Shown here: positions 1-64,000 of the stretch, in pieces
How positions within the stretch are numbered: position 1 is the first letter of the stretch
Layout of the letters: every line of letters begins with the position of its first letter
DNA from: Candidatus Nealsonbacteria bacterium
GTDB taxonomy: Bacteria; Patescibacteriota; Minisyncoccia; Minisyncoccales; JAUWAW01
NCBI GenBank assembly: GCA_030601865.1
Contig: JAUWAW010000001.1
Location: 46,433-110,432, forward strand
Direction of reading: 5' to 3'
Length of the DNA stretch: 64,000 bases
The notes under the pieces: generated by a model
Seen by the model: the letters and a program-made list of their open reading frames with translations, nothing else
What the model was told of the DNA's origin: nothing
Database searches by the model: none
Program-made: the position numbers and the translations under genes

Positions 1-302
1 GCCTCCAAGATATTAATCCTGTCAATAACCTTATGCCCGACTCTACCTATCCCCCACTCTATATCTGGATGCTGTTTCAAAAATTTGTAAACCTCCTCTC
101 TTTTTTTAGGTGATAATTTTTTACTATCTTTAAGGGTTGTCATCCTGAGCGAAGCCCGCCCAACTTTCTTCGAAAGTTGGGCGGGCGAAGCGAAGGATCC
201 CGTCGTTTTTACTACTACCGCCGCAGCCACCACTGGGCCTGAAAGCGGTCCGCGGCCTGCTTCATCAATTCCCACCATACGTTTATATCTCTTTTTCGCC
301 AT
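1..302 (-). CDS. rnhB: Ribonuclease HII, N-terminal ~100 aa (gene continues beyond window start)
   Basis: Own minus-strand translation from ATG at 302-300: MAKKRYKRMVGIDEAGRGPLSGPVVAAAVVV...LKDSKKLSPKKREEVYKFL...IDRINILEA. GIDEAGRGP and DSKKL are RNase HII motifs. Not in the ORF track because no stop lies inside the window. Carries a 63-bp palindromic element in frame. Confidence 0.85.
   Translation of the reverse strand, partial: MAKKRYKRMVGIDEAGRGPLSGPVVAAAVVVKTTGSFASPAQLSKKVGRASLRMTTLKDSKKLSPKKREEVYKFLKQHPDIEWGIGRVGHKVIDRINILE
139..201. repeat. Family-1 palindromic element (GTCATCCTGAG..GAAGGATCC) with nested 14-bp hairpin, in frame inside rnhB
   Basis: gtcatcctgagcgaagc-cccgcccaactttc/ttc/gaaagttgggcggg-cgaagcgaaggatccc; 63 bp = 21 codons; related copies at 7966, 8476, 49828. 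Confidence 0.85.
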
Positions 303-330
303 TGACTTATTATATCATATTTGCTAAATT
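302..330 (+). promoter_or_regulatory. Sigma70-like promoter facing the ORF-free region 331-935
   Basis: TTGACT (302-307), 17-nt spacer, TGc-TAAATT (322-330). Confidence 0.45.
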
Positions 331-887
331 CAAAGCGATGGAGGGATAGATCTTTGAAAACAAGGTTGTCCCGTTTGATTGTGTTTCAATGTTTTATTCT
401 CTATGAAGGGAGAGAGTGCAATGAAAAGATTAATTGAAGCAGACGAAGTGTCATTGTAGCCTGTGTGGAGTTTACCAACGGCAACAGAAAATATTAGAAT
501 GTACACCAATGGAATGTTTAATCCGAAGGATTAAACACATTGCTGACTGAAATTTTAGGAAAGGATGAGAAATCTTTGCAGAATAAAGGGAAAAGGAGGT
601 TTATTTCTTATTTCGAATATGGTAAAGGTCGACATTATCATCTTTTTTTACGTTCTCTTAAATTTAAGATAAGATGTTACGTTTTAAAGCTTATTGCCAA
701 AATCCTTAATCTTGGCAAACCGTATTGTCGTATATGCTATCATACTGGAATGTATTGGTGTAAATGTAAACCATGGCAAGTTTCGGGCAATGGACCCAAA
801 CTCTGGAGAAGGCATTGTTATATGAAAGGATTTGAAAAGAAATACTAATTTTAGTTTTTTTGAAGAGGAAAAATAGAACCTTTCACC

Positions 888-937
888 AAGCGCTAGGAAT
901 AGAAAAGAGGAAAAATTCTTTGGCGCTTTTTTATTTT
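888..937 (+). terminator. Possible intrinsic terminator closing the ORF-free unit
   Basis: Imperfect hairpin aagcgctaggaat...attctttggcgctt followed by ttttttatttt. Confidence 0.4.
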
Positions 938-964
938 GGCAAAAAAATCTATATATGATACAAT
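936..964 (+). promoter_or_regulatory. dnaE promoter
   Basis: TTGGCA (936-941), 17-nt spacer, TACAAT (959-964); ATG at 976 lies 11 nt after the -10 box, implying a very short leader. Confidence 0.55.
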
Positions 965-3900
965 ACAACAATTGTATGAAATTCACTCATCTTCACGTCC
1001 ATAGCCACTACTCCCTACTTGATGGACTTCCCAAAATAGACCAACTTTTGGATTATGTTAAGGAACTGGGAATGGATTCTGTGGCTTTAACTGACCACGG
1101 TGTTTTGTATGGGGCGGTTGAATTTTACAAAAAAGCAAAAGGAAAAGGCATCAAGCCCATTATTGGCTGCGAGGTCTATGTGGCCTACGAAAGAATGCAG
1201 CAAAAACGGCCTAATATTGATGACAAAAGATACCACTTGGTTCTTTTGGCCAAAAACGAACAGGGTTATAAAAACTTGGTTAAACTTGTTACCAAAGCCC
1301 ATTTAGAAGGTTTTTATTACAAACCAAGAATTGACCATCAGCTTCTTGAAAAACACGCCTCAGGTCTAATTGGCCTATCGGGCTGCCTGCAAGGCAGAAT
1401 TCCAAAGTTGGTCATAGCTGGCAAAACTGAAGAAGCAGAAAAACTGGCTCTTTACTATCAAAAAATCTTTGGCCAAGATAGTTTTTATTTGGAAATTCAA
1501 GACCATCCCAATCTCAAAGAGCAGCAAAAAGTAAACAATGCCTTAATTGATTTTTCCAAAAAACTTAATATCCCTTTAGTGGCTACCAACGACTGCCATT
1601 ATTTGAAATCAGAAGATGCCGAAGCCCAGGATATTTTAATGTTAATCAACACCGGCTCCAAGCAGGACGACCCGGAACGGCTCACAATGAAGGCGGACGA
1701 TTTTTCAATGCGCACGCCCCAGCAGATGAGTGAATTCTGCGCAAAACAAGGCGCGGCTGAAGCAGTAGAAAATACAGAAAAGATTAGCCAGATGTGCAAT
1801 TTTGAGTTTAAACTAGGTGAAACAAAATTGCCCTTTTTTGAAACACCCAATGACAAAACCCCAGATGAATATCTAAAAGAACTCTGCTATAAGGGGCTCG
1901 GAGAAAAGAAAAAACAAATTGAAAAGAAAAAACAAGCAATTGAGCGATTGGAATATGAACTGTCGGTAATAAAAGAAACTGGCTTTGCCCCCTACTTTTT
2001 GATTGTCCAGGATTTTGTTAACTGGGCAAAAGGGGAAAGAATTGTAGTTGGTCCCGGCAGAGGGAGTGATGCAAGCTCTCTGGTTTGCTACCTCTTGAAT
2101 ATTACCGAAGTTGACCCTTTGAAGCACGGTTTACTGTTCGAGCGCTTCCTTAATAAAGATCGTATCTCAATGCCCGATTTTGATCTTGATTTTACTGACA
2201 GAAGAAGGGACGAAGTCATTGACTATGTGGCTCAAAAATACGGCCGAGACAGGGTAGCTCAAATCATTACTTTTGGCACCATGGCCGCCAGAGCTGTCAT
2301 CCGAGATGTGGGCCGAGCCATGGGCGTAAGTTATGCCTTCTGCGACCAAACTGCTAAGATGATTCCCTTTGGCTCCACATTAGATGAGTGTTTAGAAAAA
2401 GTTTCAGAATTCCGCCAACTTTACGATACTGACGAGCAAGCCAGAAAACTGATTGACTCGGCTAAAAAATTAGAAGGAGTGGCTCGCCACGCCTCAACTC
2501 ATGCCTGCGGAGTAGTCATTTCCAAAGAACCCTTAACAGAACTTGTTCCTCTGCAGCACCCTACTCAAAACGACGAGAATATTGTGACTCAGTATGAGAT
2601 GCACGCCATAGAGGACTTAGGTCTTTTAAAAATAGACCTCTTGGGTTTAAAAAACCTAGCCATTATTGAAGACACTTTAGCCAAGATTTATGTTATTCAT
2701 AAGAAAAATATTGATATTTCTAAAATCCCTTTTGATGACAAAAAAACTTTCAGAATTTTCCAACAAGCCCAGACCACCGGCGTATTCCAATGTGAAAGTT
2801 CGGGCTTTAAAAGATACTTAAAACAATTAAAGCCCACTGTTTTTGACGATATAGTGGTCATGATTTCCCTTTATCGGCCAGGGCCCATAGAACTTATTCC
2901 TGAATATATTGCCAGAAAACATAAAAGAAAGAAAATAGAATATATCCATCCGTCTTTAAAGCCAGTCTTGGAAGCAACCTACGGATTACCGGTCTTTCAG
3001 GAACAGATTATGCAGATTGCCCGCACTTTGGCTGGCTTCTCCCTTTCTGAAGCCGATGTTTTAAGAAAAGCAATCGGTAAAAAAATTAAAGATTTATTAG
3101 AAGCCCAAAGAGAAAAGTTTATCCAGGGATGCATTAAAAAGAATATTTCTCAAGGAATTGCTGAAAAAGTTTTCCAATGGATTGAGCCGCATGCTCGTTA
3201 CTCATTCAATAAGGCCCATGGTACAGCCTACGGCATGATCGCCTATCAAACCGCCTATCTCAAAGCCCATTATCCATTGGAACTGATGGCTTCGGTTTTA
3301 ACCTCAGAAAAAACAGATGTGGAAAGAGTTGCTTTCTTAATTGAAGAATGCAAAGATATGGGCGTTGAAGTGCTGCCTCCCGATATTAATGAAAGTTATC
3401 GCCATTTCTCAGTGGTCCCCGAAGAAAATAAAATAAGATTCGGGCTTTTGGCCATAAAAAATGTTGGCTCTAATGTGGTGGAAGCCATAGTTAAAGAAAG
3501 AAAAGAAAGAGGAATTTTTAAATCTGTGGAAGATTTTATAAGCCGTATTAGTGCCCGAGATTTAAATAAAAGATCTTTGGAGAGTTTAATTAAAGCCGGT
3601 GCTTTTGATAAGTTAGCAGAAAGAAAACAACTTTTATTCAATTTGGAAAAACTTTTAGAATGGGGCAGGGAAACCCAGAAAACCAAGACCAATGGCCAAA
3701 AAGGACTTTTTGATAATACCACCTACACCGCTACCTTAGTCCTTGAAGAGACTGCACCTGCTTCCAAAAAAGAAAAATTAGAATGGGAAAAAGAATTATT
3801 AGGACTTTTTGTTACCAGCCATCCCCTGGAAGAGTTCAAGCATATCTTTGCCCAAAAAGCCATTTCCTTGCAAAAAATCAGCGATGGATTTATAAATAAA

Positions 3901-4149
3901 AGAGTAAGGGTGGGCGGCATTATTTCTGGCATTAAAAGGATTATCACTAAAAATGGCAAGCCAATGCTTTTTGTCAACTTGGAAGACCAGACCACTAAAG
4001 TTGAAGTCATTGCTTTTCCGGGGGTTCTGGAGAAAAACCCGAGTGTTTTCCAGGAAAATAAAATTGTTTTTGTTTCGGGCAGAGTAGACAGCCGAGACGG
4101 CGTGCCCAAAATAATTGCGGACGAAGTAGAAGAAATCGTGGAGAAATAA
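955..4149 (+). CDS. dnaE: DNA polymerase III alpha subunit
   Basis: 1064-aa ORF; PHP motif HLHVHSHYSLLDG at the N-terminus, pol III alpha core, C-terminal OB region. The real start is probably the ATG at 976 (MKFTHLHVHS). Confidence 0.95.
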   Translation: MIQYNNCMKFTHLHVHSHYSLLDGLPKIDQLLDYVKELGMDSVALTDHGVLYGAVEFYKKAKGKGIKPIIGCEVYVAYERMQQKRPNIDDKRYHLVLLAKNEQGYKNLVKLVTKAHLEGFYYKPRIDHQLLEKHASGLIGLSGCLQGRIPKLVIAGKTEEAEKLALYYQKIFGQDSFYLEIQDHPNLKEQQKVNNALIDFSKKLNIPLVATNDCHYLKSEDAEAQDILMLINTGSKQDDPERLTMKADDFSMRTPQQMSEFCAKQGAAEAVENTEKISQMCNFEFKLGETKLPFFETPNDKTPDEYLKELCYKGLGEKKKQIEKKKQAIERLEYELSVIKETGFAPYFLIVQDFVNWAKGERIVVGPGRGSDASSLVCYLLNITEVDPLKHGLLFERFLNKDRISMPDFDLDFTDRRRDEVIDYVAQKYGRDRVAQIITFGTMAARAVIRDVGRAMGVSYAFCDQTAKMIPFGSTLDECLEKVSEFRQLYDTDEQARKLIDSAKKLEGVARHASTHACGVVISKEPLTELVPLQHPTQNDENIVTQYEMHAIEDLGLLKIDLLGLKNLAIIEDTLAKIYVIHKKNIDISKIPFDDKKTFRIFQQAQTTGVFQCESSGFKRYLKQLKPTVFDDIVVMISLYRPGPIELIPEYIARKHKRKKIEYIHPSLKPVLEATYGLPVFQEQIMQIARTLAGFSLSEADVLRKAIGKKIKDLLEAQREKFIQGCIKKNISQGIAEKVFQWIEPHARYSFNKAHGTAYGMIAYQTAYLKAHYPLELMASVLTSEKTDVERVAFLIEECKDMGVEVLPPDINESYRHFSVVPEENKIRFGLLAIKNVGSNVVEAIVKERKERGIFKSVEDFISRISARDLNKRSLESLIKAGAFDKLAERKQLLFNLEKLLEWGRETQKTKTNGQKGLFDNTTYTATLVLEETAPASKKEKLEWEKELLGLFVTSHPLEEFKHIFAQKAISLQKISDGFINKRVRVGGIISGIKRIITKNGKPMLFVNLEDQTTKVEVIAFPGVLEKNPSVFQENKIVFVSGRVDSRDGVPKIIADEVEEIVEK

Positions 4150-4167
4150 CCCTACGAATTACGAATT
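4150..4167. repeat. TACGAAT-array element (family 5), short copy between dnaE stop and thrS start
   Basis: ccc-tacgaat-tacgaat-t immediately after the dnaE stop codon. Confidence 0.7.
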
Positions 4168-4174
4168 TACAAAT

Positions 4175-5914
4175 ATGTCAAACAAAAAAATAGAAAAAAT
4201 TCGGCATTCGCTGGCGCATATTATGGCTGCAACGGTTAAGGAGCTTTATCCAAGAGTCAAATTCGGTATTGGCCCGGCCATTGAAAATGGTTTTTATTAT
4301 GATTTTGATTTAACCTCTCCTCTGTTCCCTGAAAATCTGCCAAAAATTGAAAAGAAAATACGGGAATTGATTAGAAAAGATTTAAAGTTTGAGAAAGAAA
4401 GTATTTCAAGAACAGAAGCCAAAAAAATATTTAAAAACCAACCATATAAATTCGAATTAATTAAAGAACTAAAAGGGCTACAAGTTTCATGTTTCAAGTT
4501 TCATGATTTCGTTGACTTGTGCAAGGGGCCTCATATTAAATCAACCAAAGAAATAAATCCCAAGGCGTTCAAATTAACTAAAATCGCCGGGGCTTACTGG
4601 CGGGGTGATGAGAAAAACCCCATGCTCACCCGCATTTATGGCGTGGCCTTTGAAACAGAAAAAGAATTAAAAGATTATTTAAAACAAGTTGAAGAAGCAG
4701 AACAAAGAGACCATCGTGTTTTGGGTGAAAAATTGGACTTATTTCATATTGATAAAGCCATCGGCCCAGGCCTTATCCTTTGGCATCCCAAAGGCGCACT
4801 CCTCAAAAAAATCATTGAGGATTATGTGCTTTCAGAATACCTAAAAGCCGGCTATCAACTGGTTAACACTCCCCATATTGCTAAAATTTCCATTTGGGAT
4901 ACCTCGGGCCACACCAAATTCTACAAAGACAGTATGTTCCCAGTCATGCAACTCAAGGAAATGGGCAAGGTAATCCCTTATCAGCTCAAACCAATGAATT
5001 GCCCTTTTCATATCTTGATTTATCAAAAAGAAATTAGAAGTTATCGCCAATTACCTATCCGATACACTGAATTAGGCACGGTTTATAGATACGAGAAATC
5101 AGGCACCTTGCACGGGCTGACGCGAGTGCGTGGTTTTACTCAAGATGATGCTCATATTTTCTGCACTCCTGAACAACTTGGTAAAGAGTTAGTGTCTGTT
5201 TTAAAACTAACTTTAAAAATATTTAAAACTTTTGGTTTTAAAGAATTTGAGATATGTCTTTCCACCCGGCCAAAAAAATATGTTGGCACTTTAAAAAGTT
5301 GGCAGAAAGCCACCAATGCTTTAAAATATGCCTTGGAAAAAGTAAAACTTGCCTATCAAATTGACCCTGGCGAGGGCGTTTTCTATGGACCCAAGATTGA
5401 CATTAAAATCAAAGATTCTTTGGGAAGGGCTTGGCAGTGTACCACCATCCAAGTTGATTTCAATTTACCTGAGGGATTTAATTTAAGCTATATTGATAAA
5501 AAAGGCAAAAAGAAACAGCCCATTATGATTCACCGAGCGCTTCTGGGTTCTTTGGAAAGATTTATTGGCGTTTTGATTGAGCATTATGCAGGCGCTTTCC
5601 CTTTGTGGCTGGCTCCAGAACAGACTTGGATTATTCCCGTAGGTACCCGTCACAAAAAATACGCCCGTGAAACATGCAAACAACTCTACGAGAACAGTTC
5701 TCGTAGTATTGTAAAAGACGCCAATGAAACCGTTTCCAAAAAAATAAGGGAAGGGGAAATCCAAAAAATTCCCTATCTCTTGGTTGTCGGCGACAAAGAA
5801 ATAAAAAGAAAATCAGTTAGGGTCCGCCAGCGAGGCAAGGGCGATATTGGAAAAATGAAACTGAATAAATTTATAGAAAAATGCCAGAATTGTCTTTGCA
5901 AACGCAAAAATTAA
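4175..5914 (+). CDS. thrS: Threonine--tRNA ligase (no N-terminal TGS domain)
   Basis: 579 aa; HSLAHIMA editing-domain motif, class II core (YRYEKSGTLHGLTRVRGFTQDDAHIF), C-terminal anticodon-binding domain. Confidence 0.93.
   Translation: MSNKKIEKIRHSLAHIMAATVKELYPRVKFGIGPAIENGFYYDFDLTSPLFPENLPKIEKKIRELIRKDLKFEKESISRTEAKKIFKNQPYKFELIKELKGLQVSCFKFHDFVDLCKGPHIKSTKEINPKAFKLTKIAGAYWRGDEKNPMLTRIYGVAFETEKELKDYLKQVEEAEQRDHRVLGEKLDLFHIDKAIGPGLILWHPKGALLKKIIEDYVLSEYLKAGYQLVNTPHIAKISIWDTSGHTKFYKDSMFPVMQLKEMGKVIPYQLKPMNCPFHILIYQKEIRSYRQLPIRYTELGTVYRYEKSGTLHGLTRVRGFTQDDAHIFCTPEQLGKELVSVLKLTLKIFKTFGFKEFEICLSTRPKKYVGTLKSWQKATNALKYALEKVKLAYQIDPGEGVFYGPKIDIKIKDSLGRAWQCTTIQVDFNLPEGFNLSYIDKKGKKKQPIMIHRALLGSLERFIGVLIEHYAGAFPLWLAPEQTWIIPVGTRHKKYARETCKQLYENSSRSIVKDANETVSKKIREGEIQKIPYLLVVGDKEIKRKSVRVRQRGKGDIGKMKLNKFIEKCQNCLCKRKN
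5687..5705. repeat. Family-4 palindrome TACGAGAACAGTTCTCGTA inside thrS
   Basis: Perfect 9+1+9 palindrome. The 25-nt string ctacgagaacagttctcgtagtatt is identical to the one in mnmA at 40876-40900. Confidence 0.85.
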
Positions 5915-7455
5915 TCTCCCGCTATCAAGAGTGGTATCAATCTAAACAACCTCAAGAAGGTGTGCCGACCATCCATGTTGATGAAGTGGCCTCTAAGGTG
6001 GCTGCTTTTTATGAGAGAATCAGAGAGGTAGTGGATTGGAAAGAAGAACATCTGATGAGAAGAGCGGCCATAAGCAGGATGGTCAAAAGAAGGTTGCTTT
6101 TGGGCGAAAACCACCAGGATATGGCTGAATCCTTAATAATGGAATTAATCAGAGGAGGACACTTTCCTAACGATAAAATTGAAGAAAACAAGATTGAAGA
6201 GGTGCAAAAAATAATTGATAAGTATAGATTTATTCTTAAAAAGAGTCCTAAACCGCCCAAGGAAAAATTAAAAATCCAACTTTACAACTGGATTTTGGGA
6301 ATTGCTGCTTGTGAGGTTGAAGAAGCCTTGTCACCTCCCCTGAGAGAAAGAGCCCTGATGAATTATATGACTAAATTGATGCAGGAAAGAATTAGAATCA
6401 GCCAAGGAATTCTTGTCATCGGAGGGATGACAGAAGAAGAAAAAAATATCCAAACATATATCGCAGTGCAGCGGGCTTTATTTAAATTAGACGCGCCCCT
6501 TATCAGTTATAATCTTTTTAAAAAAAGATACCCTAACTACTATAGTGAGAACATTTACTCTGTTTGGGAAAGTGTAGAAAATGACTTAAACCATCCTCTG
6601 GCTGACAAGTTCTATAGAATCTGCGAAAAATATGACACGGCTTATCTACTTTTAGGTGATGTTCTATCTAAAGACCCCATGGGAGTCCAAGAAAAAATCT
6701 CACAACCGGCGGTTTTAGAAAGCGCTATCAAAAATGCCTATAATCAACGACTCAGCACACTCAAATCTCGGCTCTCTCGAGCAGCTGTTTATGCCACTTT
6801 ATCTATATTTCTGACCAATATTGTCTCCCTTTTAGCAGTGGAGATTCCATTTACTTGTTATGTTACCGGCCATTTTAATTTTTGGGCCATTGGCGTAGAT
6901 ATCCTAGGCCCCACTTTTTTAATGGCCTTTTTAGTAGTAACCATTAGGCCTCCTAAAAAAGAAAATTTGACTCATGTAATAATGGAAACGATGAAAATTG
7001 CCTATCAAAAAGAGAGAAAAGACATTTATGAGATTAAAATTAGAAAAAAACGAGGAATTATTCTCAATTTTATTATCAGTCTTTTTTACTTTTTCAGTTT
7101 CTGTCTATCGGTTGGTTTAGTAATTTGGGGGCTTTATAAAGTGCATTTTCCCATACTTTCTTATCCTATTTTTGTTATCTTTATTTCCTTAATTGCCTTT
7201 GCTGGAGCTAAAATCAGAGAAAGAGCCAAAGAATTACATATTATAGAAAAGAAAGAAAGTATGCTCAATATCGTGCTTGATTTATTTTCTGTACCCATTG
7301 TCCATTTGGGAAAATGGTTGTCAATCCGCTGGAAAAAGTATAATGTTATCTCGGTTTTTTTCAGCGCCTTAATAGATATGCCCTTTTTGCTTTTTGTAGA
7401 ATTCTTAGAACAATGGAGATACTTTCTCAAAGAAAAGAAAGAAGAAATCCACTAA
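5881..7455 (+). CDS. Hypothetical protein, helical N-terminal half plus multi-pass membrane C-terminal half
   Basis: 524-aa ORF overlapping the thrS end by 34 nt; several hydrophobic helices after residue ~300; no family recognised. Confidence 0.6.
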   Translation: MPELSLQTQKLISRYQEWYQSKQPQEGVPTIHVDEVASKVAAFYERIREVVDWKEEHLMRRAAISRMVKRRLLLGENHQDMAESLIMELIRGGHFPNDKIEENKIEEVQKIIDKYRFILKKSPKPPKEKLKIQLYNWILGIAACEVEEALSPPLRERALMNYMTKLMQERIRISQGILVIGGMTEEEKNIQTYIAVQRALFKLDAPLISYNLFKKRYPNYYSENIYSVWESVENDLNHPLADKFYRICEKYDTAYLLLGDVLSKDPMGVQEKISQPAVLESAIKNAYNQRLSTLKSRLSRAAVYATLSIFLTNIVSLLAVEIPFTCYVTGHFNFWAIGVDILGPTFLMAFLVVTIRPPKKENLTHVIMETMKIAYQKERKDIYEIKIRKKRGIILNFIISLFYFFSFCLSVGLVIWGLYKVHFPILSYPIFVIFISLIAFAGAKIRERAKELHIIEKKESMLNIVLDLFSVPIVHLGKWLSIRWKKYNVISVFFSALIDMPFLLFVEFLEQWRYFLKEKKEEIH

Positions 7456-7460
7456 CCTAA

Positions 7461-9419
7461 ATGAAATATCATATTGTTACTTACGGCTGTCAAATGAATA
7501 AAAGCGACAGTGAGAGGATTGCTACACTATTAGAGAATAAAGGATATCAGCCCGCGAAAGATATTTCTCGGGCTGATTTGGTAGTAATTAATATGTGTTC
7601 TGTTCGCCAAAAACCGGTAGACAAAGCCAAAAACCAGATTGCTCGTCTCCGCAATAAAAAAATTATTTTAATAGGTTGTATTTTAGATGCTGACAAAAAA
7701 GAATTTGCAAAAATGGGAGTTAAAATCTGGAGAGGTCTGACCTCTGCAAAACTTGCAGAGGTCAGACCTCTAACTGGTTTTGTGCCCATTATGAGAGGGT
7801 GTAATAATTTTTGTTCATACTGTGTTGTGCCTTACACTCGAGGGCCGGAAAAATATCGCAGTCAAAAAGAAATTATTGGCGAAGTTAAACATCTTCTTAA
7901 AAAAGGAATTAAAGAAATTACTTTGCTGGGTCAAAATGTCGATAGTTATAAATATAAACCACCACGGGATCCTTCGGCTTCGCCTCAGGATGATAACTCC
8001 GTTGTCAATTTTGTAAAATTACTTCAGAAAATTACTGTCTTGCCCGGCGATTTTAAGATTAAATTTATTACCAATCATCCCAAAGATTTTTCTGATGAAC
8101 TAATCGATGAGATTGCTCGGAATGACAAAATAATCAAATATGTTCACTTGCCAGTGCAGTCAGGTGATAATAAAATCTTAAAAAAGATGAACCGCAATTA
8201 TACTGGTGAGCAGTATTTGGCTTTGATTAAAAAAATTAAAAAGAAAATACCTAATGTTGACCTAACAACTGATATTATTGTTGGCTTTCCCGGTGAAACC
8301 GAAAAACAATTCCAAAAGACAGTTAACTTGTTTAAAAAGATTAAATTTGCTACCGCCTACATTGCCAAATACAGCCCCCGCCCCGGCACCGTTGCCTATA
8401 AACTAAAAGACAACGTCCCCCTCGCAGAAAAAAAGCGCCGAGAACAAACCCTGAGAAAATTAATACCTCCTACCCGTCATTCTGAGGCGAAGCCGAAGAA
8501 TCTCAACCAACGAGATCCTTCGGCTCGCTATCACTCGCCTCAGGATGACAATAACAAACTTATTGTTATTTTGGGGCCGACGGCTGTAGGGAAAACAGAG
8601 TTTTCAATAAAGCTGGCCAAAAAATTTAACGGCCAGGTGATTTCGGCTGACTCCCGTCAGGTCTATAAAGGAATGAACATCGGAACAGGTAAAATAAGCA
8701 AAAAAGAAAGGCAAGGTATCCCCCACTATCTTTTAGATATTGCCTCCCCCAGAAGAAGGTTTTCGGTTGCCCAATATCAAAAAAAGGCGATTGAAGTCAT
8801 AAACAAAATTTTAAAAAAGAAAAAAATCCCGTTTTTAGTAGGCGGAAGTCCTTTTTATATTTACTCTATTGTTGAGGGTTGGGTTTTTCCCAAAATGAAA
8901 GCCGACTTAAAACTGAGAAAAGAATTGGAAAAAAAATCAATTGAAGAACTTTTCAACATATTAAAAAAACTCTCTCCGCAGAGAGCCAAAACAATTGAAA
9001 AGAAAAACAAAAGACGGCTTATCAGGGCAATTGAGATTGCCAAGGCTTTAGGCAAAGTTTTGCCTCTGAAAAAAAATCCCCAATTTGATTGTTTGTTAAT
9101 AGGGATTAAACTAACAAAAGAAAAATTACAAAAAAAAGTTTCCCAAAGAGTTGATAAAATGATTGAATTAGGTCTTGAAAAAGAAGTAAAAAAATTATCT
9201 GAAAAATACGGCTTCAATTCTGTGTTGGGAGAAAGTATTGGCTACCAAGAATGGGAAAAAAGCGGCAGCCGGGCTGCCGCTGAAATAGCAGAGGAAATAA
9301 AATTTAATACTTATCATCTTGCCAAGCGGCAAATGACCTGGTTCAAAAAAGATAAAAGAATCCTTTGGGTTGAGAATTATAAACAAGCGGAAAATTTGAT
9401 CAAAAATTTCTTGGTATAA
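7461..9419 (+). CDS. miaB-miaA: Fusion protein: MiaB-like methylthiotransferase (UPF0004 + radical SAM, no TRAM domain) fused to tRNA dimethylallyltransferase MiaA
   Basis: N-terminus MKYHIVTYGCQMNKSDSE and CNNFCSYCVVPYTRG (MiaB). From about residue 375, LIVILGPTAVGKTEFSIKLAKKFNGQVISADSRQVYKGMNIGTGK (MiaA P-loop). One uninterrupted 652-aa ORF. Confidence 0.85.
   Translation: MKYHIVTYGCQMNKSDSERIATLLENKGYQPAKDISRADLVVINMCSVRQKPVDKAKNQIARLRNKKIILIGCILDADKKEFAKMGVKIWRGLTSAKLAEVRPLTGFVPIMRGCNNFCSYCVVPYTRGPEKYRSQKEIIGEVKHLLKKGIKEITLLGQNVDSYKYKPPRDPSASPQDDNSVVNFVKLLQKITVLPGDFKIKFITNHPKDFSDELIDEIARNDKIIKYVHLPVQSGDNKILKKMNRNYTGEQYLALIKKIKKKIPNVDLTTDIIVGFPGETEKQFQKTVNLFKKIKFATAYIAKYSPRPGTVAYKLKDNVPLAEKKRREQTLRKLIPPTRHSEAKPKNLNQRDPSARYHSPQDDNNKLIVILGPTAVGKTEFSIKLAKKFNGQVISADSRQVYKGMNIGTGKISKKERQGIPHYLLDIASPRRRFSVAQYQKKAIEVINKILKKKKIPFLVGGSPFYIYSIVEGWVFPKMKADLKLRKELEKKSIEELFNILKKLSPQRAKTIEKKNKRRLIRAIEIAKALGKVLPLKKNPQFDCLLIGIKLTKEKLQKKVSQRVDKMIELGLEKEVKKLSEKYGFNSVLGESIGYQEWEKSGSRAAAEIAEEIKFNTYHLAKRQMTWFKKDKRILWVENYKQAENLIKNFLV
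7732..7770. repeat. Perfect 18-bp-arm palindrome in frame inside the miaB part
   Basis: gaggtctgacctctgcaa-aac-ttgcagaggtcagacctc; encodes RGLTSAKLAEVRPL. The antisense frame reads the near-identical RGLTSASFAEVRPL. Confidence 0.9.
7966..7994. repeat. Family-1 element copy in frame inside the miaB radical-SAM part
   Basis: gggatccttcggcttcgcctcaggatgat; encodes RDPSASPQDD. Confidence 0.85.
8476..8549. repeat. Inverted pair of family-1 elements forming the MiaB-MiaA linker
   Basis: gtcattctgaggcgaagccgaagaatctc ... gagatccttcggctcgctatcactcgcctcaggatgac; encodes RHSEAKPKNLNQRDPSARYHSPQDD. Confidence 0.85.
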
Positions 9420-9429
9420 CTTTATGTAA

Positions 9430-9451
9430 ATAACTCACGATCGTGAGTTAT
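9430..9451. terminator. 22-bp perfect palindrome between convergent miaB-miaA and gatB (bidirectional terminator candidate)
   Basis: ataactcacga|tcgtgagttat with CGATCG core. Confidence 0.5.
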
Positions 9452-9456
9452 AAACA

Positions 9457-10914
9457 TTAAAGAAGTTGCTTTAATATTTGATTAACCAGTCCCGGGCTGG
9501 CTTTTCCTTTTGTTTGAGCCATAACTTTGCCCACCAGGAATTGTAAGGCGTTTTCTTTTCCCTTTTTATAATCCTCAACTGGTTTTGGGTTTTTATTAAT
9601 AACTTCTTTTATTATTTTTTCAATTTTTTTCTCATCAGTCATTTGTTGCCAGCCCTTTTCTTCAATAATATGGGAAGGGTCTCCTCCAGTGCCAAACATC
9701 TCTTTGAGAACGGTCTTAGCGATTTTGCTTGAAATCTCACCTTTGTAAATCAAAATAATAAACTCAGCAAAATTCTCGGGAGTGATGAGAAAATCCTCGC
9801 CGACAATAGAGGCCCCCTTCAAAAGACCTTGTAGGTCAGTAACAATATAGTTGACAGCCAATTGGGTGAACTTTTTAGTTTGCTTAATCTTTTCAATCTT
9901 TGCCCAGTTGTCCAGTTCAGACATAACTTTCTCAAGATATTCGCCCAAATTTTTATTAAAAACAAAAATTTCAATTTCCTCATCTTTGAGCGCGTATTCT
10001 CTTTTGAAACGTTCTCTACGGGACTGAGGCAATTCAGGAATTTCTGCTTTAATTTCATTGATAAAATCTTCTTCAAGATGAAGCGGAGGAAGGTTAGGTT
10101 CTGGAGCATGCAGGTCTTCCGTGGAAAACATACCACCTCCTTTTTTTCTCTGAGAAAAAGTCATTCCTTTTTCATCGTCCCATCCTCTTGTTTCGGGAAG
10201 CACTTTTTTACCCTTTTTCAAGAGTTCTCTTTGTCTTTCAATCTCAAATTCTGTTGCTTTTTCTGCTGCCCGGAAAGAATTTAAATTTTTAATCTCTACC
10301 TTTGTTCCTAATTTTTTACTGCCTTTCAGCGCCATTGAGATATTTACCTCCACCCTCATCTGACCTTTTTCCATATTAGCTTCAGAGACATTTAAGTATC
10401 TTAAGAGTATTTGCAATTCTTGGGCGAATTTCCTTGCTTCTCTTGCTGAACTAATATCGGGCTCTGTCACTAATTCTATAAGGGGTATCCCAGCTCGATT
10501 AAAATTAACTAAAGAATAATCTTCTTTATGGATTAACGTCCCCACATCTTCTTCTAAATGGAGTTCATGGATTCGTATTTTCTTAGCATCAATTTTTAAA
10601 AAACCATTCTTGCCCAAAGGAGAAATATCTTTACTTATTTGGTATCCTTTAGGTAAATCTGGATAGAAATAAAGCTTGCGAAAGAATTCGGACTTTCTAA
10701 CAATCTCACAATTCAGAGCTAGAGCAGTTTTAACTATCTTTTTCACCGTTTCTTTATTGAGAACCGGAAGCACTCCTGGGTGACCCATACAAATCGGACA
10801 AATATTGACATTGGCATGACTTTCGTTAACGTTATTCAGGCAAGAACAAAACATTTTGCTCTTGGTATTAAGTTCTATATGTATTTCTAAGCCAATTGTT
10901 GGTTGATAGTTCAT
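9457..10914 (-). CDS. gatB: Asp/Glu-tRNA(Asn/Gln) amidotransferase subunit B
   Basis: 485 aa; MNYQPTIGLEIHIELNTKSKMFCSC start and a C-terminal GatB/YqeY domain. Confidence 0.93.
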   Translation of the reverse strand: MNYQPTIGLEIHIELNTKSKMFCSCLNNVNESHANVNICPICMGHPGVLPVLNKETVKKIVKTALALNCEIVRKSEFFRKLYFYPDLPKGYQISKDISPLGKNGFLKIDAKKIRIHELHLEEDVGTLIHKEDYSLVNFNRAGIPLIELVTEPDISSAREARKFAQELQILLRYLNVSEANMEKGQMRVEVNISMALKGSKKLGTKVEIKNLNSFRAAEKATEFEIERQRELLKKGKKVLPETRGWDDEKGMTFSQRKKGGGMFSTEDLHAPEPNLPPLHLEEDFINEIKAEIPELPQSRRERFKREYALKDEEIEIFVFNKNLGEYLEKVMSELDNWAKIEKIKQTKKFTQLAVNYIVTDLQGLLKGASIVGEDFLITPENFAEFIILIYKGEISSKIAKTVLKEMFGTGGDPSHIIEEKGWQQMTDEKKIEKIIKEVINKNPKPVEDYKKGKENALQFLVGKVMAQTKGKASPGLVNQILKQLL

Positions 10915-11561
10915 GTTTCCTTTATTATTTCAACACCGGAGCTAGTCCCGATAATATCAGCGCCGGCTTTGACCATGGCTTTGAGGTCTTTTAAGCTTTT
11001 AATTTTTCCTGCTGCTTTGATTAAAAGCCCTGGCACTGCTTTTTTCATAATGGCTAAGTGTCTGGCTTTTTCTTTTAGTTCTCTGTGTTCTAAAGGGTCT
11101 TTAAAGGTGGCTGTTTTAACGCAAATAGCGCCTGCTTTTTTAACAATTTGTGAGGCCTTTTTTATTTCTTCTTCAGTTAAATAGCCCGAACCAATAATCA
11201 CTTTAGTGGACAGAATTTTACAAAGCCCTTTTAGATCTTTCAAAACTTTGTCGTATCTTTCGTACTTCAAGTCAACAATATTCATCACCACATCTAATTC
11301 ATCAGCCCCGTCATTCTTTGCTTTTTGGCACATTTTTACTCTCTTTTGATGCGCGCTTTGACCCATTGGCGGGTCAATTAAAACAACAATTTTAATATCG
11401 GTATCTTTCAACTCCTTCTTCACCAACCCCACCCTTTCTGGATTAATACAAACACTCCGAAAACCGTATTTTTTAGCTTCCTGGCAAGTTTTTTTTATTG
11501 CTTTAGCCGTCGCCAACCGTTTTATATTCGTATGGTCAATAAGTTTTGCTATGTTTCTCAT
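10911..11561 (-). CDS. deoC: Deoxyribose-phosphate aldolase
   Basis: 216 aa; IDHTNIK, VCINP and GADELDVVMNI motifs, Schiff-base lysine context ICVKTATF; 4-nt overlaps with both neighbours. Confidence 0.85.
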   Translation of the reverse strand: MRNIAKLIDHTNIKRLATAKAIKKTCQEAKKYGFRSVCINPERVGLVKKELKDTDIKIVVLIDPPMGQSAHQKRVKMCQKAKNDGADELDVVMNIVDLKYERYDKVLKDLKGLCKILSTKVIIGSGYLTEEEIKKASQIVKKAGAICVKTATFKDPLEHRELKEKARHLAIMKKAVPGLLIKAAGKIKSLKDLKAMVKAGADIIGTSSGVEIIKET

Positions 11562-12340
11562 GTTAAATTAAACTTGCTTTTCGCCTCTTCATACATATCT
11601 TTATAGATATGCATACTCACAGAAAAATGAGTATATGTTCCCACTGCCACGTCGAGCTCGTCTGCCATATGTTTTTGCAAAGCAGTAAAGGCGTAAGCGT
11701 TCTCAGGCCAGGCATTGTATAAATCATTGGTCTTCATCACCACAAACATATGCAGTTTTCCGTCCACCAATTGAGGATAGGCCAAAAGCAGACAGGGAGA
11801 AGATGTATCCTCTCTTTTGGGACCAAACTTCATTAAATCTCTAAAAGGAATCCAGGTGTGCATCACCACTGTTCGACGAGTTGGATCTTTTTTTAAGATT
11901 TGAATTGCTTTATCTACCTGGTCAATACGTTGAACCACGCACTTGCCATCAGGAGAAATCTTCTTTACTGCTGTCGCCAATTCCTCATCAGAATCTGTAA
12001 CACTCGGCAACCAAGCCCTTACTTTACAGTCTGGATAACAACGAAGCCGAGAATAATAAGTGTAATCAAAACTGTTTTCTTGCTCTTTTCCTGAACCGTG
12101 TATTAATTTCTTGGCATACTCATCAGCTTGTTCCCGGTTGGCATTAGCCTTTGAAGAAAGCCTGGGCTCGGAAAAAGGTTCTGAAACCTTTATCATTAAA
12201 GGTAGGTCTTTTGTTTCTATTTTGTATTCCGGGGCCTGGACGTACCTATCATGACCTTGCTTCATTACTAAGACACAGGCCTTTTCCCAGGCCTCGCCTA
12301 ACGTTTTTGCTTCAATTATTGTTGTATTGTACATAAGCAC
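11558..12340 (-). CDS. Thymidylate synthase ThyA-like, archaeal-type divergent form
   Basis: 260 aa. TRRTVVMHTW matches the RR motif; SPCLLLAY holds the catalytic Cys; KTNDLYNAWPENAYAF matches RSxD...PFN with Asn retained; MHIYKDMY matches HxY. Confidence 0.75.
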   Translation of the reverse strand: MLMYNTTIIEAKTLGEAWEKACVLVMKQGHDRYVQAPEYKIETKDLPLMIKVSEPFSEPRLSSKANANREQADEYAKKLIHGSGKEQENSFDYTYYSRLRCYPDCKVRAWLPSVTDSDEELATAVKKISPDGKCVVQRIDQVDKAIQILKKDPTRRTVVMHTWIPFRDLMKFGPKREDTSSPCLLLAYPQLVDGKLHMFVVMKTNDLYNAWPENAYAFTALQKHMADELDVAVGTYTHFSVSMHIYKDMYEEAKSKFNLT

Positions 12341-12365
12341 TTTGCTAAGCTTTTAATTTTTTACT

Positions 12366-13250
12366 TTAGTCGTGCCAGCCGTATTCGTCGGCTGACTCGT
12401 ATTCGTCGGCTGACTCTTGGTTTTCTTTCTCGACCTTTTTGATGAACAGCTTCTGGTCCTGTTCATAATCTAAGCCATTCTTGAGAGCTATTTCAGCCTT
12501 CTGAAGCTCCCGGCCCAAATACATAGCATGTTCCTTGGTCTGTTGGAAATCACCGATTAAGTCAAGATTGACTATTGTTTTACAAATACGTTCTGCTGAA
12601 TCTCCTGTTATTTTACATTTTAATTTATTGTCTTGGAAATGTTCAACGATTATCTTATTCCTTTCTTTATTAATTAAAACAACAAAGAATCCTTTTGGGT
12701 CAGGTATCCAGTCAGGGCAGGAATGAGCTTCTATTTCTGCTACTTTCTCAATTTTCAAAACCTTTGGAGAAAACTCGCTGGGTTTGGTTTGCAAAAGCTT
12801 ATCAATCACTTCTTCAATTTTCTTACCGTCCCTCTCACCTACCATATTGACAGGTGAAATCTGTTTTCTGAATTGTTCAATCAGTTCTTTATCAATACCT
12901 TTTAGATAGGACATATTGCCTTTGGCTCCGATAATCATTTTATCATTGTCTATACCGCTTTTTACAAGACATTCTATTGCTTGAGAGACAAAATGACCTT
13001 TGGAAATTTTCCCGCAAAGAATCAAATACCTGATATTGGGATTGGAAACTATGTTTTGGATTATTTTTTCTATGCCGATGTTCTCTGTAACACATTTACC
13101 CCAGATTGCTACTTTCTGAGGACTGATTTTTATTTCATCAATACTAGCATTAGTGCAAACAGCCACTGGCGAAATTTTATTGCCCACCTCGTATCTTCCC
13201 TGAACTGGCGGCCAATTTTGCAGCTTGCTTTCCATATTGATAAGTCGCAC
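12366..13250 (-). CDS. MtrA-like (tetrahydromethanopterin S-methyltransferase subunit A-like, corrinoid-type) domain fused to a DUF4346-like C-terminal domain
   Basis: NWPPVQGRYEVGN..SPVAVCT...TENIGIEKIIQNIVSNPNIRYLILCGKISKGHFVSQA...IIGAKG aligns closely with archaeal MtrA as I recall it, including the GH histidine. C-terminal DPKGFFVV...HAMYLGRELQKAE resembles DUF4346. Likely start is the ATG at 13235 (MESKLQNW). Confidence 0.8.
   Translation of the reverse strand: MRLINMESKLQNWPPVQGRYEVGNKISPVAVCTNASIDEIKISPQKVAIWGKCVTENIGIEKIIQNIVSNPNIRYLILCGKISKGHFVSQAIECLVKSGIDNDKMIIGAKGNMSYLKGIDKELIEQFRKQISPVNMVGERDGKKIEEVIDKLLQTKPSEFSPKVLKIEKVAEIEAHSCPDWIPDPKGFFVVLINKERNKIIVEHFQDNKLKCKITGDSAERICKTIVNLDLIGDFQQTKEHAMYLGRELQKAEIALKNGLDYEQDQKLFIKKVEKENQESADEYESADEYGWHD
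12381..12416. repeat. Perfect 18-bp tandem duplication at the 3' end of the MtrA-like gene
   Basis: gtattcgtcggctgactc x2, encoding ESADEY-ESADEY. Confidence 0.9.
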
Positions 13251-13287
13251 TAACAGTGCGACGGGTCTGTCGCACTGTTAGTGCGAC
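13244..13287. repeat. Double hairpin / 19-bp-arm palindrome at the dcd stop / MtrA-like start junction
   Basis: gtcgcactaacagtgcgac-gggtct-gtcgcactgttagtgcgac; each arm is itself an 8-bp hairpin; supplies the last ~13 codons of dcd. Confidence 0.85.
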
Positions 13288-13864
13288 AATTAGGCCTAAA
13301 TTCTTGGTTTATTTTGCTGGCTTGAGGAGATTCCTGTTTATCGTATTTCTGAGCTTTTTTTTCTGAATAGGAAACCTCGCAAGGACCAGAAAGCGTCTCA
13401 AAAGTCAAGGCGCAAACCCGCATCCCGGCATATAAAATAATGGGCATAATTCCCAAATTCCCCAATTCCATCACTGCTTTTCCCTGCCAACCAGGGTCAA
13501 AGCGAGCGGCGGTTGAATGAACTATCATTCCCAACCTACCCAAAGAACTTCTACCATCCAGTCTTGCCATTATATCATTGGGTAAAATTATTTCTTCTTT
13601 TGTTATAGCAATCACAAATTCTTTTGATTGCAAGATAAAAGGAGCTCCATCTTCTATTTTTACTTCCTCCATTAATTTTTCGAAATTGATATCTCTTTTA
13701 AGGTCTAAATAGGGATATTGAGAGGGCTTAAAAGTTTTAAAAATATTGCCTAAATGTAAATCTAAGGAACAAGGTCCTAATTGCTTTTCAAAATCGGGCT
13801 CAGGCTTGATTGTGATTTTTCCTTCCCTAATATATTTTTTTATGTCTTTGTCTGAGAGAATCAT
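13250..13864 (-). CDS. dcd: dCTP deaminase
   Basis: 204 aa; MILSDKDIKKYI, GPCSLDLHLGN, RLDGRSSLGRLG and FDPGWQG motifs of the dUTPase-fold Dcd family. The C-terminal tail RPNCRTNSATDPSHC is encoded by the palindrome. Confidence 0.9.
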   Translation of the reverse strand: MILSDKDIKKYIREGKITIKPEPDFEKQLGPCSLDLHLGNIFKTFKPSQYPYLDLKRDINFEKLMEEVKIEDGAPFILQSKEFVIAITKEEIILPNDIMARLDGRSSLGRLGMIVHSTAARFDPGWQGKAVMELGNLGIMPIILYAGMRVCALTFETLSGPCEVSYSEKKAQKYDKQESPQASKINQEFRPNCRTNSATDPSHC

Positions 13865-13920
13865 TGATGTTTAAGACAGAAAAATTAGTCGTTGTTTTAT
13901 CATAGCACATTTTTGGAAAT

Positions 13921-13959
13921 AAAAAAAATGGAAGGGGCCTTGTTAGACAAGACACCTTC
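13921..13959 (-). terminator. Intrinsic terminator after the MazG-like gene
   Basis: Minus strand gaaggtgtcttg-tctaa-caaggccccttc followed by a T8 run. Confidence 0.5.
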
Positions 13960-14012
13960 TTGTGAATTGTGGATATTCTCAGATCATTCCTCCTTTTCAC
14001 TACCTCCTCTCA

Positions 14013-14690
14013 TTAGATAACCGGGCATTGGCATTTCTCTTTGAGACAGGTCCGGCATTTTCCAGGATAGGTTTGCCAAGTGACTTCGGAAAGAGATATC
14101 TGCAGTTTATTGCAAGCAGCAACAAGCCAGGCAAAAGCATCAGCCAATTCGGCCTCCAATTCTGCTCTCGGGCCTAATCTAAAGGCTCGGCTTATTTCCC
14201 CTATCTCTTCAAAAAGATGAAACCATATTTGGACTTGGAATTTTATTTTATTCACTCGTCCATAAATCCTTTCAAACATCTGCTGCCAACCGTCAAGGAT
14301 AAAGGGCTTTTGTTTCATTCTGTTCCTGTATTTCTCCAATAGTTCTCTATCGTCTTTGTATTTCAGTTCTTGAGAAATACAAGTACAGTTCTTTTCCTGT
14401 AAACAGTAAGGGCAGACACTCGGATATTTGTGCCAGACGGCATTCTCCAAATCAATCCCTGTTGGCTCGCAAGTATTGCAAAAGGCCAATAGCCAACCGA
14501 AAACATCCGGGATATTCTTTACCACACTTTCTCTGTCTTCCTTGCGCAGATGTTCAGCCAGTTCAGCCATCTCCTCAATAACATGAAGCAAGATATCAGA
14601 GGGACTGTAAATTTCGTCATTCCTTGCTCCATAAATTGAAAAAAATAACCCTTGCCATTGTCTAATACTTTGCGGTTTTTCCATCTCCAC
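14013..14690 (-). CDS. Tandem (internally duplicated) MazG-like nucleoside triphosphate pyrophosphohydrolase with two Cys4 knuckles
   Basis: 225 aa. Both halves share WQxxFxxIYG, EExxE (EEMAELAE / EEIGEISR), xxDxFxWL and W..YP..C..C....C.C (YPSVCPYCLQEKNCTC / YPGKCRTCLKEKCQC). Confidence 0.7.
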   Translation of the reverse strand: MEMEKPQSIRQWQGLFFSIYGARNDEIYSPSDILLHVIEEMAELAEHLRKEDRESVVKNIPDVFGWLLAFCNTCEPTGIDLENAVWHKYPSVCPYCLQEKNCTCISQELKYKDDRELLEKYRNRMKQKPFILDGWQQMFERIYGRVNKIKFQVQIWFHLFEEIGEISRAFRLGPRAELEAELADAFAWLVAACNKLQISLSEVTWQTYPGKCRTCLKEKCQCPVI

Positions 14691-14799
14691 ACTCCTTTCG
14701 TTTAAGTTAAAGAACTATGTTACAATCCTTTCGCACTGCGACCAAAGAGTACAAATTGCTACATTACTTTTAAGATTCCCCAGAACCAGCAAGTTCTTT

Positions 14800-15159
14800 T
14801 TATAAATTGGCCACTTCATTTTTTACCTCTAATTGTCGCCGAACAAGAAACGCAAAAAGCAGAAAATAACGTTCAAGGTCTTTAAGGGAACTCTGATAAT
14901 TCTTTCCCCCAAAAACAGCGTCGCAGAACACTTCCCGCACTCTTGCAATCTCCCGAAGACGACCACGCCAGCGAGAATCCGCAAGAGTCAGATCGAAGAG
15001 TTCAAGAGCTCTGTCAACTGCGCCCCAAAAAATATTTTTGTCTTTTCCTTGCCATTTACGCGCTCGTGTTACTTCACTACCAATATTTGCCAATTGCTCT
15101 GCCAAAGAAAGCTGAAACCATCTATTTTTAGCTAACTCTTTGTGAAAAAGTTTCTTCAT
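14800..15159 (-). CDS. Hypothetical helical protein
   Basis: 119-aa ORF, 4-nt overlap with the upstream DUF5674-like gene; no family recognised. Confidence 0.55.
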   Translation of the reverse strand: MKKLFHKELAKNRWFQLSLAEQLANIGSEVTRARKWQGKDKNIFWGAVDRALELFDLTLADSRWRGRLREIARVREVFCDAVFGGKNYQSSLKDLERYFLLFAFLVRRQLEVKNEVANL

Positions 15160-15521
15160 CTTGATACGAGTTTTTCTACAATTTTTCTAATTTTTTCTTG
15201 AATCACGGGATTATCCACCTCTCGGGAGCGATTCCCAAAAGAGGGCTTCAGATTAATCACAGAATCAATCTCAATCCAGTCATTACCCGTTTTCTCAGGA
15301 TATAGGTTAATACCCCAGGTATGCTCTCTCTTTGAGTTTTCTTGCTCCATAAGAGAGACCTCTTCATCAGAGTGAAGTTCTCCTCCAACTGCCATAATTC
15401 CTTGCTCTACATCTACCACTGCCTTTACTAAATCACCGAACTGCTCTTTGGCAATACGTTTCAATTCTTCTCGTTTTATTGAATCTTTAATAATTATTAT
15501 TGGCATATATAATTTTCCCAA
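15156..15521 (-). CDS. DUF5674-like protein
   Basis: 121 aa; VDVEQGIMAVGGELHSDEE...WGINLYPE pattern recalled for DUF5674 family proteins. Confidence 0.6.
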   Translation of the reverse strand: MGKLYMPIIIIKDSIKREELKRIAKEQFGDLVKAVVDVEQGIMAVGGELHSDEEVSLMEQENSKREHTWGINLYPEKTGNDWIEIDSVINLKPSFGNRSREVDNPVIQEKIRKIVEKLVSR

Positions 15522-15525
15522 TAGC

Positions 15526-15948
15526 CTACTCTACTTCAATACCCATATTCTTGGCAGTGCCTTGTACAATGCGCATGGCCGCTTCAATGTCTTGGGTGTT
15601 GAAGTCAGGCATTTTCTTTTGGGCGATTTCTTTTAACTGGGCTTTGGTGATTTTGGCCACTTTTTTACGATTGGGTTCGCCCGAGCCTTTTTCAATGGCC
15701 GCTGCTTTTTTCAAAAGCTCGGAGGTTAAGGGCTGCTTTAATTTAAAAGTATAGGAGCCGTCTTCATAAACAGTCAGGTCAACCGGAATCTTAAAACCAG
15801 CCATATTTTTTGTTTGGTCATTAAACTTTTGGCAAAATTCAGCAATGTTTATGCCGTGTGGAGCCAAAGCCGGCCCAACCGGAGGAGCAGGGGTCGCTTT
15901 CCCTGCTGGAATCTGTAATTTTACTACTGTCTTGATTGATTTTGACAT
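15526..15948 (-). CDS. rplK: 50S ribosomal protein L11
   Basis: [35 protein letters not shown]... The ORF-track start at 15987 lies inside the hairpin repeat, so the ATG at 15948 is preferred. No rplA follows. Confidence 0.93.
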
Positions 15949-15954
15949 AATGAA

Positions 15955-16090
15955 ATAACCAATAACCAAGATACAATAACCAAACAAATCTCAATAACCA
16001 ATAATCAATAACCAATTATATAATGTTTGGTTATTGGTGTTTGAAGATTGGTTATTGTTTGGTTATTGTTTCTTGTATCTTGGTGATTGA
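15955..16090. repeat. ~130-bp long-hairpin repeat (AATAACCAA arm / TTGGTTATT arm), copy 1
   Basis: About 90 percent identical by eye to 56757-56883 and in the same orientation; lies between the nusG stop and the rplK start. Confidence 0.85.
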
Positions 16091-16093
16091 ACA

Positions 16094-16639
16094 TTATATC
16101 TTCTTAATTTGCAGCGAATCCAACTCAACCGGGGTGTCTCGGCCAAACATATTGACTAATACTTTCACTTTGCCTTTCTCGGCGTCAATTTCTGAGACCT
16201 TGCCATCAAAGTCTTTAAAGGGACCGTCAGTAATCTTGACCGGGTCGCCAATTTCAAATTCAATTTTATACTGCGGTTCTTCCACACCCATTCTTTTTTT
16301 CAAAATGTCAATTTCTTCTTTTGACACGGGGACCGGGGTTGTACCAGCCCCCACGAATCCAGTTACATTGGGCGTATTTCTGACCACATACCAGGAATCA
16401 TCAGTGACAATCATTTCCACTAAGACATAACCAGGGTAAATCTTTTCCTCCACTACCTTTCTTTTACCATCTTTAATCTTAATCTTTTTTTCTTTGGGCA
16501 CTAAAACATTAAAAATTTTATCGTCCATATCCAAGGATTCAATCCTTTGTTTTAGATTTTTGGCCACTGCATCCTCATATCCAGAATAAGTGTGAATAAC
16601 ATACCAGTTTTTCTCTTGCGGTAGTCTTTGTTTAGGCAT
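16094..16639 (-). CDS. nusG: Transcription termination/antitermination factor NusG
   Basis: 181 aa; NGN start WYVIHTYSGYE and C-terminal KOW domain (GDPVKITDGPFKDFDGKV). Confidence 0.93.
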   Translation of the reverse strand: MPKQRLPQEKNWYVIHTYSGYEDAVAKNLKQRIESLDMDDKIFNVLVPKEKKIKIKDGKRKVVEEKIYPGYVLVEMIVTDDSWYVVRNTPNVTGFVGAGTTPVPVSKEEIDILKKRMGVEEPQYKIEFEIGDPVKITDGPFKDFDGKVSEIDAEKGKVKVLVNMFGRDTPVELDSLQIKKI

Positions 16640-16652
16640 ATTTGAGCTCTAA

Positions 16653-16710
16653 TTCAAGATTATATATTTATACATTAGCGAATCAAGGTTCTAGCGGAGC
16701 GTTAGCGAGG
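16653..16710 (-). promoter_or_regulatory. Repeated promoter-like cassette, copy upstream of nusG
   Basis: Minus strand AGAACC..AGAACC-TTGATT(16686-16681)-N16-TATAAT(16664-16659)-CTTGAATT, 13 nt before the nusG ATG. Confidence 0.6.
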
Positions 16711-16717
16711 CAGGTTC

Positions 16718-16918
16718 TTATAATACAAACTTGTTCAGTAAAGTGCTAAATAAAAAGTCCACGCTCCCCAAAAAAATGGCCACAGCAATTGAGGCGCCAA
16801 TAACAATCAAAGTGTATCTCAAAGTCTCCTGACGAGTAGGCCAGTTAACTTTTTTAATCTCTAGTCGCACTTCTTTCAAAAAAGTGACAATTTTTTTAGG
16901 AAAGGCGCTAATAGCCAT
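16718..16918 (-). CDS. secE: Preprotein translocase subunit SecE
   Basis: 66 aa; EVRLEIKKVNWPTRQET followed by a single TM helix; canonical position upstream of nusG. Confidence 0.88.
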   Translation of the reverse strand: MAISAFPKKIVTFLKEVRLEIKKVNWPTRQETLRYTLIVIGASIAVAIFLGSVDFLFSTLLNKFVL

Positions 16919-16923
16919 GTTCT

Positions 16924-16992
16924 TAATTCAAGATTATATATTTATATATTAGCGAATCAAGGTTCTGACGAGCGTTAGCGAGGCAGGTTCTT
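16924..16992 (-). promoter_or_regulatory. Repeated promoter-like cassette, copy upstream of secE
   Basis: TTGATT(16960-16955)-N16-TATAAT(16938-16933)-CTTGAATT; near-identical to 16653-16710 and related to 62704-62829. Confidence 0.6.
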
Positions 16993-17052
16993 AAAAACGG
17001 CCTTGCCGGCCATTTTTTATGGTAGCAAGCTAAAAGCAGGATGTCAACCCAG

Positions 17053-17499
17053 CTATCCAGCTATCTCCACTGACTCAATATAATATTGGTTGAGGATTTT
17101 GGTTAAGATGATGGCCTCAATTGTATAACCTATTTCGTCTTTCTCGTATATCTTGACTATGAAGCGGAATTTATCGTCCGTTAACTTTTCACTCTTTAAA
17201 ATCTCGTAACTTGTAAAATCATTAATTAAAGTAAATTGCTCTTTAAGTTTCTGCTCCATTGCTTGTTCAGTAAGATAAAGATTGGCCTGGGCTTCGTTTT
17301 TCTCAACCCGCGCTAAAATAAATCTATCCAGAATATCTTGAGCCGAGCCCTGTTCCATCTCTTGCTGCTGTTTTTCTAATTTTTCTTCAATCAGAGGAAT
17401 TCTTTTCTTTTCCAGCCGATGATACTGCCAAGCCAAAACCACCTCACCCAAAACAACAATCAAAAGAGCAATAACAAATGCTTTGATAACGTCTTTCAT
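17053..17499 (-). CDS. Hypothetical N-terminally membrane-anchored protein
   Basis: 148-aa ORF with one N-terminal TM helix, directly downstream of gyrB. Confidence 0.55.
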   Translation of the reverse strand: MKDVIKAFVIALLIVVLGEVVLAWQYHRLEKKRIPLIEEKLEKQQQEMEQGSAQDILDRFILARVEKNEAQANLYLTEQAMEQKLKEQFTLINDFTSYEILKSEKLTDDKFRFIVKIYEKDEIGYTIEAIILTKILNQYYIESVEIAG

Positions 17500-17500
17500 A

Positions 17501-19480
17501 TTAAATATCTAAATTTTTGACCTTTTTAGCATGGGTTTGAATAAATTTTTTGCGCGGTAAAACCTCCTCGCCCATCAAAATGTCAAAAATTTGGTCGGCT
17601 TCTTTAACGTTCTCAATGGTCACTTGCAGTAAAATTCGGTTTTCTGGATCCATAGTCGTGGACCATAATTCTTCTGGATTCATTTCTCCCAAACCTTTAT
17701 AACGTTGAATTGAGGGAGTTATCTTTTTTCCCAAAGAACTTAAAATCTCAGTTTTATCTCCTTCAGTATAGGCATATTCAATTTGCTTGCCTGACTGAAT
17801 TTTGTAGAGCGGCGGCTGGGCAATGTAGAGATAACCTTCTTCAATAAGCGGTCTAAAGTATCTGTAAAAAAGAGTTAAAAGTAAAGTCCGAATATGATTT
17901 CCGTCAGAATCCGCGTCGCACATTAGGATTATGCGATGGTATCTCAATTTATCAAGATTAAAATCTTCGGCAATGGCGGTACCCAAGGCAATAATTAAGG
18001 CCTTAATTTCTTTGGAGGTTAAAATTCTATCTAAGCGGGTACGTTCAACATTCAAAATTTTGCCTCGCAAAGGTAAAATAGCTTGAAAATGTCTATCGCG
18101 AGCTTGGCGTCCCGACCCGCCGGCTGATTCTCCTTCCACCAAATAAAGCTCAGATTCTTCTGGTTTGCGAGAAATACAATCAGCTAATTTGCCGGGCAGG
18201 GCCAAGCCCTCCAATATTCCTTTTCTTAAAACTGTCTGACGAGCCGCCTTAGCTGCCTCTCTGGCTTTGGCTGATAAAATACAGTTTTCAATAATGGCTC
18301 TGGCATCTTGAGGATTATGTTCTAAGAAGTCGCTCAGGGTTTCAGAAATCACGCTCTCGACGGCCGGCTTAGCCTCCGGATTGCCCAGTTTTCGTTTGGT
18401 CTGACCCTCAAATTGCGGGTCTTTTATTTTAACTGAGATGACAGTAGTCAGGCCTTCTCGAATATCCTCACCTGATAAATTTGACTCTTTTTCTTTAAGT
18501 AAACCATTCTTACGAGCATAATCATTGAGGGTTCTGGTTAAAGCGGCCCGAAAGCCGGTTAGATGGCTGCCCCCATCTGAAGTACAAATATTATTGGCAA
18601 AGCTTTCTTCAAAGCACTCGTATTCCTTGGTATACTGAAAAGCACTCTCAACAATCATGCCATTTCTTTCACCCTGGCCATAGAAAATATTGGTATGACG
18701 AGGGATATTGCCCCGGATTAAATATTTAATGTAAGAAACAAGGCCCCCCTCAAAATAAAAAGTGGAGGATTTGGGAAGAAGGGCCGAGTGCGTGACCCCC
18801 TCTCTTTGGTCTGAAAAAATTATCTTCACTCCTTTCATCAGATAGGCCTGCTGACGAAGATGATTCAAGATTTTTCTCAGATTGAGTTTTATTTCTTTGA
18901 AAATTTCTGGATCTGGTTCAAAAATAATGCTCGTGCCCGACTTTTTACAGCGGCCTAATTTTTTAAGCTTGGTCTTTGCCTTACCTCGAGAGTATTCTTG
19001 AACATATCTAAACCCCTTTCGACAAACCTCCGCCTTTAAATAATTAGACAAAGCACAAACTGCTGAGACTCCCACTCCGTGTAGGCCTCCAGTGGACGCA
19101 TAAACCTTGCCGCCGAATTTAGCTCCTGCATGCAAGGTGGTCATTACTGTTTCCAGGCCCGATTTTTTAGTTTGAGGATGTTTTTCCACAGGAATACCCC
19201 GACCATTATCTTCAACCTTAACCCGGTTTTTGGGCAAGAGTGTGACCTTAATCTCATTACAATAGCCCATCAGCGCCTCGTCGATCGAATTCCCGATAAC
19301 CTCTACGAGTAAATGATGCAGACCTTCGGGTCCGGTTGAACCAATATACATTCCCGGTCTTTTGCGAACCGGCTCCACTCCTTTCAAAACATAAATTTCC
19401 TCAACGCCGTAGTCATCGCGACGTTTCTTCTTCGCTCGGCTACTTGTCTTTTTAGTTTTGGATGTTTTTTTGGGTGGCAT
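17501..19480 (-). CDS. gyrB: DNA gyrase subunit B
   Basis: 659 aa; GLHHLLVEVIGNSIDEA, GGLHGVG, EGESAGGSG and PLRGKILNVE motifs. Confidence 0.95.
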   Translation of the reverse strand: MPPKKTSKTKKTSSRAKKKRRDDYGVEEIYVLKGVEPVRKRPGMYIGSTGPEGLHHLLVEVIGNSIDEALMGYCNEIKVTLLPKNRVKVEDNGRGIPVEKHPQTKKSGLETVMTTLHAGAKFGGKVYASTGGLHGVGVSAVCALSNYLKAEVCRKGFRYVQEYSRGKAKTKLKKLGRCKKSGTSIIFEPDPEIFKEIKLNLRKILNHLRQQAYLMKGVKIIFSDQREGVTHSALLPKSSTFYFEGGLVSYIKYLIRGNIPRHTNIFYGQGERNGMIVESAFQYTKEYECFEESFANNICTSDGGSHLTGFRAALTRTLNDYARKNGLLKEKESNLSGEDIREGLTTVISVKIKDPQFEGQTKRKLGNPEAKPAVESVISETLSDFLEHNPQDARAIIENCILSAKAREAAKAARQTVLRKGILEGLALPGKLADCISRKPEESELYLVEGESAGGSGRQARDRHFQAILPLRGKILNVERTRLDRILTSKEIKALIIALGTAIAEDFNLDKLRYHRIILMCDADSDGNHIRTLLLTLFYRYFRPLIEEGYLYIAQPPLYKIQSGKQIEYAYTEGDKTEILSSLGKKITPSIQRYKGLGEMNPEELWSTTMDPENRILLQVTIENVKEADQIFDILMGEEVLPRKKFIQTHAKKVKNLDI

Positions 19481-19489
19481 AGTTAAAAA

Positions 19490-21181
19490 TTATTTTCTCA
19501 CTTCCCACGATGGCTCCTTTTCCAAGGCTTTAACTATCTTGGCCATCAGTTTATCAATCTCCTCGGCAGTCAAAGTGTGGTCTTCTGCCTGGAAAATAAT
19601 ATGAAAGGCCAAATTTTTCTTTCCAGCTGGAATCTCTTCTCCTCCATACATATCAAAAAGGTCAACGTCTCGAATTAAAGGGCCGCCAGCCGCATTAATT
19701 TTATTTAAAACCTCTTCCACTAAAACTCCTTGGACAATTATAACCGCTAAATCTCGAACAGCAGCAGGGAATTTAGAAATTGGCTGATATTCATGTTCTT
19801 CTGAAGCCAACTTAATCAGTTTTTCAAAATCAAAATCAAAAGCAACTACCTCTTCAGAAGAAATCTTGCCCAGAAAACCAATCTCTTGATTATCTACCTT
19901 TATCTCAGCGCATTCTCCTTTCTGCCATATGTCAATCTTGCTCTGTTCCGGGGTCGGCTGATAACTATCATACCAGATATTACTTAGGCCAAGTTTTTTT
20001 AACATCAAATCAACCACTCCTTTAACTTGGTAAAAGATATCTATTGTCTTATTCTCGGCTGTCATCAATCCGGCAAGCATTTTTTTCTCCTGTCCGCCAA
20101 GAAATATCTTGCCCAATTCAAAGATTTTGATTTTTTTAAAATTATTTAAATTGTCTTTTACATTTTTGAGCAAATTAGGAATTAAGCTGGGCCGTAAATA
20201 TTTTTGTTTTCTGCTAATTGGGTTGGCTACTTCAATCTCTCCGCCTTGTTCAACAAAAGAATAGTTGTAAACTTCAGAAAAACCAAGTTCTTTCAGAATA
20301 TCTTTTATTCTGTCCTCCCAGAAGATATCAATGTTTCTTTGAGGCGGGATTAAAGAAGCTCTTGGAAAGACCGACTTAATCTTTCCGTAGCCATAAATCC
20401 TGCCAATCTCTTCAATTAAATCCTCCGGTAAAGAAACATCCAATCTCCTGGTTGGCACCTCTACCTGAAACATGAAACCCAAACTTCTTAAAATCTTGGA
20501 TATTTCTCTTTTGGGGATTTTAATTCCTAATAATCTTTCAACATAATCTAAATTTAATTGAATCTTTTTCACTAAAACTTTTTTAGGATAGAAATCTACC
20601 ATTCCCCTAAGCACTTTCCCTCCAGCTATCTCCTGAATCAAAGCGCAAACCCTTTCTTGAGCCAAGTCAATTAAATTTGGGTCTATACCATTTTCAAAAC
20701 GCCAGGAAGCATCTGTTTTTAATTTTAATTTTTGACAAGCGCGCCTTGTTAGCAAACGGTTAAAATTAGCTGCCTCAATAACTATATTTTTGGTTTTTTT
20801 ATCAACACCTGTTGTGTCCCCTCCTTTAATTCCGGCAATAGCAATCGGTTTGTTTGAATCAGCAATAACCAAAATATCTTTGTCTAATTTGTAGGTCTTA
20901 TCATCTAAGGTTTTAATTTTTTCTCCTTTTTTGGCTCTCCTGACAATGATTTTTTTACCCACTTTGTCCAAATCAAAAGCGTGAATGGGCTGGCCCATCT
21001 CCAGCATCACATAGTTGGCCGCATCAACAATATTGTTAATCGGCTGAAGGCCACAGGCCTTTAATCTCTGCTGAATCCATTTTGGCGAAGATTTTACTTT
21101 GACTCCAGTAATTACTTTGGCAGTATATCGCGGACAATCTTCTTGATTTTCAATTTGTAATTTAATAAAATCTTTTTTCAT
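19490..21181 (-). CDS. pheT: Phenylalanine--tRNA ligase beta subunit, large C-terminal segment (B3/4, B5, catalytic-like and anticodon-binding domains)
   Basis: 563 aa; CPRYTAKVITGVKVKSSPKWIQQRL...GQPIHAFD. Starts with the ATG of an ATGA overlap with the 79-aa N-terminal segment. Confidence 0.88.
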   Translation of the reverse strand: MKKDFIKLQIENQEDCPRYTAKVITGVKVKSSPKWIQQRLKACGLQPINNIVDAANYVMLEMGQPIHAFDLDKVGKKIIVRRAKKGEKIKTLDDKTYKLDKDILVIADSNKPIAIAGIKGGDTTGVDKKTKNIVIEAANFNRLLTRRACQKLKLKTDASWRFENGIDPNLIDLAQERVCALIQEIAGGKVLRGMVDFYPKKVLVKKIQLNLDYVERLLGIKIPKREISKILRSLGFMFQVEVPTRRLDVSLPEDLIEEIGRIYGYGKIKSVFPRASLIPPQRNIDIFWEDRIKDILKELGFSEVYNYSFVEQGGEIEVANPISRKQKYLRPSLIPNLLKNVKDNLNNFKKIKIFELGKIFLGGQEKKMLAGLMTAENKTIDIFYQVKGVVDLMLKKLGLSNIWYDSYQPTPEQSKIDIWQKGECAEIKVDNQEIGFLGKISSEEVVAFDFDFEKLIKLASEEHEYQPISKFPAAVRDLAVIIVQGVLVEEVLNKINAAGGPLIRDVDLFDMYGGEEIPAGKKNLAFHIIFQAEDHTLTAEEIDKLMAKIVKALEKEPSWEVRK

Positions 21182-21417
21182 TTTGCATTTTGTATTTTTA
21201 ATTTAGTTATAGCAGCTATCTCTCTGGCAATGCCCAGATGACAAAAACAATCATGCGCTCTATTGGGCAGAACATCAATATCCAAAATCCAATCTTTGCC
21301 TTTTTTCTCAACGCTCTCCACCTCAAAACTATGCATGGTCAAAAGCTGAGCCAAGTCCTTTGGTTTAGGCAGTTTCTTATTAAAAAAAGATTGTAGCCAA
21401 TTGTAAGAGAAAATCAT
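21178..21417 (-). CDS. pheT: Phenylalanine--tRNA ligase beta subunit, separate N-terminal segment (B1-like)
   Basis: 79 aa; MIFSYNWLQSFF...DIDVLPNRAHDCFCHLGIAREIAA matches the PheT N-terminus; no OB tRNA-binding domain. Confidence 0.8.
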   Translation of the reverse strand: MIFSYNWLQSFFNKKLPKPKDLAQLLTMHSFEVESVEKKGKDWILDIDVLPNRAHDCFCHLGIAREIAAITKLKIQNAK

Positions 21418-21419
21418 AA

Positions 21420-21457
21420 CCCTACGAATTACGAATTATTACGAATATACGAATAAT
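21420..21457. repeat. TACGAAT-array element (family 5), 4 heptamers, directly upstream of the pheT N segment
   Basis: ccc-tacgaat-tacgaat-tat-tacgaat-a-tacgaat-aat. Confidence 0.8.
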
Positions 21458-21460
21458 TAA

Positions 21461-22303
21461 TTATTTAATTGCTAAATTTTTGTGTCTTTCCAATCCTTCT
21501 GCATAAAGCTTCTGGATTTGGGCAGCGCTCAGGGCTTGGGAATAGATGCGGACGTCGTCGATGAGGCCGTGAAACTTATCACTATCTGTAAGGCTATAAG
21601 CCCCTATTAAACACTTCTTATCTGGCGTCGCTGTTGGCAAAGAAGACTGACCACCCAAGGCTATCTGTTTACCGTCTACATATATCTTTAAATTCGTTCC
21701 ATCAGCGACGCCAACCACATAATGCCAAGTGTTTAACTCCAAAAAACCACTACCAGAATCAAGGGCACCAAAAGTCCCTTTCAATCTAATACTACCATTC
21801 AACTCAATGCTTAGGATATAGTTGTGAACACTGAAAACCGGAGACTGCCCTTTGCTCAAAATAGTTCTCCAATTATTACGTGAAATTTGCTTTATCCACG
21901 CTCCTACTGTTAATCCGTCAGTAATATCTAAAGTTGAATCAGTCCCGCAATCCACATAATTATCTATTCCGTCAAAACTCAAAGCCATGCCACCAGTGCC
22001 TCCGCCAGGAACTTCTACTCCTTGAGCCTGAACAGCTCCATAAATAGTGCCATCATTACCATAGCCAGACCTGTCAGGAGTTTTATTGCCTTCTATTGTC
22101 TCAAAGCTCCAAATACCAACTGCTTCTGCTCCTAAAGCATTCTGAATTGACTGACTGAATTGTAAGGATTTAACAAGTTCGGCTGCTCTTCTTTTTCCCG
22201 GTAAGTCCAAGGCGACCAAAACAATACTGGCCAATAACCCGATAATCGCAATGGCTACTAATAGTTCAATAACAGTAAAAGAATTTTGTGTCTGGAATTT
22301 CAT
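21461..22303 (-). CDS. Type IV pilin-like (prepilin N-terminal helix) protein with LamG / concanavalin-A-like lectin domain
   Basis: 280 aa; FTVIELLVAIAIIGLLASIVL hydrophobic helix; C-terminal LamG hallmarks (LSFDG..NYVDCG, WHYVVGV, IDDVRIYSQALSAAQI). Confidence 0.8.
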   Translation of the reverse strand: MKFQTQNSFTVIELLVAIAIIGLLASIVLVALDLPGKRRAAELVKSLQFSQSIQNALGAEAVGIWSFETIEGNKTPDRSGYGNDGTIYGAVQAQGVEVPGGGTGGMALSFDGIDNYVDCGTDSTLDITDGLTVGAWIKQISRNNWRTILSKGQSPVFSVHNYILSIELNGSIRLKGTFGALDSGSGFLELNTWHYVVGVADGTNLKIYVDGKQIALGGQSSLPTATPDKKCLIGAYSLTDSDKFHGLIDDVRIYSQALSAAQIQKLYAEGLERHKNLAIK

Positions 22304-22305
22304 TT

Positions 22306-23319
22306 TTAAAATTGTTGCAGAAATCTTAAATCGCCGTTGTAAAACAAACGGATGTCGTTAATTTTGTATTTCATCATAGCTAATCTATCCATGCCTATAC
22401 CAAAGGCAAACCCTTGCCAGTTCTTAGGATTTAGGCCAACAGCTTTAAATACAGCTGGATGAACCATGCCCGCTCCCATTATTTCTACCCAGCCAGTACG
22501 TGAGCAAGTGGAGCAACCCTTTCCTCCGCAGACCAAGCAACTGATATCTATCTCAAAACTGGGTTCAGTAAAAGGAAAAAAGCTTGGTCTGAGACGAATT
22601 TGAACCGGCTTGCCAAAGAATCTTTTGAAAAACTCTTCAATAATGGCTTTAAAATTACTAGCTGAAACATTTTTATCCACCATTAACCCTTCAACTTGAT
22701 AAAAGTTAATCTCATGAGAAGCATCAGTTGCTTCATGCCGGAAAATTCTTCCCGGAACAATAATCCTCAGGGGTGGCTGATTCTTTTCCATATATCTAAT
22801 CTGCACCGGCGAAGTATGAGTACGGAGTAAACGTCCGTTCTTTAAATAAAACGTATCCCACATATCTCTGGCAGGGTGTTCTTTGGGGATATTCAAGGCA
22901 TCAAAATTATACCATTCTGTTTCAATTTCCGGACCCTCAACCACTGAAAAACCCATCTGTTGGAAAATCTCCTCTGTTTTTCTTTTTACCTGGGTTAACG
23001 GATGGAGATGGCCGACAATCGGTTTTTTACCGGGCGCTGTCACATCAATCCATTCTTTCTCTTCCATTTCTTTGACCGCTTTTTGCTTAAGTTGCCGAGC
23101 TTTCTTATCAAACAAGATGGTTAAAGAATTCTTAACCTCATTTGCCTTTTTACCCAAGAGCTGTCTTTTTTTGGCTGGTAAATTTTTTAAAGAACGCAAA
23201 ACCTGGGTAACTTCTCCCTTTTTACCTAAATATTTTTTGTAAAGAGTATTGAGGGCTTTCAAATCTTGAGCCCTTTTTATTTCTCCTGAGGCGGTTTTTT
23301 TGAGACGAAAAATGTCCAT
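22306..23319 (-). CDS. pheS: Phenylalanine--tRNA ligase alpha subunit
   Basis: 337 aa; HPLTQV, FRHEATDASHEINFYQVEGL and GAGMVHP class II motifs. Confidence 0.95.
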   Translation of the reverse strand: MDIFRLKKTASGEIKRAQDLKALNTLYKKYLGKKGEVTQVLRSLKNLPAKKRQLLGKKANEVKNSLTILFDKKARQLKQKAVKEMEEKEWIDVTAPGKKPIVGHLHPLTQVKRKTEEIFQQMGFSVVEGPEIETEWYNFDALNIPKEHPARDMWDTFYLKNGRLLRTHTSPVQIRYMEKNQPPLRIIVPGRIFRHEATDASHEINFYQVEGLMVDKNVSASNFKAIIEEFFKRFFGKPVQIRLRPSFFPFTEPSFEIDISCLVCGGKGCSTCSRTGWVEIMGAGMVHPAVFKAVGLNPKNWQGFAFGIGMDRLAMMKYKINDIRLFYNGDLRFLQQF

Positions 23320-23415
23320 ACATCTGTTCTCATTTTACCCTATTCCTAATGCAAAATCAACCAAAAAGTGTGGATAAAAAAATAGAGCGAATGGCTCAAT
23401 ATATACAAGAAACAT

Positions 23416-23453
23416 GTCAAGCGCTTGACCTTGTTTTAGGTTTTTGTTATCAT
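23416..23453 (+). promoter_or_regulatory. Promoter with overlapping 14-bp palindrome (operator candidate)
   Basis: Palindrome GTCAAGCGCTTGAC (23416-23429) overlaps TTGACC (23425-23430); N17; TATCAT (23448-23453); ATG at 23460 gives a leaderless-type spacing. Confidence 0.5.
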
Positions 23454-23459
23454 TAATAA

Positions 23460-23834
23460 ATGTCGTTGCGGAAGTTAGTTTTGCAATTAGGAGTTGGGGT
23501 TTTAGGGCTTTATTTAGCGGTCAGGTTTGTCCCTGAAATTGAGCTTACGAAAGGAATAAAAACTCTAATCTTGGCTGGCCTTGTTTTGGGCTTTCTTAAC
23601 TATTTTATCAAACCTGTCCTCAAAACAATCAGCCTGCCTCTAAGAATTTTAACTCTTGGTCTTTTTAGTTTTGTCATTAATATGGGCTTGATCTGGGCAG
23701 TAGACATTATTTTCCCTGACTTAATAATTAAGGGACTTTTGCCTCTTTTCTGGACCGCGCTCATTATCTGGGGACTGGGACTTCTTTTACCTCTTCTCAT
23801 TCCCAAAAAGAAGACAGTCCCTGTTAACGAATAA
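23460..23834 (+). CDS. Four-TM membrane protein, phage holin family IV / DUF360-like
   Basis: 124 aa; FLNYFIKPVLKTISLPLRILTLGLFSFVINMGLIW pattern. Confidence 0.6.
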   Translation: MSLRKLVLQLGVGVLGLYLAVRFVPEIELTKGIKTLILAGLVLGFLNYFIKPVLKTISLPLRILTLGLFSFVINMGLIWAVDIIFPDLIIKGLLPLFWTALIIWGLGLLLPLLIPKKKTVPVNE

Positions 23835-24049
23835 TGAAACAATATCTTCCTTTGGCACAAATTATCACTGCTATCTTACTTATCGTCTCTATTCTCCTCC
23901 AGCAGCGGGGTACTGCTCTGGGTAGTGCCTTTGGAGGTGGAGGAGGATTTTATGCTACCCGTCGTGGCATCCAAAAAAAACTTCTCTTCGCCAGCGTAGT
24001 TTTGGGCAGCCTTTTTATTCTTCTGGCTTTGTTAAACTTATTAATCTAA
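23834..24049 (+). CDS. secG: Preprotein translocase subunit SecG
   Basis: 71 aa; two TM helices with an LLQQRGTALGSAFGGGGGF loop. Confidence 0.8.
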   Translation: MKQYLPLAQIITAILLIVSILLQQRGTALGSAFGGGGGFYATRRGIQKKLLFASVVLGSLFILLALLNLLI

Positions 24050-24050
24050 A

Positions 24051-26042
24051 ATGACCTCAAAAATTAAGGATTCCTTAAAGTTATTTTCCCTTGAACGAGG
24101 TAAACAGTTTTTTAAAATCCTGAGTAAAAAAGAGAGAGTAATTTTTTTGGCTCTCGTGGTTTTATTCTTCGGTTCATCTATTTTTCTTTGTTTCAATTTT
24201 TATTTTAAACATAGCGAATTTCGCCCCACGTTTGGAGGAACTTACACCGAAGGTGTAATTGGCCAACCCCGCTGGATTAACCCCATCTACTCGCCCACCA
24301 ATGATGTTGACCGCGACCTGGTAGAACTTATTTTTTCGGGCTTGGTAAAATATAATGGGCAGGGCGAAATTATTCCTGACTTAGCCCGTGAATACAAAAT
24401 TAAAGAAGAAGGAAGGGTGTTTGAGTTTTATTTAAAAGAGAATTTGGTCTGGCAGGATGGCCAACCCTTAACCACCGACGATATAATTTTTACTGTCAAA
24501 ACGGTCCAGAATTCAGATTATAAAAGTCCTCTGCGAGCCAGCTGGTTGGGCGTTCAAACAGAAAAAATTTCCGACCTTGAAATTCGCTTTACATTAAAAG
24601 ACCCTTATCCTCCTTTCCTTGAAACGCTCAGCTTGAAAATCTTGCCCCAACATATCTGGGAGGATGTACCCCCGCAAAGATTTCCTTTGGCTCTCTACAA
24701 TCTTCAGCCTGTTGGCTCAGGCTCCTATAAATTAACAGAAATCAAGCAAGATAAATTGGGCTATATAAAATCTTTAGCTCTTCAAACCAATCAAAAATAT
24801 TTCGGCCAAAAACCATTTATTCCAAAAATCAATTTTTTATTTTTTGACAATGAAGAAAACCTAATTAAAGCTGCTAATCAAGAAGAAATTAATGGCTTCA
24901 GTGTATTTCTTAAAGATCCTTTCTTATTTGAAAACCGTTTCGTCCCTCATAATATAGTTTTGCCCAGGTATTTTGCTATCTTTTTCAATTCCAAACAATC
25001 AAAAATTTTAGCAGACGAAAAAATAAGGCAGGCCTTAAACTACGGCACAGACAAAAAAGCTATCTTAGACAATGTTTTTAGCTCTTTGGGAAAAATCGTC
25101 CACTCCCCTATCCTGCCTGATGTTTACGGCTATTCAAAACCTGAAAAAATTTACGTATTTGACTCCAGAAAAGCCAAAGAACTTTTGGAAAAAGCCGGCT
25201 TTCGGGACCAAGATGGGGATGGCAAAAGAGAAAAAATTCTTACAAAACAAAAAGCATCTGCTTTCAAAAACCAGCTTAAATCCGGAAGTCAGAGTGCTGA
25301 AGTGACGGAATTACAAAGATGTTTGGCTCAAGACCCCCAAGTTTATCCAGAAGGTGAAGTTATTGGCTATTTTGGACCAGCCACTAAAAGAGCGGTTATT
25401 AGATTTCAGGAAAAATACGCTCAGGAGATCTTAGAGCCCTCGGGACTGAAAAAAGGTACGGGAATTGTCGGCCCAAGCACAAGAAGCAAATTAAATGAAA
25501 TTTGCGGAAAAACTTCAGAGGAAATCTTGCCCCTTAAATTCTCTTTAGTCACAGTAGACCAACCGCCTTTAGTCCAAACAGCCCAACTTTTAAAAGAACA
25601 ATGGGGGGCTTTAGGAGTTGAAATTGAAATTAGAACGGTTGGGCTCTCGCAGCTTGAAAAAGATTTTATCAAAAAAAGAAATTACGAAAGTTTGTTGTTT
25701 GGCGAGGTCTTAGGTAGTATGCCCGACCCTTTTCCCTTCTGGCATTCATCTCAAAAAAACGACCCGGGTTTAAATTTAGCTCTCTATGAAAATAAAAAGG
25801 TGGATAAATTACTTGAAGAGGCGCGCCAATCCCTAAATCCAGAGGTAAGGGCGCAAAAATATGAGCAGTTTCAGGAAATCTTGATTGAAGACGCTCCCTG
25901 TGTCTTTTTATACAGCCCTGATTATCTTTATTTGGTTTCCAAAACAATCAAGGGAATAGATATGGAGATGATTGTTGACCCTTCAAAAAGGTTCAGTACC
26001 ATAGAAAATTGGTATATTAAAACAAAAAGAAAATGGAAATAA
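24051..26042 (+). CDS. ABC-transporter family-5 (peptide/nickel type) substrate-binding protein with inserted peptidoglycan-binding domain
   Basis: 663 aa; N-terminal TM anchor and SBP_5 pattern (DLVELIFSGLVKYN..IIPDLA..WQDGQPLTTDD). Inserted PG_binding_1-like segment VTELQRCLAQ...GYFGPATKRAVIRFQ. No permease or ATPase genes adjacent. Confidence 0.75.
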   Translation: MTSKIKDSLKLFSLERGKQFFKILSKKERVIFLALVVLFFGSSIFLCFNFYFKHSEFRPTFGGTYTEGVIGQPRWINPIYSPTNDVDRDLVELIFSGLVKYNGQGEIIPDLAREYKIKEEGRVFEFYLKENLVWQDGQPLTTDDIIFTVKTVQNSDYKSPLRASWLGVQTEKISDLEIRFTLKDPYPPFLETLSLKILPQHIWEDVPPQRFPLALYNLQPVGSGSYKLTEIKQDKLGYIKSLALQTNQKYFGQKPFIPKINFLFFDNEENLIKAANQEEINGFSVFLKDPFLFENRFVPHNIVLPRYFAIFFNSKQSKILADEKIRQALNYGTDKKAILDNVFSSLGKIVHSPILPDVYGYSKPEKIYVFDSRKAKELLEKAGFRDQDGDGKREKILTKQKASAFKNQLKSGSQSAEVTELQRCLAQDPQVYPEGEVIGYFGPATKRAVIRFQEKYAQEILEPSGLKKGTGIVGPSTRSKLNEICGKTSEEILPLKFSLVTVDQPPLVQTAQLLKEQWGALGVEIEIRTVGLSQLEKDFIKKRNYESLLFGEVLGSMPDPFPFWHSSQKNDPGLNLALYENKKVDKLLEEARQSLNPEVRAQKYEQFQEILIEDAPCVFLYSPDYLYLVSKTIKGIDMEMIVDPSKRFSTIENWYIKTKRKWK

Positions 26043-26078
26043 ACTTTCCAAAACAATTTAATTATCCACAGTCCCCCC

Positions 26079-26106
26079 TTGACAAAGATTTTGCTTCTGC
26101 TATACT
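26079..26106 (+). promoter_or_regulatory. Near-consensus promoter of the NYN gene
   Basis: TTGACA (26079-26084), N16, TGc-TATACT (26098-26106). Confidence 0.6.
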
Positions 26107-26112
26107 TAAAAT

Positions 26113-26158
26113 AGTTAACCCCCCCTGCGACATCTTTTTGATCTCGCAGGGTTTAACT
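26113..26158 (+). promoter_or_regulatory. Structured 5' leader hairpin upstream of the NYN gene
   Basis: agttaaccccccctgcga-catctttttgatc-tcgcagggtttaact; shares the cctgcga/tcgcagg core with family 2. Confidence 0.5.
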
Positions 26159-26168
26159 TTTATGCTTT

Positions 26169-26711
26169 ATGTCTAAAGTAAAGGTTTTTATTCAAGTTGA
26201 CGGGAGTAATTTTTATCACCGCCTTAAAGAATTAGAGTTAAGAAATCTTTTGGACTTTGATTATCAAAAATTTACACAATTTATTATAAACGAAGAGAAA
26301 GAAGAAATATCTCTGGCAAATTATTATATCGGCTCGATTCGAACAGAAGCAGATAACCCCAAAAGTCAAGAATTATGGAGAAATCAGAGAATTTTATTGG
26401 GCCGACTTCAAAAACAAGGTTTTAAAATCGGCTTTGGCCATATGTTAAAGACAGACACATATCACGAAAAAGGCGTTGATGTTTTAATTGCTGTTGATAT
26501 GTTAATTGCTGCTTATGAAAACTTGTATGATAAGATAATTTTAGTAAGTTCTGATACTGACTTGTTGCCCGCCATTCTCAAGACCAAGGAGTTAGGCAAA
26601 ACTGTTGAATACATTGGCTTCTCTCACAAAGCCAGTCATGCAATGATTGCCAATTGTTCTTCAAGTTATTTACTAAGAAAAGGTGATGTAGAGAAATTTC
26701 TAAAATTATGA
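26169..26711 (+). CDS. NYN-domain (LabA-like) putative ribonuclease
   Basis: 180 aa; VFIQVDGSNFYH, EKGVDVLIAVDM and ILVSSDTDLLP acidic motifs. Confidence 0.8.
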   Translation: MSKVKVFIQVDGSNFYHRLKELELRNLLDFDYQKFTQFIINEEKEEISLANYYIGSIRTEADNPKSQELWRNQRILLGRLQKQGFKIGFGHMLKTDTYHEKGVDVLIAVDMLIAAYENLYDKIILVSSDTDLLPAILKTKELGKTVEYIGFSHKASHAMIANCSSSYLLRKGDVEKFLKL

Positions 26712-26770
26712 CCAAAAACAAAAAAATATTTTATGGGGTTTTATGAAACAATTTGTGAGAATATTATACT

Positions 26771-27403
26771 ATGGAACTCAAAAAACCTGACATCCGTTAT
26801 CTTAATAATATGAAAGAGGTACTTTGTGACCAGGAGTGGGCAAAAGATGCTCCTAATCTTGAGCTTTATTATATGTATCGCTACACAAAACGCGACGGCG
26901 CTTTGAGATATGACATTACTGAAATCCCATTTCAAATGTTAGGCAAAGAATATGTTAAAACAAAAGGCCACAGTCACGCAGGCGCCGAAACCTACGAGGT
27001 TTTACAAGGCAAAGCTATCTTCCTTCTCCAAAAATGTAACGAGAAAAAACCTGACGAGAAGACTTCTCGTCAGGTTGAGGATGTTTATGCGGTTGAGGTA
27101 AAAAGTGGTGATAAGGTATTTATTCCTGCTCATTACGGACATGTAACCATTAATCCCGGACCCGAAGACCTCAAAATGGCAAATTGGGTTTCCGACGCAT
27201 TCAAGTCAGATTATTCCCTTTATCTTGAAAAACAAGGCGCTTGCTATTACTGTATTAAAGGAAATCGGCCCCCATCACTCTGCAAGAGTGAGGGGGTAAA
27301 CTGGATTAAAAACGAAAATTATGGTAAAGTGCCAGAACTAAGATTTGAAAAGCCAAACAAAAATATTCCTGAAGATTTAAAGAAAGCTTTGATGGGAGAA
27401 TAA
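26771..27403 (+). CDS. pgi: Cupin-type (archaeal-type) glucose-6-phosphate isomerase
   Basis: 210 aa; TKGHSHAGAETYEVLQGKAIFLLQ and SGDKVFIPAHYGHVTINPG match Pyrococcus-type PGI as recalled. Confidence 0.8.
   Translation: MELKKPDIRYLNNMKEVLCDQEWAKDAPNLELYYMYRYTKRDGALRYDITEIPFQMLGKEYVKTKGHSHAGAETYEVLQGKAIFLLQKCNEKKPDEKTSRQVEDVYAVEVKSGDKVFIPAHYGHVTINPGPEDLKMANWVSDAFKSDYSLYLEKQGACYYCIKGNRPPSLCKSEGVNWIKNENYGKVPELRFEKPNKNIPEDLKKALMGE
27048..27076. repeat. 14-bp-arm palindrome in frame inside cupin PGI
   Basis: aacctgacgagaag-a-cttctcgtcaggtt; encodes KPDEKTSRQV in a loop about 12 aa longer than in Pyrococcus PGI. Confidence 0.85.
27269..27296. repeat. Family-8 palindrome (CCCCC..CAC..CTGCAA..GTG..GGGGG) in frame inside cupin PGI
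   Basis: cccccatcactc-tgcaa-gagtgaggggg; encodes RPPSLCKSEG; related to the yraN copy at 54282. Confidence 0.8.
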
Positions 27404-27409
27404 AATCTT

Positions 27410-27493
27410 GCCGCGGTGGTGAAACTGGTAAACACGTTAGCTTCAGGAGCTAATGCTTGCAAAAGCTTGAGAGTTCGAATCTCTCCCGCGGCA
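27410..27493 (+). tRNA. tRNA-Leu (anticodon CAG), class II with long variable arm; CCA not encoded
   Basis: Hand fold: acceptor GCCGCGG/CCGCGGC, D stem GTG/CAC, anticodon stem TTAGC/GCTAA with loop TTCAGGA, variable arm TGCTTGCAAAAGCTT, T arm GAGAG-TTCGAAT-CTCTC, discriminator A. Confidence 0.92.
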
Positions 27494-27501
27494 CAAATTA
27501 G

Positions 27502-27545
27502 GCGGGTGGGAGAAATCCCGTGGGGGTGCAAATCCTCCTGCCCGT
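27502..27545 (+). other. tRNA-like mini-structure between tRNA-Leu and the rnj start
   Basis: Outer stem GCGGG/CCCGT, hairpin GGGA-GAAA-TCCC, T-arm-like hairpin GGGGG-TGCAAAT-CCTCC; no anticodon arm. Confidence 0.35.
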
Positions 27546-27551
27546 ACAACT

Positions 27552-29231
27552 ATGCAAAAAGCAAAACAACCCTATTTGCGGATTATTCCGCTGGGCGGCT
27601 TAGGGGAAGTGGGTCGCAATATGATGCTCTTAGAATACAAAAGAGCGATTTTGATTATTGATGTGGGTCTTCGTATGCCGGAAGAAGATATGCCCGGCAT
27701 TGACTATATTATTCCCAACATAAACTATCTCAAGGGAAGAAGCAAAGATGTGTTAGGTGTTGTTTTCACTCATGGACATTATGACCATATTGGCGCTGTC
27801 CCCTATTTGATAGAAAAGATTGGCAATCCTCCAATCTTTGCTTCACGACTGACCAAGGGAATTATTCTAAGAAGGCAAGAGGAATTTCCTCTCCAGCCCA
27901 AATTAGAAATTGAGGAAGTAAAAGACGGCTCTAAAATTCAGTTAGGTCCTTTTAAGATTGAGTTTTTCAAACAAAACCATAATATCCCGGATAATTTAGG
28001 TCTTTTTATTGAAACGCCAGTGGGAAATATTCTGCACACTTCTGATTTTAAGTTTGACCCGCATCCCATTTATGACAGGCCAACTGATTTTAGAAAACTC
28101 AATGACTTAGCCAGACGAAGAATTCTGCTCTTAATGTCTGATTCAACCGGAGCAGAAAACGAAGGTCATTCTTTTTCTGAAAAAACCATTATGGAGAACT
28201 TGGAAGAAATCTTTAAGCAGGCAAAGGGCAGAATAATTGCCGCTACTTTTGCTTCCCTGATTAACAGAATTCAGCAGATTATTACTTTGTCTGAAAAATA
28301 TAAAAGAAAAGTGGTGCTTGAGGGCTATAGTATGAAAAACTATGTAGAACTCGCCAAGACGCTTGGTTATCTCAAAATGGAAAAAAACACTCTTATTAAG
28401 GCAAAAGAAGCAAGAAATTTTCCTGATTCAAGAATCACTATTTTATGCACCGGAGCCCAGGGCGAAGGTTCGGCCGCCCTGATGAAAATCGCCAACAAAG
28501 AGCATAAATATATTCGGCTAAGAAGGGACGACTCGGTTATTCTTTCTTCTTCGGTAATCCCTGGCAATGAAAGAACAGTACAAATTGTCAAGGATGAAAT
28601 TTTGCGGCAAAAAGCCAAGGTCTTTCACTACAAGATGATGGATATTCATGCCGGGGGCCACGGCCAGCAGGAAGAATTATTAGAAATGCTCAAGATTATG
28701 CGGCCGAAATGTTTTCTGCCCATCCATGGCCAAATTTCAATGTTAGTGGCTCATAATGAACTTGCCAAAGCCGCGGGTCTAAGCGAAAAAAATGTGCTTC
28801 TAATAGAAAACGGTCAGATAATTCGGCTTTTCGCTAACGGGATTTCTGTTGAAAAAAAACGAGCGGCTCATTACTATGTCATGGTTGATGGCTTGGGCAT
28901 AGGAGATATTGGCGAGGTTGTTTTGCGCGATCGCCAGATGTTAGCCAAAGATGGTATGTTTGTCATTGTGGCGGTGGTTGATAGGCAAACAGGCAAAGTC
29001 AAAAGTTCTCCCGACATTATCTCCAGGGGCTTTGTTTATTTACGGGAGTCAAAACAACTTTTGGCTGAAACTCGCAAAAAAGTTATTGCCATTGTTAATA
29101 AAGCAGCTGGCAAAGGGGGAGCAGTCAACTGGGCTTATATTAAAGATGAAATCCGCAACAAAATCGGCCAGTTTCTGTATAAGAAAACACAACGTCGACC
29201 CATAATTTTACCCGTTGTTATAGAAGTGTAA
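27552..29231 (+). CDS. rnj: Ribonuclease J
   Basis: 559 aa; metallo-beta-lactamase HGHYDHIG motif, beta-CASP region, C-terminal domain. Confidence 0.9.
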   Translation: MQKAKQPYLRIIPLGGLGEVGRNMMLLEYKRAILIIDVGLRMPEEDMPGIDYIIPNINYLKGRSKDVLGVVFTHGHYDHIGAVPYLIEKIGNPPIFASRLTKGIILRRQEEFPLQPKLEIEEVKDGSKIQLGPFKIEFFKQNHNIPDNLGLFIETPVGNILHTSDFKFDPHPIYDRPTDFRKLNDLARRRILLLMSDSTGAENEGHSFSEKTIMENLEEIFKQAKGRIIAATFASLINRIQQIITLSEKYKRKVVLEGYSMKNYVELAKTLGYLKMEKNTLIKAKEARNFPDSRITILCTGAQGEGSAALMKIANKEHKYIRLRRDDSVILSSSVIPGNERTVQIVKDEILRQKAKVFHYKMMDIHAGGHGQQEELLEMLKIMRPKCFLPIHGQISMLVAHNELAKAAGLSEKNVLLIENGQIIRLFANGISVEKKRAAHYYVMVDGLGIGDIGEVVLRDRQMLAKDGMFVIVAVVDRQTGKVKSSPDIISRGFVYLRESKQLLAETRKKVIAIVNKAAGKGGAVNWAYIKDEIRNKIGQFLYKKTQRRPIILPVVIEV

Positions 29232-29254
29232 AAAAGTTAAGATATATAAAATAT

Positions 29255-30232
29255 ATGCGTGTTTTTTCGGGCATTCGGCCCACCGGCGATATTCATATAG
29301 GCAATTATTTGGGAGCCATAAAAAATTGGGTCAATTTGCAAGATAAAGCAGATTGTATTTTTTGTATTGTTGATTTACATGCTTTGACTACCCCTTACAA
29401 AGCAAAAAAGCTGCAAAAAAACATTTTTGACTTAGCTGTCACTTATTTGGCAGCTGGTCTTAACCCCAAAAGATGTATCTTTTTTGTCCAGTCACAAGTC
29501 AAAGCACACGTTGAATTAGCTTGGCTTCTGTCAACCATTACTCCGCTCGGCGAACTGCAACGAATGACCCAATTCAAAGAAAAATCAACCAAACACCCAG
29601 AAAGCATCAATGCCGGACTTTTAAATTACCCGGTTTTGATGGCCGCTGACATTTTGCTTTACCAAACCGATATTGTGCCAGTAGGCCAAGACCAAAAACA
29701 ACATGTAGAATTAGCCCGAACCATTGCCCGAAAGTTCAACCAACGATTTGGCAAGGTTTTCAAAGAGCCAAAGGTCCAGCTGCAAAAAATCGGAGCTAAA
29801 ATAATGTCTCTGCAAAATCCAAATAAAAAAATGTCCAAAACCGACTCCCCTGCTTCTTATATCGGCCTGTTTGAAAATCCCAGAGAAATCAAACAAAAAA
29901 TAATGGCAGCAATGACTGACTCGGGCAAAGAAATAATATATAATCCCAGCAGAAAACCAGGTATTTCTAATCTCTTAAGTATTTATTCTCTTTTCAGCGG
30001 CAAAACAATTAAACAAATAGAAAAAGAGTTTAAAGGTAAGGGTTATGCTCAATTCAAAAAATCTTTGGCTCAAGTTCTAATAAAATCTCTTGCGCTATTT
30101 CGTGAAAAAAGAAAAGAACTTTTGAAAAACAGAACAAAAGTTCAAAAAATCCTTGAAAACGGCGCCAAAAAAGCCCAGACAATCGCTAATAGCACAATGG
30201 AACAAGCCAAGAAAAGAATGGGCCTTAATTAA
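29255..30232 (+). CDS. trpS: Tryptophan--tRNA ligase
   Basis: 325 aa; SGIRPTGDIHIGNYLGA (HIGH) and KMSKT motifs. Confidence 0.95.
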   Translation: MRVFSGIRPTGDIHIGNYLGAIKNWVNLQDKADCIFCIVDLHALTTPYKAKKLQKNIFDLAVTYLAAGLNPKRCIFFVQSQVKAHVELAWLLSTITPLGELQRMTQFKEKSTKHPESINAGLLNYPVLMAADILLYQTDIVPVGQDQKQHVELARTIARKFNQRFGKVFKEPKVQLQKIGAKIMSLQNPNKKMSKTDSPASYIGLFENPREIKQKIMAAMTDSGKEIIYNPSRKPGISNLLSIYSLFSGKTIKQIEKEFKGKGYAQFKKSLAQVLIKSLALFREKRKELLKNRTKVQKILENGAKKAQTIANSTMEQAKKRMGLN

Positions 30233-30246
30233 TCCATAACTTGGTG

Positions 30247-30297
30247 AATGGTCTAAAACCCGAGGTTGTTTGGTCTAACCTCGGGTTTTAGACCATT
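30247..30297 (+). terminator. 21-bp perfect inverted repeat after trpS (terminator or element)
   Basis: aatggtctaaaacccgaggtt-gtttggtct-aacctcgggttttagaccatt; no T-run follows. Confidence 0.5.
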
Positions 30298-30350
30298 GCT
30301 TTGCTTGCCTTGTTTTTTCATCACTGAATAATCTCTAAGTATGTGCGGCA

Positions 30351-30842
30351 ATGAAAGGAGAAGGTATAATGGCTGATTGGACTGATTTTATCAAAGAACA
30401 AGAAAAAGCAATACAAGAATTCGTTGGCGAAGAGAAAGTCATCGTGGCTCTCTCTGGGTGTATGGACAGCTCACTAACTACTATGTTAGTCCATCATGCT
30501 CTAAAGAAAGACCAAGTTTCGATGATCACCATCGACGACGGACTCAGAAGGAAAGGCGAACCTCAATGGGTAGTCAACACCTTTGCCAGCTTAGGCATTA
30601 AAGTAGGAACTCTAATAGTGAATCCTAAGTGGCTATTTTCTTCCTTGGGTCAAGCCAGGAATCCAGAAGTGAAAAGAGCAAGGTTTCGCTCTTTCTTTTA
30701 CAAAACCCTTGCTAGTCACGCTGAAAAAACAGGAGCTAAGGTTCTCTTTCAGGGAACCAATAGGGCCGATGTCCAGGAGACGGTTGGTGGTGTTAAACTC
30801 CAACATAAAAAAGTAAATCATTCCCAATCCTCCTTAGGGTAA
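30351..30842 (+). CDS. GMP synthase ATP-pyrophosphatase-domain-like protein, truncated (possible gene remnant)
   Basis: PP-loop VALSGCMDSS, DDGLRRKGE and NPEVKRARFRSFF..FQGTNRADVQET resemble the GuaA C-terminal half. No GATase domain or dimerisation domain. Likely start is the ATG at 30370 after AAAGGAG. Confidence 0.55.
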   Translation: MKGEGIMADWTDFIKEQEKAIQEFVGEEKVIVALSGCMDSSLTTMLVHHALKKDQVSMITIDDGLRRKGEPQWVVNTFASLGIKVGTLIVNPKWLFSSLGQARNPEVKRARFRSFFYKTLASHAEKTGAKVLFQGTNRADVQETVGGVKLQHKKVNHSQSSLG

Positions 30843-30903
30843 TATGATAAATTTCTCCATTGACAAATTCGTATCTTCGTTGAGGCATAAAGTTAGTTAA
30901 CAG

Positions 30904-30950
30904 CGTTCCGATCCCTGTAAAATTTACGGGGATCGGAACGTTGTTTTTTT
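30904..30950 (+). terminator. Intrinsic terminator
   Basis: 13-bp stem cgttccgatccct/ggggatcggaacg followed by ttgttttttt. Confidence 0.75.
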
Positions 30951-30992
30951 GATTAGCCACTGGTCCAGTTTTCACCGATTTCGGGGACGCTA

Positions 30993-31784
30993 CTATTTAC
31001 TATTTAATAATTTCAGAAATTCATTGTGGATTTTGCCGTTTGTTATAATAAGATGGCTTACGTTCTGGCCATGAAATTTCCCATCCAAGCCAGTAATTGT
31101 AGCGCCGGCTTCTTTGGCAATGACTATGCCTGCCGCTACATCCAGCACTTCCTCTTTCCCGCTTAGGTCAAAATATGCCTCATAGCCGCCCTGCGCAATA
31201 AAGCAACAAGCAAAACCTCCTAAGCCCAGAGCGCGAAAACGATAAGCATGCTTAGAAATTAATTCTAATCTTTTTGAAAACAGTTTATGTTCTTCTACTC
31301 TTAACTTATCACTGGAAGCCATATCCAAATAAATTATTGCTTCTTTGAGATTATCAATATCTGAAACTCTAATTCTTTTGTTGTTACAGAAAGCCCCTTT
31401 GTCTTTCTCTGCCCAATATAAATCGCCTATTGTGAGCAGGTAAATAACGCCAATAATCGGTTCATCTCCCTTCCATAAAGCGATTGAGACATTAAAAAGT
31501 TTGATTCCCTTGGCATAATATTTAGTGCCGCATAAAGCATCAAGTATCCAAAGATAGTCGCTATCGCCTTTAATCCTTCCGTATTCCTCACCGTCAATTT
31601 GGTGGCTAGGATACTTCTGTTTAATTTTTTCTATAATTATTTTTTCGGCCTCTAAATCCATATTAGTCAGAATATCTCGTTTGTCGGCTTTAGTTTTTTC
31701 TACCCTGACTCTATCAAATCCATTCATTAAAATCTCTCCTGCCTCTTTAGCGAGTTCTATAGCAAATTTTAATTCTTCACTCAT
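30993..31784 (-). CDS. Inositol monophosphatase / FBPase family protein (SuhB-like), divergent metal motif
   Basis: 263 aa; DLEAEKIIIEKI..GEE, WILDALCGTKYY (in place of WxxDPIDGT), GGYEAYFD. Confidence 0.7.
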   Translation of the reverse strand: MSEELKFAIELAKEAGEILMNGFDRVRVEKTKADKRDILTNMDLEAEKIIIEKIKQKYPSHQIDGEEYGRIKGDSDYLWILDALCGTKYYAKGIKLFNVSIALWKGDEPIIGVIYLLTIGDLYWAEKDKGAFCNNKRIRVSDIDNLKEAIIYLDMASSDKLRVEEHKLFSKRLELISKHAYRFRALGLGGFACCFIAQGGYEAYFDLSGKEEVLDVAAGIVIAKEAGATITGLDGKFHGQNVSHLIITNGKIHNEFLKLLNSK

Positions 31785-33204
31785 AAATTTGGCTCACGCC
31801 TGTGTCGTTTACATATTGACATTCTTCGGCTTTTAATAAATTAATTAGTTCTTTTAATTTCGCTTCAAGTAGTCCCCTATCATTTGCCTCAACGCAAAGC
31901 CGAATCAGCGGGTCATTTGCCGATGGCCGAATATTGAAATTCCAGTCAGGATAGCGCACAGTTAAAGTATCAAAATCAGAAATCTCTCCATCAGAATACT
32001 TTTCTCTAACTTTGTCTAAAACCTTATTCATTACCTCCAGCGCCTCGGGAGTCAAATCATCAGTGATAGCAAAACCGGGCAAAGAAAAATTATATTCGCC
32101 GCTCACTGGATATTGAATACGCGCCTCTCTTGTTAATTGACCTAAACTTTTGCCAGATTCTGAAATTATTTGAAAAATCTGACAAAGGGCTATTAAACTA
32201 TTTTCCACCATATAATTGTCGAAATTATAATATATATGACCGGAACATTCAGCGCCAAATAAAGCGTTTTCTTTTCTCATCCGGTTCTTAAAAAAGGCGT
32301 GGCCTACTAACTCTATTTTAGGAATTCCTCCGCTTTCAATAATCTTCTTTTTGATATAACGAGTGGCTCGTATGTCATACAGAATTACTCGTCCTGGCTC
32401 CTTTCTGCACATCATTTCAGTAATTAAAGTATTGAGATAAACTCCGAAAATAAAATCGCCATTTTCGTCAATAAAAAATATTCTATCGGCATCGCCGTCA
32501 AAAGCCACGCCTAAGTCCGCCTTAACTTCTTGCACTTTCTTTACTAATTGTTCTCTATTCTCTTTCAAAAAAGGATTAGGGGGATGGCCAGGGTAATGAC
32601 CATCTAACTGCCAATTAAGTTTGATAAATTCTATTTGCGGCAGGTATTTTTCTAAATGGTCTATTTCTAAACTGCCAACCGCATTTGAAGCGTCCACTAC
32701 AACCTTCAAAAGTTTTATCTTGTTAACATCAACAAACGATAGAACCCTGGCAATAAAATCCTGCCAGATATTTTTTTGAGTTAATTTCCCTTTTTTTTCA
32801 GCTCCTACCTCTTGATAATTTAGATAATTTTCTTTTAATTTCTCCATGCCAAAGCCCTGGCCAAAAGGAGTTGCCCCGGGCCCAATAATCTTTATGCCGC
32901 TTAAATGGCCGGCGGAATGAGAAGCAGTAATCTCCAGACCAATATCAAATTTATAATGACCAGCGGCAAAATAGACCACATCAGTTCCTGCCAGCCCAAT
33001 ATCAGTAACGTCAGACCCCTGGTCAAGCACTCCTTTAATTAATGCTTTGTGGATTTTGGGCGTAACCAAACTTACATCGCGTCCAACCACTACATTTTTA
33101 GCATTAAAAGTACGCACCAAAATCCTGGCAATAGTATAGACAATATTGTCATTAATATCTTTGGGATACTCCCCTCGGATATCATAAGCGCGAAAAATCT
33201 CCAT
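31777..33204 (-). CDS. Phosphomannomutase / phosphoglucomutase family protein
   Basis: 475 aa; TASHSAGHLSGIKI (phosphoserine loop), GVAFDGDADRIFFIDENG, GAECSGHIYY. Confidence 0.85.
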   Translation of the reverse strand: MEIFRAYDIRGEYPKDINDNIVYTIARILVRTFNAKNVVVGRDVSLVTPKIHKALIKGVLDQGSDVTDIGLAGTDVVYFAAGHYKFDIGLEITASHSAGHLSGIKIIGPGATPFGQGFGMEKLKENYLNYQEVGAEKKGKLTQKNIWQDFIARVLSFVDVNKIKLLKVVVDASNAVGSLEIDHLEKYLPQIEFIKLNWQLDGHYPGHPPNPFLKENREQLVKKVQEVKADLGVAFDGDADRIFFIDENGDFIFGVYLNTLITEMMCRKEPGRVILYDIRATRYIKKKIIESGGIPKIELVGHAFFKNRMRKENALFGAECSGHIYYNFDNYMVENSLIALCQIFQIISESGKSLGQLTREARIQYPVSGEYNFSLPGFAITDDLTPEALEVMNKVLDKVREKYSDGEISDFDTLTVRYPDWNFNIRPSANDPLIRLCVEANDRGLLEAKLKELINLLKAEECQYVNDTGVSQIYE

Positions 33205-33254
33205 AATTCAAAATGGGGTTGATTTTAAGACCATTTTCATTATATACTTAAAAT

Positions 33255-34229
33255 ATGTCGTTTTCAATAGGCATTATTGGTCTGCCCAATGCGGGCAAGT
33301 CCACCCTATTTAAGGCCTTAACCAAAAAAGAGGTTGAAATCGCTCCCTATGCTTTTACCACTCGAGACCCCAATATTGGTATTGTTTCTGTTCCCGATAT
33401 AAGGTTAAAAAAAATTGCTGAAAAGATAAAGCCCCAAAAAATAACCCCCACTTTTATTAAATTTGTAGATATCGCTGGGTTGGTAAAAGGTGCCCATAAG
33501 GGAGAGGGTCTAGGCAACCAATTTTTGGCACATATTAGAAACTGCGATGCTGTGGTGGAGGTGGTGCGAGCTTTTGAAAACGCTGAAATAGAACATGTTG
33601 AGGGCTCTGTTGAGCCAAAAAGAGACATTGACATAATTAAAACAGAACTCTTGATGAAAGATTTGGAAATTTTGGAAAAATGCGGTCTTTTTCCAAAAAT
33701 TAAAGAGCAAGTATCTCAAGACAAACTAATTTCAGAAATGAATCTGTCGGAAGAAGAAAAACTTGCCATCAAAGAGTATCAATTTTTAACTGAAAAGCCC
33801 AGAGTTTTTGTTTTTAATGTATCGGGAGGCCATCCCGATAGGAGCGACGAAACGCTTTCTCTGGATCTCAAGTTAGAAGAAGAACTTTCTGAACTCTCAG
33901 AAGCAGAAGCAGAAGAATTAGGCATGGACTCCCAACTTGATAAATTAATCACCGCCTGCTACAATATCCTTGACCTGATTACTTTTTTTACTGTCACCGG
34001 GGGGAAAGAGACCAGGGCCTGGACTCTAAAAAAAGATTCAAAAGTGTTTGAAGCAGCTGGCTACGTCCATTCTGATTTTGCGGAAAAATTTATCAAAGCC
34101 GAAGTCATTCCCTGGCAACAATTAGTAGAAGCTCAATCCTGGACAGGGGCCCGTGAAAAAGGCTGGCTCAGAACAGAAGGAAAAGAGTATATAGTCAAGG
34201 ACGGAGATGTAATTGAATTCAAAATATAA
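33255..34229 (+). CDS. ychF: Ribosome-binding ATPase YchF (short form)
   Basis: 324 aa; GIIGLPNAGKSTLFKALT P-loop and C-terminal TGS-like domain (EGKEYIVKDGDVIEFK). Confidence 0.9.
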   Translation: MSFSIGIIGLPNAGKSTLFKALTKKEVEIAPYAFTTRDPNIGIVSVPDIRLKKIAEKIKPQKITPTFIKFVDIAGLVKGAHKGEGLGNQFLAHIRNCDAVVEVVRAFENAEIEHVEGSVEPKRDIDIIKTELLMKDLEILEKCGLFPKIKEQVSQDKLISEMNLSEEEKLAIKEYQFLTEKPRVFVFNVSGGHPDRSDETLSLDLKLEEELSELSEAEAEELGMDSQLDKLITACYNILDLITFFTVTGGKETRAWTLKKDSKVFEAAGYVHSDFAEKFIKAEVIPWQQLVEAQSWTGAREKGWLRTEGKEYIVKDGDVIEFKI

Positions 34230-34316
34230 CCCTACGAATTACGAATTCATACGAATATACCAATAATTATCCCTTATTAAAAATTCGTATATTCGTAAGT
34301 ATTCGTAATTCGTAGG
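34230..34316. repeat. Inverted pair of TACGAAT arrays (family 5) forming a ~27-bp-stem hairpin in the rpsF leader
   Basis: ccctacgaattacgaattcatacgaatata ... tatattcgtaagtattcgtaattcgtagg; the right end supplies the GGAG 5 nt before the rpsF ATG. Confidence 0.85.
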
Positions 34317-34321
34317 AGAAT

Positions 34322-35273
<952 letters not shown>

Positions 35274-35274
<1 letters not shown>

Positions 35275-35471
35275 TGGAATGTTACTTTTGCCAACGTAAT
35301 ATTAAGGAAATCGATTTTAAGGAGACAATGTTGCTCCGAAATTTTATCTCGGGCTTGGGGAAAATCAGGCCGAGAAAAAAAACCGGCCTCTGCGCTAAAC
35401 ATCAGAGGCAATTGGCAAAGGCCATAAAGAGGGCCAGGCATTTGGGATTGCTTTCATATATCTCTAAATGA
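35274..35471 (+). CDS. rpsR: 30S ribosomal protein S18
   Basis: 65 aa; CYFC...[35 protein letters not shown]. Confidence 0.92.
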
Positions 35472-36464
35472 ACCTTTATCTCTAAATAAACCTTCTTTTA
35501 TCTTCTTGGCTATTTTCGGATTCTCTTTCAAAAATGTCCTGGCGCCTTCCATGCCTTGGCCCAGTTTTGTATTCTCATATTGGAACCAAGACCCGGCTTT
35601 TTTTATGATTCCCTGTTTTAAGCCGGTATTTAAAATATCGCCTAAATAAGAAATGCCTTCGTTGTAATAAATGTCAAATTCAGTGGTCTTAAAGGGAGCG
35701 GCCACTTTATTTTTAACAATCTTAGCTTTGATACGACTGCCAATAATTTCATCTTTATATTTTATCTGGGCAATTCTCCTCAAATTAATCCTAACCGAAG
35801 AATAAAATTTCAAAGCCATCCCTCCAGGGGTTGTCTCAGGATTGCCGAAACGGATTCCGATTTTCATTCTAGTTTGATTCAAAAAGACAACTATGGTTTT
35901 GGTTTTAGACACAATTCCGGCCAGCTTTCTCAACGCTTGGCTCATTAACCTAGCTTGAAGTCCTATATGCTGGTCTCCCATCTCTCCAGCAATCTCTGCT
36001 TTGGGAGTTAAAGCAGCTACTGAATCAATAACAATGACATCAACCGTGCCTGACCTGACCAAGGACTCAACAATCTGCAAGGCCTGTTCTCCAGAGTCGG
36101 GTTGAGAAATAAGCAAATCGTCAGTATTTACTCCAAGACGTTTGGCATAATCAGGGTCTAAAGCATGTTCTGCATCAATAAAGGCGGCCACCCCTCCCTT
36201 TTTCTGAGCTTCAGCAGAGATATGTAACGCCAAGGTACTCTTTCCGGTGGACTCAGGCCCAAATATCTCAATAACCCGACCTCTGGGAATGCCTCCCACA
36301 CCCAAAGCCAAATCAAGAGAAATAGAGCCGGTCGGAATAGCATCTACATCTACTGCTCTGATCTCTTTTAGCTTGACAATCGCCCCTTCTCCAAACCGTT
36401 GTTTTATCTCATCTAAAGTTTCTTGAAGGTTGCCTTTTTCATCTTCTTTTTTTTGTTTTGCCAT
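35454..36464 (-). CDS. recA: Recombinase A
   Basis: 336 aa; [19 protein letters not shown] Walker [11 protein letters not shown]1/L2 loops. Confidence 0.96.
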
Positions 36465-36470
36465 AATGTC

Positions 36471-38984
36471 TCATAATAGCACTTTAAAGGTCTCGGGGTC
36501 AAGCTCTACTCTATCTCCTTTTTTTAGCTCGCCTGATAAGATGGCTTTAGCTAAAACGTTTTCTACTTTATCTTGGATAACCCTTCTCATTTCTCTTGCT
36601 CCAAAAGTAGGAGAATAGCCAAGCTTCACTATTTTCTCTTTGAGGGCATCGGTAATAATAAAGTCAATGTCTTTTCCTTTGAGGTTTTTCTTTAAGTCCT
36701 GAAACATCAGCTGGGCAATATCTAAAAGGTTATCTTTAGTTAAGGGCCTAAAAACAACCACCGCATCAAACCGATTAATAAATTCCGGTCGGAAGATTTC
36801 CTTCTCAAAAAGTTCATCTAAAAGTTTCTGTTTAACTTGAGACCACTCGGTTTTCTCTCGGAGAGCTTTTAAGATAATTTTATAACCAGCATTAGAAGTA
36901 GCAATAATGATTGAGTTCTGAAAACTTACTTTTCTGCCCTGGCCATCGGTTAAATACCCTTCGTCTAAAACCTGTAAAAACAAATTTAAGATGTTGGGAT
37001 GGGCTTTTTCAATTTCATCCAACAGTATTAGGGAAAAGGGATTTTCCCTAACCGGGGTAGTCAAAAGCCCTTCTTGGCCCAATTCTCCAATCAAACGAGG
37101 TATATCTTTTATGGCTTGGAACTCTGACATATCCAGTCGAATCATCCGTTTCTCTGACCTAAAATAAATTTCAGCTAAAACCTTAGAGGTTTCAGTTTTG
37201 CCCACACCAGTGGGGCCTAAGAATAAAAAGCTACCCATGGGACCCTTTCTAATGGTAATCTTAGCCCTGGCTCTTCTCAACGCCTCAGAAATTTCTCTAA
37301 CCGCTTCATCCTGATTAATGATTCTTTTGTGAATTAATTCTTCTAAATTAAGCAAAAGTTTTTTCTCTTTACCCGCTAATTCTCCTACCGGCACCTCTAC
37401 TTTTTCAGCAATAACTTTGGCCACATGACTGGGCAAAACAACAGGGTCTTTGGTTGAGGTGGCCACAAATGCTGCCACCTCATCTAAAAGGTCTATTGCT
37501 TTTTTAGGAAAAGGAAGGTTGGGCAAGTACTGGGCAGCTAAAGAAATTATCTCGCGGAGGGCAGGCTGTGAAATTAATACTTTATGGGTTTTTTCAAGGC
37601 GGAGACATAAACTTTCTAAAAGTTGGAGGGTTTCTTCTTGAGGAATCTCGGAGACCTCTACTTTTTCAAAAAGATTCAAAATAGAAGGATTCTGCTCAAT
37701 TTTTTGGTGCAGACCAGTATAAGTAGTAATGGCCATGATTTGGAATTGAGGAAGATGTAAATAAGAACCTAAAATCCCAGAAATATCAACCACGCCTGGC
37801 CGAGCTTCCCCACCAACATAATTGTGGAATTCATCAATGACCAAAATAATGTTGCCGGCAGAAACCGTTTCCTGGAAAATCTTCTCTAAATTCTCTTCTA
37901 CTTGCTCTGGGTCTGGCAAACGGGCTAAAAAAGAAGGCATATCTAATTCTACTATCCTTTTATAATTTATCGGCTCTGAACTCTCACCCAAAAAACTCTT
38001 TAAAGCGAGGGCCTGAACAATACTTCTTCTGCCGGTGCCTGCTTCCCCCACCAATAAAACATTATTGATTTTTGTGCGAGACAAAATTGTCTCCACCATC
38101 TTTATTTCTTCTTGATGGCCAACAACCTCGGGCAATCTCTTTTTGACAACATCGGTTAAATCCAGGGAATATTTATCTAAGGTTAAGGTATAACCGGCGG
38201 CCCATTCTTTAGCCAAGGTTCCCATTCTGGCTAAATTTTTGGCAGACCAGAATTTTTTTCTTTCTTTTACCTTCCACTCCAGGTTCTCCAACCACCAAGC
38301 CAAATTTTCAATATCTTCTACCTTAAGATTATTTTCAATTAAAATCTTTTGGAAAATAGAATTGTGTTGAGCCAGAGCAACTATTAAATCGGTTATCTCC
38401 ACTCTCACTCCTCCTCTTTCTTGAGCTCTTTTTAAGGCCCCCAGAATTGTCTTCTGGAAACACTCCGAGAAAGTTGCTCTGTCGGGGATGTTAGCCCCGA
38501 CATTTTTTAAGTGTCCTTCTAATGTTTTTTTAATTTTTTCTAAACTTAAAAGGGCCCTTTGAAAGACAAAATTTAATTTTTGGTTATCTATTAAAAGAAA
38601 ATAGAAAAGAAAGTTGGAATTAGTTTCACACTTTTTTCTTCTGGCCCATTTTATTGATTTTTGAACCGCCTTGGCTGTTTCAAAATTTAAAAACTCTGCC
38701 AAATTCTCTTTGTTTTTAATGGCCGGCTTCTTCAGCTTAAACTTGAAAAACGCCTCAATAAGCACGATTAAACCAGCCAAACAAAAGACAAAAATAGATA
38801 CACCCAAAAAACTGCTAAAAGCGAAATTAAAAAAATTGCCCAGGATACACAAGGAAAGAAATATGACAAAAAATACACTCAAAATCTTGCGCAGTTTTCT
38901 AAGGGTGCCCAAACAGAGAATTCTTTGCCATCTTAACGCCTTATAAATACCTGTTTGTTTTAGATTAAAATTAAACCCAGGCAT
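36471..38984 (-). CDS. Membrane-anchored two-ring Clp/Hsp100-family AAA+ ATPase (no M-domain or ClpP-docking loop seen; D1 Walker A Lys replaced by Arg)
   Basis: 837 aa; N-terminal TM helices; D1 GEAGTGRRS plus ILVIDEFH; D2 GPTGVGKTE plus LILLDEIEKAH; no IGF/IGL tripeptide seen. Confidence 0.8.
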   Translation of the reverse strand: MPGFNFNLKQTGIYKALRWQRILCLGTLRKLRKILSVFFVIFLSLCILGNFFNFAFSSFLGVSIFVFCLAGLIVLIEAFFKFKLKKPAIKNKENLAEFLNFETAKAVQKSIKWARRKKCETNSNFLFYFLLIDNQKLNFVFQRALLSLEKIKKTLEGHLKNVGANIPDRATFSECFQKTILGALKRAQERGGVRVEITDLIVALAQHNSIFQKILIENNLKVEDIENLAWWLENLEWKVKERKKFWSAKNLARMGTLAKEWAAGYTLTLDKYSLDLTDVVKKRLPEVVGHQEEIKMVETILSRTKINNVLLVGEAGTGRRSIVQALALKSFLGESSEPINYKRIVELDMPSFLARLPDPEQVEENLEKIFQETVSAGNIILVIDEFHNYVGGEARPGVVDISGILGSYLHLPQFQIMAITTYTGLHQKIEQNPSILNLFEKVEVSEIPQEETLQLLESLCLRLEKTHKVLISQPALREIISLAAQYLPNLPFPKKAIDLLDEVAAFVATSTKDPVVLPSHVAKVIAEKVEVPVGELAGKEKKLLLNLEELIHKRIINQDEAVREISEALRRARAKITIRKGPMGSFLFLGPTGVGKTETSKVLAEIYFRSEKRMIRLDMSEFQAIKDIPRLIGELGQEGLLTTPVRENPFSLILLDEIEKAHPNILNLFLQVLDEGYLTDGQGRKVSFQNSIIIATSNAGYKIILKALREKTEWSQVKQKLLDELFEKEIFRPEFINRFDAVVVFRPLTKDNLLDIAQLMFQDLKKNLKGKDIDFIITDALKEKIVKLGYSPTFGAREMRRVIQDKVENVLAKAILSGELKKGDRVELDPETFKVLL

Positions 38985-39328
38985 AAGCCAACTATTAATA
39001 AAGCTGGCAAGGCAAGCCAGCCAATTAAAATTACTATTCCTGCCAAAAAGAATAAAACTTCTATTAAAAGACCAATGACGATTAAAAAGCTTCTCATCAC
39101 CGCGCCGATAAGACGGGTAATCATATTAAAAGTGAAGGTCTCGAAATATCTCTTCAAATCTAATCCTCGGCCATAAGAGGAGCGGTATCTTCGCCAAGGA
39201 GAAAAAAGAGTTCTCAAAAGCAAGCCCATAGAAAAATATTTCAAATTAAAAGCAAGGAAATTCTTCCAAGCTTTTAAAATTGCCCTGGGCACATCAAAAA
39301 AATGCCATTCTAAATATTTAATCAACAT
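38960..39328 (-). CDS. Small integral membrane protein
   Basis: 122 aa; 2-3 TM helices; overlaps both thiI and the Clp-like gene. Confidence 0.55.
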   Translation of the reverse strand: MLIKYLEWHFFDVPRAILKAWKNFLAFNLKYFSMGLLLRTLFSPWRRYRSSYGRGLDLKRYFETFTFNMITRLIGAVMRSFLIVIGLLIEVLFFLAGIVILIGWLALPALLIVGLCLGLILI

Positions 39329-40485
39329 AATTGCTTAGTTATTTTATTGTAGCACATTTGAATTAATTTCTTAATATCTATATTTTTCTCTGCTCTTTCT
39401 ACTTCTTTTAGATTGGCTTTGGTTGTTGGATGCTTTGGTAAGAATCTAACGCAGCAGTCCTGGTCCGGCAAAATGGAAATTTCAAAAGTATTGATTTGTC
39501 TTGCCATTTTAATTATCTCTTGTTTGTCCTGACCAAGCAAAGGCCTTAAAATTGGCAGGTCTGTTACTTGCTCAATAACTTTTATATTCTCTAAAGTTTG
39601 CGAAGCCACTTGGCCAATACTCTCTCCGGTAACAACGGCCAGACATTTTTCTTTTTTGGCGACTTCTTGAGCAATTCTGAACATCATCCGACGATACAAA
39701 ATCACTCTTAATTTGGCCGGGGTTTTAAGTAGAATTTCCTTCTGGATACCGGCAAAAGGCGCTAAATAAAGTTTTGAACCCTGCTGAAATTTGTCTAAAA
39801 CCTTGACTATTTTCTGGACTTTTTCAATTGATGCCTTGTTTGTGTAAGGATAGGCGTGAAAGTGCAGGAAAATTATGGCCACTCCCCTTTTGAGCATTAA
39901 AAAAGCAGCCACTGGAGAGTCAATGCCACCTGATAAAAGAGTCACTGCTTTTCCGCTGACGTTGACGGGCAAGCCACCCTGCCCCTTTATTCTTTCTGTA
40001 TATAAAAAGGCAAACTTCTCTACTATTTCAATAAATAAAGTAATATCCGGGTTCTCCAAATCAACTTTTTTCTTTAATTTCTTTAAAATTTCTGCCCCCA
40101 CTTGTTCATTAATCTCTGTTGAGGTTAATAGAAACTCTTTTTTTGACCGTTGCGTGGCAATTTTAAAAGTTTTAAATTTTTGAGTTTTCAAAACTTCAAG
40201 CGCTTTCTTTTTTATTTCGCCAATTTTTTGTGGGCAGTCTACGGCAAAAGCAAAATAAGCAATGCCAAAGACATTTTTTAATACCCCGGCAATTTTTTTT
40301 CCCTCTCCACTGCCCTTCTCACTTATTTTAACCAAAAGCCGTCCTGAAATCCTTTTAACAAATTCAAAAAACTCTGGCCTTAGCGCCTTTTTAATGTTCT
40401 CCACCAACTTTTCCTCAAAAAACCGCCGATTTTTCCCTTTCAACCCAATCTCTGCGTAGTGACAAATAATATACTCCATTAGCAT
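39322..40485 (-). CDS. thiI: tRNA 4-thiouridine synthase ThiI (THUMP + PP-loop, no rhodanese domain)
   Basis: 387 aa; LLSGGIDSPVAAFLM PP-loop and N-terminal ferredoxin-like/THUMP part. Confidence 0.88.
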   Translation of the reverse strand: MLMEYIICHYAEIGLKGKNRRFFEEKLVENIKKALRPEFFEFVKRISGRLLVKISEKGSGEGKKIAGVLKNVFGIAYFAFAVDCPQKIGEIKKKALEVLKTQKFKTFKIATQRSKKEFLLTSTEINEQVGAEILKKLKKKVDLENPDITLFIEIVEKFAFLYTERIKGQGGLPVNVSGKAVTLLSGGIDSPVAAFLMLKRGVAIIFLHFHAYPYTNKASIEKVQKIVKVLDKFQQGSKLYLAPFAGIQKEILLKTPAKLRVILYRRMMFRIAQEVAKKEKCLAVVTGESIGQVASQTLENIKVIEQVTDLPILRPLLGQDKQEIIKMARQINTFEISILPDQDCCVRFLPKHPTTKANLKEVERAEKNIDIKKLIQMCYNKITKQLC

Positions 40486-40488
40486 ATT

Positions 40489-41640
40489 TTAACATATAAT
40501 TATTCCGCCGCCTAAAAGTTTTTCTCCTTTATAGAAAACCACTGATTGACCCGGGGTGACGGCGCGTTGGGGCTTGGCAAAAATTACTTTACAGCGCCTG
40601 CCCGCTATTTTTTTTATTGCTTCAACTTCAATTACTGGCGAACGATACCTTATTTTCGCTTTTATCCCAACTATTGGAGTTGAACTCCAATAGTTTGAAA
40701 TCCAGTTAACATCTTTGACAATCAATTCTTTTTTTTCCAAATGTTTTTCGTTCTTGGTGACAATTAAAGCATTATTTTTGACATCCTTGTCTAAAACATA
40801 GTATGGACCTCCGGCAAGCCCTATCCCCTTTCGCTGACCAATAGTATAAAACCACAACCCCTGATGCTCGCCAATACTACGAGAACAGTTCTCGTAGTAT
40901 TCTAAGATGGGGCCAGGATTTGTTTTAAGATGTTTTCTCAAAAATTCCTCTGTTGTTTTTTTAATAAAGCAAACTTCTTGAGATTCTCTGGCTTCAAGTA
41001 CCGGCAAGTCAAACTCCTTGGCCATCTGTCTTACTTGTCTTTTGGTGTAATCCCCAATGGGAAACAAAATGTGTTTTAATTGTTTCTGGCCCAACTGCCA
41101 TAAAAAATATGATTGATCTTTTTCTTTATCTTTTGCTCTTACCAATGTGTAATTTTGTATTTTTGTGTCAGAATTCTGCGACCTGCCCGTAATGCTTCGC
41201 ATAGCGATACAGGCGGGTCGCAGGATTTTGACACAGTTTAGATCTTTATTTGTATTTTCACATTTACGCGCATAGTGGCCAGTGGCAATAAAATCTGCGT
41301 CCAAGCCCAAGGCTTTTTTCAATAAAAGTCCAAATTTTATTTCTTTGTTGCAGACCACACAAGGGTTGGGGGTTCTGCCTCTTTTATATTCTTTCAAAAA
41401 ATAATTAATGATTTTTCTCTTAAACTCTTTTCTTAAATCCAAAACCAAAAATGGAATGCCTAATTTTTTAGCAATTTTTCTGACTCTTCTCTCACTTTCT
41501 CTGAAATGAGACGACTCATAAAGTTTCATAAAAACTCCTGTTACATTAAAATTAGCCCTTTTAAGAAGGGCTGCTGCTACCGAACTATCCACGCCACCGG
41601 ACATCGCCACTATTACCTTATTTTTTCTTTTTGCTTTCAT
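40489..41640 (-). CDS. mnmA: tRNA-specific 2-thiouridylase MnmA
   Basis: 383 aa; VAMSGGVDSSVAA, NPCVVCN, ATGHYAR, KDQSYFLW, CFI; carries two palindromic elements in frame. Confidence 0.92.
   Translation of the reverse strand: MKAKRKNKVIVAMSGGVDSSVAAALLKRANFNVTGVFMKLYESSHFRESERRVRKIAKKLGIPFLVLDLRKEFKRKIINYFLKEYKRGRTPNPCVVCNKEIKFGLLLKKALGLDADFIATGHYARKCENTNKDLNCVKILRPACIAMRSITGRSQNSDTKIQNYTLVRAKDKEKDQSYFLWQLGQKQLKHILFPIGDYTKRQVRQMAKEFDLPVLEARESQEVCFIKKTTEEFLRKHLKTNPGPILEYYENCSRSIGEHQGLWFYTIGQRKGIGLAGGPYYVLDKDVKNNALIVTKNEKHLEKKELIVKDVNWISNYWSSTPIVGIKAKIRYRSPVIEVEAIKKIAGRRCKVIFAKPQRAVTPGQSVVFYKGEKLLGGGIIIC
40874..40900. repeat. Family-4 palindrome inside mnmA
   Basis: atactacgagaac-a-gttctcgtagtat; encodes YYENCSRSI (thrS copy encodes YENSSRSI). 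Confidence 0.85.
41164..41235. repeat. Family-2 element (TGTGTCAAAATCCTGCGA/TCGCAGGATTTTGACACA), expanded copy in frame inside mnmA
   Basis: tgtgtcagaattctgcgac-[34-nt insert]-gtcgcaggattttgacaca; 72 bp = 24 codons (CVKILRPACIAMRSITGRSQNSDT). Confidence 0.85.
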
Positions 41641-42007
41641 GGTCCTTGATGGCTGATTTAAGGGCTGTTTCGGCTAATCGGATACAATGAAGTTTTGGTT
41701 TGGGAACTTCGCCCACTTGTTCAGCAATATCGTCAAAAGTAATCTTCTTTGCCTGTTTCAACGTCTTGCCTTCTGCCAAAGCGCAAATCATATCTGAAAT
41801 GGCTATGGCGTGTCCGCATCCGAGCGTTTCAAATTTTGCCTCTTTAATACGTTCTTTTCCATCCTTTTTTTCTACTTTGATATAAATTTTCATCACGTCG
41901 CCACACCTCAAATTTTGGGTATCCCCTACTCCATTTGCATCTTTAATCTTGCCCAAGTGTCTGGGGTGTAAAAAATGCTCCATTATTTTTTTTGAGTAAT
42001 AAACCAT
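41618..42007 (-). CDS. iscU: Fe-S cluster scaffold protein IscU/NifU-like
   Basis: 129 aa; three conserved Cys contexts RCGDVM, LGCGHAIA, KLHCIRLA. Confidence 0.9.
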   Translation of the reverse strand: MVYYSKKIMEHFLHPRHLGKIKDANGVGDTQNLRCGDVMKIYIKVEKKDGKERIKEAKFETLGCGHAIAISDMICALAEGKTLKQAKKITFDDIAEQVGEVPKPKLHCIRLAETALKSAIKDHESKKKK

Positions 42008-42011
42008 AAAA

Positions 42012-43142
42012 TTAATATCTTCCCGAAATCTTTCTCAGCCGTTTTATAACCTCGGGTAAGATTTTTAAAACATAGTCAATTTCCTGTTTTGTCGTATACC
42101 TCCCCAAGGTTAATCTCAAAGAACCATGGGCTTGTTCTGGAGTAAGCCCCAAAGCTAAAAGCACATGAGAGGGCTCTAAGCTTCTTGTAGAACAAGCCGA
42201 GCCAGTGGAGGCGGCAATTCCCTCCTGGTCCAAAGCAATCACCATACTTTCTCCTTCTGCGCCTTCAAAAGTAACATTAACATTGTTGGCAAGGCGATAT
42301 TCTCTTGAGCCATTTAATTTTGAGTTGGGAATTTTTTCTAAGATGCTGTCAATGAGTTTGTCGCGCAGTTCTTGGGTTTTGGGGATGTTGGGGATGTTAG
42401 GGATTTGGCTAATGGCAGTGCCCAAACCAACAATTCCAGCTACGTTCTCGGTGCCAGAGCGCATTCCGTGTTCTTGATTTCCACCATAGATTAAAGGTCT
42501 AATTGAAGTGCCCTTTTTAATATACAAAGCGCCGATTCCTTTGGGTCCGTAAATCTTGTGGGCAGACAAAGTCAAAAGGTCAACACCTAATTTTTGCACA
42601 TCACAATCTAAATAATTTACTGCCTGCACTGCATCAGTATGAAATAGAATTTTTGAGTTTTTTAATAACTTACCAATTTCAGCAATTGGCTGGATACTGC
42701 CGATTTCATTGTTGGCATACATTACAGAAACTAAAACTGTGTTTTCTTTAATGGCTTTCTCAACATCAGAAACTTTAACTATCCCTTCTTTACCTACCGG
42801 CAAATAAGTAACTTCTACTCCTTCCTTTTCTAATGCTTCACAAGGTTCAAAAACTGCGTGATGCTCAATTTTGGTTGTAATGATATGTGAAGGACTTATT
42901 CCAAAAATGGCTAAGTTGTTTGCCTCGGTGGCTGAGCCGGTAAAAACAATTTCTGAAGGAGAACAACTCAAAAAACCGGCCACTCTTTCTCTGGCTTTAT
43001 CAACTGCCATTTGAGCTTTTTGACCGAAATTATGAATTGAAGAAGGATTGCCGCATTCCTCTTTCAAATACGGCAACATCTCCTTCAAAACCTTAGGGTC
43101 AACCGGTGTGGTCGCCGCGTAATCAAGATAAATTGGCTTCAT
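42012..43142 (-). CDS. iscS: Cysteine desulfurase (IscS/NifS family)
   Basis: 376 aa; PLP lysine SAHKIYGPKG and active-site loop STGSACS. Confidence 0.92.
   Translation of the reverse strand: MKPIYLDYAATTPVDPKVLKEMLPYLKEECGNPSSIHNFGQKAQMAVDKARERVAGFLSCSPSEIVFTGSATEANNLAIFGISPSHIITTKIEHHAVFEPCEALEKEGVEVTYLPVGKEGIVKVSDVEKAIKENTVLVSVMYANNEIGSIQPIAEIGKLLKNSKILFHTDAVQAVNYLDCDVQKLGVDLLTLSAHKIYGPKGIGALYIKKGTSIRPLIYGGNQEHGMRSGTENVAGIVGLGTAISQIPNIPNIPKTQELRDKLIDSILEKIPNSKLNGSREYRLANNVNVTFEGAEGESMVIALDQEGIAASTGSACSTRSLEPSHVLLALGLTPEQAHGSLRLTLGRYTTKQEIDYVLKILPEVIKRLRKISGRY
42381..42407. repeat. 9-bp tandem repeat x3 inside iscS
   Basis: ggggatgtt-ggggatgtt-agggatttg; encodes IPN-IPN-IPK. Confidence 0.8.
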
Positions 43143-43234
43143 ATTATTTCTCTAATTTAACACATTTTCTTGTATTATATTACTTTAACAAAAAAGTTTG
43201 TTTTGGTCAATTTAGGCTTTTTGTTATACTAAAT

Positions 43235-45313
43235 ATGATGACTAAGAAAGCATTAATTTTTTCTTTCTTTGTTTTAGGGCTAACCTCGCTTCTCAGTCAA
43301 GTTATGATTCTGCGGGAATTAACCGTGAGTTTTTACGGTAATGAATTTTTTATTGGTTTGGTTTTAGCTTCCTGGTTGGCCTGGGTGGCGGTGGGCAGCG
43401 GGCTGGGAGGAAAACTCTTAAACAAAATTAAGGAAACCTCGGGTCTTTTAATCAGCCTTTACTTCTTAGTTGGACTTTTCTTTTTTTTGGAAATATTTTT
43501 AATTAGGTTTTTAAAGGGATGGATCGGGATGCCCGGAGAAATTCCCAATTTAATCATAGCCGGTCTAACTGCTTTATTAACTCCTGCCCCGCTCTGTTTA
43601 CTTTTGGGTTTGTGGTGGACCTGTGCCACCAGAATGTTTTCCCAGGGAAAAGCTCAACTTGTTAATCGCGCCTATTTCATAGAAACCCTGGGCTTTATTT
43701 TAGGTGGCATTTTGTTTAGCCTTTTTTTGGTCAATCTCCAGTTTCCCTGGATGGCTAACTTTCAATTCAAAGGACAAAACTTATTAGAATCAGTCAATTC
43801 TCCTTACGGCAATATTGCTGTAACTAAAATTGGGGAACAATATAATTTTTATGAAAGTGGATTGCTTTTGGGCTCTGAAGAAGAAATTCAATTTTCAGAA
43901 GATTTAATCCACCTTTCCCTTTTACAACATCCTTCTCCTCAAAAAGTTCTTTTAATTGGCAATGGTTTTAATGGGGCTGTAAATGAGATATTGAAACACC
44001 AGCCAGAAAAAATTTATTATTTAGAACTTGACCCAAAATTAATTGAACTTTCCCAAAAATATATCTCTCAAGAATTTAAAGAAGTATTGACTCATCCAGC
44101 TGTAAAAATTATCAATACTGATGGCCGTTATTTTCTTCAAGGAACTAAAGAAAAATTTGATGCCATTTTGCTTAATTTACCAGACCCCTCAACCGCTTTA
44201 ATTAATCGCTTTTACACACAAGAGTTTTTTGAAAAAGCAAAAGAGAAATTAGCCCCAAACGGGATTTTTGCTACCTATCTTACCTTCTCCCCCAGCACTC
44301 CGGGTAAAAATTTAGAAAACCTTAATGCTTCCATATTTAGAACCTTAAAAAAAGTTTTCAATCAAGTAATTGTTTTGCCGGAAGAAACCAATTTCTTTTT
44401 GGCTTCCCAGAACGAAAATTTGACTTACAATTTTGAAATCTTGATTCAAAGATTTGAACAAAGGAATATTGAAACTAAATTTCTTACTAAAGAATATATA
44501 ACTTATCGTCTGTCTAATGATAGGATTGAAAAGACACTGGCTTTGTTTGAAAAAAATGAAAAAGCTAAAGAAAATAAAGATTTCAAACCCATTGCTTATT
44601 TTTACCAGACCCTATTTTGGTTAGACCGTTTTTACCCTCAATTTTCTAATTTTTTTAAACAGTTGGTTTCTGCTTTTTGGTTAGTATTTGCTGGCGCTTT
44701 AATATTTTTAACCCTGCTTTTGCTTAAAAGAAGAAAAGGTTGGAGAAAAAACTTTTCTCTATTATCTGTAGCTATAGCTGGATTTTCTTTAATGGCCTTG
44801 GAAATAATAATTATTTTCAGTTATCAAATAACCATTGGTTATCTTTATTACCGAATCGCTTTGTTGATTGCTGCCTTAATGGCAGGCATGGCCCTTGGTG
44901 TTTGGTATGGAAATAAGAAAGGGCGACCACACAAGGTCGCCCCTACATTCCATTTATTATTAATAATGTTCTGTGTAATCTTATTTTTAGCATTTCCTTT
45001 TCTTTCAAAAATTCCTTCTGGTCTGACAGCAGAAATTATCTTTTTAATTTGTGCAGGTGTGGCTGGATTTTTAGGAGCGGCTATTTTTTCCTTTGCCAAC
45101 CAACTATATCTTTCTTCTCAATCGGACCCTCATAAAAAAACCGGCACCATCTACGCAGTAGATTTAGCCGGTTCTTGTTTTGGAGCCCTATTGCCCGGTT
45201 TAATTCTTATCCCGGTTTTCGGCGTTTTCCAAACCTTAATTGTTATTGCCTTGGCCAACCTCTGGATAGTATTAATTTTCTTGGGGTTTAATACGGGCGA
45301 TTTTTCTTTTTAG
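43235..45313 (+). CDS. Polytopic membrane protein with central spermidine-synthase-like (class I methyltransferase fold) domain
   Basis: ORF track starts at 43106, inside the iscS antisense; ATG-ATG at 43235 (MMTKKALIFSFF) preferred. VLLIGNGFNGAVNEILKH..YLELDP..DAILLNLPDP; TM helices on both sides. Confidence 0.75.
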   Translation: MMTKKALIFSFFVLGLTSLLSQVMILRELTVSFYGNEFFIGLVLASWLAWVAVGSGLGGKLLNKIKETSGLLISLYFLVGLFFFLEIFLIRFLKGWIGMPGEIPNLIIAGLTALLTPAPLCLLLGLWWTCATRMFSQGKAQLVNRAYFIETLGFILGGILFSLFLVNLQFPWMANFQFKGQNLLESVNSPYGNIAVTKIGEQYNFYESGLLLGSEEEIQFSEDLIHLSLLQHPSPQKVLLIGNGFNGAVNEILKHQPEKIYYLELDPKLIELSQKYISQEFKEVLTHPAVKIINTDGRYFLQGTKEKFDAILLNLPDPSTALINRFYTQEFFEKAKEKLAPNGIFATYLTFSPSTPGKNLENLNASIFRTLKKVFNQVIVLPEETNFFLASQNENLTYNFEILIQRFEQRNIETKFLTKEYITYRLSNDRIEKTLALFEKNEKAKENKDFKPIAYFYQTLFWLDRFYPQFSNFFKQLVSAFWLVFAGALIFLTLLLLKRRKGWRKNFSLLSVAIAGFSLMALEIIIIFSYQITIGYLYYRIALLIAALMAGMALGVWYGNKKGRPHKVAPTFHLLLIMFCVILFLAFPFLSKIPSGLTAEIIFLICAGVAGFLGAAIFSFANQLYLSSQSDPHKKTGTIYAVDLAGSCFGALLPGLILIPVFGVFQTLIVIALANLWIVLIFLGFNTGDFSF
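44921..44942. repeat. 8-bp-stem GC-rich hairpin in frame in a loop of the membrane protein
   Basis: gggcgacc-acacaa-ggtcgccc; encodes GRPHKVA. Confidence 0.7.
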
Positions 45314-46321
45314 TTTTTTGTTGGCTCGATACTCCCCTATCTTTCTCTTTCTTGCCTCGGTCCATCTATCCAAGCCAAGCAGTTTTGACTTGAAAATCCA
45401 AATGGCTGAGAAAGCTATGGCCAAAGGCAGCAAAACAGAATCTAAAATTGTGTTACCTATGCCGGTACTAACTTCAGTAGGAAGTCCGGCTGCTTGAGCA
45501 ACAGGCACACCAACGAACCTTCCCTGCACCATAACTTTACAACTATTGCTGCGAGAGAGGTAATTTGTATAAACTAAGGCAACGGTGATTAAATTATTTG
45601 TGCCATAACCTAAATTCTCTATTGAGGCAACTTTTGCTTCAAAAGTGATTGTTTTCGTCTGCTCAGATAATAAATTGCCTACATTAATGGCTCGAGAACT
45701 AATATTGCGAGTATTAGAAACACCGTCTATCCTCAAATTGTCTTGATAGCTTATATTTGGTGGTAAATTTGCTTTGACCTTTATATTTTGAGCTTTAATA
45801 TTACTGGTTGATTCAAGCCTTATCTTAAAAAGTAATTGGTCAAAAGGCTCGGCTTTCAAAGAGTCATACCAAACTGTATCTCCTCTGGAGAGATTCTTGA
45901 CAGATGTTTTAACACTAAAAGAGGGGCATTTGGTGGTAAATGTCTTGTCTTCCCCATAACCATTCTTTTTAGTGTTATTTTGAGCTACAGCCCGAAAATG
46001 ATATTGGGTGCAGGGAGATAAACCAGAAAGATTCACTGAGAAAGCGCCGATATGCCTTCTTTCTTCCACTGGTGTTGTGCGGCCGTAAGAGGTGTTTTTG
46101 CCATATTGAAACCAAAGTTTTAAGTCCACGCACCCGCCATCGTCAGTCACATCACCTCTCAAAAGAACCGAAGATAAAGTAATATTAGTGGCTGAGCGCG
46201 TGACTACCGTAGCGCGCACCACCATAGCAAAAACACAGATTGGGACAAGTAATCCCAAAATGAGTAAAAAGACAAATTGAGTTTTCGAGTTTCTTTGTTT
46301 TTTAACCAGATATTTATTCAT
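45272..46321 (-). CDS. Cell-surface protein with Fn3-like and repeat domains and C-terminal sorting-signal-like region
   Basis: 349 aa; N-terminal TM/signal; C-terminal GLPTEVSTG followed by a hydrophobic helix and a long basic tail; next to a sortase. Confidence 0.6.
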   Translation of the reverse strand: MNKYLVKKQRNSKTQFVFLLILGLLVPICVFAMVVRATVVTRSATNITLSSVLLRGDVTDDGGCVDLKLWFQYGKNTSYGRTTPVEERRHIGAFSVNLSGLSPCTQYHFRAVAQNNTKKNGYGEDKTFTTKCPSFSVKTSVKNLSRGDTVWYDSLKAEPFDQLLFKIRLESTSNIKAQNIKVKANLPPNISYQDNLRIDGVSNTRNISSRAINVGNLLSEQTKTITFEAKVASIENLGYGTNNLITVALVYTNYLSRSNSCKVMVQGRFVGVPVAQAAGLPTEVSTGIGNTILDSVLLPLAIAFSAIWIFKSKLLGLDRWTEARKRKIGEYRANKKLKRKIARIKPQEN

Positions 46322-46350
46322 TGTTTTTAGGTTTTTAAGTTTTTAGGTTT

Positions 46351-46950
46351 TTAGTCTAACACTGCCTCCACGGCAATTCTGTAAAGGTCTTTACCCGGAG
46401 GCCAGCAACTTAATAAGATTAACACGGACTTAGAGTTTGTCAACCCGGAAGGAAGCTCCTCTCCTCGGTCAAGGAAAAACTTGTTGGTCACCCGGTAAAC
46501 ATATTGACGGTTATTAAAACAAACATAAATTTCATCTCCTTCAGCTAACTTATTCAAATCAGTAAAAATTCTATCATAATTGATATCAGGCCAGCCCTCA
46601 GGTGCGCTGTGGCCTAAAATTATTGCTCTACCCTGCTCTCCGGGCAAAGCGGAATCCGGGTAATGCAGAACTCCTTCTTTTAGATATTTTTGAAAATCTT
46701 TGTTGTCAGTGCTTTCGGTAAAAACAATGGGGGCTTCCTCCTCAATTTTAGGGATTGAAATAGTATTTTCTAAAACAGTGCTCTCATTTTCAAAGCTATC
46801 AGGTTCTTGTGTTTGCAGCTTGCCATAAATAACTTTGTAATTAAAAAACAAGGAAATCTCCTGCCAATTTATAATCAAAAAAACCACCAGAAATATAAAA
46901 ACAAAGGGTTTCCAGAACTTTTTAATTGCCTCTGTAAAATTCATTAGCAT
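46351..46950 (-). CDS. Sortase family transpeptidase
   Basis: 199 aa; N-terminal TM, AIILGHS (His), LILLSCWPPG (Cys), YRIAVEA (Arg). Confidence 0.75.
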   Translation of the reverse strand: MLMNFTEAIKKFWKPFVFIFLVVFLIINWQEISLFFNYKVIYGKLQTQEPDSFENESTVLENTISIPKIEEEAPIVFTESTDNKDFQKYLKEGVLHYPDSALPGEQGRAIILGHSAPEGWPDINYDRIFTDLNKLAEGDEIYVCFNNRQYVYRVTNKFFLDRGEELPSGLTNSKSVLILLSCWPPGKDLYRIAVEAVLD

Positions 46951-46965
46951 AATTCAAGATGATAT

Positions 46966-46994
46966 ATAATAACAAAATTCACCCGTTTTGTCAA
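46966..46994 (-). promoter_or_regulatory. Sortase promoter
   Basis: Minus strand TTGACA (46994-46989), N17, TATTAT (46971-46966), then atatcaTCTTGAATT-ATG. Confidence 0.6.
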
Positions 46995-46997
46995 ACC

Positions 46998-47028
46998 AAA
47001 ACTATCGAGAACTGTTCTCGATAGTTTT
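46998..47028 (-). terminator. Family-4 variant palindrome acting as the lepA terminator
   Basis: aaaactatcgagaa-ctg-ttctcgatagtttt; 14-bp stem; on the minus strand it is followed by ttttggttt. Confidence 0.6.
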
Positions 47029-48833
47029 TAACTTCTAAGGAGTTTCAGGTATATTTCCTCGGGAATAGGGGTGCGGCCGTGTTTTTGGAGAATTTTTTTG
47101 CCTTTGCGTTGTTTGACTAAGAGTTTCTTTTTGCGGGTAAAGTCGCCGCCGTACAGGGGCGCGGTCACATCCTTGCGCAGGGCGCGGATATCCTCACGCG
47201 CGATTATTTTGCCGCCAATTTGGGCTTGAAGCGATTGGGTAAAGTTTTTTGGAGGCAGGACATCCTTTAATCTTTTGAGAAACTGACGCGCCTGCTTGCG
47301 CGCCGCGTCTTTATAAACAATGCGCGAGAAACAGGGCTTCAGTTCGCGCGAAACCAAAAACTCAAGTTTAATAAGGTCGCTTTTTTTATACTCGTCAAAT
47401 TCGTAACTAAAGGAAGCGAACCCCTTGCTAATGCTTTTCAGTTTGTCTAAAAAATCCTCAATAATCTCAGCAAGCGGCGCATAAAACTCTAAAAGCAAGG
47501 TATCTTTATCTAAAACTTGCGAGGAAATAAACTTGCCTCGTTTCTGCTCAACTAATTCATGGATTTTGCTGTTGTGTCTGGTCGGGCTGACAATGTTTAA
47601 TTTAACCCAGGACTCCGCTATATAGTCAATCTCGCCCTGGTCCGGCAGTTCTGCGGCCGAATGGACTAAAATCGGCTCTTTTTGCTTTTTTGTCTTTACC
47701 TTGAAAACAACCGAAGGAGAAGTAAGAACCACTTGGGTGCCATACTCCCGCTTTAACCTTTCCATGGTGATTTCCAGATGAAGCATACCTAAAAAGCCGA
47801 TGCGCAGTCCCCTGCCTAAATAAGGATTGCTCATAGGTTTGGCTGTGAGAGAAGTGTCGTTGAGCCGCAGTTTGTCAAAATTGGCTTTCAGGGTTTCAAA
47901 GTTTTGGCCTTGCCCTTGCCCCTGCCCCGGAAAAACATTGGCAAAAACCAATGGCTTGGGCTCTTTATAGCCAGGCAGGCGAGGACAGTCCTCGCCTGAT
48001 TTGGTTGTTATTGTCTCGCCGATTCTGACGTCTGAAACGTTTTTTATGCCCGTGGCGATGTAGCCGATTTGGCCGGCTATTAGTTTTGGCACAGGACTAC
48101 GTTGCGGTATGAAAATGCCGACTTCTCTTGTTTCGGCGCGGACTTTTTGATTGACAAAATAAATTTGGTCGCCTTTTTTGATTTCGTTGCCAAACAGCCG
48201 CACATAGGCAATTACTCCCTGAAAATTGTCGTAAATTGAATCAAAAACCAGGGCTTTTAATACTCCTCCGCCCTCTGTTTTTGGCTGCGGCGCCTGCTTT
48301 ATCAACGCTTCAAGAACTTTCTCTATATTCTCGCCTGTTTTGGCGGAAATAGTTAAAATTTCCCCTGAATCAATACCTAAAAGATTGGCTAATTCCTGCT
48401 TAACTTTTTCTAATTGCTCCTCGCTCGGACAAACATCTATTTTATTGATAACCGGTATTATTTTCAAACTCTGCGCCTGCGCCAGGCGCAGATTAGCCAG
48501 GGTCTGTGCCTGAATGCCTGAAACCACGTCAACCAATAAAATAACACATTCAACAGCGGCCAAAGACCGTTCTACTTCATAGGAAAAATCCATATGGCCA
48601 GGCGTGTCAATCAAGTTTAATTGGTACTTGCGGCCGGCCAGACCATACTCCATTGCACAGGGCTGCATCTTGATAGTGATGCCGCGCTCTCTTTCCAAAT
48701 CCATCTGGTCCAAAACCTGTTCGCGCATCTGCTCTTTCTTCAAGGTGTTGGTAATTTCCAAAAACCGGTCAGCCAGAGTTGATTTGCCGTGGTTTATATG
48801 CGCGATTATAGAGAAATTTCGTATATTTCCCAT
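47028..48833 (-). CDS. lepA: Elongation factor 4
   Basis: 601 aa; IRNFSIIAHINHGKSTLADR G1 motif, DTPGH, NKID, LepA C-terminal domain; visibly more GC-rich than its neighbours. Confidence 0.95.
   Translation of the reverse strand: MGNIRNFSIIAHINHGKSTLADRFLEITNTLKKEQMREQVLDQMDLERERGITIKMQPCAMEYGLAGRKYQLNLIDTPGHMDFSYEVERSLAAVECVILLVDVVSGIQAQTLANLRLAQAQSLKIIPVINKIDVCPSEEQLEKVKQELANLLGIDSGEILTISAKTGENIEKVLEALIKQAPQPKTEGGGVLKALVFDSIYDNFQGVIAYVRLFGNEIKKGDQIYFVNQKVRAETREVGIFIPQRSPVPKLIAGQIGYIATGIKNVSDVRIGETITTKSGEDCPRLPGYKEPKPLVFANVFPGQGQGQGQNFETLKANFDKLRLNDTSLTAKPMSNPYLGRGLRIGFLGMLHLEITMERLKREYGTQVVLTSPSVVFKVKTKKQKEPILVHSAAELPDQGEIDYIAESWVKLNIVSPTRHNSKIHELVEQKRGKFISSQVLDKDTLLLEFYAPLAEIIEDFLDKLKSISKGFASFSYEFDEYKKSDLIKLEFLVSRELKPCFSRIVYKDAARKQARQFLKRLKDVLPPKNFTQSLQAQIGGKIIAREDIRALRKDVTAPLYGGDFTRKKKLLVKQRKGKKILQKHGRTPIPEEIYLKLLRS
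47906..47930. repeat. Hexanucleotide-type repeat encoding (GQ)4 inside lepA
   Basis: ggccttgcccttgcccctgccccgg; encodes PGQGQGQGQ. Confidence 0.8.
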
Positions 48834-50434
48834 TAATATTCTTCTTCAAAGATTTGGGCGGTGAAAGTGTAGAGGTCAATATCTTCTTCTTTCCAGCAGT
48901 CCCAGGGCAGACCGACTTTTTGAAAGCAAAGTTCTCCCATAAATTTTTCTAAATCCCAATTATTGTCAGTAGCTACTTGGGGCAGAAAAACACCATTTCT
49001 CAAGCCCTTTCTAATTTGCACGCCGTGTTTGCCAATCTCAATTCCCTGCCAATTATCAATTTTCTCTAAGGGACTCAAAACCGAAATTTCATAGTCAAGC
49101 TCACCAAGTTCATCCTCTCCCACAGGATAAAATCTTTTATCCTGGGTGGCAGCCGCAATGGCCATTTGAGAAACAACTTGATACAGAGGTATGTCAGTGG
49201 GTGAAAAACGGCCAATGCAGCCCCGTAGCTGGCTCTGCTTCTTTAAAGTAACAAAAGCACCCAAGTTTTGATTTAATATGGATTCTTCAACTTGAAATTC
49301 TGGAATTTTACCTTCTTTGACAAAAGTTTCAACTGAATTCTTAGCGATTTCCAAAAGTTTTTCTTGCTCTGTTTTCTTTAATAAATGACTCTGTCTTGGT
49401 CCAAAAAAGCCAATGGCTGCATAGCCAACCACTTGCGATTTATCACCTATGGGCACGTCTCCGGAATTGGCATATTTTAATAATTTAATTTCTTCAGCAG
49501 CCAATTCTTTGGCTACTAACATGATTGTTTTGATAGCATCTTCTGCGCAAACAAAAGTTACTGCTCCAGGAATATTCTCTTTTTCCAAGTCCTGAATTGT
49601 TTTTTCTAACTCCCCTACCCTACCGGTTAAAATGGCTTCAATGGTTTTGCTATCTGCCTGTTGAGCATCACCATAGCTAGGATAATGCGACAAATCAGAA
49701 CTGGCAATCAGTAAAATATTCTTACCTCTGATATTTTTAACAATGGCTTGAGCTAAAATTTTGTAATCTTCTTCTGGGCTGTTGCCCAAAATAATGGGTA
49801 CAATCCGTGGTACGTGCACGGACAAAGGAGATCCTTCGGCCTTCGGCCTCAGGATGACTTGCAAAAAAGGTAATTCCACCTCAAGGGAATGCTCTCTTTG
49901 ATGAACACTCTCTCTGAAAAAAATTCTTTCGTTTTCTGCAATAATTTTTTCAGCTAATTGAGAATCTATTTCTACTTCTCCTAAGGGAGTTTTATAAAAA
50001 CCTCGTGGGAAAATAGAAATACCTTCAAATCTCTCATAATGGCTGTTGCCAATAAGAATCACCGTAGCAAATTGGTTCAAATCGTGACGATCGTCATAAC
50101 TTGAACCACCCATCAGTTGCTTAAAGCCGTAGGCGGCCACGGGGCCAGAAAATGGATAGCCAGCATGGGGCAGAACTAAAGCAAAAATCTCGCCTTCGGT
50201 TTCTGGCGGACTTGCCTTTTCCAAAAATTGGTCAATCATTTTCTCTAACTCCTCAGGGTCTCCAGGATAAAATTGTCCAGCCACTGCCGGCTGCCGAATT
50301 ATTTTTTCTTCTTTTTCAAAAACGTCTGAAACCATAGCTTTTTGAGAAATATCTTCCCCTCCCTTAAATATTAAAAGTATACTAATCGCACCAACAACAA
50401 AAATTAATAAAGCTATTATTAGAACTTTCTTCAT
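48833..50434 (-). CDS. AmmeMemoRadiSam system fusion: protein B (Memo-like) + protein A (AMMECR1), with N-terminal membrane anchor
   Basis: 533 aa. TM helix at residues ~3-23. Memo motifs PAVAGQFYPG, LPHAGYPFSGPVAA, SSDLSHYP. AMMECR1 motifs GAFVTLKK..LRGCIGRF, DKRFYPV, ISVLSP, GVFLPQVA. Confidence 0.85.
   Translation of the reverse strand: MKKVLIIALLIFVVGAISILLIFKGGEDISQKAMVSDVFEKEEKIIRQPAVAGQFYPGDPEELEKMIDQFLEKASPPETEGEIFALVLPHAGYPFSGPVAAYGFKQLMGGSSYDDRHDLNQFATVILIGNSHYERFEGISIFPRGFYKTPLGEVEIDSQLAEKIIAENERIFFRESVHQREHSLEVELPFLQVILRPKAEGSPLSVHVPRIVPIILGNSPEEDYKILAQAIVKNIRGKNILLIASSDLSHYPSYGDAQQADSKTIEAILTGRVGELEKTIQDLEKENIPGAVTFVCAEDAIKTIMLVAKELAAEEIKLLKYANSGDVPIGDKSQVVGYAAIGFFGPRQSHLLKKTEQEKLLEIAKNSVETFVKEGKIPEFQVEESILNQNLGAFVTLKKQSQLRGCIGRFSPTDIPLYQVVSQMAIAAATQDKRFYPVGEDELGELDYEISVLSPLEKIDNWQGIEIGKHGVQIRKGLRNGVFLPQVATDNNWDLEKFMGELCFQKVGLPWDCWKEEDIDLYTFTAQIFEEEY
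49828..49858. repeat. Family-1 element copy in frame inside the Memo domain
   Basis: gagatccttcggccttcggcctcaggatgac; encodes (minus strand) VILRPKAEGSP. Confidence 0.85.
50074..50107. repeat. Family-3 element (TTCAAATCGTnnCGATCGTCATAA..TGAA) in frame inside the Memo domain
   Basis: ggttcaaatcgtgacgatcgtcataacttgaacc; encodes SSYDDRHDLNQ. Confidence 0.8.
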
Positions 50435-50482
50435 CTTGGTTTTGTATTATACCTTCTTAAAGGGGATTAGCCAATACCTCTT

Positions 50483-51595
50483 TTATTCCCAAACACCAGG
50501 GATTTTTTCGCCATCGGAGCATTGGCCGTTTTGGAGGTTGTTTTGGGTGACAAAAAAGCCTTGCCTGACAATGGCCGGCTCTCCTGATTCAGGGCAAAAG
50601 GTGGTGCTGCCTTCGGGGTCGTAAATGTTGCCGGTGTAAACATATTTCAGGCCATACTCCTGAGCCATTTGCCGGGCTTTCTGCAAGGTCTCAATAGGAG
50701 TGGGAGGCAGATTAAGTAACTTGTAATCAGGATGAAAACGGGTAAAATGCAAAGGGATATCTGTGCCCAGATTTTCTTTAATCCATAAAATTAAATTTCT
50801 GAAATCTTCTTCCCGGTCGTTTTCTGTGGGAATAACCAAATTGACAATTTCCAGCCAGACACCTTGTTCCTTGATAATCTTCATTGCTTCCAAAACAGGC
50901 CCCACATGGCCAGCTGTCATTTCCTGATAAAATTTGTCATCAAAGCCCTTAAAGTCAATTTTGTAAGCATCAATGTAGGGCAAAAGGTCTCTTAAGGGTT
51001 CGGGGTTAATGTAGCCAGCGCTAATAACCACATTTTTCAAACCGTTTTCATGCGCCAATAGAGCAATGTCTAACATATATTCGTAAAAAGCAGTTGGTTC
51101 AGTATAAGTAAAAGCAATTGATTGGGCGCCTGATTTTAAGGCCTTTTCCACCACTTGTTGGGGCGTCATTTTTATTGATGACACCTCCCAAGGGAAAACC
51201 TGGGCAATCTGCCAGTTTTGGCAAAATTTACACTGCAAATTGCAGCCGGTAGTGGCAATAGAATAAGTTTTAGTGCCGGGCAGAAAATGATAAAGCGGTT
51301 TTTTCTCAATGGGGTCAAGGTGTGAGGCAACAATTTGCCCGTAAACTATGGAGTAAAGTTCTCCCTCTATATTCTTTTTGGCTCGGCAAATCCCAATTTG
51401 ACCCTCAGATAAAATACATCTATTGGGACAAAGATTACATCTCACCATTTTACTGCCCAATTTCTCATAGTACTTGGCTAAATGTAAATCTTGGGGAGTA
51501 ACCCCTCCCCCGCGCTCTCTACCCCAAATAAGAAACACAGCCAAACCAACAATGATGATTAAAAATATAATGGCGCCTATCTTTGCTTTAAGCAT
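50483..51595 (-). CDS. AmmeMemoRadiSam system radical SAM enzyme, with N-terminal TM helix
   Basis: 370 aa; TGCNLQCKFCQNW radical-SAM cluster and N-terminal CNLCPNRC...ICRAK cluster; PFL-activase-like. Confidence 0.85.
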   Translation of the reverse strand: MLKAKIGAIIFLIIIVGLAVFLIWGRERGGGVTPQDLHLAKYYEKLGSKMVRCNLCPNRCILSEGQIGICRAKKNIEGELYSIVYGQIVASHLDPIEKKPLYHFLPGTKTYSIATTGCNLQCKFCQNWQIAQVFPWEVSSIKMTPQQVVEKALKSGAQSIAFTYTEPTAFYEYMLDIALLAHENGLKNVVISAGYINPEPLRDLLPYIDAYKIDFKGFDDKFYQEMTAGHVGPVLEAMKIIKEQGVWLEIVNLVIPTENDREEDFRNLILWIKENLGTDIPLHFTRFHPDYKLLNLPPTPIETLQKARQMAQEYGLKYVYTGNIYDPEGSTTFCPESGEPAIVRQGFFVTQNNLQNGQCSDGEKIPGVWE

Positions 51596-51609
51596 AAAAC
51601 CCTTTTATT

Positions 51610-51645
51610 TGTGTCAAAATCCTGCGATCGCAGGATTTTGACACA
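51610..51645. repeat. Family-2 element, perfect 36-bp palindrome, intergenic
   Basis: tgtgtcaaaatcctgcga|tcgcaggattttgacaca; contains GCGATCGC; identical to 56120-56155. Confidence 0.95.
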
Positions 51646-51651
51646 GTTTTA

Positions 51652-51966
51652 CTACAAAAAATAGAGATAAAATAAGAATATCAGAATAACTAAACTCAAG
51701 ATAATAACATAAATATTTGTCCATTTTTCGTCCTTGAGCCATCTTCTCAGGGTGAATTTAAGATAAATAAAAACATGCAAAATAAAGAATATAATGAAAG
51801 GAATGGGCAGCCATTTATCGTGCAGTTTCTCTGCTAAAACCGGGTCCATAATGCCTTTGGTCATACCATAACCAGAAATAAAATACAACATCATCAGTAA
51901 AGCCAAAACATAGCCAGAAAACCTGGCTGTTTTAATGAGAATTCTATTGATTTGAGTCTTGTCCAT
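51652..51966 (-). CDS. Small 3-TM membrane protein
   Basis: 104-aa ORF co-oriented with the radical SAM gene; His residues within TM segments; no family recognised. Confidence 0.5.
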   Translation of the reverse strand: MDKTQINRILIKTARFSGYVLALLMMLYFISGYGMTKGIMDPVLAEKLHDKWLPIPFIIFFILHVFIYLKFTLRRWLKDEKWTNIYVIILSLVILIFLFYLYFL

Positions 51967-51983
51967 AAATTTAATGCAAATGT

Positions 51984-52610
51984 TTAACTTACGATGTTAA
52001 ACATATTATAAATAGCGTAGGCGAAAAATAGAGTTCCGACAATCAAAGCGGCAATTCGGCCTACCAACTGGAATTCTTTCATTTTATTCAAATAGCCCAA
52101 AAAAACAAGGGGCAGGAAATACAGGGTTGTGCCCAAAAAAAACATTAAAAAATAAACTATACCTTTCAAGGCGCTGTGGAGCGTAAAGACATAGGTTAAA
52201 GACATTAAAAAGGGCGGGCAGATATTGACTCCCATTAAAAAACCCATCAAAAGCGGTATTTTAGCATTGTATTTTTTGATTTTGTGACAAAAACTAAACC
52301 TCTTCCATTTCATCAAGCCCAAAGCATGCAGAATTAAAATAAGAGAAAGCAACATTAAAGCGACCATTAAAATAAGATTGAGGACTTGGTTATTAATCCT
52401 CTGCCCCAAATAGCCAAAGACAGCTCCAAAAGTTACGTAGCCGAGCAATCTGCCAAAAATGAATTTAAGAATAACGAAAAGGTTCTCCCTCCTTCCCCGC
52501 GCCTCGGCAATCATCATTGGAGCAACAAAGGGGATACAGAAAGTTAGACAATATATGCCTGCTGACAGCCCTAAAAGAAATGGTGAAATAAAAATCTCTG
52601 ACATAAGCAA
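51984..52610 (-). CDS. Multi-pass membrane protein, DsbD_2 / TauE-like (tentative)
   Basis: 208 aa; about 6 TM helices; Cys pair in TM1 (GIYCLTFCIPF). Confidence 0.5.
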   Translation of the reverse strand: MLMSEIFISPFLLGLSAGIYCLTFCIPFVAPMMIAEARGRRENLFVILKFIFGRLLGYVTFGAVFGYLGQRINNQVLNLILMVALMLLSLILILHALGLMKWKRFSFCHKIKKYNAKIPLLMGFLMGVNICPPFLMSLTYVFTLHSALKGIVYFLMFFLGTTLYFLPLVFLGYLNKMKEFQLVGRIAALIVGTLFFAYAIYNMFNIVS

Positions 52611-52666
52611 TATCTACTTTCATTTTAAGCAATTTTTTGCTAAAATCAAAGGGAGAGGGCCCGTAG

Positions 52667-52732
52667 CCCCTCACCCAGATTGCTCTGCGCTTTGCGCAAA
52701 TTTGTTGAAAACAGGGCAATCTGGGTGAGGGG
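52667..52732. repeat. 17-bp perfect-stem hairpin whose 3' arm overlaps the first 3 nt of tRNA-Ala
   Basis: cccctcacccagattgc-[32 nt containing tgcgc/gcgca]-gcaatctgggtgagggg. Confidence 0.8.
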
Positions 52733-52803
52733 CCTATAGTATAATGGCATTACACCGCATTCGCATTGCGGAAATGTGAGTTCGATTCTCGCTGGGTCCA
52801 CCA
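52730..52803 (+). tRNA. tRNA-Ala (anticodon CGC), CCA encoded
   Basis: Hand fold: acceptor GGGCCTA/TGGGTCC with a G3:U70 pair, anticodon stem CCGCA/TGCGG with loop TTCGCAT, T arm GTGAG-TTCGATT-CTCGC, discriminator A, CCA. Confidence 0.88.
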
Positions 52804-52856
52804 TAGCCGATTTTCGGGCGGCTGAATTATAGAAAAATTTAAGGATTGAAATTTAT

Positions 52857-53357
52857 ATGAGAGAATACAAATCAAACTTCGCAAAATATTCTTCTTTTTG
52901 GTATTCTTTAATTGTTTGTTCGGTAATAATCCTAATTATTGCCTCAAGGTTTGATTCGTGGTCTGTTATTTCTTCATGTTTAGTAATGGGGCCGTTGATA
53001 TTTTTCTGTGTTTGGGTTGTGCTTATTGTTAAGTTTACTTTTTTTAGGATCACTAACGAGGGTAGATTAGAATGCTTTTTGCCCGGAACTTCTTTTAGAA
53101 AGAAAAGTATAGATATTAAGAGTATTACTTCCATAAGGCGAGAACATGTGAGTAAGGGTTTACGCCTTTTACGTAGATTTTCTGTTCCTGTCTTACGTTT
53201 AAGTTGGCTTAATAGATACAATCAAGAAGAGTTTATAGATGTTTCTTACGCTATTTTTAACAGAAAAACACTGACTCAATTTTTAAGGGACCTAAGGCAG
53301 TTAAACCCGAGCATAGAATTAGATTCATATTATAAAAAAATAACAAAAGATTACTAA
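52857..53357 (+). CDS. Two-TM membrane protein with bacterial PH-like C-terminal domain (tentative)
   Basis: 166 aa; two clear hydrophobic helices then a basic soluble domain; preferred over the overlapping antisense ORF 52853-53221. Confidence 0.5.
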   Translation: MREYKSNFAKYSSFWYSLIVCSVIILIIASRFDSWSVISSCLVMGPLIFFCVWVVLIVKFTFFRITNEGRLECFLPGTSFRKKSIDIKSITSIRREHVSKGLRLLRRFSVPVLRLSWLNRYNQEEFIDVSYAIFNRKTLTQFLRDLRQLNPSIELDSYYKKITKDY

Positions 53358-53480
53358 ATTAACAGAGAGACAATTTTTACAAAACCAAAATAATCCCTGC
53401 TGTTTCACGCGGTAAAAGTTGTTTTAGTAGAATTTATAAACCTGAAAGATATTTATATAAAAGCGGCTCGGAGGCTTTTA

Positions 53481-53990
53481 TTGTGTGAGAGAACCGCAAA
53501 GATTATTTTGGGTAGTAAAAGAGACATGATTTCTGGTGACTCATTTCAAGATTTTAGGGAATTCACTTATCATCTTGAGAACTTTTGGTTACGTGCTTTT
53601 GCATATAGGGAAAAGATATGTCAACTCATAAACTTAATGCTGGATTTAAGATTTTCCGAAAAAGAACCTCTGTTTTTTACACTATTGAAAGATTCAAGAG
53701 TAAGAGAAAGTGGGCTGAAAGTGGAGTTAGAAAAATTCAACAAAAACAAGATTTTCCGAGAGGTATTAATGAAACGAAAATTGATTACGCACAGGATATA
53801 TTATGATTCCTTAATTTCCGGCTATGATAGGCAGTTTAAGCCTTTTCAGAAAAAGAATATTGGCTCAATACAAAAAACATGGTTGTCAAATATGAGAGAA
53901 GAGGTGAGTTTTGCCAAAAAGTTTACAGAGAAGGTAATGGATTTTAATGACATTATAATGCGGAAGTTGATAGATTATAAAAAAAGATGA
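53481..53990 (+). CDS. Hypothetical helical protein with a possible HEPN-type Rx4H motif
   Basis: 169-aa ORF (TTG start; ATG at 53526 more likely); motif RKLITH within LMKRKLITHRIYY; AT-rich. Confidence 0.45.
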   Translation: MCERTAKIILGSKRDMISGDSFQDFREFTYHLENFWLRAFAYREKICQLINLMLDLRFSEKEPLFFTLLKDSRVRESGLKVELEKFNKNKIFREVLMKRKLITHRIYYDSLISGYDRQFKPFQKKNIGSIQKTWLSNMREEVSFAKKFTEKVMDFNDIIMRKLIDYKKR

Positions 53991-54152
53991 TTTTCTGAAA
54001 CCATGGCAAGATTTGAATAGCTAAAAAGGGGTGGGGAAGCGAGGAAAACTAAAAATTGCGTTGGCAATTTTTGCCAAAGGCAGAAAAATTTGGTTTTTCC
54101 GTGCCCGGATTTTGTTTGTAGAAAGTTCTAACTTTCTCTAAAAAACACCACT

Positions 54153-54566
54153 ATGCTAAGTCGCAAACAACTGGGGAAATTTGGTGAAGATATTGCTGTT
54201 AAATATCTCAAAAAGCGCGGCTATAAGATTTTGGCAAGGAATTGGCAAAACAAATGGGGAGAGATTGATATTGTGGCCTCGCCCCCCACCACTTTTCTGC
54301 AAAAAGTGGTGGGGGGTAAAAAGAAAAAAATAATTGTTTTCTGCGAAGTTAAAACAATAGAAAAAAAGCCGGGGTTTAGCCCGGAAGATGAAATTGATTG
54401 GAAAAAAGAAAGGCAGCTTTCAAAAATGGCTCAAATTTATTTATCCAGTAATAAAATTCCTCTGGAAAGCCCTTGGCGGATTGATGTTTTAGCCATAGAA
54501 ATTGACCCTTTCTCTGAAAATCCTTCCATCCGCCACTTTGAAAACGTTATCGAGGATAGTTATTAA
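54153..54566 (+). CDS. yraN: YraN-family (UPF0102) endonuclease-like protein
   Basis: 137 aa; GEDIAVKYLKKRGYKILARNW..GEIDIVA ... VFCEVKT; interrupted in frame by a 35-bp palindrome. Confidence 0.85.
   Translation: MLSRKQLGKFGEDIAVKYLKKRGYKILARNWQNKWGEIDIVASPPTTFLQKVVGGKKKKIIVFCEVKTIEKKPGFSPEDEIDWKKERQLSKMAQIYLSSNKIPLESPWRIDVLAIEIDPFSENPSIRHFENVIEDSY
54282..54316. repeat. Family-8 palindrome, 15-bp perfect stem, in frame inside yraN
   Basis: ccccccaccactttt-ctgca-aaaagtggtgggggg; encodes PPTTFLQKVVGG between GEIDIVA and the VFCEVKT strand. Confidence 0.9.
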
Positions 54567-54639
54567 TTTTTTTAAATATATTTTTTATTTCTTCTTTCGC
54601 TTTCAAATCCGTTTCCATTATCGACGTTAAATTGGCAAT

Positions 54640-54668
54640 TGCCGAAGTTCAACTTCGGCAGTTTTTTC
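54640..54668 (+). terminator. Intrinsic terminator after yraN
   Basis: tgccgaagtt-c-aacttcggca followed by gttttttc. Confidence 0.75.
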
Positions 54669-54715
54669 AATTTAAAACAATATTATCACACTACAAAATA
54701 AAAAGCTTGTCAAGA

Positions 54716-54744
54716 TTGTCAAAGTTTTTGAAATGGATTACTAT
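54716..54744 (+). promoter_or_regulatory. dnaB promoter
   Basis: TTGTCA (54716-54721), N17, TACTAT (54739-54744); ATG at 54753 lies 8 nt after the -10 box. Confidence 0.55.
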
Positions 54745-54749
54745 TAAAA

Positions 54750-56117
54750 TTGATGAACGGAAATTCCTCAAATGAATTGCCAGACAAGATGCCCCCGCAG
54801 AGCGTGGAGGCGGAGCAATGCCTTTTGGGCTGTTTAATGCTGGACAAAAACGCTGTTATCAAGGTGGCTGATTTTTTAGAGCCACGGGATTTTTATAAAA
54901 GAACGCATCAGCAAATCTATCAAGCTGCTATTGACCTCTTTGAAAAAAGAGAGCCGATTGATGTCTTAAGTTTATCCACTCGCTTAAAAGAAAAAGGAGG
55001 ATTAGATGAAATTGGCGGTAATACTTATTTAACCCAGTTGGTTAATTCTGTGCCTACGGCCAGCAATATTTTAAATTATGCTAAAATTGTGCAGCGCAAA
55101 AGAATTTTGCGTGACCTCATTTCTGCTTCTCAGGAAATAGGCGGGATGGGCTATAAAGAAGCGGATGACGTGGATGAGCTTCTTGACCAGGCGGAAAGAA
55201 GAATTTTCAGTATTGCTCAAAAAAGCTTAAGTCAAAGATTTGTGCTAGTCAAAGATACTTTAGAAGAAGCTTTTGAGAGATTTGATACGCTTTCCAAAGA
55301 AGGAGCCAAGCTGCGAGGCATTCCCACCGGCTTTTCTGACCTTGATAATATTTTAGCCGGCTTGCAAAAATCAGACCTCATAATTTTGGCCTCACGCCCC
55401 AGTTTGGGTAAATCAAGCATGGCCGTGGACATTGCCCGGTATGTGGCCGTGCATGAAAAAATCCCGGTGGGTATATTTAGTTTGGAAATGTCCAACGACC
55501 AGATTGTGGATAGGTTAATTGCAGCTCAAGCCAATGTTGACCTTTGGAGATTGAGAACGGGTCGGCTTTCAAGTGAGGGAGAAAATAATGATTTTGTCAG
55601 AATTCGCAAAGCACTTGATGTTCTTTCCTTAGCCCCTATTTTTATTGACGATGCAGCCACTTCTAATATTTTGCAAATGAGGGCCATGGCCAGAAGATTG
55701 CAGGCAGACCAGGGCTTAGGTTTAATCATTGTTGATTATTTGCAGCTTATGGAACCGAGAAATCCCAATGTCAACATGGTGCAGCAAGTAACTGAAATCT
55801 CTAAGTCCTTGAAAGGGCTGGCCCGAGAACTCCAGATACCGGTTTTAGCCCTCTCGCAATTATCACGTGCTGTTGAACAAAGAACACCCCAGATTCCAAG
55901 ATTATCCGACCTTCGTGAAAGCGGCTCGCTGGAGCAGGATAGCGACGTGGTTTTGTTTATACATCGTGAGGATCGCTACAAGCCCGACACGCCTAGGAAA
56001 AATATCGCTGATATACTTATTGCCAAACACAGGAATGGACCCATCGGCAAAATAGAATTATATTTTGATGAACAAAGGGTCACTTTCCGCAACCTGGAGA
56101 AAAAACAACAAGAGTAA
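54750..56117 (+). CDS. dnaB: Replicative DNA helicase DnaB
   Basis: 455 aa; PPQSVEAEQCLLGCLM N-terminal domain, Walker A SRPSLGKSS, IIVDYLQLM, SQLSR. No intein. Likely start is the ATG at 54753. Confidence 0.95.
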   Translation: MMNGNSSNELPDKMPPQSVEAEQCLLGCLMLDKNAVIKVADFLEPRDFYKRTHQQIYQAAIDLFEKREPIDVLSLSTRLKEKGGLDEIGGNTYLTQLVNSVPTASNILNYAKIVQRKRILRDLISASQEIGGMGYKEADDVDELLDQAERRIFSIAQKSLSQRFVLVKDTLEEAFERFDTLSKEGAKLRGIPTGFSDLDNILAGLQKSDLIILASRPSLGKSSMAVDIARYVAVHEKIPVGIFSLEMSNDQIVDRLIAAQANVDLWRLRTGRLSSEGENNDFVRIRKALDVLSLAPIFIDDAATSNILQMRAMARRLQADQGLGLIIVDYLQLMEPRNPNVNMVQQVTEISKSLKGLARELQIPVLALSQLSRAVEQRTPQIPRLSDLRESGSLEQDSDVVLFIHREDRYKPDTPRKNIADILIAKHRNGPIGKIELYFDEQRVTFRNLEKKQQE

Positions 56118-56119
56118 AC

Positions 56120-56155
56120 TGTGTCAAAATCCTGCGATCGCAGGATTTTGACACA
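56120..56155. repeat. Family-2 element, perfect 36-bp palindrome between dnaB and recR
   Basis: Identical to 51610-51645. Confidence 0.95.
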
Positions 56156-56160
56156 AAATT

Positions 56161-56754
56161 ATGTATCCAAATTCTATTCAAAAACTTATAGATTTGTTCT
56201 CCAAATTTCCCACGGTGGGTCCTCGGACGGCCTCGCGTTTTGTTTTTTATTTAATGTATCTTCCCAAAGAAAAAATTGAAGAACTCGTTCAAGCCATCTC
56301 TAATTTTAAAAACAAGATTAAACTTTGTCAGCTTTGTTTCAATCCCTTGGAAGGCGAAGGAGGCCTTTGCAAAATTTGTTCTGACCCTACCAGAGACAAA
56401 ACCTTGCTCTGTATTGTTGAAAAAGAAACTGATTTGCAAGCCATAGAAAAAATTAAAAAATATAAGGGTCTTTATTTTATTTTGGGAGGCACGGTTTCTA
56501 ATCTGAAACCAGAAGCCCTAAAAAAACTACGGCTCAAAGAATTAGAAGAACGGGTTAAAAGTCCTGAAATCCAGGAAGTTATCCTGGCAACCAATTCTAC
56601 TACCGAGGGTCAAGCCACGGCTTTATATTTACAAAGATTATTAAAACCCTTCAATAAAAAAATCGTCCAACTCGGACGAGGATTACCTATGGGCGGCGAA
56701 TTAGAGTATGCTGATGAAGAAACACTCTCTTCGGCTCTGGAGAGCAGAAGGTAA
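56161..56754 (+). CDS. recR: Recombination protein RecR
   Basis: 197 aa; HhH start, Cys4 zinc finger CQLCFNP...CKICSD, Toprim domain. Confidence 0.93.
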   Translation: MYPNSIQKLIDLFSKFPTVGPRTASRFVFYLMYLPKEKIEELVQAISNFKNKIKLCQLCFNPLEGEGGLCKICSDPTRDKTLLCIVEKETDLQAIEKIKKYKGLYFILGGTVSNLKPEALKKLRLKELEERVKSPEIQEVILATNSTTEGQATALYLQRLLKPFNKKIVQLGRGLPMGGELEYADEETLSSALESRR

Positions 56755-56756
56755 AA

Positions 56757-56883
56757 CACCAATAACCAAGAAACAATAACCAAACAAATTTCAATAACCA
56801 ATAACCAATTTCCAAACTGTTTGGTTATTGATGTTTGAAGATTGGTTATTGTTTGGTGATTGTATCTTGTATCTTGGTTATTT
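56757..56883. repeat. ~130-bp long-hairpin repeat, copy 2
   Basis: Between convergent recR and rplU; overlaps the last codons of rplU; same orientation as copy 1. Confidence 0.85.
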
Positions 56884-57172
56884 CTACTTCTGTAAAGGGC
56901 TGTCTATGCCCTGTTTTTTTCTTATACCGTGTTTTAGGTTTGTACTTAAAAACAATTACTTTTTTGCCTTTGCCCTGTTTCAAAACTTTGCCCATAACTT
57001 TGGCTCCTTTAACCAAAGGAGTGCCAATCTCCACTTTTTTATTCTTCTCCACTAATAAAACCTGGTCAAAGATTACTTCTTTGCCCTCTTTCTCCTCTAT
57101 TTTCTCTATTTTGATTTTATCCCCGGGAGCAACAAGATATTGTTTGCCTCCGGTTTTAATGACAGCTAACAT
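56846..57172 (-). CDS. rplU: 50S ribosomal protein L21
   Basis: 108 aa; MLAVIKTGGKQYLVAPGD...GHRQPFTEVEI; no rpmA follows. Confidence 0.92.
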   Translation of the reverse strand: MLAVIKTGGKQYLVAPGDKIKIEKIEEKEGKEVIFDQVLLVEKNKKVEIGTPLVKGAKVMGKVLKQGKGKKVIVFKYKPKTRYKKKTGHRQPFTEVEITKIQDTITKQ

Positions 57173-57174
57173 AA

Positions 57175-58212
57175 TTATTCTAAACTGGCAGGTCTTTCTA
57201 TTTGTTTAACTTCCATTTTGGACTGGCCGCCAGTTACCTTGAGCACATCTTTATCAATCTTGCCAAATTCTTTGTAAGCATTATTATAGCTGTTTATCGT
57301 GGTACCAAGATGAGTGCCCAGTTTCTCCATATAATTATTGTAGTTTGCCAAGTGGCGGCCGAGCATCTCTACTCTTTTGCGGATTTCCTTGGCCGACTTC
57401 TCAATTTGAAACGCTCTCAAGCCCTGCAAAATTGTCTGTAAATAAGCGTAAAAAGAAGTGGGAGAAACAATATGAACGTGCTTTTCTCGCACTGCATACT
57501 CAATCAAATCCCGGGTGTTGCTTTTAATCGCTCCAATCTTATTAACCAATAAATCATAATAAACTGCTTCAGCTGGAATAAACATAAAAGCAAATCCCAA
57601 AGTGCCTTCCCGGGGTCTGATATACTTGGCTGTTTCTTCAATGCGGTTTTTCAAATCCTGTCTGAAGGTTTTTTCTAATTGTTCTCGTCGGCCCGGGTCT
57701 TTTTCTTCAATAATTCTATTATAATTTTCTAAGGAAAACTTAGAGTCAATGGGAATAATTTTATCTTCTCTAACAAATATGACCGCATCAACAATTTGAC
57801 CGTCTTTAAATTGATACTGCATTTGATACTGACTGGGGCTGAAAACATTTTTTAATAACTCTTCCAAATAATATTCTCCTAAAATGCCACGCTGCTTAGG
57901 ATTTTTTAAGATATTTTCCAAGGACTGCAGCTGCTCAGCAAAACCAACCACTTGCTTGTTGGTTTCATCAAGCTTGGTCAACTTTTCTGTTACATCGCGG
58001 ATAATTTTAGCGCTCTGACTAAATTGCTCTTGGATGGCTTTACCGGATTCAGACAATCTATTATCCAGAACTTGATTAAGATTATTAAGTTGCTGCTGCA
58101 GCATTAACAATGACTGAGTTTCCTTTTCTGGCCTTCTTTTTAATAGCAAAAAAATAACCATGCCCAATCCTATCAAAAGAACCAAAAAAAATATCAAAAA
58201 AAAGTAATCCAT
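57175..58212 (-). CDS. rmuC: DNA recombination protein RmuC
   Basis: 345 aa; N-terminal TM, coiled coil, RmuC nuclease-like domain (RGILGEYYLEELL, PIDSKF). Confidence 0.85.
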   Translation of the reverse strand: MDYFFLIFFLVLLIGLGMVIFLLLKRRPEKETQSLLMLQQQLNNLNQVLDNRLSESGKAIQEQFSQSAKIIRDVTEKLTKLDETNKQVVGFAEQLQSLENILKNPKQRGILGEYYLEELLKNVFSPSQYQMQYQFKDGQIVDAVIFVREDKIIPIDSKFSLENYNRIIEEKDPGRREQLEKTFRQDLKNRIEETAKYIRPREGTLGFAFMFIPAEAVYYDLLVNKIGAIKSNTRDLIEYAVREKHVHIVSPTSFYAYLQTILQGLRAFQIEKSAKEIRKRVEMLGRHLANYNNYMEKLGTHLGTTINSYNNAYKEFGKIDKDVLKVTGGQSKMEVKQIERPASLE

Positions 58213-58280
58213 TAGATTACTTTAGCATGAGAAATAAAATGAAGCAAGGAGGGGTGTCAACTCAATACTCCAAGCAAAAT

Positions 58281-58311
58281 CTTCAAATCGTTGCGATCGT
58301 CATAATCTGAA
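58281..58311. repeat. Family-3 element, copy downstream of the PaaX/Cas2-like gene
   Basis: cttcaaatcgttgcgatcgtcataatctgaag; 24-nt core identical to 58953-58976 and in the same orientation. Confidence 0.85.
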
Positions 58312-58316
58312 GTATG

Positions 58317-58931
58317 TTATTTTTCCTCCTTTAGTAAGTTAAGTATTTCTTCTGGTCGGTCAACTTTATCAACAGTGAAAATGAAAATATACTTCCTTAG
58401 TCCAGCATCATCTATTTCTTTTATGAAACTGGCAGGAATTGGATATTTACCGACATAGACACTTTTTTGAAGTTGTTGGAACTGCATCAAAAGAAGTTCT
58501 TGACGAATAATCCTTCTCCAATGTTTTCTTTTTTCAGGAATATCAAAAATCACTATTCTTAGTTTTCCGTCCCAAGGTTTTTTTAGAATTAAATATCTGT
58601 TTTCAACATAACTCACAACTTTCTTGCCTTTGTCAGTTAAATGATAAATTTTTTGTTTTGGGTCTTTGCTGATTAAACCATCCTCTATTAAACGATAGAG
58701 GTTTGTCTCTATTGTCTTTTTCTTAAAAGTCAGTTCTTTGTAAGATTTGACACCAAACATCTGCTTCATCAATCCAAAGGCAGGATAAGAGTCGGGCAAT
58801 CCTCTTAAAAAGTCCTTTCCTCCTTCTTTGAGGGAAAACAAAATATAGGAGGCAGCATTCAATCCCTGATTAAATAATCTTTGGGCAAAGTTTCTTTTTT
58901 TAAGTTGAAAAAAATATCTTTTTGTCGGCAT
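58317..58931 (-). CDS. PaaX-like regulator: winged-helix domain + Cas2-like (ferredoxin-fold) domain
   Basis: 204 aa; LYRLIEDGLISKD...YHLTDKGKK (wHTH); WDGKLRIVIFDIPEKRKHWRRIIRQELLLMQFQQLQKSVYV (Cas2/PaaX-C-like). Confidence 0.65.
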   Translation of the reverse strand: MPTKRYFFQLKKRNFAQRLFNQGLNAASYILFSLKEGGKDFLRGLPDSYPAFGLMKQMFGVKSYKELTFKKKTIETNLYRLIEDGLISKDPKQKIYHLTDKGKKVVSYVENRYLILKKPWDGKLRIVIFDIPEKRKHWRRIIRQELLLMQFQQLQKSVYVGKYPIPASFIKEIDDAGLRKYIFIFTVDKVDRPEEILNLLKEEK

Positions 58932-58947
58932 AATAGGTTATTATTAC

Positions 58948-58985
58948 TTCTTCAAATCGTTGCGATCGTCATAAGTTGAAGGAAG
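58948..58985. repeat. Family-3 element, copy upstream of the PaaX/Cas2-like gene
   Basis: cttcttcaaatcgttgcgatcgtcataagttgaagga. Confidence 0.85.
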
Positions 58986-59004
58986 GAAAAATTCATTTTA
59001 ATAA

Positions 59005-59052
59005 AATTTCAACGGCATAAAATCTCAACGGCATAGAATTTCAACGGCAACG
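59005..59052. repeat. Three tandem 16-bp direct repeats with core TCAACGGCA
   Basis: Cores at 59009, 59025 and 59041 (exact 16-bp phase); they span the stop codon of the antiporter gene and lie upstream of the PaaX-like gene. Confidence 0.85.
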
Positions 59053-59984
59053 AAAATGATGTAAAGGAAAAGTAAAACCAAGGCTTCTTTTTTGGTGATT
59101 TTTTGGCCGGTGCGAACGATAATTAAGAAAAATATGGCGGCTATGACCAGGAAAATCCGGGCGATAGCAAAAGGAGAAAAGTCCGTAATCTCAATGGGAC
59201 AAATCAAACAAACCACGCCCAAGACCAAGGTGGCAGGCACAATAATAGAACCCATTAGATTTCCCAGGACCATCCAATTCTGACCTCTCTTAGCAGAAAC
59301 AATGGCAAAATAGATTTCGGGTAAGGCATTAACCAAGCCGATGATTAAAATTCCCATTATGGGAATTGATAAGTTAAAGCTCTCAAAAAAATAAATACTG
59401 CTATTAACCAAACCTTCAGCTGCTAAAAACAGAAGGGCTAAAGCTAAAACCATTTTCCCTAAGTCCTTGACAAAGGTCTTAAACTCTCTGATAATTCCTT
59501 CGTCCGCATCTTCATAAACTTTTTTGAATCTTTCTTTTTTAGAAAAAAGCCAAAAAATATAAAGAGTAAAAGCTGAAAGCAAAACTAAGCCATCTCCCCT
59601 GCCCAATTTTCCATCTAAGATTAAAATTAAGGGCAAGATGGCCACCCCGGCGGTAAAAAGAGTGCTGGTCTGAACCATGCGACTGGGGGCAGGGAGAGTG
59701 GCTCCGGCAACCAAAACTGCCAAAGCCACAGCTAAAGTCAAATCAACCACATTCCCTCCCATTATGTCGCCCAAAGAAAGCTGAGGAATCTTATGCAAGG
59801 CAGCATTTATGCCAACAAAAAGATTGGGCAGAGAACCAACCACCGCCATAACAAAGAAAGCCAGCACAAACTCCCGCCAACCCAAATATTTAGCCATTCT
59901 TATTAAAGCGCTGACCAACCACGAGCCCGCACAAAAAAGCATCAGACACGAACCTATGAAAATAAAGATATAAAGCCAAATCAT
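59025..59984 (-). CDS. Ca2+/Na+ (CaCA family) antiporter
   Basis: 319 aa; about 10 TM helices; alpha-repeat motifs GSLPNLFVG and VNALPEIYFA. Confidence 0.8.
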   Translation of the reverse strand: MIWLYIFIFIGSCLMLFCAGSWLVSALIRMAKYLGWREFVLAFFVMAVVGSLPNLFVGINAALHKIPQLSLGDIMGGNVVDLTLAVALAVLVAGATLPAPSRMVQTSTLFTAGVAILPLILILDGKLGRGDGLVLLSAFTLYIFWLFSKKERFKKVYEDADEGIIREFKTFVKDLGKMVLALALLFLAAEGLVNSSIYFFESFNLSIPIMGILIIGLVNALPEIYFAIVSAKRGQNWMVLGNLMGSIIVPATLVLGVVCLICPIEITDFSPFAIARIFLVIAAIFFLIIVRTGQKITKKEALVLLFLYIIFVAVEILCR

Positions 59985-62602
59985 ACTGTTTTTTTAGTGA
60001 TGAAAAACCATTTAGTGATTTCAATCAGTAATATATTGAACAATCCCAAGCCGAGAACCAATTGCCAATCAAAAAAGTTCAGGGGCACAGTTTTTAAGAG
60101 TGTTTGTAAAACCGGCAGATAGAGGGCGGCAATGAGGGCAATTACTCCAAAAGTCCAGGCAAAGATTAAAAATTTATTAGAAAAAGGATTTATATGCCAA
60201 AGATTTCTTCTTAAACTTTTGCAAGAGAAAATATAAAACATTGAGTCAATGGTTAAACCAGCAAAGATTATGGATCTAATATGGGGAATTTCATAACCAG
60301 AATACTTTATTAACCAAAAAAATAATCCCAAAAGCAAAATATCAGTTATCAGTCCAATAATAAAAATCAAGGTCTTCATTTCTTTGGTTAAAAGAGGGGT
60401 ATTGTGACCCTGGGGTTTTTGCTTCATTATGTCTTTTTCCTTTGGTTCAAATGCCAAACAAAGACTAAGTGGACCATCTTCAATCAGATTGACCCACAAA
60501 ATTTGGACAGCTAAAATCGGTAAGGGCCAACCTAAAACAAGACTCACCCCAATCAAAATTACCTCGGTAAAACTATCCGAAAGTAAATAGGTAATAACCT
60601 TGCGGATGTTGTCAATAATCACTCTCCCCTCCTCAACTGCCGCCACAATAATATTAAAATTATCAGTCAGCAGAACCAAATCAGAAACCTCTTTGGCCAC
60701 ATCTGTGCCTGAGCCCAGGGCCACGCCAATGTCGGCTTTCTTTAAAGCCGGAGCATCATTGATGCCGTCTCCGGTCATAGCCACCACCTCTCCTCTCGCC
60801 TGCCAGGCCTCAATAATCCTCATTTTGTGCTGAGGTTCAGCTCGAGCGTAAATCTCAATATGTTTTACTTTCTTTTGGAACTCCTCGTCTGACATTGCAT
60901 CCAGGTCCTTGCCCTCAATAATGTTTTCTTTTTTTGTTCTCAAGCCAATTTCTTTAGCCACGGCTTTAGCCGTAAGCAGATGGTCGCCAGTAACTAAAAT
61001 AGGTCTCATGCCTGCTTTTCGGCAAAGATTGATTGCTTCTTTGGCTTCTTTTCGCAAAGGGTCTCTCAATCCAATAAAACCAACAAAGGTTAAATTGTTA
61101 ACTGCCAATTTTTTTGTTTTTTTGTAAGCCACGGCTATCACCCTTAATCCTTGGCTGGTTAAATCCTCCAATTTTTTAAATAATTCTGTCTCCTTTTTTT
61201 TAGTTAATTTGGAAAGGGAAAGAATTTTTTCTGGAGCTCCACAAATATAAAGAATATTGCCTTGCTTTCCTTGGTACAAGGTAGCGATAAATTTATTCTG
61301 AGGATTAAAAGGAATTTCATCAATTTTGGGAAATTCTTCTTCCAAATCTGGTTTTCTTATTCCTATCTCTGCCCCGGCCAAAATCAAGGCTCTGTCAGTT
61401 GGTCTACCCCTAACCTTCCATAAGGGATAGGGTTTTTGAGGATTCTCAATAAAGGCTTCGTTACAAAGAACGGCAATGGTTACGGCTAAAACTTGGTCTG
61501 GGTCTTTTTTAGTTTTAAAAACTTCCGGCCATTTCTTTTTTTCCTCCTCCGCAATCTCTTTTCTTAGAGTTGAGGTTTTAGCCACAACCATTTTGCCTTC
61601 TGTTAAGGTTAAGGTTTTGTCGGTGCAAATTGTTGAAGTGCTGCCCAGGGTTTCCGCGGCCACCAATTTTCTGACCAGACCCTTCTTCTTTAAAATCCTT
61701 TCCATGCCCAAGGCTAAAATAACGGTCATGGCCACGGGCAGGCCTTCGGGGATGGCCGCTACTGCCACGGCCACCGCGGTTTCAAACATTTCCAAGAATT
61801 TCCTTTCCCTTAAGAGCCCTCCTAAAAAAATTAAAATACAAACCAAGGCAATGACCACCCCAATTATTTTACTGAGCCGAGCTAATCTCTTTTGAAGAGG
61901 AGTTTTTTCTTCTTTGGTCTCTTTAACTAAAATGGCGACTTTACCTATTTCGGTACCACACCCAATAGCCGTCACCACTGCCTTGGCTTTCCCATCTTGC
62001 ACCAAACATCCCATATAGACCATATTATCCCGGTCAGCTACGGGAGTGTTCTTTGGTAAAATTTTGAGCGTTTTTTGTGCTGCCAGCCACTCTCCGGTCA
62101 AAGGGGCCTCGTTTATTTTTAAATCACGACTCTCAAGCAATCTTGCATCAGCCGGAACCTTGTTTCCGGCAGAGAGCATGATAATATCGCCTTTAACCAG
62201 CGCCTTGGAACCAATTTCTTTCTGATGGCCATCTCTAATGACTTGGGCTTCAATCTTAACTACTTTCTTCAGTTTTCTTAAAGCACCAGTGGCTTTATTT
62301 TCCTGCCAAAAACCAACCACAGTGTTTAAAACCACAGCCCCAAAAATAACAATGGCATCGGTAAATTTTTGAAAAAGTAAAACTATTATTCCTGCCACCA
62401 CCAAAATATAAATCAAAGGACTCTTGAACTGGGTCAAAAATATTCTTAGTTTTGACAAGGGTTTTTCTTCAGGAAGAACATTGGAACCTGACTTTTTTCT
62501 TCTCTCCCTTACTTCGTCCTCAGTTAAACCCTGCTCAATGTCTGAGTTTAATAACTTTAATACTTTTTGCCTTGAAAGACTGTGCCAACTATTGTTAGCC
62601 AT
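59981..62602 (-). CDS. P-type (type II, Ca2+-transporting-like) cation ATPase
   Basis: 873 aa; N-terminal cation-ATPase domain, TGE-type actuator region, phosphorylation site ICTDKTLTLT (canonical DKTGT has Gly), TGDHLLTA, MTGDGINDAPALKKADIG. Confidence 0.9.
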   Translation of the reverse strand: MANNSWHSLSRQKVLKLLNSDIEQGLTEDEVRERRKKSGSNVLPEEKPLSKLRIFLTQFKSPLIYILVVAGIIVLLFQKFTDAIVIFGAVVLNTVVGFWQENKATGALRKLKKVVKIEAQVIRDGHQKEIGSKALVKGDIIMLSAGNKVPADARLLESRDLKINEAPLTGEWLAAQKTLKILPKNTPVADRDNMVYMGCLVQDGKAKAVVTAIGCGTEIGKVAILVKETKEEKTPLQKRLARLSKIIGVVIALVCILIFLGGLLRERKFLEMFETAVAVAVAAIPEGLPVAMTVILALGMERILKKKGLVRKLVAAETLGSTSTICTDKTLTLTEGKMVVAKTSTLRKEIAEEEKKKWPEVFKTKKDPDQVLAVTIAVLCNEAFIENPQKPYPLWKVRGRPTDRALILAGAEIGIRKPDLEEEFPKIDEIPFNPQNKFIATLYQGKQGNILYICGAPEKILSLSKLTKKKETELFKKLEDLTSQGLRVIAVAYKKTKKLAVNNLTFVGFIGLRDPLRKEAKEAINLCRKAGMRPILVTGDHLLTAKAVAKEIGLRTKKENIIEGKDLDAMSDEEFQKKVKHIEIYARAEPQHKMRIIEAWQARGEVVAMTGDGINDAPALKKADIGVALGSGTDVAKEVSDLVLLTDNFNIIVAAVEEGRVIIDNIRKVITYLLSDSFTEVILIGVSLVLGWPLPILAVQILWVNLIEDGPLSLCLAFEPKEKDIMKQKPQGHNTPLLTKEMKTLIFIIGLITDILLLGLFFWLIKYSGYEIPHIRSIIFAGLTIDSMFYIFSCKSLRRNLWHINPFSNKFLIFAWTFGVIALIAALYLPVLQTLLKTVPLNFFDWQLVLGLGLFNILLIEITKWFFITKKTV

Positions 62603-62611
62603 ATTACTTTT

Positions 62612-62639
62612 ATTTTAACATTTTAACAAAAATTAACAA
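62612..62639 (-). promoter_or_regulatory. ATPase proximal promoter
   Basis: Minus strand TTGTTA (62639-62634), N16, TAAAAT (62617-62612), 9 nt, ATG (62602). Confidence 0.5.
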
Positions 62640-62664
62640 AAAAATTGGCTATCTCCAAGCCAAT
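62638..62664 (-). terminator. Intrinsic terminator between the promoter-like cassettes and the ATPase gene
   Basis: Minus strand attggct-tggagat-agccaat followed by ttttttt. Confidence 0.55.
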
Positions 62665-62703
62665 CAAAAAAAACAAACTGTAACAAAATCAAATTTCTTT
62701 TAT

Positions 62704-62829
62704 TTCAAGAATATATGTTTATACATTAGCGAATCAAGGTTCTTGAGCGAAGCGAGAGGTTCTTAATTCAAGAATATGTGATTATTCCTTAGCGAATCAA
62801 GGTTCTCGAGCGAAGCGAGAGGTTCTTAA
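62704..62829 (-). promoter_or_regulatory. Two tandem 63-bp copies of the promoter-like cassette
   Basis: 62704-62766 and 62767-62829. Each reads on the minus strand AGAACC-N14-AGAACC-TTGATT-N16-TATATT/CATATT-CTTGAA. Copy B supplies the last 9 codons of the murF-like ORF. Confidence 0.6.
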
Positions 62830-63873
62830 TTCTTCCACTATCTTGGACATCTCCATTTCTTGGGAGCCGTCGATGAGGATGAGGTCGCCTTGCCTAAGTT
62901 CTTTTTGCAGGGCCAGGCCGGCCTCTTCCGGCTGCATAAACTGGAAAACTTTTCCTTGGCTCATCCCCTGTATGATAGCTCCTTGAGTAATAAACTTGGC
63001 GCGCGCGCCTACTGTAAAAAGCAAATCGCAAGACCCGGCTACTTTCTCACCAATGGCCTCATGTGACTGAGTGGTATATTTGCCAATGCCCAAAACATCG
63101 CCCAAAACAGCAATTTTTCTGCCAGAAGCAGGGATTTTTCCTAAAATTCCCAGAGCCTCAACCATAGAAAAAGGGTTGGCATTGGCACTATCATCTAAAA
63201 TTTGGGAATTTTTTATCCCCTTAATTAGTCGCATCTTGCCGGGAAGGGATTGATAAAACCTGAGGGTCTGAGAGAGTTTCACTAAATTAATATCTAAGAC
63301 CATTCCCACAGCAGTAGCTGCCAGCACGCTATACATCTGTTTTTTGCCAAAAAGATTCTCCAGCCAAATCGGAACAATATTTCCTTTATAATTGAGTTTA
63401 AAATTTGTTCCCTTTTCACTTATATGAATATCACTTGCTTGAAAATCTGTTGCTTCAGAAAGGCCAAAAGTTAAAGCAGGGGTTTTGCTCTCATCCTTTA
63501 TCTCCCTGACCGTCTCATCATCAGCATTCAAAACCAAATGTGCTCGCCTCGCCGAAAACGGCGAGGCGAGGCGGGCCTGCTTTGGCAAAACTTTAGCCAA
63601 CTCTATTACCCTGACCACATCTTTTTTCTCCCCAGCAAACAAAACCTCATCAGCAGGTATCTCGCCTACGGCAGTAATCACTAAAATAGTTTTTCTTGCT
63701 TTTTTCACAAAAAAAAGGTCAGGAATGCCTTCTAAAATTAAAAATTTTGTTTTGCCAAAGTGCTTTTTTAGAACTTGAAAAATCGCCTCAGCCGCACAAG
63801 CCCGACCCTTGCCAGTGACAACGATTAGTATGGGACGTTTAATAAGAAATAAAAGTTTGGTGAGAAAACTCAT
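62797..63873 (-). CDS. Mur ligase family protein, MurF-like, short form with degenerate P-loop
   Basis: 358 aa; C-terminal MurF pattern VLGDVLGIGKY...HEAIG...GDLILIDGSQEMEM; N-terminal nucleotide loop reads VVTGKGRACAAE rather than TGSNGKTT. Confidence 0.65.
   Translation of the reverse strand: MSFLTKLLFLIKRPILIVVTGKGRACAAEAIFQVLKKHFGKTKFLILEGIPDLFFVKKARKTILVITAVGEIPADEVLFAGEKKDVVRVIELAKVLPKQARLASPFSARRAHLVLNADDETVREIKDESKTPALTFGLSEATDFQASDIHISEKGTNFKLNYKGNIVPIWLENLFGKKQMYSVLAATAVGMVLDINLVKLSQTLRFYQSLPGKMRLIKGIKNSQILDDSANANPFSMVEALGILGKIPASGRKIAVLGDVLGIGKYTTQSHEAIGEKVAGSCDLLFTVGARAKFITQGAIIQGMSQGKVFQFMQPEEAGLALQKELRQGDLILIDGSQEMEMSKIVEELRTSRFAREP
63543..63570. repeat. 12-bp perfect-stem GC-rich hairpin in frame inside the murF-like gene
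   Basis: ctcgcctcgccg-aaaa-cggcgaggcgag; encodes LASPFSARRA just before the LVLNADD motif. Confidence 0.85.
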
Positions 63874-63882
63874 ATGTATATT

Positions 63883-64000
63883 TTATTCATAATCCGGTGG
63901 AATTTGCCAATAATCAATGATATATTTGGCTAATTGTTGAAAAATAGGCACAGCCGAGTATTCAGCTGTTCTTGTTTTTGGATTGTTTAGTTTTATTAAG
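63883..64000 (-). CDS. C-terminal 38 codons of an upstream gene (possibly a penicillin-binding/transpeptidase protein given the mur context)
   Basis: Own translation ...KLNNPKTRTAEYSAVPIFQQLAKYIIDYWQIPPDYE-stop; identity not established. Confidence 0.3.
   Translation of the reverse strand, partial: LIKLNNPKTRTAEYSAVPIFQQLAKYIIDYWQIPPDYE

Follow-up and report, generated by a model that had tools for sequence, protein, structure and literature searches.

REP and REPIN sequences, which are partnered by RAYT (TnpA-REP) proteins of the Y1 HUH type, are imperfect palindromes of 20-40 nt that carry a conserved short 5' tag. They are present in high copy number, mainly in extragenic DNA, either singly or as inverted doublets that fold into a longer hairpin, and repeats also lie on both sides of the RAYT gene (PMC3116915, PMC2817692, PMC3733652). 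The Rickettsia palindromic elements (RPEs) are palindromic repeats found in frame within unrelated housekeeping genes, at sites that the protein fold can accommodate (PMC10969869). MITEs also occasionally yield in-frame fusions according to a 2024 review of those elements, a review from which GIY-YIG proteins are absent. Our literature searches returned no description of the element sequence reported below (full-text search in either orientation), no GIY-YIG protein tied to palindromic repeats and nothing relevant on in-frame palindromic elements in the Candidate Phyla Radiation (CPR).

The DNA analyzed here, called the window throughout, is a 64-kb stretch (64,000 nucleotides) of a Candidatus Nealsonbacteria genome. 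The original prediction held that a palindromic element sits in frame within conserved enzymes at four sites of the window, in the manner of RPEs. We find that these sites hold five copies of a hairpin that is also found in diverse other bacteria, where it is linked to the gene of a small GIY-YIG nuclease.

Five copies of a palindromic element in the window

The window was searched with the gapped pattern GTCATYCTGAG-N(7-41)-CGAAGRATC and with a 27-mer consensus at up to three mismatches, dinucleotide-preserving shuffles being used as the control. The four predicted sites were recovered and contain five copies, each fitting the gapped pattern, whereas 100 shuffles gave 0 matches for the consensus and for the gapped pattern alike. 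Three of the predicted spans required trimming: 139-201 became 139-199, 7966-7994 became 7968-7994 and 49828-49858 became 49830-49858. The copies and their associated features are as follows.

Copy 1: 139-199, forward strand, in rnhB, antisense to the gene; peptide GSFASPAQLSKKVGRASLRMT
Nested insertion in the apex of copy 1: 156-191, forward strand, 36 nt (12 codons), placed by codon alignment with the RNase HII of the relative L321
Copy 2: 7968-7994, reverse strand, 27 nt, antisense, in the MiaB radical-SAM domain; peptide RDPSASPQDD
Copy 3: 8476-8502, forward strand, 27 nt, sense, left arm of a doublet in the MiaB-MiaA linker; peptide RHSEAKPKNL
Doublet spacer: 8503-8513, forward strand, 11 nt, TCAACCAACGA
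Copy 4: 8514-8549, reverse strand, 36 nt, right arm of the doublet in the MiaB-MiaA linker; peptide RDPSARYHSPQDD
Copy 5: 49830-49858, reverse strand, 29 nt, sense, in the Memo domain of a Memo-AMMECR1 fusion; peptide VILRPKAEGS
Small second hairpin beside copy 5: 49804-49822, reverse strand, TCCGTG-GTACGTG-CACGGA, in the same 11-codon insertion

All five copies lie inside long ORFs, two in the sense and three in the antisense orientation relative to the host gene, and three frames and both orientations are used. As predicted, no reading frame is broken, and the translations quoted at the outset, in both orientations and in different frames, are correct. The further statement that the frames are stop-free is true of the frames used; of the six frames in the element, two contain TGA, and the host ORFs use neither. 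About 95% of the window is coding, and chance alone would thus place all five copies in ORFs with a probability of 0.77 (0.95^5). No special ORF-targeting mechanism is needed; it is survival that must be explained, and selection explains it. The predicted peptide segments that span the inserts read ..PPRDPSASPQDDNS.., ..LQVILRPKAEGSPL.. and ..TTGSFASPAQLSK...

The window is rich in other hairpins, and the estimate of well over ten in frame was borne out. Perfect hairpins with a stem of at least 9 bp number 36, of which about 22 sit within ORFs; each of 20 block shuffles yielded 1-12 such hairpins, the mean being about 4.5. A half-site at 8116-8125 was rejected as a chance resemblance, as it is part of the conserved MiaB peptide DEIARNDK. 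Over 12,266 bases that include the Memo copy, the Logan assembly of run SRR14872663 matches the window at 100% identity; note that these reads are possibly not independent of the NCBI MAG.

Hairpin structure of the element

The five window copies share one hairpin fold, an imperfect palindrome composed of a 5-bp stem, a GA/GA internal loop and an apical mini-hairpin. The family core is T-GTC-[5-bp stem]-GA-[GCGNAGC or longer mini-hairpin]-GA-[stem complement]-C-T with a minimum length of 25 nt, and its 5' tag is T-GTC-A/G, not GTAG/GTGG or CGTC. Copy 1 is laid out as GTC, ATCCT, GA, GCGAAGC, a 29-nt palindrome, GCGAAGC, GA, AGGAT and C, and contains a perfect 15-bp stem at 154-186. Copy 2 begins with ATCAT instead of GTCAT. 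The outer stem of copy 3, ATTCT/AGAAT, is a compensatory change relative to ATCCT/AGGAT, and the apex of copy 4 has an additional GA/GA module.

Covariation was scored using copies anchored only on the core GAGCGNAGCGA, taken from loci that had not been selected for the stem. Complementarity of the 5-bp stem was perfect in 82 of 90 copies, which comprised at least eight stem types. Among the pattern matches listed, the loop was CGNAG in 65 of 82 minimal copies, and thus these matches are not due to chance. The loops of d(GCGNAGC) and tandem G.A pairs have special stability. The nearest-neighbor DNA energy of the minimal hairpin was weak (-2.7 kcal/mol, z = -0.8) and did not separate the two strands, and RNA folding gave z-scores of -1 to -2.7. 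As these thermodynamic values are uninformative for the minimal hairpin, the case for structure rests on covariation. Rfam searches at gathering and permissive thresholds returned two tRNAs and chance matches, with nothing for the element. A hammerhead ribozyme was considered owing to the string CUGA..GAA and was rejected by inspection because the UGA of the hammerhead core is missing.

Host genes and their orthologues

The hairpins reside in three genes.

RNase HII (rnhB): 3-302, reverse strand, the N-terminal 100 codons; the gene continues beyond the window start
MiaB-MiaA fusion: 7461-9419, forward strand, 652 aa, without a TRAM domain
Memo-AMMECR1 fusion (AmmeMemoRadiSam proteins B/A): 48833-50434, reverse strand, 533 aa

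At all of the window sites the inserts are polymorphic among orthologues. RNase HII is longer than the E. coli enzyme at copy 1, as had been noted, although the figures are 22 versus 5 unaligned residues rather than 25 versus about 8. The idea of a single 63-bp element in rnhB had to be abandoned. The RNase HII orthologue of L321 has just the minimal 25-nt form at the same codons, and by the codon alignment the window copy is an old shared insertion into which a later one of 36 nt became nested. The nested insertion is a perfect palindrome, CCGCCCAACTTTC-TTC-GAAAGTTGGGCGG, plus a 7-nt direct duplication of GCGAAGC, and given this duplication 149-184 are equally valid boundaries.

Copy 2 corresponds to an exact 9-residue gap relative to the Bacteroides uniformis MiaB structure (PDB 7mjv). 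It is missing from the orthologues of one alignment, the nearest ones (P0002-P0009) included, and its region is coil in the predicted structure, with a mean pLDDT of 59 over residues 171-180. The relative L323 (P0003) has an orthologous doublet in the MiaB-MiaA linker, whereas L321 (P0002) has none, and the linker doublet region of the window protein (residues 338-362) has a pLDDT below 50. The Memo copy is a net 11-codon insertion that is missing from all 49 of the closest orthologues and is thus unique among the 50 proteins. The expected placement of the inserts in loops or linkers agrees with the predicted structures, in which they fall in low-confidence coil or linker regions.

Alignment to orthologues therefore identified the Memo and MiaB site-1 segments as inserts, but not all of the indels are clean and of element length, the net length gains being +33, +54 and +36 nt. 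The net insertions (36, 33, 54 and 66-72 nt) are all divisible by three. Many further hairpin-like inserts are present at these loops in the orthologous proteins of CPR.

Distribution of the element

Fixed-pattern matches were found at no fewer than 120 loci in genome contigs, which represent more than 20 bacterial phyla, and at no fewer than 120 loci in viral contigs. The 25-nt core is therefore not a CPR peculiarity, and outside the window it is mainly intergenic. Among the matches listed, 114 of 184 outside copies were intergenic on a crude ORF map, yet ORF cover of each locus listed is typically about 0.75-0.99. In the window, five of five are intragenic, and the mainly extragenic location of REP/REPIN elements is thus seen in other phyla but not here. 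Copies in other CPR genomes are also often intergenic (e.g., loci L003, L043, L080 and L110). In-frame copies in genes are also present outside CPR: in HisA of Lacinutrix (Flavobacteria), in the linker of an NtrC-type regulator from Bacteroidales and in NuoG of a Helicobacter MAG.

Most copies outside the window are intergenic singlets or outward-facing inverted doublets. Adjacent pairs number 177 among the matches listed, and 110 of these are '+ then -' inverted doublets, the commonest pairing; their spacers start at 4 nt and have a median of 33 nt. Copy orientation relative to host transcription is mixed, and at some loci the hairpins form pile-ups and arrays. Loci L268 and L270 differ by a repeat-array block of about 370 nt that could reflect recombination or assembly collapse, and hence the pair has no bearing on the chemistry of insertion.

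A GIY-YIG nuclease gene linked to the hairpins

The only ORF linked to the hairpins encodes a small stand-alone GIY-YIG nuclease of 93-104 aa (Pfam PF01541, E = 5e-17). The protein is a catalytic module of about 90 aa with no recognizable DNA-binding domain and gives weak matches to homing-endonuclease families. Sequence searches found no relative in the PDB, no NCBIfam family scoring above cutoff and no defense family in PADLOC.

The linkage was tested using 80 metagenome loci picked by similarity to the GIY-YIG protein alone. Within 300 nt on either side of the gene, half-site motifs numbered 25-43 per 100-nt bin versus about 1 expected, and the 80 loci contained 383 full elements versus 25 in shuffles. 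The commonest arrangement had a '+' hairpin 15-35 nt before the nuclease ORF and a '-' hairpin 5-45 nt after it, a unit of about 360-440 bp, and this '+ gene -' unit was present in 28 of the 80 loci. In all three genome loci that have the gene, an element lies no more than about 60 nt from the 3' end of the gene, and a closed plasmid of a cultured Planktothrix has the same hairpin-nuclease architecture. The outer flanks of the 28 '+ gene -' units and of minimal copies showed no direct repeats indicative of a target-site duplication. No precise empty site was found, the sole duplication being the 7 nt at the nested insertion of copy 1.

The nuclease gene is often multicopy and identical proteins are encoded on up to 38 contigs, few copies being on plasmids or in cultured phages. 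The proteins of Saccharibacteria, Deltaproteobacteria, Chloroflexota and Nitrospirae are 70-75% identical to one another. Co-evolution of protein and hairpin was considered and dropped, as nuclease clades did not covary with stem types; units having an ACCCT left end form no nuclease clade (identity of 0.64 within the group versus 0.62 between groups). Neither a motif regex nor an HMM built from 80 homologues detected a gene of this family in the 64-kb window or in the contigs of relatives examined. With five copies but no nuclease gene, a resident mobilizer is only putative for this genome.

Discussion

The likening of these hairpins to RPEs was apt in that both are found in frame in conserved enzymes as lineage-specific indels, but in anatomy the hairpins are nearer to REP/REPIN elements. 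The family is a 25-nt imperfect hairpin with covariation, it occurs as singlets and as prominent inverted doublets, and its partner gene is likewise flanked by repeats. The differences are that the partner is a GIY-YIG nuclease of about 95 aa from a superfamily other than that of the Y1 HUH transposase, that the partner gene is often multicopy, that the tag is (T)GTC rather than GTAG or CGTC and that in-frame intragenic copies are common.

As with RPEs, the window hairpins are in frame in three unrelated host genes, at loop or linker positions, and are indels relative to orthologues. However, RPEs are about 100-150 bp, whereas the window copies measure 27-61 nt and the shortest form of the family 25 nt. 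Each RPE family encodes a conserved peptide, whereas the hairpin is read in three frames and both orientations. RPEs are restricted to Rickettsia, whereas the hairpin family is pan-bacterial and has a candidate partner gene. In sequence, the hairpin is probably unrelated to RPE-1 to RPE-10.

The '+ spacer -' doublets resemble internally deleted '+ gene -' units in the way that MITEs would, with inverted repeats bounding a short non-coding core. Unlike MITEs, the hairpins lack target-site duplications, each 'terminal repeat' is a complete hairpin that also exists alone and the putative parent of about 370-440 bp encodes no known transposase family. With the GIY-YIG homing endonucleases (I-TevI and phage Seg proteins) the partner shares the catalytic domain and a selfish, horizontally spreading behavior, but it has no separate DNA-binding domain, and its gene is neither intronic nor beside a cognate target, lying instead amid hairpin repeats in unrelated contexts. 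The small dispersed repeats (SDRs) of Nostoc and related cyanobacteria, which Elhai et al. are said to have described in 2008, are reportedly hairpin-capable, 21-27 nt long and often nested, and were argued to be mobile. They are also said to be specific to cyanobacteria, to differ in sequence from the present hairpin and to have no identified enzyme.

We consider that the window copies are probably non-autonomous hairpins of a GIY-YIG-linked selfish element that selection has filtered to in-frame sites. The GIY-YIG protein would recognize the folded hairpin, probably on one DNA strand, so that its catalysis would act on a single-stranded DNA substrate, and it would mobilize the hairpins in trans or else travel with them, the package of gene plus hairpin passing between phyla. 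In a CPR genome that is about 95% coding, nearly every new copy would land in a gene. Only copies that sit in a loop or linker, are read in one of the four frames free of stops and have a net length divisible by three would persist, and they would be translated as 9-21 additional residues. More tentatively, the family may be a kind of ultra-small mobile DNA that spans the bacterial domain and has so far gone undescribed. The autonomous unit, about 370-440 bp in length, would consist of two 25-nt hairpin ends around the nuclease gene alone, and its non-autonomous singlet and doublet progeny would spread within genomes and between phyla, routinely becoming in-frame peptide inserts in gene-dense genomes such as those of CPR.

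The mixed orientation of the hairpins around the nuclease gene means that the gene could target hairpin clusters as a guest instead of mobilizing them. The hairpins would then spread by some other mechanism, for instance host replication or repair or another enzyme, and the GIY-YIG gene would be a homing-type selfish gene that inserts in or beside hairpin clusters. At 67 loci the nearest elements flanking the gene were (+,-) in 22, (-,+) in 11, (+,+) in 10 and (-,-) in 7, and the gene frequently lies between full doublets instead of inside one. Moreover, it is present in just 3 of 240 hairpin-selected loci among the matches listed, and the window has five copies of the hairpin and no nuclease gene. 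IS1397 and related insertion sequences that target REP/BIME sequences provide a precedent, such targeting of REPs being documented in works cited by PMC3116915. We nevertheless think this explanation unlikely, since the distances between hairpins and ORF are short and consistent both upstream and downstream, the commonest solo pairing ('+ then -') mirrors the commonest flanks of the gene and no other mobilizing gene was seen. It also leaves unexplained the near-identity of the 25-nt sequence across phyla unless gene and hairpin travel together.

A palindromic family of the CPR lineage, RPE-like and having a particular propensity for coding regions, would fit the five of five in-frame window copies and the many hairpin-like inserts at the same loops of orthologous CPR proteins, and RPEs are the classic example of frequent insertion in frame (PMC10969869). 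The family, however, spans more than 20 phyla, in which its copies are mostly intergenic, and this contradicts CPR specificity; copies in other CPR genomes are often intergenic as well. Five of five in ORFs is expected at 95% coding density, and an element of 25-61 nt read in several frames differs from one of about 100-150 nt that encodes a single conserved peptide. This explanation is improbable.

It is also quite improbable that the hairpin is a functional cis-element maintained by host selection, with the intragenic copies being exapted. Acting in RNA, such an element could govern stability, processing or termination or could bind a protein through a tandem G.A motif; acting in DNA, it could be a REP-like gyrase or IHF site. 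The strong compensatory covariation of the outer stem and the conserved GA/GA internal loop are in its favor. So is the RNase HII copy, which is identical at 24 of 24 nt in two genomes, whereas their flanking codons are 77.5% identical; with only 64% of same-amino-acid codons identical, p is about 0.03 for the identity of the copy. In contrast, there is no orientation bias relative to transcription (two sense and three antisense in the window, mixed elsewhere), the complementary strand has UC/UC rather than GA/GA, no T-run follows the hairpin and there was no match to an Rfam family. Presence or absence in close orthologues, the pile-ups and the arrays look selfish rather than regulatory.

CPR genomes are known for insertions in rRNA genes, and the inserts might be imagined to be removed before the mature protein is made, as with introns or inteins, frame preservation being incidental. 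This aside, nothing directly supports removal. It is very improbable given that the net insertions are all multiples of three and use stop-free frames although two of six contain TGA, and that group I or II introns and inteins are all far larger than these elements, which match no Rfam ribozyme. Chance similarity or look-alike ancestral protein segments can be dismissed: chance predicts zero matches, a single DNA sequence is read in several frames and both orientations, and there are orthologues that lack the segments.

If a GIY-YIG-linked selfish element is the correct reading, the minimal GIY-YIG nuclease would be a new class of enzyme among the partners of REP-like hairpin repeats. The system would be the GIY-YIG counterpart of REPIN-RAYT and among the smallest self-contained mobile elements known and, unlike the vertically inherited REPIN-RAYT systems, it would be a pair of hairpin and nuclease that crosses phyla almost unchanged. 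A 93-residue nuclease that putatively reads a 25-nt hairpin is attractive for biochemistry. The hairpins also provide the many short lineage-specific inserts and linkers of CPR proteins with a candidate source that is concrete and testable. As they break assemblies and seed spurious ORFs, their recognition should improve MAG annotation. Peptides such as ..SLRMT, ..AQDD/QND, VILSEAKD and HSERSEES recur in hypothetical or extended ORFs of metagenome annotation, for example, in the tails of GIY-YIG ORFs.

Element copies in the window and their host genes

Searches with a 27-mer (up to three mismatches) and with the gapped pattern GTCATYCTGAG-N-CGAAGRATC gave five copies of the element in the window, at coordinates within 2 bases of those originally predicted. 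Dinucleotide-preserving shuffles of the window gave an expectation of 0 matches to the element patterns.

Element copies (numbered by window position) and host genes
139-199, plus strand: copy 1, in the RNase HII gene
7968-7994, minus strand: copy 2, in the MiaB part of the MiaB-MiaA fusion (site 1)
8476-8502, plus strand: copy 3, MiaB-MiaA linker, one arm of an inverted doublet
8514-8549, minus strand: copy 4, MiaB-MiaA linker, other arm of the inverted doublet
49830-49858, minus strand: copy 5, in the Memo-AMMECR1 fusion
3-302, minus strand: RNase HII host gene, N-terminal 100 codons
7461-9419: MiaB-MiaA fusion host gene, 652 aa
48833-50434, minus strand: Memo-AMMECR1 fusion host gene, 533 aa

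The window has a G+C content of 38.6% and an ORF cover of ~95% (greedy ORF map). All five copies were within long ORFs, two in sense and three antisense to the host gene, with three frames in use. The original prediction that no reading frame is broken held for all five. TGA is present in two of the six element frames, both unused. Location of five of five copies in ORFs at ~95% coding is the chance expectation (0.77). Selection would leave just those copies that lie in tolerant loops or linkers, in stop-free frames and with a net length divisible by three, and thus the intact frames would reflect a selection filter rather than a dedicated mechanism.

Anatomy of the hairpin

One fold is common to all copies: an unpaired GTC, a 5-bp stem (ATCCT/AGGAT) and a symmetric GA/GA internal loop, above which are a 2-4-bp G+C stem and then a GAA loop. 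The outer stem of copy 3 is ATTCT/AGAAT, a double compensatory change; the apex of copy 4 has the GA/GA module one extra time, and that of copy 1 is a perfect 15-bp hairpin. The commonest form has 25 nt (GTCATYCTGAG-CGNAG-CGAAGRAT-C), usually with a T before and a T after, the flanks being otherwise unrelated. Note that d(GCGAAGC) is a classic DNA mini-hairpin of unusual stability and that tandem sheared G.A pairs require a Y-GA-R context, which we take to be the context present in this element.

Nearest-neighbour energies of the short forms were ordinary (RNA z-scores -1 to -2.7, DNA z -0.8) and did not tell the two strands apart. As the thermodynamic case is weak, the structure case rests on covariation. 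When 90 copies, taken from loci without selection for the stem, were anchored on the core GAGCGNAGCGA with both stem halves left free, the stems were perfectly complementary in 82. At least eight outer stem types were seen (ATTCT, ATCCT, ATGCT, ACCCT, ATCCC, ATTCC, ACTCT and ATACT). The outer-stem pairing is real compensatory covariation; in contrast, the apex is hypervariable.

Insertion status of the copies

Comparison with orthologues indicates that the copies are insertions, with qualifications at every site, and copies in orthologous genes were polymorphic for presence or absence and for nesting. At the Memo site all 49 closest orthologues read LQK.L-xxF-KIVPI, whereas the window protein has LQVILRPKAEGSPLSVHVPRIVPI and is longer by a net 11 codons; in the DNA, the 29-nt element and another small hairpin stand in place of ~21 nt of the ancestral sequence. 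Over a stretch of 12,266 bases in which the Memo copy lies, the Logan assembly of run SRR14872663 and the window agree at 100% identity; the reads behind that assembly may not be independent of the NCBI MAG.

MiaB site 1 gave an exact 9-residue gap versus the solved Bacteroides uniformis MiaB and 18 additional codons versus the nearest relatives; the loop is variable, with other insert types in other orthologues. The linker doublet is common to the window and the relative's protein P0003 (locus L323, 67% identical), its apical sequences and spacer differing, and is absent from a second relative's protein, P0002 (L321, 69% identical), where the linker is short. In the AlphaFold model of the fusion (mean pLDDT 85.5) the site-1 insert is coil (mean pLDDT 59 over residues 171-180) and the doublet residues 338-362 have pLDDT below 50.

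In the RNase HII gene of the syntenic relative L321, the codons that match the site of copy 1 exactly are occupied by a minimal 25-nt element (GSFASLRMT). The copy 1 apex has 36 bases more, composed of a 29-nt perfect palindrome and a 7-nt direct duplication of GCGAAGC. The 24 common element bases are identical versus 77.5% identity of the flanking codons, and eight of eight element codons are identical versus 64% of same-amino-acid codons (p ~0.03).

Distribution of the element across Bacteria

A fixed-pattern scan of one genome per species (GTDB, 596 Gb) gave at least 120 loci, the random expectation being ~100 pattern matches (uniform model, rough hand arithmetic); IMG/VR viral contigs gave at least 120 more with the same pattern. 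The genome matches are clearly non-random, because the 5-base loop was CGNAG in 65 of 82 minimal copies, multi-copy loci were many and inverted pairs were abundant. The element is not confined to CPR genomes, and many of the phyla with the same pattern are non-CPR. Among the loci listed were Acidobacteriota, Chloroflexota, Firmicutes, Bacteroidota (including the isolates Lacinutrix jangbogonensis and Mucilaginibacter sp. L196), Nitrospirota, Nitrospinota, Planctomycetota, Verrucomicrobiota, Gemmatimonadota, Ignavibacteria, Rhodothermales, alpha-, gamma- and deltaproteobacteria, Bdellovibrionales, one Helicobacter MAG, Cloacimonadota, Omnitrophota, Fermentibacteria and Melainabacteria, together with the CPR groups Saccharibacteria, Paceibacterota, Gracilibacteria, Komeilibacteria and Moranbacteria.

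Outside the window 114 of 184 copies were intergenic (cover per locus in a crude ORF map typically ~0.75-0.99), and many 'intragenic' copies sit in short ORFs that are probably spurious. Adjacent pairs were '+ then -' in 110 of 177 cases, with outward GTCAT ends (median spacer 33 nt), exactly the arrangement of the window linker doublet. Singlets plus inverted doublets are the REP-singlet/REPIN-doublet picture (PMC3116915). The hairpin family is under structural constraint and has a REP/REPIN-like population structure.

The in-frame behaviour was confirmed, but belongs to the element family rather than to CPR, as in-frame copies occur in other phyla (host proteins named by inspection rather than by family search). 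In Lacinutrix HisA the peptide CHSEQSEES separates conserved strands; in an NtrC-type regulator from Bacteroidales a '+ -' doublet (VILSEAKNL..DSSANGLRMT) lies within the linker that precedes the DNA-binding domain; and a gammaproteobacterial MAG methyltransferase has one copy. In the Helicobacter sp. MAG CASEHV010000011.1 (L089 3-4964), two adjacent long ORFs, one NuoG-like, contain long in-frame arrays of whole and half elements with repeated '..(T/S/A)QND' peptides. The original observation holds firmly and applies more widely than first thought.

On the Nitrospirales chromosome OZ251550.1 (L014 3362-4195), a long tandem array encodes (AAGMTEGR)n beside element copies and beside a different hairpin-derived peptide, VIPAKAGIQ. 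Such sequences suggest the coexistence of several related, array-forming hairpin families (GTCATTCCCGC..-type).

A GIY-YIG nuclease gene is linked to the hairpins

Three of the genome loci have a small gene for a GIY-YIG protein (Pfam PF01541), and the gene's end is within ~60 nt of an element. Eighty metagenome loci were then picked by protein alone (peptide patterns REK[EQ][IL]KGW and [SG]FTA[RK]YN). The half-site motif, expected by chance ~1 per 8 kb, occurred at 25-43 per 100-nt bin within 300 nt on both sides of the gene and at background density beyond 500 nt, and full elements numbered 383 in 252 kb versus 25 in shuffles. Elements lay 15-35 nt upstream of the start of the protein match and 5-45 nt downstream of its end, and many of the ORFs extend into the downstream element (tails ..DPSLRSG*, ..DSSLRSE*, ..GLRMT..). 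The commonest arrangement was '+ gene -' (22 of the 50 loci with elements on both sides, 28 loci overall; units of 360-440 bp), the others being (-,+) 11, (+,+) 10 and (-,-) 7. The hairpins are thus in tight physical linkage with a minimal GIY-YIG nuclease gene.

The same architecture is found on the closed plasmid p1 of a cultured cyanobacterium, Planktothrix agardhii No.66 (NZ_LR882964.1). In the region at ~18.5-19.4 kb (L326 1180-2060) the gene, whose sole annotation is 'GIY-YIG nuclease family protein', has an MmeI restriction-modification gene and DISARM drmA as its neighbours and is set amid doublets and half-element pile-ups. A full doublet there separates tandem left half-elements (GTCATTCTGAG + 12 nt) from tandem right ones (..ATTCAGGATGAC + ~20 nt), a layout suggestive of successive rounds of self-insertion into the hairpin apex, or of slippage.

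The nuclease has 93-104 aa, and its sequences from Saccharibacteria, Deltaproteobacteria, Chloroflexota, Nitrospirae and other groups share 70-75% identity; hairpin and gene are both near-identical across phyla. The gene is often on very short contigs, identical sequences occurring on up to 38. Such a pattern is the signature of a gene that is multicopy and moves horizontally. Sequence searches with the nuclease found no relative in the PDB, no NCBIfam equivalog, no family in PADLOC and only weak matches to homing-endonuclease families in PHROGs. The nuclease is rare on PLSDB plasmids (34 records), and cultured phages have distant relatives alone (11 records at <40% identity).

Two otherwise identical metagenome contigs (L268 and L270) differ by a ~370-nt block of hairpin-array units downstream of the GIY-YIG gene, which could be array expansion/contraction or assembly collapse.

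Possible mechanism and relation to known repeats

GIY-YIG enzymes, for example UvrC and Slx1, are nucleases that select their substrates by structure. The nuclease would recognise the folded hairpin and either mobilise singlets and doublets in trans or co-travel with them. The GA/GA mismatches would make the two strands non-equivalent, and REP-RAYT, IS200/IS605 and attC systems read one DNA strand by such non-equivalence; the analogy suggests a single-stranded DNA intermediate. The link to the nuclease is strong as an association and putative as a mechanism. The main rival, which we consider unlikely, is that the gene is a guest homing into hairpin clusters, much like those insertion sequences that have REPs as their targets. 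The nuclease model has its own weak points: no GIY-YIG gene of this kind was found in the 64-kb window or in the relatives' contigs, orientations are mixed, neither target-site duplications nor exact empty sites were found in the flanks of minimal copies and of '+ gene -' units, and net length changes at insertion sites differ from the element length.

The element works like REP/REPIN-RAYT but differs in enzyme class and 5' tag. It resembles RPE in protein behaviour but differs in size, host range and the lack of a single conserved peptide. Its doublets resemble MITEs, but without target-site duplications or a transposase parent. In an open-access corpus we found no paper containing the element sequence and none tying GIY-YIG genes to REP-like repeats, and GIY-YIG is absent from a 2024 MITE review. 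As the search covered open-access papers, the novelty claim is provisional.

Other hairpins in the window

The original prediction of many in-frame hairpins held: the window has 36 perfect hairpins whose stems reach 9 bp or more, versus ~4.5 in block shuffles, and ~22 of the 36 are within ORFs. Hairpins have colonised the coding sequence of this genome far beyond the single family studied.

G+C-rich hairpins in ORFs
9261-9281
47976-47998
48470-48492
54282-54316
63543-63573

A perfect palindrome with 19-bp arms (AGAGGTCTGACCTCTGCAA-AAC-TTGCAGAGGTCAGACCTCT) at 7731-7771 lies in frame in the MiaB N-terminal domain, is translated as RGLTSAKLAEVRPL and belongs to a hairpin family other than the studied element. 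The homologous segment in L321 and L323 is just three codons shorter, the 41-nt palindrome netting +9 nt, and in one other orthologue, P0019, a peptide resembling it (VRP..TGLTS) is found elsewhere in the protein. MiaB-MiaA fusions occur widely in Patescibacteria (C-terminal TRAM domain of MiaB, PF01938, in 4 of 40 in the orthologue alignment) and vary from 578 to 730 aa by inserts at few loop sites. Many of the inserts have peptides of the kind that other G+C-rich hairpins give (LPADGAGQ, FSAQGGPASGW, PAGRQAVGRD).

The same perfect 36-nt palindrome (TGTGTCAAAATCCTGCGA|TCGCAGGATTTTGACACA) is found between genes at 51610-51645 and again at 56120-56155, and an extended variant with 33-nt arms (41164-41235) is inside ORF 40489-41640. 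The ACGAGAAC-N-GTTCTCGT family (5686-5706, 27048-27076, 40873-40901 and 46998-47028; 10-15-bp perfect stems, 1-nt loop) has three copies in ORFs, those of threonyl-tRNA synthetase and two others, and one at a gene edge. Intergenic arrays of AATAACCAA-type units form long imperfect inverted repeats at 15954-16089 and 56758-56882. A perfect inverted repeat with 19-bp arms (GTCGCACTAACAGTGCGAC / GTCGCACTGTTAGTGCGAC), each arm itself palindromic, sits at 13244-13287, at the junction of the minus-strand genes 12366-13250 and 13250-13864.

Follow-up and report, generated by a model that had tools for sequence, protein, structure and literature searches.

A hairpin repeat shared by thrS and mnmA in a Nealsonbacteria genome is likely a REP-type element partnered by a RAYT-like transposase

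In insertion sequences of the IS200/IS605 group, the substrates are subterminal hairpins in single-stranded DNA, and what moves, in many copies, is the gene for the transposase, with insertion beside a fixed tetra- or pentanucleotide. The palindromic elements of Rickettsia (RPEs) are about 100–150 bp long and add tens of residues to their host proteins, and to our knowledge no cognate enzyme has been described for them. The uptake sequences of Neisseria (DUS) and Haemophilus (USS) are sometimes arranged as inverted pairs that form terminators. Genomes of the Candidate Phyla Radiation, for their part, are tiny and commonly regarded as repeat-poor. In the REPtron, REP elements are laid out together with RAYT genes (PMC3733652, PMC5581495). 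Classical REPs carry an unpaired 5' tetranucleotide (PMC6006769, PMC3733652), and Di Nocera et al. 2013 (PMC3733652) catalogued intragenic REPs, with tRNA synthetase genes among the hosts, and termed RPE-1 'longer palindromic insertions'; it has also been argued that RAYTs are domesticated and passed on vertically (PMC5581495). No paper linking RAYTs or REPINs with the Patescibacteria was found in the literature searched.

The window investigated here is a 64-kb stretch of a Candidatus Nealsonbacteria contig, in which the exact 25-mer CTACGAGAACAGTTCTCGTAGTATT occurs at two sites: 5686–5710 on the forward strand, within thrS (4175–5914, +; TIGR00418 thrS, 717 bits), and 40877–40901 on the reverse strand, within mnmA (40489–41640, −; NF001138 MnmA, 401 bits). 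A preliminary description had reported this identity, which is indeed exact, although it placed the mnmA copy one base too low (40876–40900). When the window was shuffled 100 times with its dinucleotides preserved, none of the shuffles matched CTACGAGAACAGTTCTCGTAGTATT, even with up to 3 mismatches allowed. The REP-like element in thrS contains a perfect 10+1+10 palindrome at 5686–5706; its right outer arm (TATT) is retained and its left outer arm is changed in a way that preserves CTC, a conserved Leu codon, and the copy is read as YENSSRSI. In mnmA the palindrome is a perfect 14+1+14 structure of 29 nt, AATACTACGAGAAC-N-GTTCTCGTAGTATT, at 40873–40901 on the reverse strand, read as (E)YYENCSRSI. 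Both copies thus have one common codon frame (TAC GAG AAC NGT TCT CGT AGT ATT). The mnmA copy is carried unchanged by an independent Logan assembly of run SRR14872663, in which 3116 of 3116 bases match window positions 39489–42604, so that an artefact of the assembler is excluded.

The thrS and mnmA copies share the core CGAGAAC-N-GTTCTCG with a third copy directly past the stop codon of lepA (47028–48833, −; TIGR01393 lepA, 717 bits), two of the three exact-core copies in the window being intragenic. Two related palindromes carry compensated core changes. The first, AACCTGACGAGAAG-A-CTTCTCGTCAGGTT, lies at 27048–27076 on the forward strand in the open reading frame of a cupin-type glucose-6-phosphate isomerase (26771–27403) and, set against the main type, has a compensated C/G change in its core; the second, CAGGCGAGGAC-N-GTCCTCGCCTG, lies within lepA itself at 47976–47998 on the reverse strand, where it aligns without gaps to a variable loop of Aquifex LepA. 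Both are read in the same frame as the main type (GAC GAG AAG ACT TCT CGT CAG and GGC GAG GAC TGT CCT CGC CTG, respectively). Three exact cores and two compensated variants per 64-kb window compare with 0.03 expected. An Rfam search of the window returned two tRNAs only.

One reading of the shared string is coincidence or convergence at the protein level, both proteins needing the peptide YENxSRSI, and the observation in its favor is the common frame. To set against this, ThrRS was compared with its 119 nearest sequences of at most 75% identity, and MnmA likewise with 119 sequences. YENxSR was found in none of the 119 MnmA sequences, and the ThrRS sequences also lack it, except for one unrelated lineage that carries a variant palindrome at the same thrS codons. 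The ThrRS site is a variable loop, L-xx-xx-[FLIY]R-xx-[VL]KD, in which the window protein has an equally long L-YE-NS-SR-SI-VKD, the conserved arginine being supplied by the CGT codon of the palindrome. In MnmA, the nearest orthologues read PGPVVE-QVHYGVNKI-IGRH where the window protein reads PGPILE-YYENCSRS-IGEH and is one residue shorter. The Tyr, Glu, Asn and Arg codons used in the copies are minor codons of the window, and the probability of YENSSRSI being written with exactly these codons is ~1e-5. Since the peptide is absent from orthologues and is written in minor codons, protein conservation does not explain the shared string, in line with what the preliminary description had anticipated, and the thrS and mnmA copies are shown, by sequence comparison, to be lineage-specific. 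The same 29-mer moreover occurs in dozens of other genomes, and no shuffle produced a match. The orthologue alignments refute this reading, codon usage counts against it as well, and we give it practically no credence.

A scan of one genome per species with the core plus TAG as query yielded at least 116 loci, and the multi-copy matches listed came nearly all from Patescibacteria (Nealsonbacteria, Portnoybacteria, Minisyncoccales, Parcubacteria and others). Patescibacteria of several orders are enriched in this core, which is a dispersed repeat with at least 8–12 copies in single related genomes, and the consensus of the related genomes is the same 29-mer as the mnmA copy of the window. Among the matches listed in related genomes, 37 of 81 copies (~46%) lie within open reading frames of at least 150 codons; 22 of these 37 are read in frame A, giving YENxSRS, 14 in frame C, giving xRTVLx, and one in the frame that normally contains TAG. 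The host genes in relatives include pth, pheT, eno, pyrG, thrS and genes for a UvrD-type helicase, a Mur ligase and a GT39-like glycosyltransferase. The preliminary description had stressed that the two hosts are unrelated and essential; unrelated they are, but they are not special, as many housekeeping genes carry copies in relatives. In one Nealsonbacteria assembly, about a dozen contigs end at the repeat.

Where the same site could be compared between genomes (Pth, n = 4 genomes; the RAYT gene described below, n = 5), the 21-nt core was invariant, and pairwise identity was 76–97% over the 29-mer vs 48–81% in the flanks. Even at these orthologous sites the outer arms match the consensus of their own genome, with AACAC..GTGTT in JBARPC01 vs AATAC..GTATT elsewhere, and this outer-arm pattern indicates spread or homogenisation within genomes.

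At five loci (L007, L032, L047, L087 and L107), copies of the repeat are found upstream of, inside and downstream of a gene encoding a protein of 232–241 aa, with spacings of ~535 and ~200–220 nt at the three-copy loci. The product matches Pfam Y1_Tnp with 45–47 bits (cut-off 23), and its best NCBIfam match is REP_Tyr_transpos (REP-associated tyrosine transposase) with 51–53 bits, under the cut-off of 80. It contains an HUH motif, MPNHxHLL, and a tyrosine motif, YIHTNP. Compared with solved structures, the protein gave no match in a single-sequence search and a weak match to ISDra2 TnpA in a profile search (E = 0.018), and an AlphaFold model based on 45 close sequences was poor (pLDDT 55). The RAYT-like family comprises 2619 proteins at E ≤ 1e-10, and all named members belong to Patescibacteria. 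Many of the genes are situated on contigs of 1–2 kb, which are uninformative on the number of transposase copies per genome.

About ten RAYT-like loci were inspected by eye, with the gene flanked there by its cognate repeat, and 80 further loci were taken from metagenomes. At the DNA level, L117, L118 and L119 each carry three copies of their own variant, e.g. GTCGAGAACGGTTCTCGAC or CTGACGAGAAC-N-GTTCTCGTCAG, and another RAYT-like locus has an unrelated palindrome, CTATCGGGGTYCGACCCCGATAG. The same palindrome occupies at least two of the upstream, internal and downstream positions at 54 of the 80 metagenome loci and all three positions at 23, while the upstream and downstream palindromes match at 37. 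Differences between loci are compensatory, affecting both arms, and further copies of a gene's own variant are dispersed elsewhere in the genome. The internal copy was surveyed in 120 relatives, in the linker preceding the HUH strand, where it is read in frame A (E[NK]xSR) in 35, and in frame C (xR[TN][VF]Lx) in 61; a third type of palindrome is present in 10, and the reading is unclear in 14. The residues flanking the frame C motif pair as base-pairing dictates (T..V, P..G, A..A, S..D) in 46 of the 61. Across the relatives compared, it is shown to be the nucleotide hairpin, and not the peptide, that is conserved inside the transposase gene.

We consider it likely that the shared string represents one copy of a REP-type hairpin repeat whose partner is a RAYT-like single-strand DNA tyrosine transposase (HUH/Tyr), and we infer that the source genome encodes a cognate enzyme of this kind, which would make or maintain the copies. 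In the mechanism that we propose, the palindrome would extrude as a hairpin in single-stranded DNA, where the RAYT-like enzyme would recognise it, cut and rejoin, and copies would in this way be made or homogenised within a genome. Within genes, survival would be limited to copies situated in tolerant loops and read in one of the two frames free of stops (YENxSRS or xRTVLx); the thrS and mnmA copies would each have overwritten a variable loop. The preliminary description had offered an insertion or conversion footprint as one possibility, which holds in substance, given a dispersed hairpin repeat absent from 119 and 119 orthologues bar the one variant lineage. Its other suggestion, an intragenic protein-binding site, applies only insofar as the hairpins are presumed to be enzyme substrates. 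A transcription-factor operator or parS-like site was also considered and was dropped on account of the association with the transposase.

Within the window, a profile search of all six frames found no intact RAYT-like gene. The sole trace of the transposase family is an N-terminal remnant of 31 codons (MPQRRYEFVNGEIYHITLRRIGNDLLF...) at 30793–30888 on the reverse strand (profile search, E = 2e-4). A distinct 23+1+23 near-palindrome at 30899–30945 ends 10 nt upstream of the ATG of this remnant and occupies the position of the upstream REP in a REPtron. No RAYT from the source contig was present among the best 120 of the 2619 family matches. Both absences weigh against the REP-type reading, as do the perfect palindrome with no unpaired 5' tetranucleotide, the NCBIfam score under the cut-off and the weak match to solved Y1 transposases.

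The manner in which copies enter genes was approached through pairs of orthologues with and without a copy, from which the net change in protein length was derived. No residue is gained or lost in thrS, at an N-terminal site of ThrRS, in Pth, at one site of a YPKF-type gene or at the lepA variant; one residue is gained at PheT site 2 and in the GT39-like gene, and one is lost in MnmA relative to its closest orthologues. Larger gains were found in a hydrolase and at the second YPKF site (+6 residues each), at PheT site 1 (+8) and in PyrG (+12), where the copy reads ENSSRS and a copy-free orthologue DKNSQS. Net changes from −1 to +12 imply that insertion-like and substitution-like outcomes both occur. 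For the window genes, the earlier proposal that the local protein segment is replaced by the palindrome and not clearly lengthened is borne out, with a change of 0 residues in ThrRS and −1 in MnmA against its closest orthologues, which argues against a simple insertion of 21–29 nt.

Copies could instead arise without classical transposition, through templated conversion at proto-sites, where a native sequence already close to the core is overwritten from another copy by short-patch gene conversion or by hairpin template switching during replication; the transposase gene would then serve as one more carrier or as no more than a helper. The changes of 0 or about 1 residue at thrS, mnmA, lepA, Pth, N-terminal ThrRS, PheT site 2 and the GT39-like gene fit such a process, as does the resemblance of DKNSQS in the copy-free PyrG orthologue to ENSSRS at the copy. 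So does an unrelated lineage (L122): at the very codons occupied by the thrS copy of the window, the thrS of GCA_030612885.1 (69% identical and ranked 70th among the neighbors of the window protein) carries a variant palindrome, CAACGAGAACGGTTCTCGTTG, in the same frame, read as L-NENGSR-C. The peptide EN[GN]xR is present at the ThrRS loop in 11 of 120 sequences, ten of them native and the eleventh the palindrome-bearing P0064, and, written in suitable codons, it may come within a single base of the core. On the other hand, the insertions of +6 to +12 residues in the hydrolase, the YPKF-type gene, PheT site 1 and PyrG are clear, no proto-site is seen in MnmA orthologues, the tight three-copy layout around the RAYT-like gene at most loci would need a separate explanation, and selection after random insertion would produce similarity to the native peptide just as well. 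The recurrent thrS site agrees equally well with conversion seeded by homology and with selection that lets the element persist only where its peptide resembles the native one, and we hold templated conversion to be possible but less likely than not. A bolder version is that hairpins overwrite coding stretches already resembling them, that essential proteins of Patescibacteria have repeatedly been edited in the same loops in independent lineages, and that the enzyme gene must carry an internal substrate hairpin, perhaps for self-regulation or for the reaction; as a whole this strikes us as doubtful.

The repeat might also be a site selected by the host and not a selfish element, be it for binding by a domesticated RAYT, as a terminator or mRNA-stabilising hairpin, or as a signal in replication or chromosome structuring. 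Full retention of the 21-nt core at orthologous sites, amid flanks that are 48–81% identical, would agree with this, as would the equal perfection of copies inside and outside genes (mean stems 10.6 vs 10.7), the retention of the internal copy of the RAYT gene across two reading frames, and the published case for domestication and vertical inheritance of RAYTs (PMC5581495). However, T-rich tails are no commoner at intergenic than at coding copies, and most orthologues of each host gene are without a copy, so that no gene-specific function is indicated. We regard host selection as unlikely overall, and a general role of the copies as terminators was dropped because of the distribution of T-rich tails.

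Individual hairpins at gene ends may nevertheless act as terminators or 3' stabilisers under the REP-type reading preferred here, and the copy after lepA may be such a case. This variant, AAAACTATCGAGAAC-N-GTTCTCGATAGTTTT, forms a 15+1+15 palindrome at 46998–47028 on the reverse strand and shares one base with the TAA stop codon of lepA. It has the main core with a T:A pair beside it (TCGAG..CTCGA), a subtype that corresponds to RAYT genes with an SRTVLD-encoding linker (the S..D class above). As RNA, the hairpin has a folding energy of −17.5 kcal/mol and is followed by UUUUGGUUUG. An A-tract and a T-tract flank the stem, and a scan for consensus terminators made no call at this copy, probably because these tracts pair into the stem. 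Starting 3 nt after the hairpin, a near-consensus promoter (TTGACA-17-TG-TATTAT; 46966–46994, −) precedes a sortase-like gene (46351–46950). A terminator role for the lepA-3' copy, as inferred from these features, is plausible, and the hairpin could be a bidirectional one.

A DNA uptake signal for the competence machinery, as in Neisseria or Haemophilus, was weighed as well. Consistent with such a signal, the sequence is conserved between species of a clade, palindromic copies follow stop codons, and coding frames tolerate it; its density is low, with 3 exact cores per 64 kb, and neither the bracketing of a transposase gene nor locus-specific variants are expected of one. We therefore consider this explanation very improbable.

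With the repeat read as a REP-type element, an odd identity between two essential genes is explained by a known class of element, and REP/RAYT systems are extended to the Candidate Phyla Radiation. Should the copies of substitution type be templated, they would represent a natural, short and sequence-specific rewriting of coding DNA by a relative of single-strand transposases. There are also practical consequences, as the hairpins break assemblies, many RAYT genes being found on 1–2 kb contigs, and identical 21–29-mers in unrelated genes can mislead binning and read mapping.

Compared with known systems, the repeat is most readily set beside the REP/REPIN-RAYT REPtrons of Proteobacteria (E. 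coli, Pseudomonas, Stenotrophomonas), which likewise comprise a short palindromic multi-copy repeat and a Y1 HUH/Tyr gene bracketed by its own variant, with cognate variants differing between loci and with copies often directly past stop codons. Unlike classical REPs, the palindrome described here is perfect, with a one-base center and no unpaired GTAG tag; GTAG in the main variant is paired with CTAC, and it is absent from the variants GTCGAG..CTCGAC and CTGACGAG..CTCGTCAG. In contrast to REPtrons, the reading frame of the transposase contains a third copy, and the protein, at 232–241 aa, is longer than REPtron RAYTs and falls under the NCBIfam RAYT cut-off. Whereas REPs are essentially located outside genes, nearly half of the copies here are intragenic and in frame, and in many cases residues are replaced and not added. 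RPEs resemble the repeat in being palindromic and in frame in essential genes, where they are tolerated in surface loops, but the unit here measures 21–29 nt, often adds nothing (0 and −1 residues in the window genes) and has a candidate enzyme. With IS200/IS605 elements (IS608, ISDra2) the system shares the Pfam Y1_Tnp superfamily, its dispersed units being tiny hairpins instead. DUS and USS are similar as short conserved sequences also found in coding frames, but they are far denser (about one per kb vs 3 cores in 64 kb here), are not perfect 29-nt palindromes and have no link to a transposase gene. REPs, RAYTs and intragenic REPs are already known, and what sets this system apart as a variant is the copy inside the enzyme gene and the substitution-type copies in coding sequences.

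Perfect palindromes were abundant across the window, many of them located within ORFs. Between positions 1 and 64000, 72 hairpin matches with a stem of at least 10 were found, compared to 1.4 in shuffles, though these matches include nested calls and represent about 26 distinct palindromes. Examples of intragenic palindromes in ORFs of the window are those at 9261-9281, 33670-33698, 37028-37051, 48470-48492, 49123-49144 and 63543-63570.

A 36-nt perfect palindrome, TGTGTCAAAATCCTGCGATCGCAGGATTTTGACACA, is present in two intergenic copies (51610-51645 and 56120-56155), each closely 3' of a gene. A 72-nt relative is found within mnmA (41164-41235); there it is a genuine insertion, adding about 20 residues to a variable region of MnmA. 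The same gene carries a third palindrome, AACTATTGGAGTT-G-AACTCCAATAGTT (40669-40695), which occurs once in the window and is read as NYWSSTPIV in place of the usual residues GKxPxLPL, for a net gain of one residue. The ORF at 7461-9419 encodes a MiaB-MiaA fusion (domains UPF0004, Radical_SAM and IPPT), and its MiaB part contains a 41-nt double palindrome, AGAGGTCTGACCTCT..AGAGGTCAGACCTCT (7731-7771). A related double palindrome was seen in the MiaB gene of another genome, at a position close to that in the window (locus L122, from an unrelated lineage, 15221-15262).

In an N-terminal loop of ThrRS, codons 75-85, two different palindromes lie at about the same place in two other genomes (L122, 10223-10245, and L099, around 6365); thrS appears to have a second hot spot here. 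In LepA, a GQGQGQGQ stretch (window positions around 47900-47960) adjoins the intragenic lepA palindrome, and part of this stretch is an insertion of four residues when compared with Aquifex LepA.

Repeats of other kinds were also found. The repeat AACCCTACGAATTACGAATT... has three occurrences (4141-4189, 21411-21459 and 34221-34323), including one copy immediately 5' of the thrS start codon and an inverted pair 3' of ORF 33255-34229. At two intergenic sites separated by 40.8 kb (15953-16109 and 56753-56882), CAATAACCAA-like units are arranged in AT-rich arrays that make up long, imperfect inverted repeats. A 63-nt repeat, TTAATTCAAGATTATATATTTATACATTAGCGAATCAAGGTTC..., has four copies, which are distributed over two loci (16649-16985 and 62700-62825). 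Furthermore, a truncated RAYT-like gene of 31 codons, i.e. of the Y1 tyrosine-transposase type, is preceded by a near-palindrome (23+1+23) of a different type (30793-30945), and the locus resembles a decayed REPtron, such a gene bracketed by its own palindromes.

One Nealsonbacteria assembly, VGKE01, contains a longer, two-palindrome element, CCGAGAACTGTTCTCGG-CAATATTG-CCGAGAACAGTTCTCGG, found on about 21 contigs (L006, L010, L014, L015 and about 17 further loci). In about one half to two thirds of these contigs, a contig end lies at most about 100 nt from the element, which therefore breaks the assembly. The VGKE01 element resembles a REP doublet (REPIN).

Follow-up and report, generated by a model that had tools for sequence, protein, structure and literature searches.

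A single open reading frame in the window (the whole stretch of 64,000 nucleotides analyzed here) encodes a MiaB without its TRAM domain, followed by a complete MiaA, and the two halves are joined by a linker that consists of repeat elements. This raises the questions whether the fused gene is real, whether the repeat elements gave rise to it and whether MiaA can stand in for the TRAM domain. We consider it highly probable that the gene encodes a bifunctional A37 enzyme belonging to a Patescibacteria family of coupled miaB→miaA genes, in which TRAM was mostly lost and to which the elements are secondary. A paper describing a MiaB-MiaA fusion was not found in the literature, which is searchable only in part.

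Domain organization of the miaB-miaA gene

The miaB-miaA fusion is a single ORF (7461..9419, + strand) with an ATG start, encoding 652 amino acids plus the stop codon, and nothing in the sequence points to a hidden stop within it. A second miaA or miaB is not encoded in any of the six frames of the 64-kb window. In the Pfam scan the protein shows the order UPF0004, Radical_SAM and IPPT, and all catalytic motifs are intact. Together with the NCBIfam scan this bears out the original prediction of a MiaB and a complete MiaA in one ORF. The prediction that TRAM is missing and MiaA follows in its place also holds, as no Pfam match to TRAM (PF01938) was obtained in the fusion protein even at E<=1. 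A six-frame search of the window with an HMM built from relatives did not detect TRAM either (best E 0.53).

The N-terminal domain of the methylthiotransferase (UPF0004, residues 2-85, 7464..7715, + strand; PF00919, E 3e-22) carries the cysteines of the auxiliary [4Fe-4S] cluster, C10, C46 and C73. Of these, C46 and C73 do not vary among 120 sequences, and C10 is kept in every full-length sequence. The radical-SAM core (residues 108-338, 7782..8474, + strand) is delimited by the PF04055 match (residues 108-290, E 3e-33), by the NCBIfam MiaB models, which reach residue ~338, and by the alignment of the MiaB structure 7MJV with residues 103-329. Its CxxxCxxC motif is formed by C114, C118 and C121 (nt 7800-7823), all three of which are invariant in the 120 sequences. 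The UPF0004 domain with its three cluster cysteines and the CxxxCxxC core are thus shared with the MiaB of Bacteroides uniformis (7MJV-7MJZ; phmmer E 3e-69 against 7MJV) and with YmcB of B. subtilis. Among the methylthiotransferase subfamilies of NCBIfam, MiaB scores best (350.9, MtaB 263.7, RimO 219.2). The score for the MiaB equivalog TIGR01574 (350.9 bits) stays just below the cut-off of 355.3 because TRAM is missing, and the match ends at model position 369 of 437. In contrast to known MiaBs, the chain runs straight into MiaA instead of ending with TRAM, and a repeat element is inserted in a loop of the radical-SAM domain.

The MiaA half (tRNA dimethylallyltransferase, residues 365-652, 8553..9416, + strand) is complete. 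It matches the MiaA equivalog TIGR00174 over model positions 1-285 of 288 with 256.1 bits, above the cut-off of 148.65, and IPPT (PF01715) at residues 400-631 over the entire model (positions 1-243 of 243, E 2e-64), and the P-loop region is matched as well, from residue 366 on. The P-loop GPTAVGKT comprises residues 372-379 and the DSRQ motif residues 397-400; G372, K378, D397, S398 and Q400 are invariant in the 120 sequences and the remaining MiaA motif residues are conserved to ≥90%. The relatives of this half in the PDB are 2QGN, 3D3Q and 2ZM5. With these and the E. coli MiaA-tRNA complex (2ZM5/3FOZ) it shares P-loop and DSRQ motif in a full-length match. In MiaA a "swinging" helical insertion domain clamps the anticodon stem-loop. 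The corresponding region lies within the full-length model match, and residues 483-530 are predicted to be helical with high pLDDT. Unlike known MiaAs, the MiaA of the fusion lacks a separate N-terminus and follows MiaB in the same covalent chain. In the gene miaB precedes miaA, the opposite of the reaction order.

Between both halves lies a linker (residues 339-364, 8475..8552, + strand), delimited by AlphaFold pLDDT and the alignment to the relative P0002, and predicted to be disordered. The coding sequence for its about 25 residues is, as originally proposed, an inverted pair of repeat elements (8476-8549), which accounts for residues 339-363 (PPTRHSEAKPKNLNQRDPSARYHSPQDD). The left element (GTCATTCTGAGGCGAAGCCGAAGAATC, 8476..8502, + strand) encodes (R)HSEAKPKN(L); the right one (8514..8549, - strand) is inverted and has a longer core, and the + strand at this position encodes DPSARYHSPQDD. 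The pair carries terminal inverted repeats at its ends (GTCATYCTGAGG and CCTCAGRATGAC) and folds as a 74-nt hairpin (dG -25 kcal/mol, z = -7.7). In the AF2 model residues 340-362 are the sole long segment with pLDDT <50 (whole-protein mean 87), and a TRAM-like fold in the linker is not predicted. For comparison the short-linker relative P0069 was modelled; P0048 was left out as it is N-terminally truncated. P0069 shows no disordered segment and reaches a pTM of 0.71, compared to 0.58 for the window protein.

Fused and split relatives in Patescibacteria

The best 120 database matches, all from Patescibacteria and coming from many independent assemblies (NCBI, JGI, ENA, Logan), are without exception MiaB-MiaA fusions. 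An identical protein (P0001, 100%) is encoded on a 119,850-bp NCBI contig, and the closest other relatives (P0002, P0004-P0009) show 61-69% identity to the window protein in BLASTP. The fused Patescibacteria proteins in the databases have the same architecture and the same thrS…miaBA…gatB synteny, with BLASTP identities of 44-69%. They are named simply MiaA or MiaB, and therefore one of the two activities is hidden in the annotation. The fused gene is thus real, but fusion of this kind is common among Patescibacteria.

TRAM is absent from 114 of these 120 fused proteins and present between the halves in the other six; a TRAM-bearing example is XOB40994.1 from Candidatus Nealsonbacteria. In the TRAM-less ones the domains are usually separated by only ~3-8 residues, without an element. 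The segment that aligns with window residues 330-368 (39 residues) comprises 11-17 residues in most relatives and 37 in P0003, the only other protein among the 120 with an element pair in the linker. Its sister P0002 (81% identity to P0003) is fused but carries no elements, and relative to P0002 the linker insertion of the window protein amounts to 23 codons. In the survey of fused and separate genes, split miaB/miaA pairs were found as well. Such pairs occur with TRAM (L008 with an ATGA overlap, L009, L010, L011, L035) and without it (L006 with an ATGA overlap, L007 with an 8-nt overlap, L012 and L005 with gaps of 20 and 330 nt, respectively). Stand-alone TRAM-less MiaBs of 325-400 aa make up ~116 of the best 120 matches to the MiaB of L007, and in all four cases examined the gene was followed by miaA in the thrS…miaB-miaA…gatB synteny of the window. 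As the split TRAM-less pairs share this synteny, what is conserved is the close coupling of miaB to a downstream miaA, and the two are often fused.

A genome scan served as control. The matches listed are mostly ordinary MiaBs from other phyla and do not represent a census of fusions; the TRAM state of the control loci was judged by ORF length, TRAM-HMM matches and Pfam. Among these matches miaA was found in the flank at 9 of 9 Patescibacteria loci, compared to 3 of 71 loci of other phyla, and most MiaBs from outside the CPR keep TRAM. At L019 and L022, TRAM-less MiaB-like genes were found with no miaA in the flanking sequence available, and at L032, L047 and L005 (the last with its 330-nt gap) miaA is present but does not adjoin the TRAM-less gene.

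Three other explanations of the junction have to be weighed against these data. An error of sequencing or assembly that merged two separate genes into a single ORF would fit with the many related genomes that have overlapping split pairs, and with the palindromic junction, a type of sequence able to trouble assemblers. However, the eight closest relatives (P0002-P0009), which come from independent samples, are all fused; in P0003, from another sample (Logan assembly, run SRR31656001), the same site holds a pair that is in frame but differs in length; and the insertion relative to P0002 is exactly 23 codons long and the pair stop-free in only three of six frames, which makes an artefact hardly credible. 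We give just as little credence to the idea of the original prediction that the fusion was created or stabilized, and TRAM displaced, by insertion of the pair or by recombination of elements. The pair does encode almost the whole linker, the gene holds three of the five copies in the window and P0003 carries a pair in the same position. But the linker is free of elements in 118 of 120 fused proteins (the window protein and 119 relatives), including the sister P0002, there are element-free cases of TRAM-less split genes as well as of TRAM-bearing fusions, and the strict element pattern gave no match in the other miaB/miaA loci fetched. Since the closest relatives (P0002, P0004-P0009) and more than 100 remoter ones are fused, TRAM-less and element-free, with short linkers, and TRAM-bearing fusions and split pairs exist, the fusion and the loss of TRAM are older than the elements and independent of them. 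The elements are, judged from these alignments, later in-frame insertions at an insertion-tolerant junction, and the fusion is not their product. Very doubtful, too, is a function of the element-encoded linker itself, either as a flexible tether under selection or as a hairpin in the mRNA or DNA at which translation or transcription would pause between the halves. The hairpin is very stable and the pair is kept in-frame in two diverged lineages; on the other hand P0002 and over 100 further relatives manage without the pair, the core sequences of the orthologous pairs in the window and in L001 differ freely, the peptide is predicted to be disordered and the same element family is inserted in unrelated genes.

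A probable coupled A37 enzyme and the missing TRAM domain

We return to the reading of a bifunctional enzyme from a family of coupled genes. The C-terminal MiaA half would prenylate N6 of A37 to give i6A. The N-terminal half, a putative two-cluster radical-SAM methylthiotransferase, would then convert i6A37 to ms2i6A37, as suggested by its subfamily similarity and the obligatory pairing with miaA, and the i6A-tRNA might be passed from MiaA to MiaB. In this Patescibacteria family miaB lies directly upstream of miaA, either overlapping or adjacent and probably translationally coupled, or fused to it as one ORF. The fusion would most likely have originated when the stop codon at an overlapping miaB/miaA junction was lost. 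Fused linkers such as NKKPKLI resemble the N-terminus MNKKLI of MiaA from split genes. The C-terminal TRAM of MiaB has been lost in most of the family, and probably more than once according to an NJ tree without support values. Coupling to MiaA, covalently or in a complex, may compensate for the absent TRAM clamp.

How far this compensation goes can be read in two ways. MiaB and MiaA of Patescibacteria might form one obligatory two-step A37 machine, fused or as a translationally coupled complex, with MiaA replacing TRAM; we put this forward as a tentative proposal that is somewhat more doubtful than not. According to this proposal TRAM was repeatedly discarded because the clamp surface of MiaA replaces it, and the junction, at the same tentative level, would be loose enough to house a widespread 25-nt hairpin element in-frame. 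The other possibility, that fusion provides co-expression and genome streamlining only, seems to us unlikely, slightly more so than the obligatory machine. For it speak the high compactness of CPR genomes and the TRAM-less genes mentioned above with miaA non-adjacent or missing from the available flanks; L019 and L022 indicate that TRAM can be lost without coupling to MiaA, which weakens the case for substitution. The inter-domain confidence of AF2 is only moderate, and the pTM of 0.58-0.71 leaves the relative orientation of the two domains unfixed. MiaA and MiaB each need A37 flipped into their own active site, so that a model in which MiaA simply keeps hold of this anticodon loop during the MiaB reaction does not work. 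Against mere streamlining speak the loss of TRAM, which among the loci compared clusters strongly in the lineage with coupled miaB and miaA, the different frequencies of flanking miaA in Patescibacteria and other phyla, the retention of TRAM in most listed MiaBs from outside the CPR, and the linkers of ~3-8 residues, which force the domains into close contact. TRAM has been proposed to be a generic, possibly non-specific RNA clamp and is not the determinant of i6A/t6A specificity, as substrate discrimination lies outside TRAM (PMC2952846); this last point also fits with streamlining. Replacement of TRAM by the tRNA-clamping surface of MiaA is, from the sequence comparisons, a plausible possibility.

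If the coupling is functional, the family offers a simple natural system for the hand-off of tRNA between two enzymes that flip the same nucleotide, and it bears on the contribution of TRAM to methylthiotransferases. Natural controls are available within the family, as fused and split forms each exist with and without TRAM. The obligatory machine, if true, would be a natural case in which the coupling of consecutive tRNA-modifying enzymes has rendered an RNA-binding domain superfluous.

Repeat elements and palindromes in and around the gene

The element family, of the pattern GTCATYCTGAG…GAAGRATC, has five copies in the 64-kb window, three of them in the miaB-miaA gene. The strict family pattern matched three times in the window, compared to 0 expected from 100 shuffles. 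All five copies lie in-frame within genes; elsewhere the family is mostly intergenic and found across many phyla. The third copy in the fusion ORF, absent from the original prediction, is a single hairpin element (GATCCTTCGGCTTCGCCTCAGGATGA, 7968..7993, + strand) in a surface loop of the radical-SAM domain. It lies within a net insertion of 18 codons (54 nt, ~7950-8006) encoding the peptide KYKPPRDPSASPQDDNSVV, which is missing from P0002-P0008. Residues 161-170 have a mean pLDDT of 68 and residues 171-180 one of 56. Compared with the other fused proteins, the window protein is thus set apart by an element-holding insertion of 18 residues in this loop and one of 23 residues in the linker, the latter shared only with P0003, whose pair has different cores. 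Both are secondary in-frame insertions in tolerant surface segments and would encode disordered peptide. With three in-frame copies in a single gene of an essential pathway, this is a load of peptide "junk" tolerated by a conserved enzyme in a streamlined genome.

Rickettsia palindromic elements (RPEs) are short palindromic repeats found in-frame in protein-coding genes. The elements of the window are likewise short, multi-copy, palindromic and in-frame in conserved genes, are missing from orthologues, lie in surface or linker segments and are open to reading (the linker pair is stop-free in three of six frames). However, they are much shorter (25-62 nt compared to ~100-150 nt) and different in sequence, their family has the wider, mostly intergenic distribution across phyla described above, and evidence for transposition was not found. 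The likeness is an analogy only. The linker pair shares terminal inverted repeats with MITEs; for a transposon-style target-site duplication, comparison of the filled sites with the empty ones in L002 gave no convincing case. In Rfam the gathering search of the window returned two tRNAs only and no match for the elements or palindromes, and the permissive search just chance miRNA-like hairpin matches far under the cut-offs.

Two further palindromes were noted, the first of which does not figure in the original prediction. A perfect 19+3+19 palindrome (WRGLTSAKLAEVRPL, 7731..7771, + strand) lies in frame between UPF0004 and the radical-SAM core. These 41 nt are unique in the window, unrelated to the element family and stably folded (dG -22.9 kcal/mol, z = -9.8). 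The right arm can be aligned to the native coding sequence of L002 and L001; the left arm takes the place of native sequence and adds 3 codons net. Behind the gene, a terminator-like 20+20 palindrome (9421..9460) forms an inverted repeat between the convergent miaBA and gatB, the latter being the ORF at 9457-10914 on the minus strand.

Domain organisation and predicted structure of the fusion protein

The window (38.6% GC) carries on the plus strand at 7461-9419 the ORF miaBA, which was found in the ORF list as one continuous frame of 652 amino acids. Pfam places UPF0004 at residues 2-85, Radical_SAM at residues 108-290 and IPPT at residues 400-631; the match to the P-loop region begins at residue 366. 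The MiaA model TIGR00174 is covered from position 1 to 285 of 288 with 256 bits (cut-off 148.65), and thus both MiaB domains and a complete MiaA are encoded in one ORF, as the original prediction had it. MiaB is the best methylthiotransferase subfamily in NCBIfam (350.9 bits, with MtaB at 263.7 and RimO at 219.2). The score is slightly below the MiaB cut-off of 355.3 because the alignment covers the model only up to position 369 of 437, the expected start of TRAM. The proposed lack of this domain was confirmed, as no Pfam match to TRAM was obtained in the protein even at E<=1. An HMM built from TRAM-bearing relatives also found nothing in all frames of the window (best E 0.53), and no second miaA or miaB is present there.

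All six MiaB cluster cysteines (C10, C46, C73 and C114, C118, C121) are kept, together with the MiaA P-loop GPTAVGKT and the DSRQ motif. Among 120 relatives, conservation of these residues is complete or no lower than 90%, and C10 occurs in every full-length sequence. Sequence relatives in the PDB are MiaB 7MJV (residues 103-329) and the MiaA structures 2QGN, 3D3Q and 2ZM5.

An AlphaFold2 model was built with the 120-sequence alignment. The domains are confident (mean pLDDT 87), and the sole long stretch with pLDDT below 50 is the linker at residues 340-362, in which no β-barrel or TRAM-like fold was found. Low confidence was also obtained for a loop insertion in the radical-SAM domain (residues ~164-182). 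The inter-domain orientation is undefined (pTM 0.58). The model of P0069, a relative with a short linker, has no disordered segment and a pTM of 0.71; its last radical-SAM helix (301-314) leads into MiaA strand β1 (318-323) with three residues or fewer in between. This model agrees with a compact two-lobed enzyme, without proving it.

Fused and split forms among relatives

The best 120 matches in a collection of 5.8 billion proteins are all MiaB-MiaA fusions of 578-730 amino acids from many independent assemblies, and their named sources are Patescibacteria or Candidatus Nealsonbacteria. The fusion is a common feature of Patescibacteria, already deposited in public databases under plain MiaA or MiaB names; no paper describing it was found in the limited library searched. 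When the window protein and 119 relatives were aligned to the window protein, TRAM was absent from 114 of 120 sequences. A TRAM of 65-70 residues lies between the radical-SAM core and MiaA in the other six (P0033, P0040, P0088, P0104, P0112 and P0116). The segment aligned to window residues 330-368 has 39 residues in the window protein, 37 in the relative P0003 and 11-17 in most others, so that the true linker comprises only ~3-8 residues in most relatives. In the window and its relatives the order is always miaB before miaA, opposite to the reaction order, in which MiaA acts first.

Separate genes were taken from the matches listed in a scan of GTDB species representatives. Among these, adjacent miaB and miaA with TRAM occur at loci L008 (ATGA stop/start overlap), L009, L010, L011 and L035, and without TRAM at L006 (ATGA overlap), L007 (8-nt overlap), L012 (20-nt gap) and L005 (330-nt gap). 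The complete Nealsonbacteria genome L004 encodes a fused, TRAM-bearing form. With the L007 MiaB as query, ~116 of the best 120 matches were stand-alone TRAM-less MiaBs of 325-400 amino acids. For all four such proteins examined (five contigs) miaA follows directly, with an overlap of 11-28 nt or a gap of 57 nt, in the thrS…gatB neighbourhood also seen in the window. As a control among the matches listed, miaA was found in the flank of 9/9 Patescibacteria loci vs. 3/71 loci of other phyla, the latter having MiaB ORFs of 420-580 amino acids that are mostly TRAM-positive.

Fused junctions such as '…NKKPKLIVILG' resemble the split MiaA N-terminus 'MNKKLIVILG', which would fit a fusion in which an overlapping miaB/miaA junction lost its stop codon. 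In a neighbour-joining tree, calculated without bootstrap support and therefore indicative only, TRAM-bearing fusions and split forms are scattered among TRAM-less fused clades, and the basal clade holds 4/5 TRAM-bearing split pairs and the TRAM-less L012. The tree suggests that TRAM may have been lost repeatedly and that fusion or fission also recurred.

Outside Patescibacteria, TRAM-less MiaB-like proteins (UPF0004 and Radical_SAM only, ~380-410 amino acids) are encoded at L019, L022, L032 and L047. The last two belong to Omnitrophica and have miaA close by; at L032 the ORF between miaB and miaA encodes a TPR/SPOR protein.

Proposed function

MiaA puts a dimethylallyl group on N6 of A37 in tRNAs for UNN codons, and MiaB then adds a methylthio group at C2 via its radical-SAM cluster and an auxiliary cluster. 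As both catalytic halves are intact and strongly conserved, the window protein is probably a bifunctional ms2i6A synthase, in which the MiaA half would prenylate A37 and the MiaB half would methylthiolate the resulting i6A-tRNA.

The loss of TRAM is concentrated in a single lineage in which miaB is tightly coupled to miaA, and for this reason we tentatively favour, at somewhat less than even confidence, that MiaA gives tRNA docking, either covalently or in a complex, and that i6A-tRNA would pass locally from MiaA to MiaB. However, there are TRAM-less MiaB-like genes whose available flanks lack miaA (L019, L022) or that have a non-adjacent miaA (L032, L047), which is a caveat to docking by MiaA. 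MiaA and MiaB must each have A37 turned out into a pocket of their own, and a simple picture of MiaA holding the tRNA while MiaB acts is therefore sterically doubtful. That the fusion reflects mere co-expression or streamlining is a somewhat less probable rival view. TRAM itself is considered an RNA clamp. Domain swaps in B. subtilis showed that i6A and t6A are not told apart by TRAM, which may be non-specific and interchangeable (PMC2952846). The split and fused, TRAM-bearing and TRAM-less forms provide a tidy natural series in which TRAM function is testable, and a system for studying enzyme-to-enzyme tRNA hand-off.

Hairpin elements and other repeats

The 25-residue linker that joins the final radical-SAM helix to MiaA strand β1 (residues 339-363, nt 8476-8549) is encoded, as predicted, by an inverted pair of elements from one family: the left element GTCATTCTGAGGCGAAGCCGAAGAATC at 8476-8502 and a relative of it at 8514-8549. 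The two copies together fold as a 74-nt hairpin (dG -25 kcal/mol, z = -7.7), and the family pattern occurs three times in the window vs. 0 expected by chance. The conserved ends GTCATYCTGAG … GAAGRATC enclose a variable GC-rich hairpin core, which contains GCGAAGC in the left element.

The original interpretation is right about the fusion, the missing TRAM and a linker built from elements, but not about elements as makers of the fusion, since nearly all fused TRAM-less relatives lack them. The closest relative, P0002 (76% identity over aligned columns), shares thrS, a 523-aa membrane protein, miaBA and convergent gatB with the window, and its junction '…LINKGRTFAKLIVILG…' has no element. Only P0003 (locus L001, Logan assembly, run SRR31656001; 72% identity) has a pair at this position, with matching ends and different cores. 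As P0002 and P0003 are 81% identical, the pair either was present in the common ancestor of all three and disappeared from P0002, or entered the same site on two occasions. Under either history the elements are later insertions, much younger and much less widespread than the fused TRAM-less state. Other short inserts occur at this linker in several further lineages (e.g., 'PPTPRASAG', 'KADPPRAE'); the junction thus behaves as an insertion-tolerant spot, which explains the elements without assigning them any role in the fusion. The element-driven origin falls away, and the in-frame hairpins stay a worthwhile side observation. In the P0003 gene (L001, ~2040-2080) a different GC-rich hairpin, CCGAAGTCCCGACTGAAGTCGGGACGAAGG, forms an in-frame insert ('CAPKSRLKSGRRRALP') after the UPF0004 helix and is absent from the window and P0002; this gene family has therefore received in-frame hairpins more than once.

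All five copies in the window are in-frame within genes. Three lie in miaBA, the third in the radical-SAM loop insertion. A long copy with a nested hairpin, GTCATCCTGAGCGAAGC-[CCGCCCAACTTTC TTCG GAAAGTTGGGCGG]-GCGAAGCGAAGGATC, lies at 139-200 within the N-terminal region of RNase HII (minus-strand ORF with its start at 302) and encodes '…GSFASPAQLSKKVGRASLRMT…'. The fifth (49830-49858, 'VILRPKAEGSP') is in a 533-aa Memo+AMMECR1 fusion protein (minus-strand ORF 48833-50434). Single elements have 4/6 stop-free frames and the pair 3/6. A metagenome scan gave at least 160 copies in at least 120 contigs (L090-L209) of 42-65% GC (10th-90th percentile). Among the matches listed the 25-mer GTCATCCTGAGCGAAGCGAAGGATC is the form seen most often, inverted pairs with GTCAT outward are frequent, as in the window linker, and an ORF of at least 150 amino acids spans 61/160 copies vs. 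145/160 per-copy random-position controls. Given this depletion from long ORFs the family is normally intergenic; it is widespread and not CPR-specific, and the all-intragenic placement in the window is unusual. No Rfam family matched the elements and no target-site duplication is evident at their insertion sites. REP-like, MITE-like or functional hairpins are candidates for their nature, and Rickettsia palindromic elements are the nearest analogy, the likeness being by analogy only.

A perfect 19+3+19 palindrome at 7731-7771, unique in the window, lies in-frame in miaBA between UPF0004 and the radical-SAM core. Its right arm aligns to native coding sequence of relatives (16/24 nt identical by eye to the element-free site L002), and its left arm is an exact inverted copy that stands in for native sequence and adds three codons net. 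The palindrome thus resembles the product of a template-switch (quasipalindrome-type) mutation more than a mobile element. Intergenic palindromes occur at 9421-9460, 51608-51649 and 56116-56157, 5686-5711 and 40872-40897, and at 50074, 58280 and 58949. Several are centred on CGATCG, and one 42-nt palindrome is present in two identical copies. As a group they differ from the intragenic family and are probably REP-like or terminator-like. Larger AT-rich repeats were found at 15952-16089 and 56753-56884, and at 16649-16985 and 62700-62825. A ~64-nt 'AATAACCAA'-rich unit forms inverted pairs at two window loci 40 kb apart, and a 63-nt direct repeat is arranged in tandem at 62700-62825 and has further copies around 16.6-17.0 kb.
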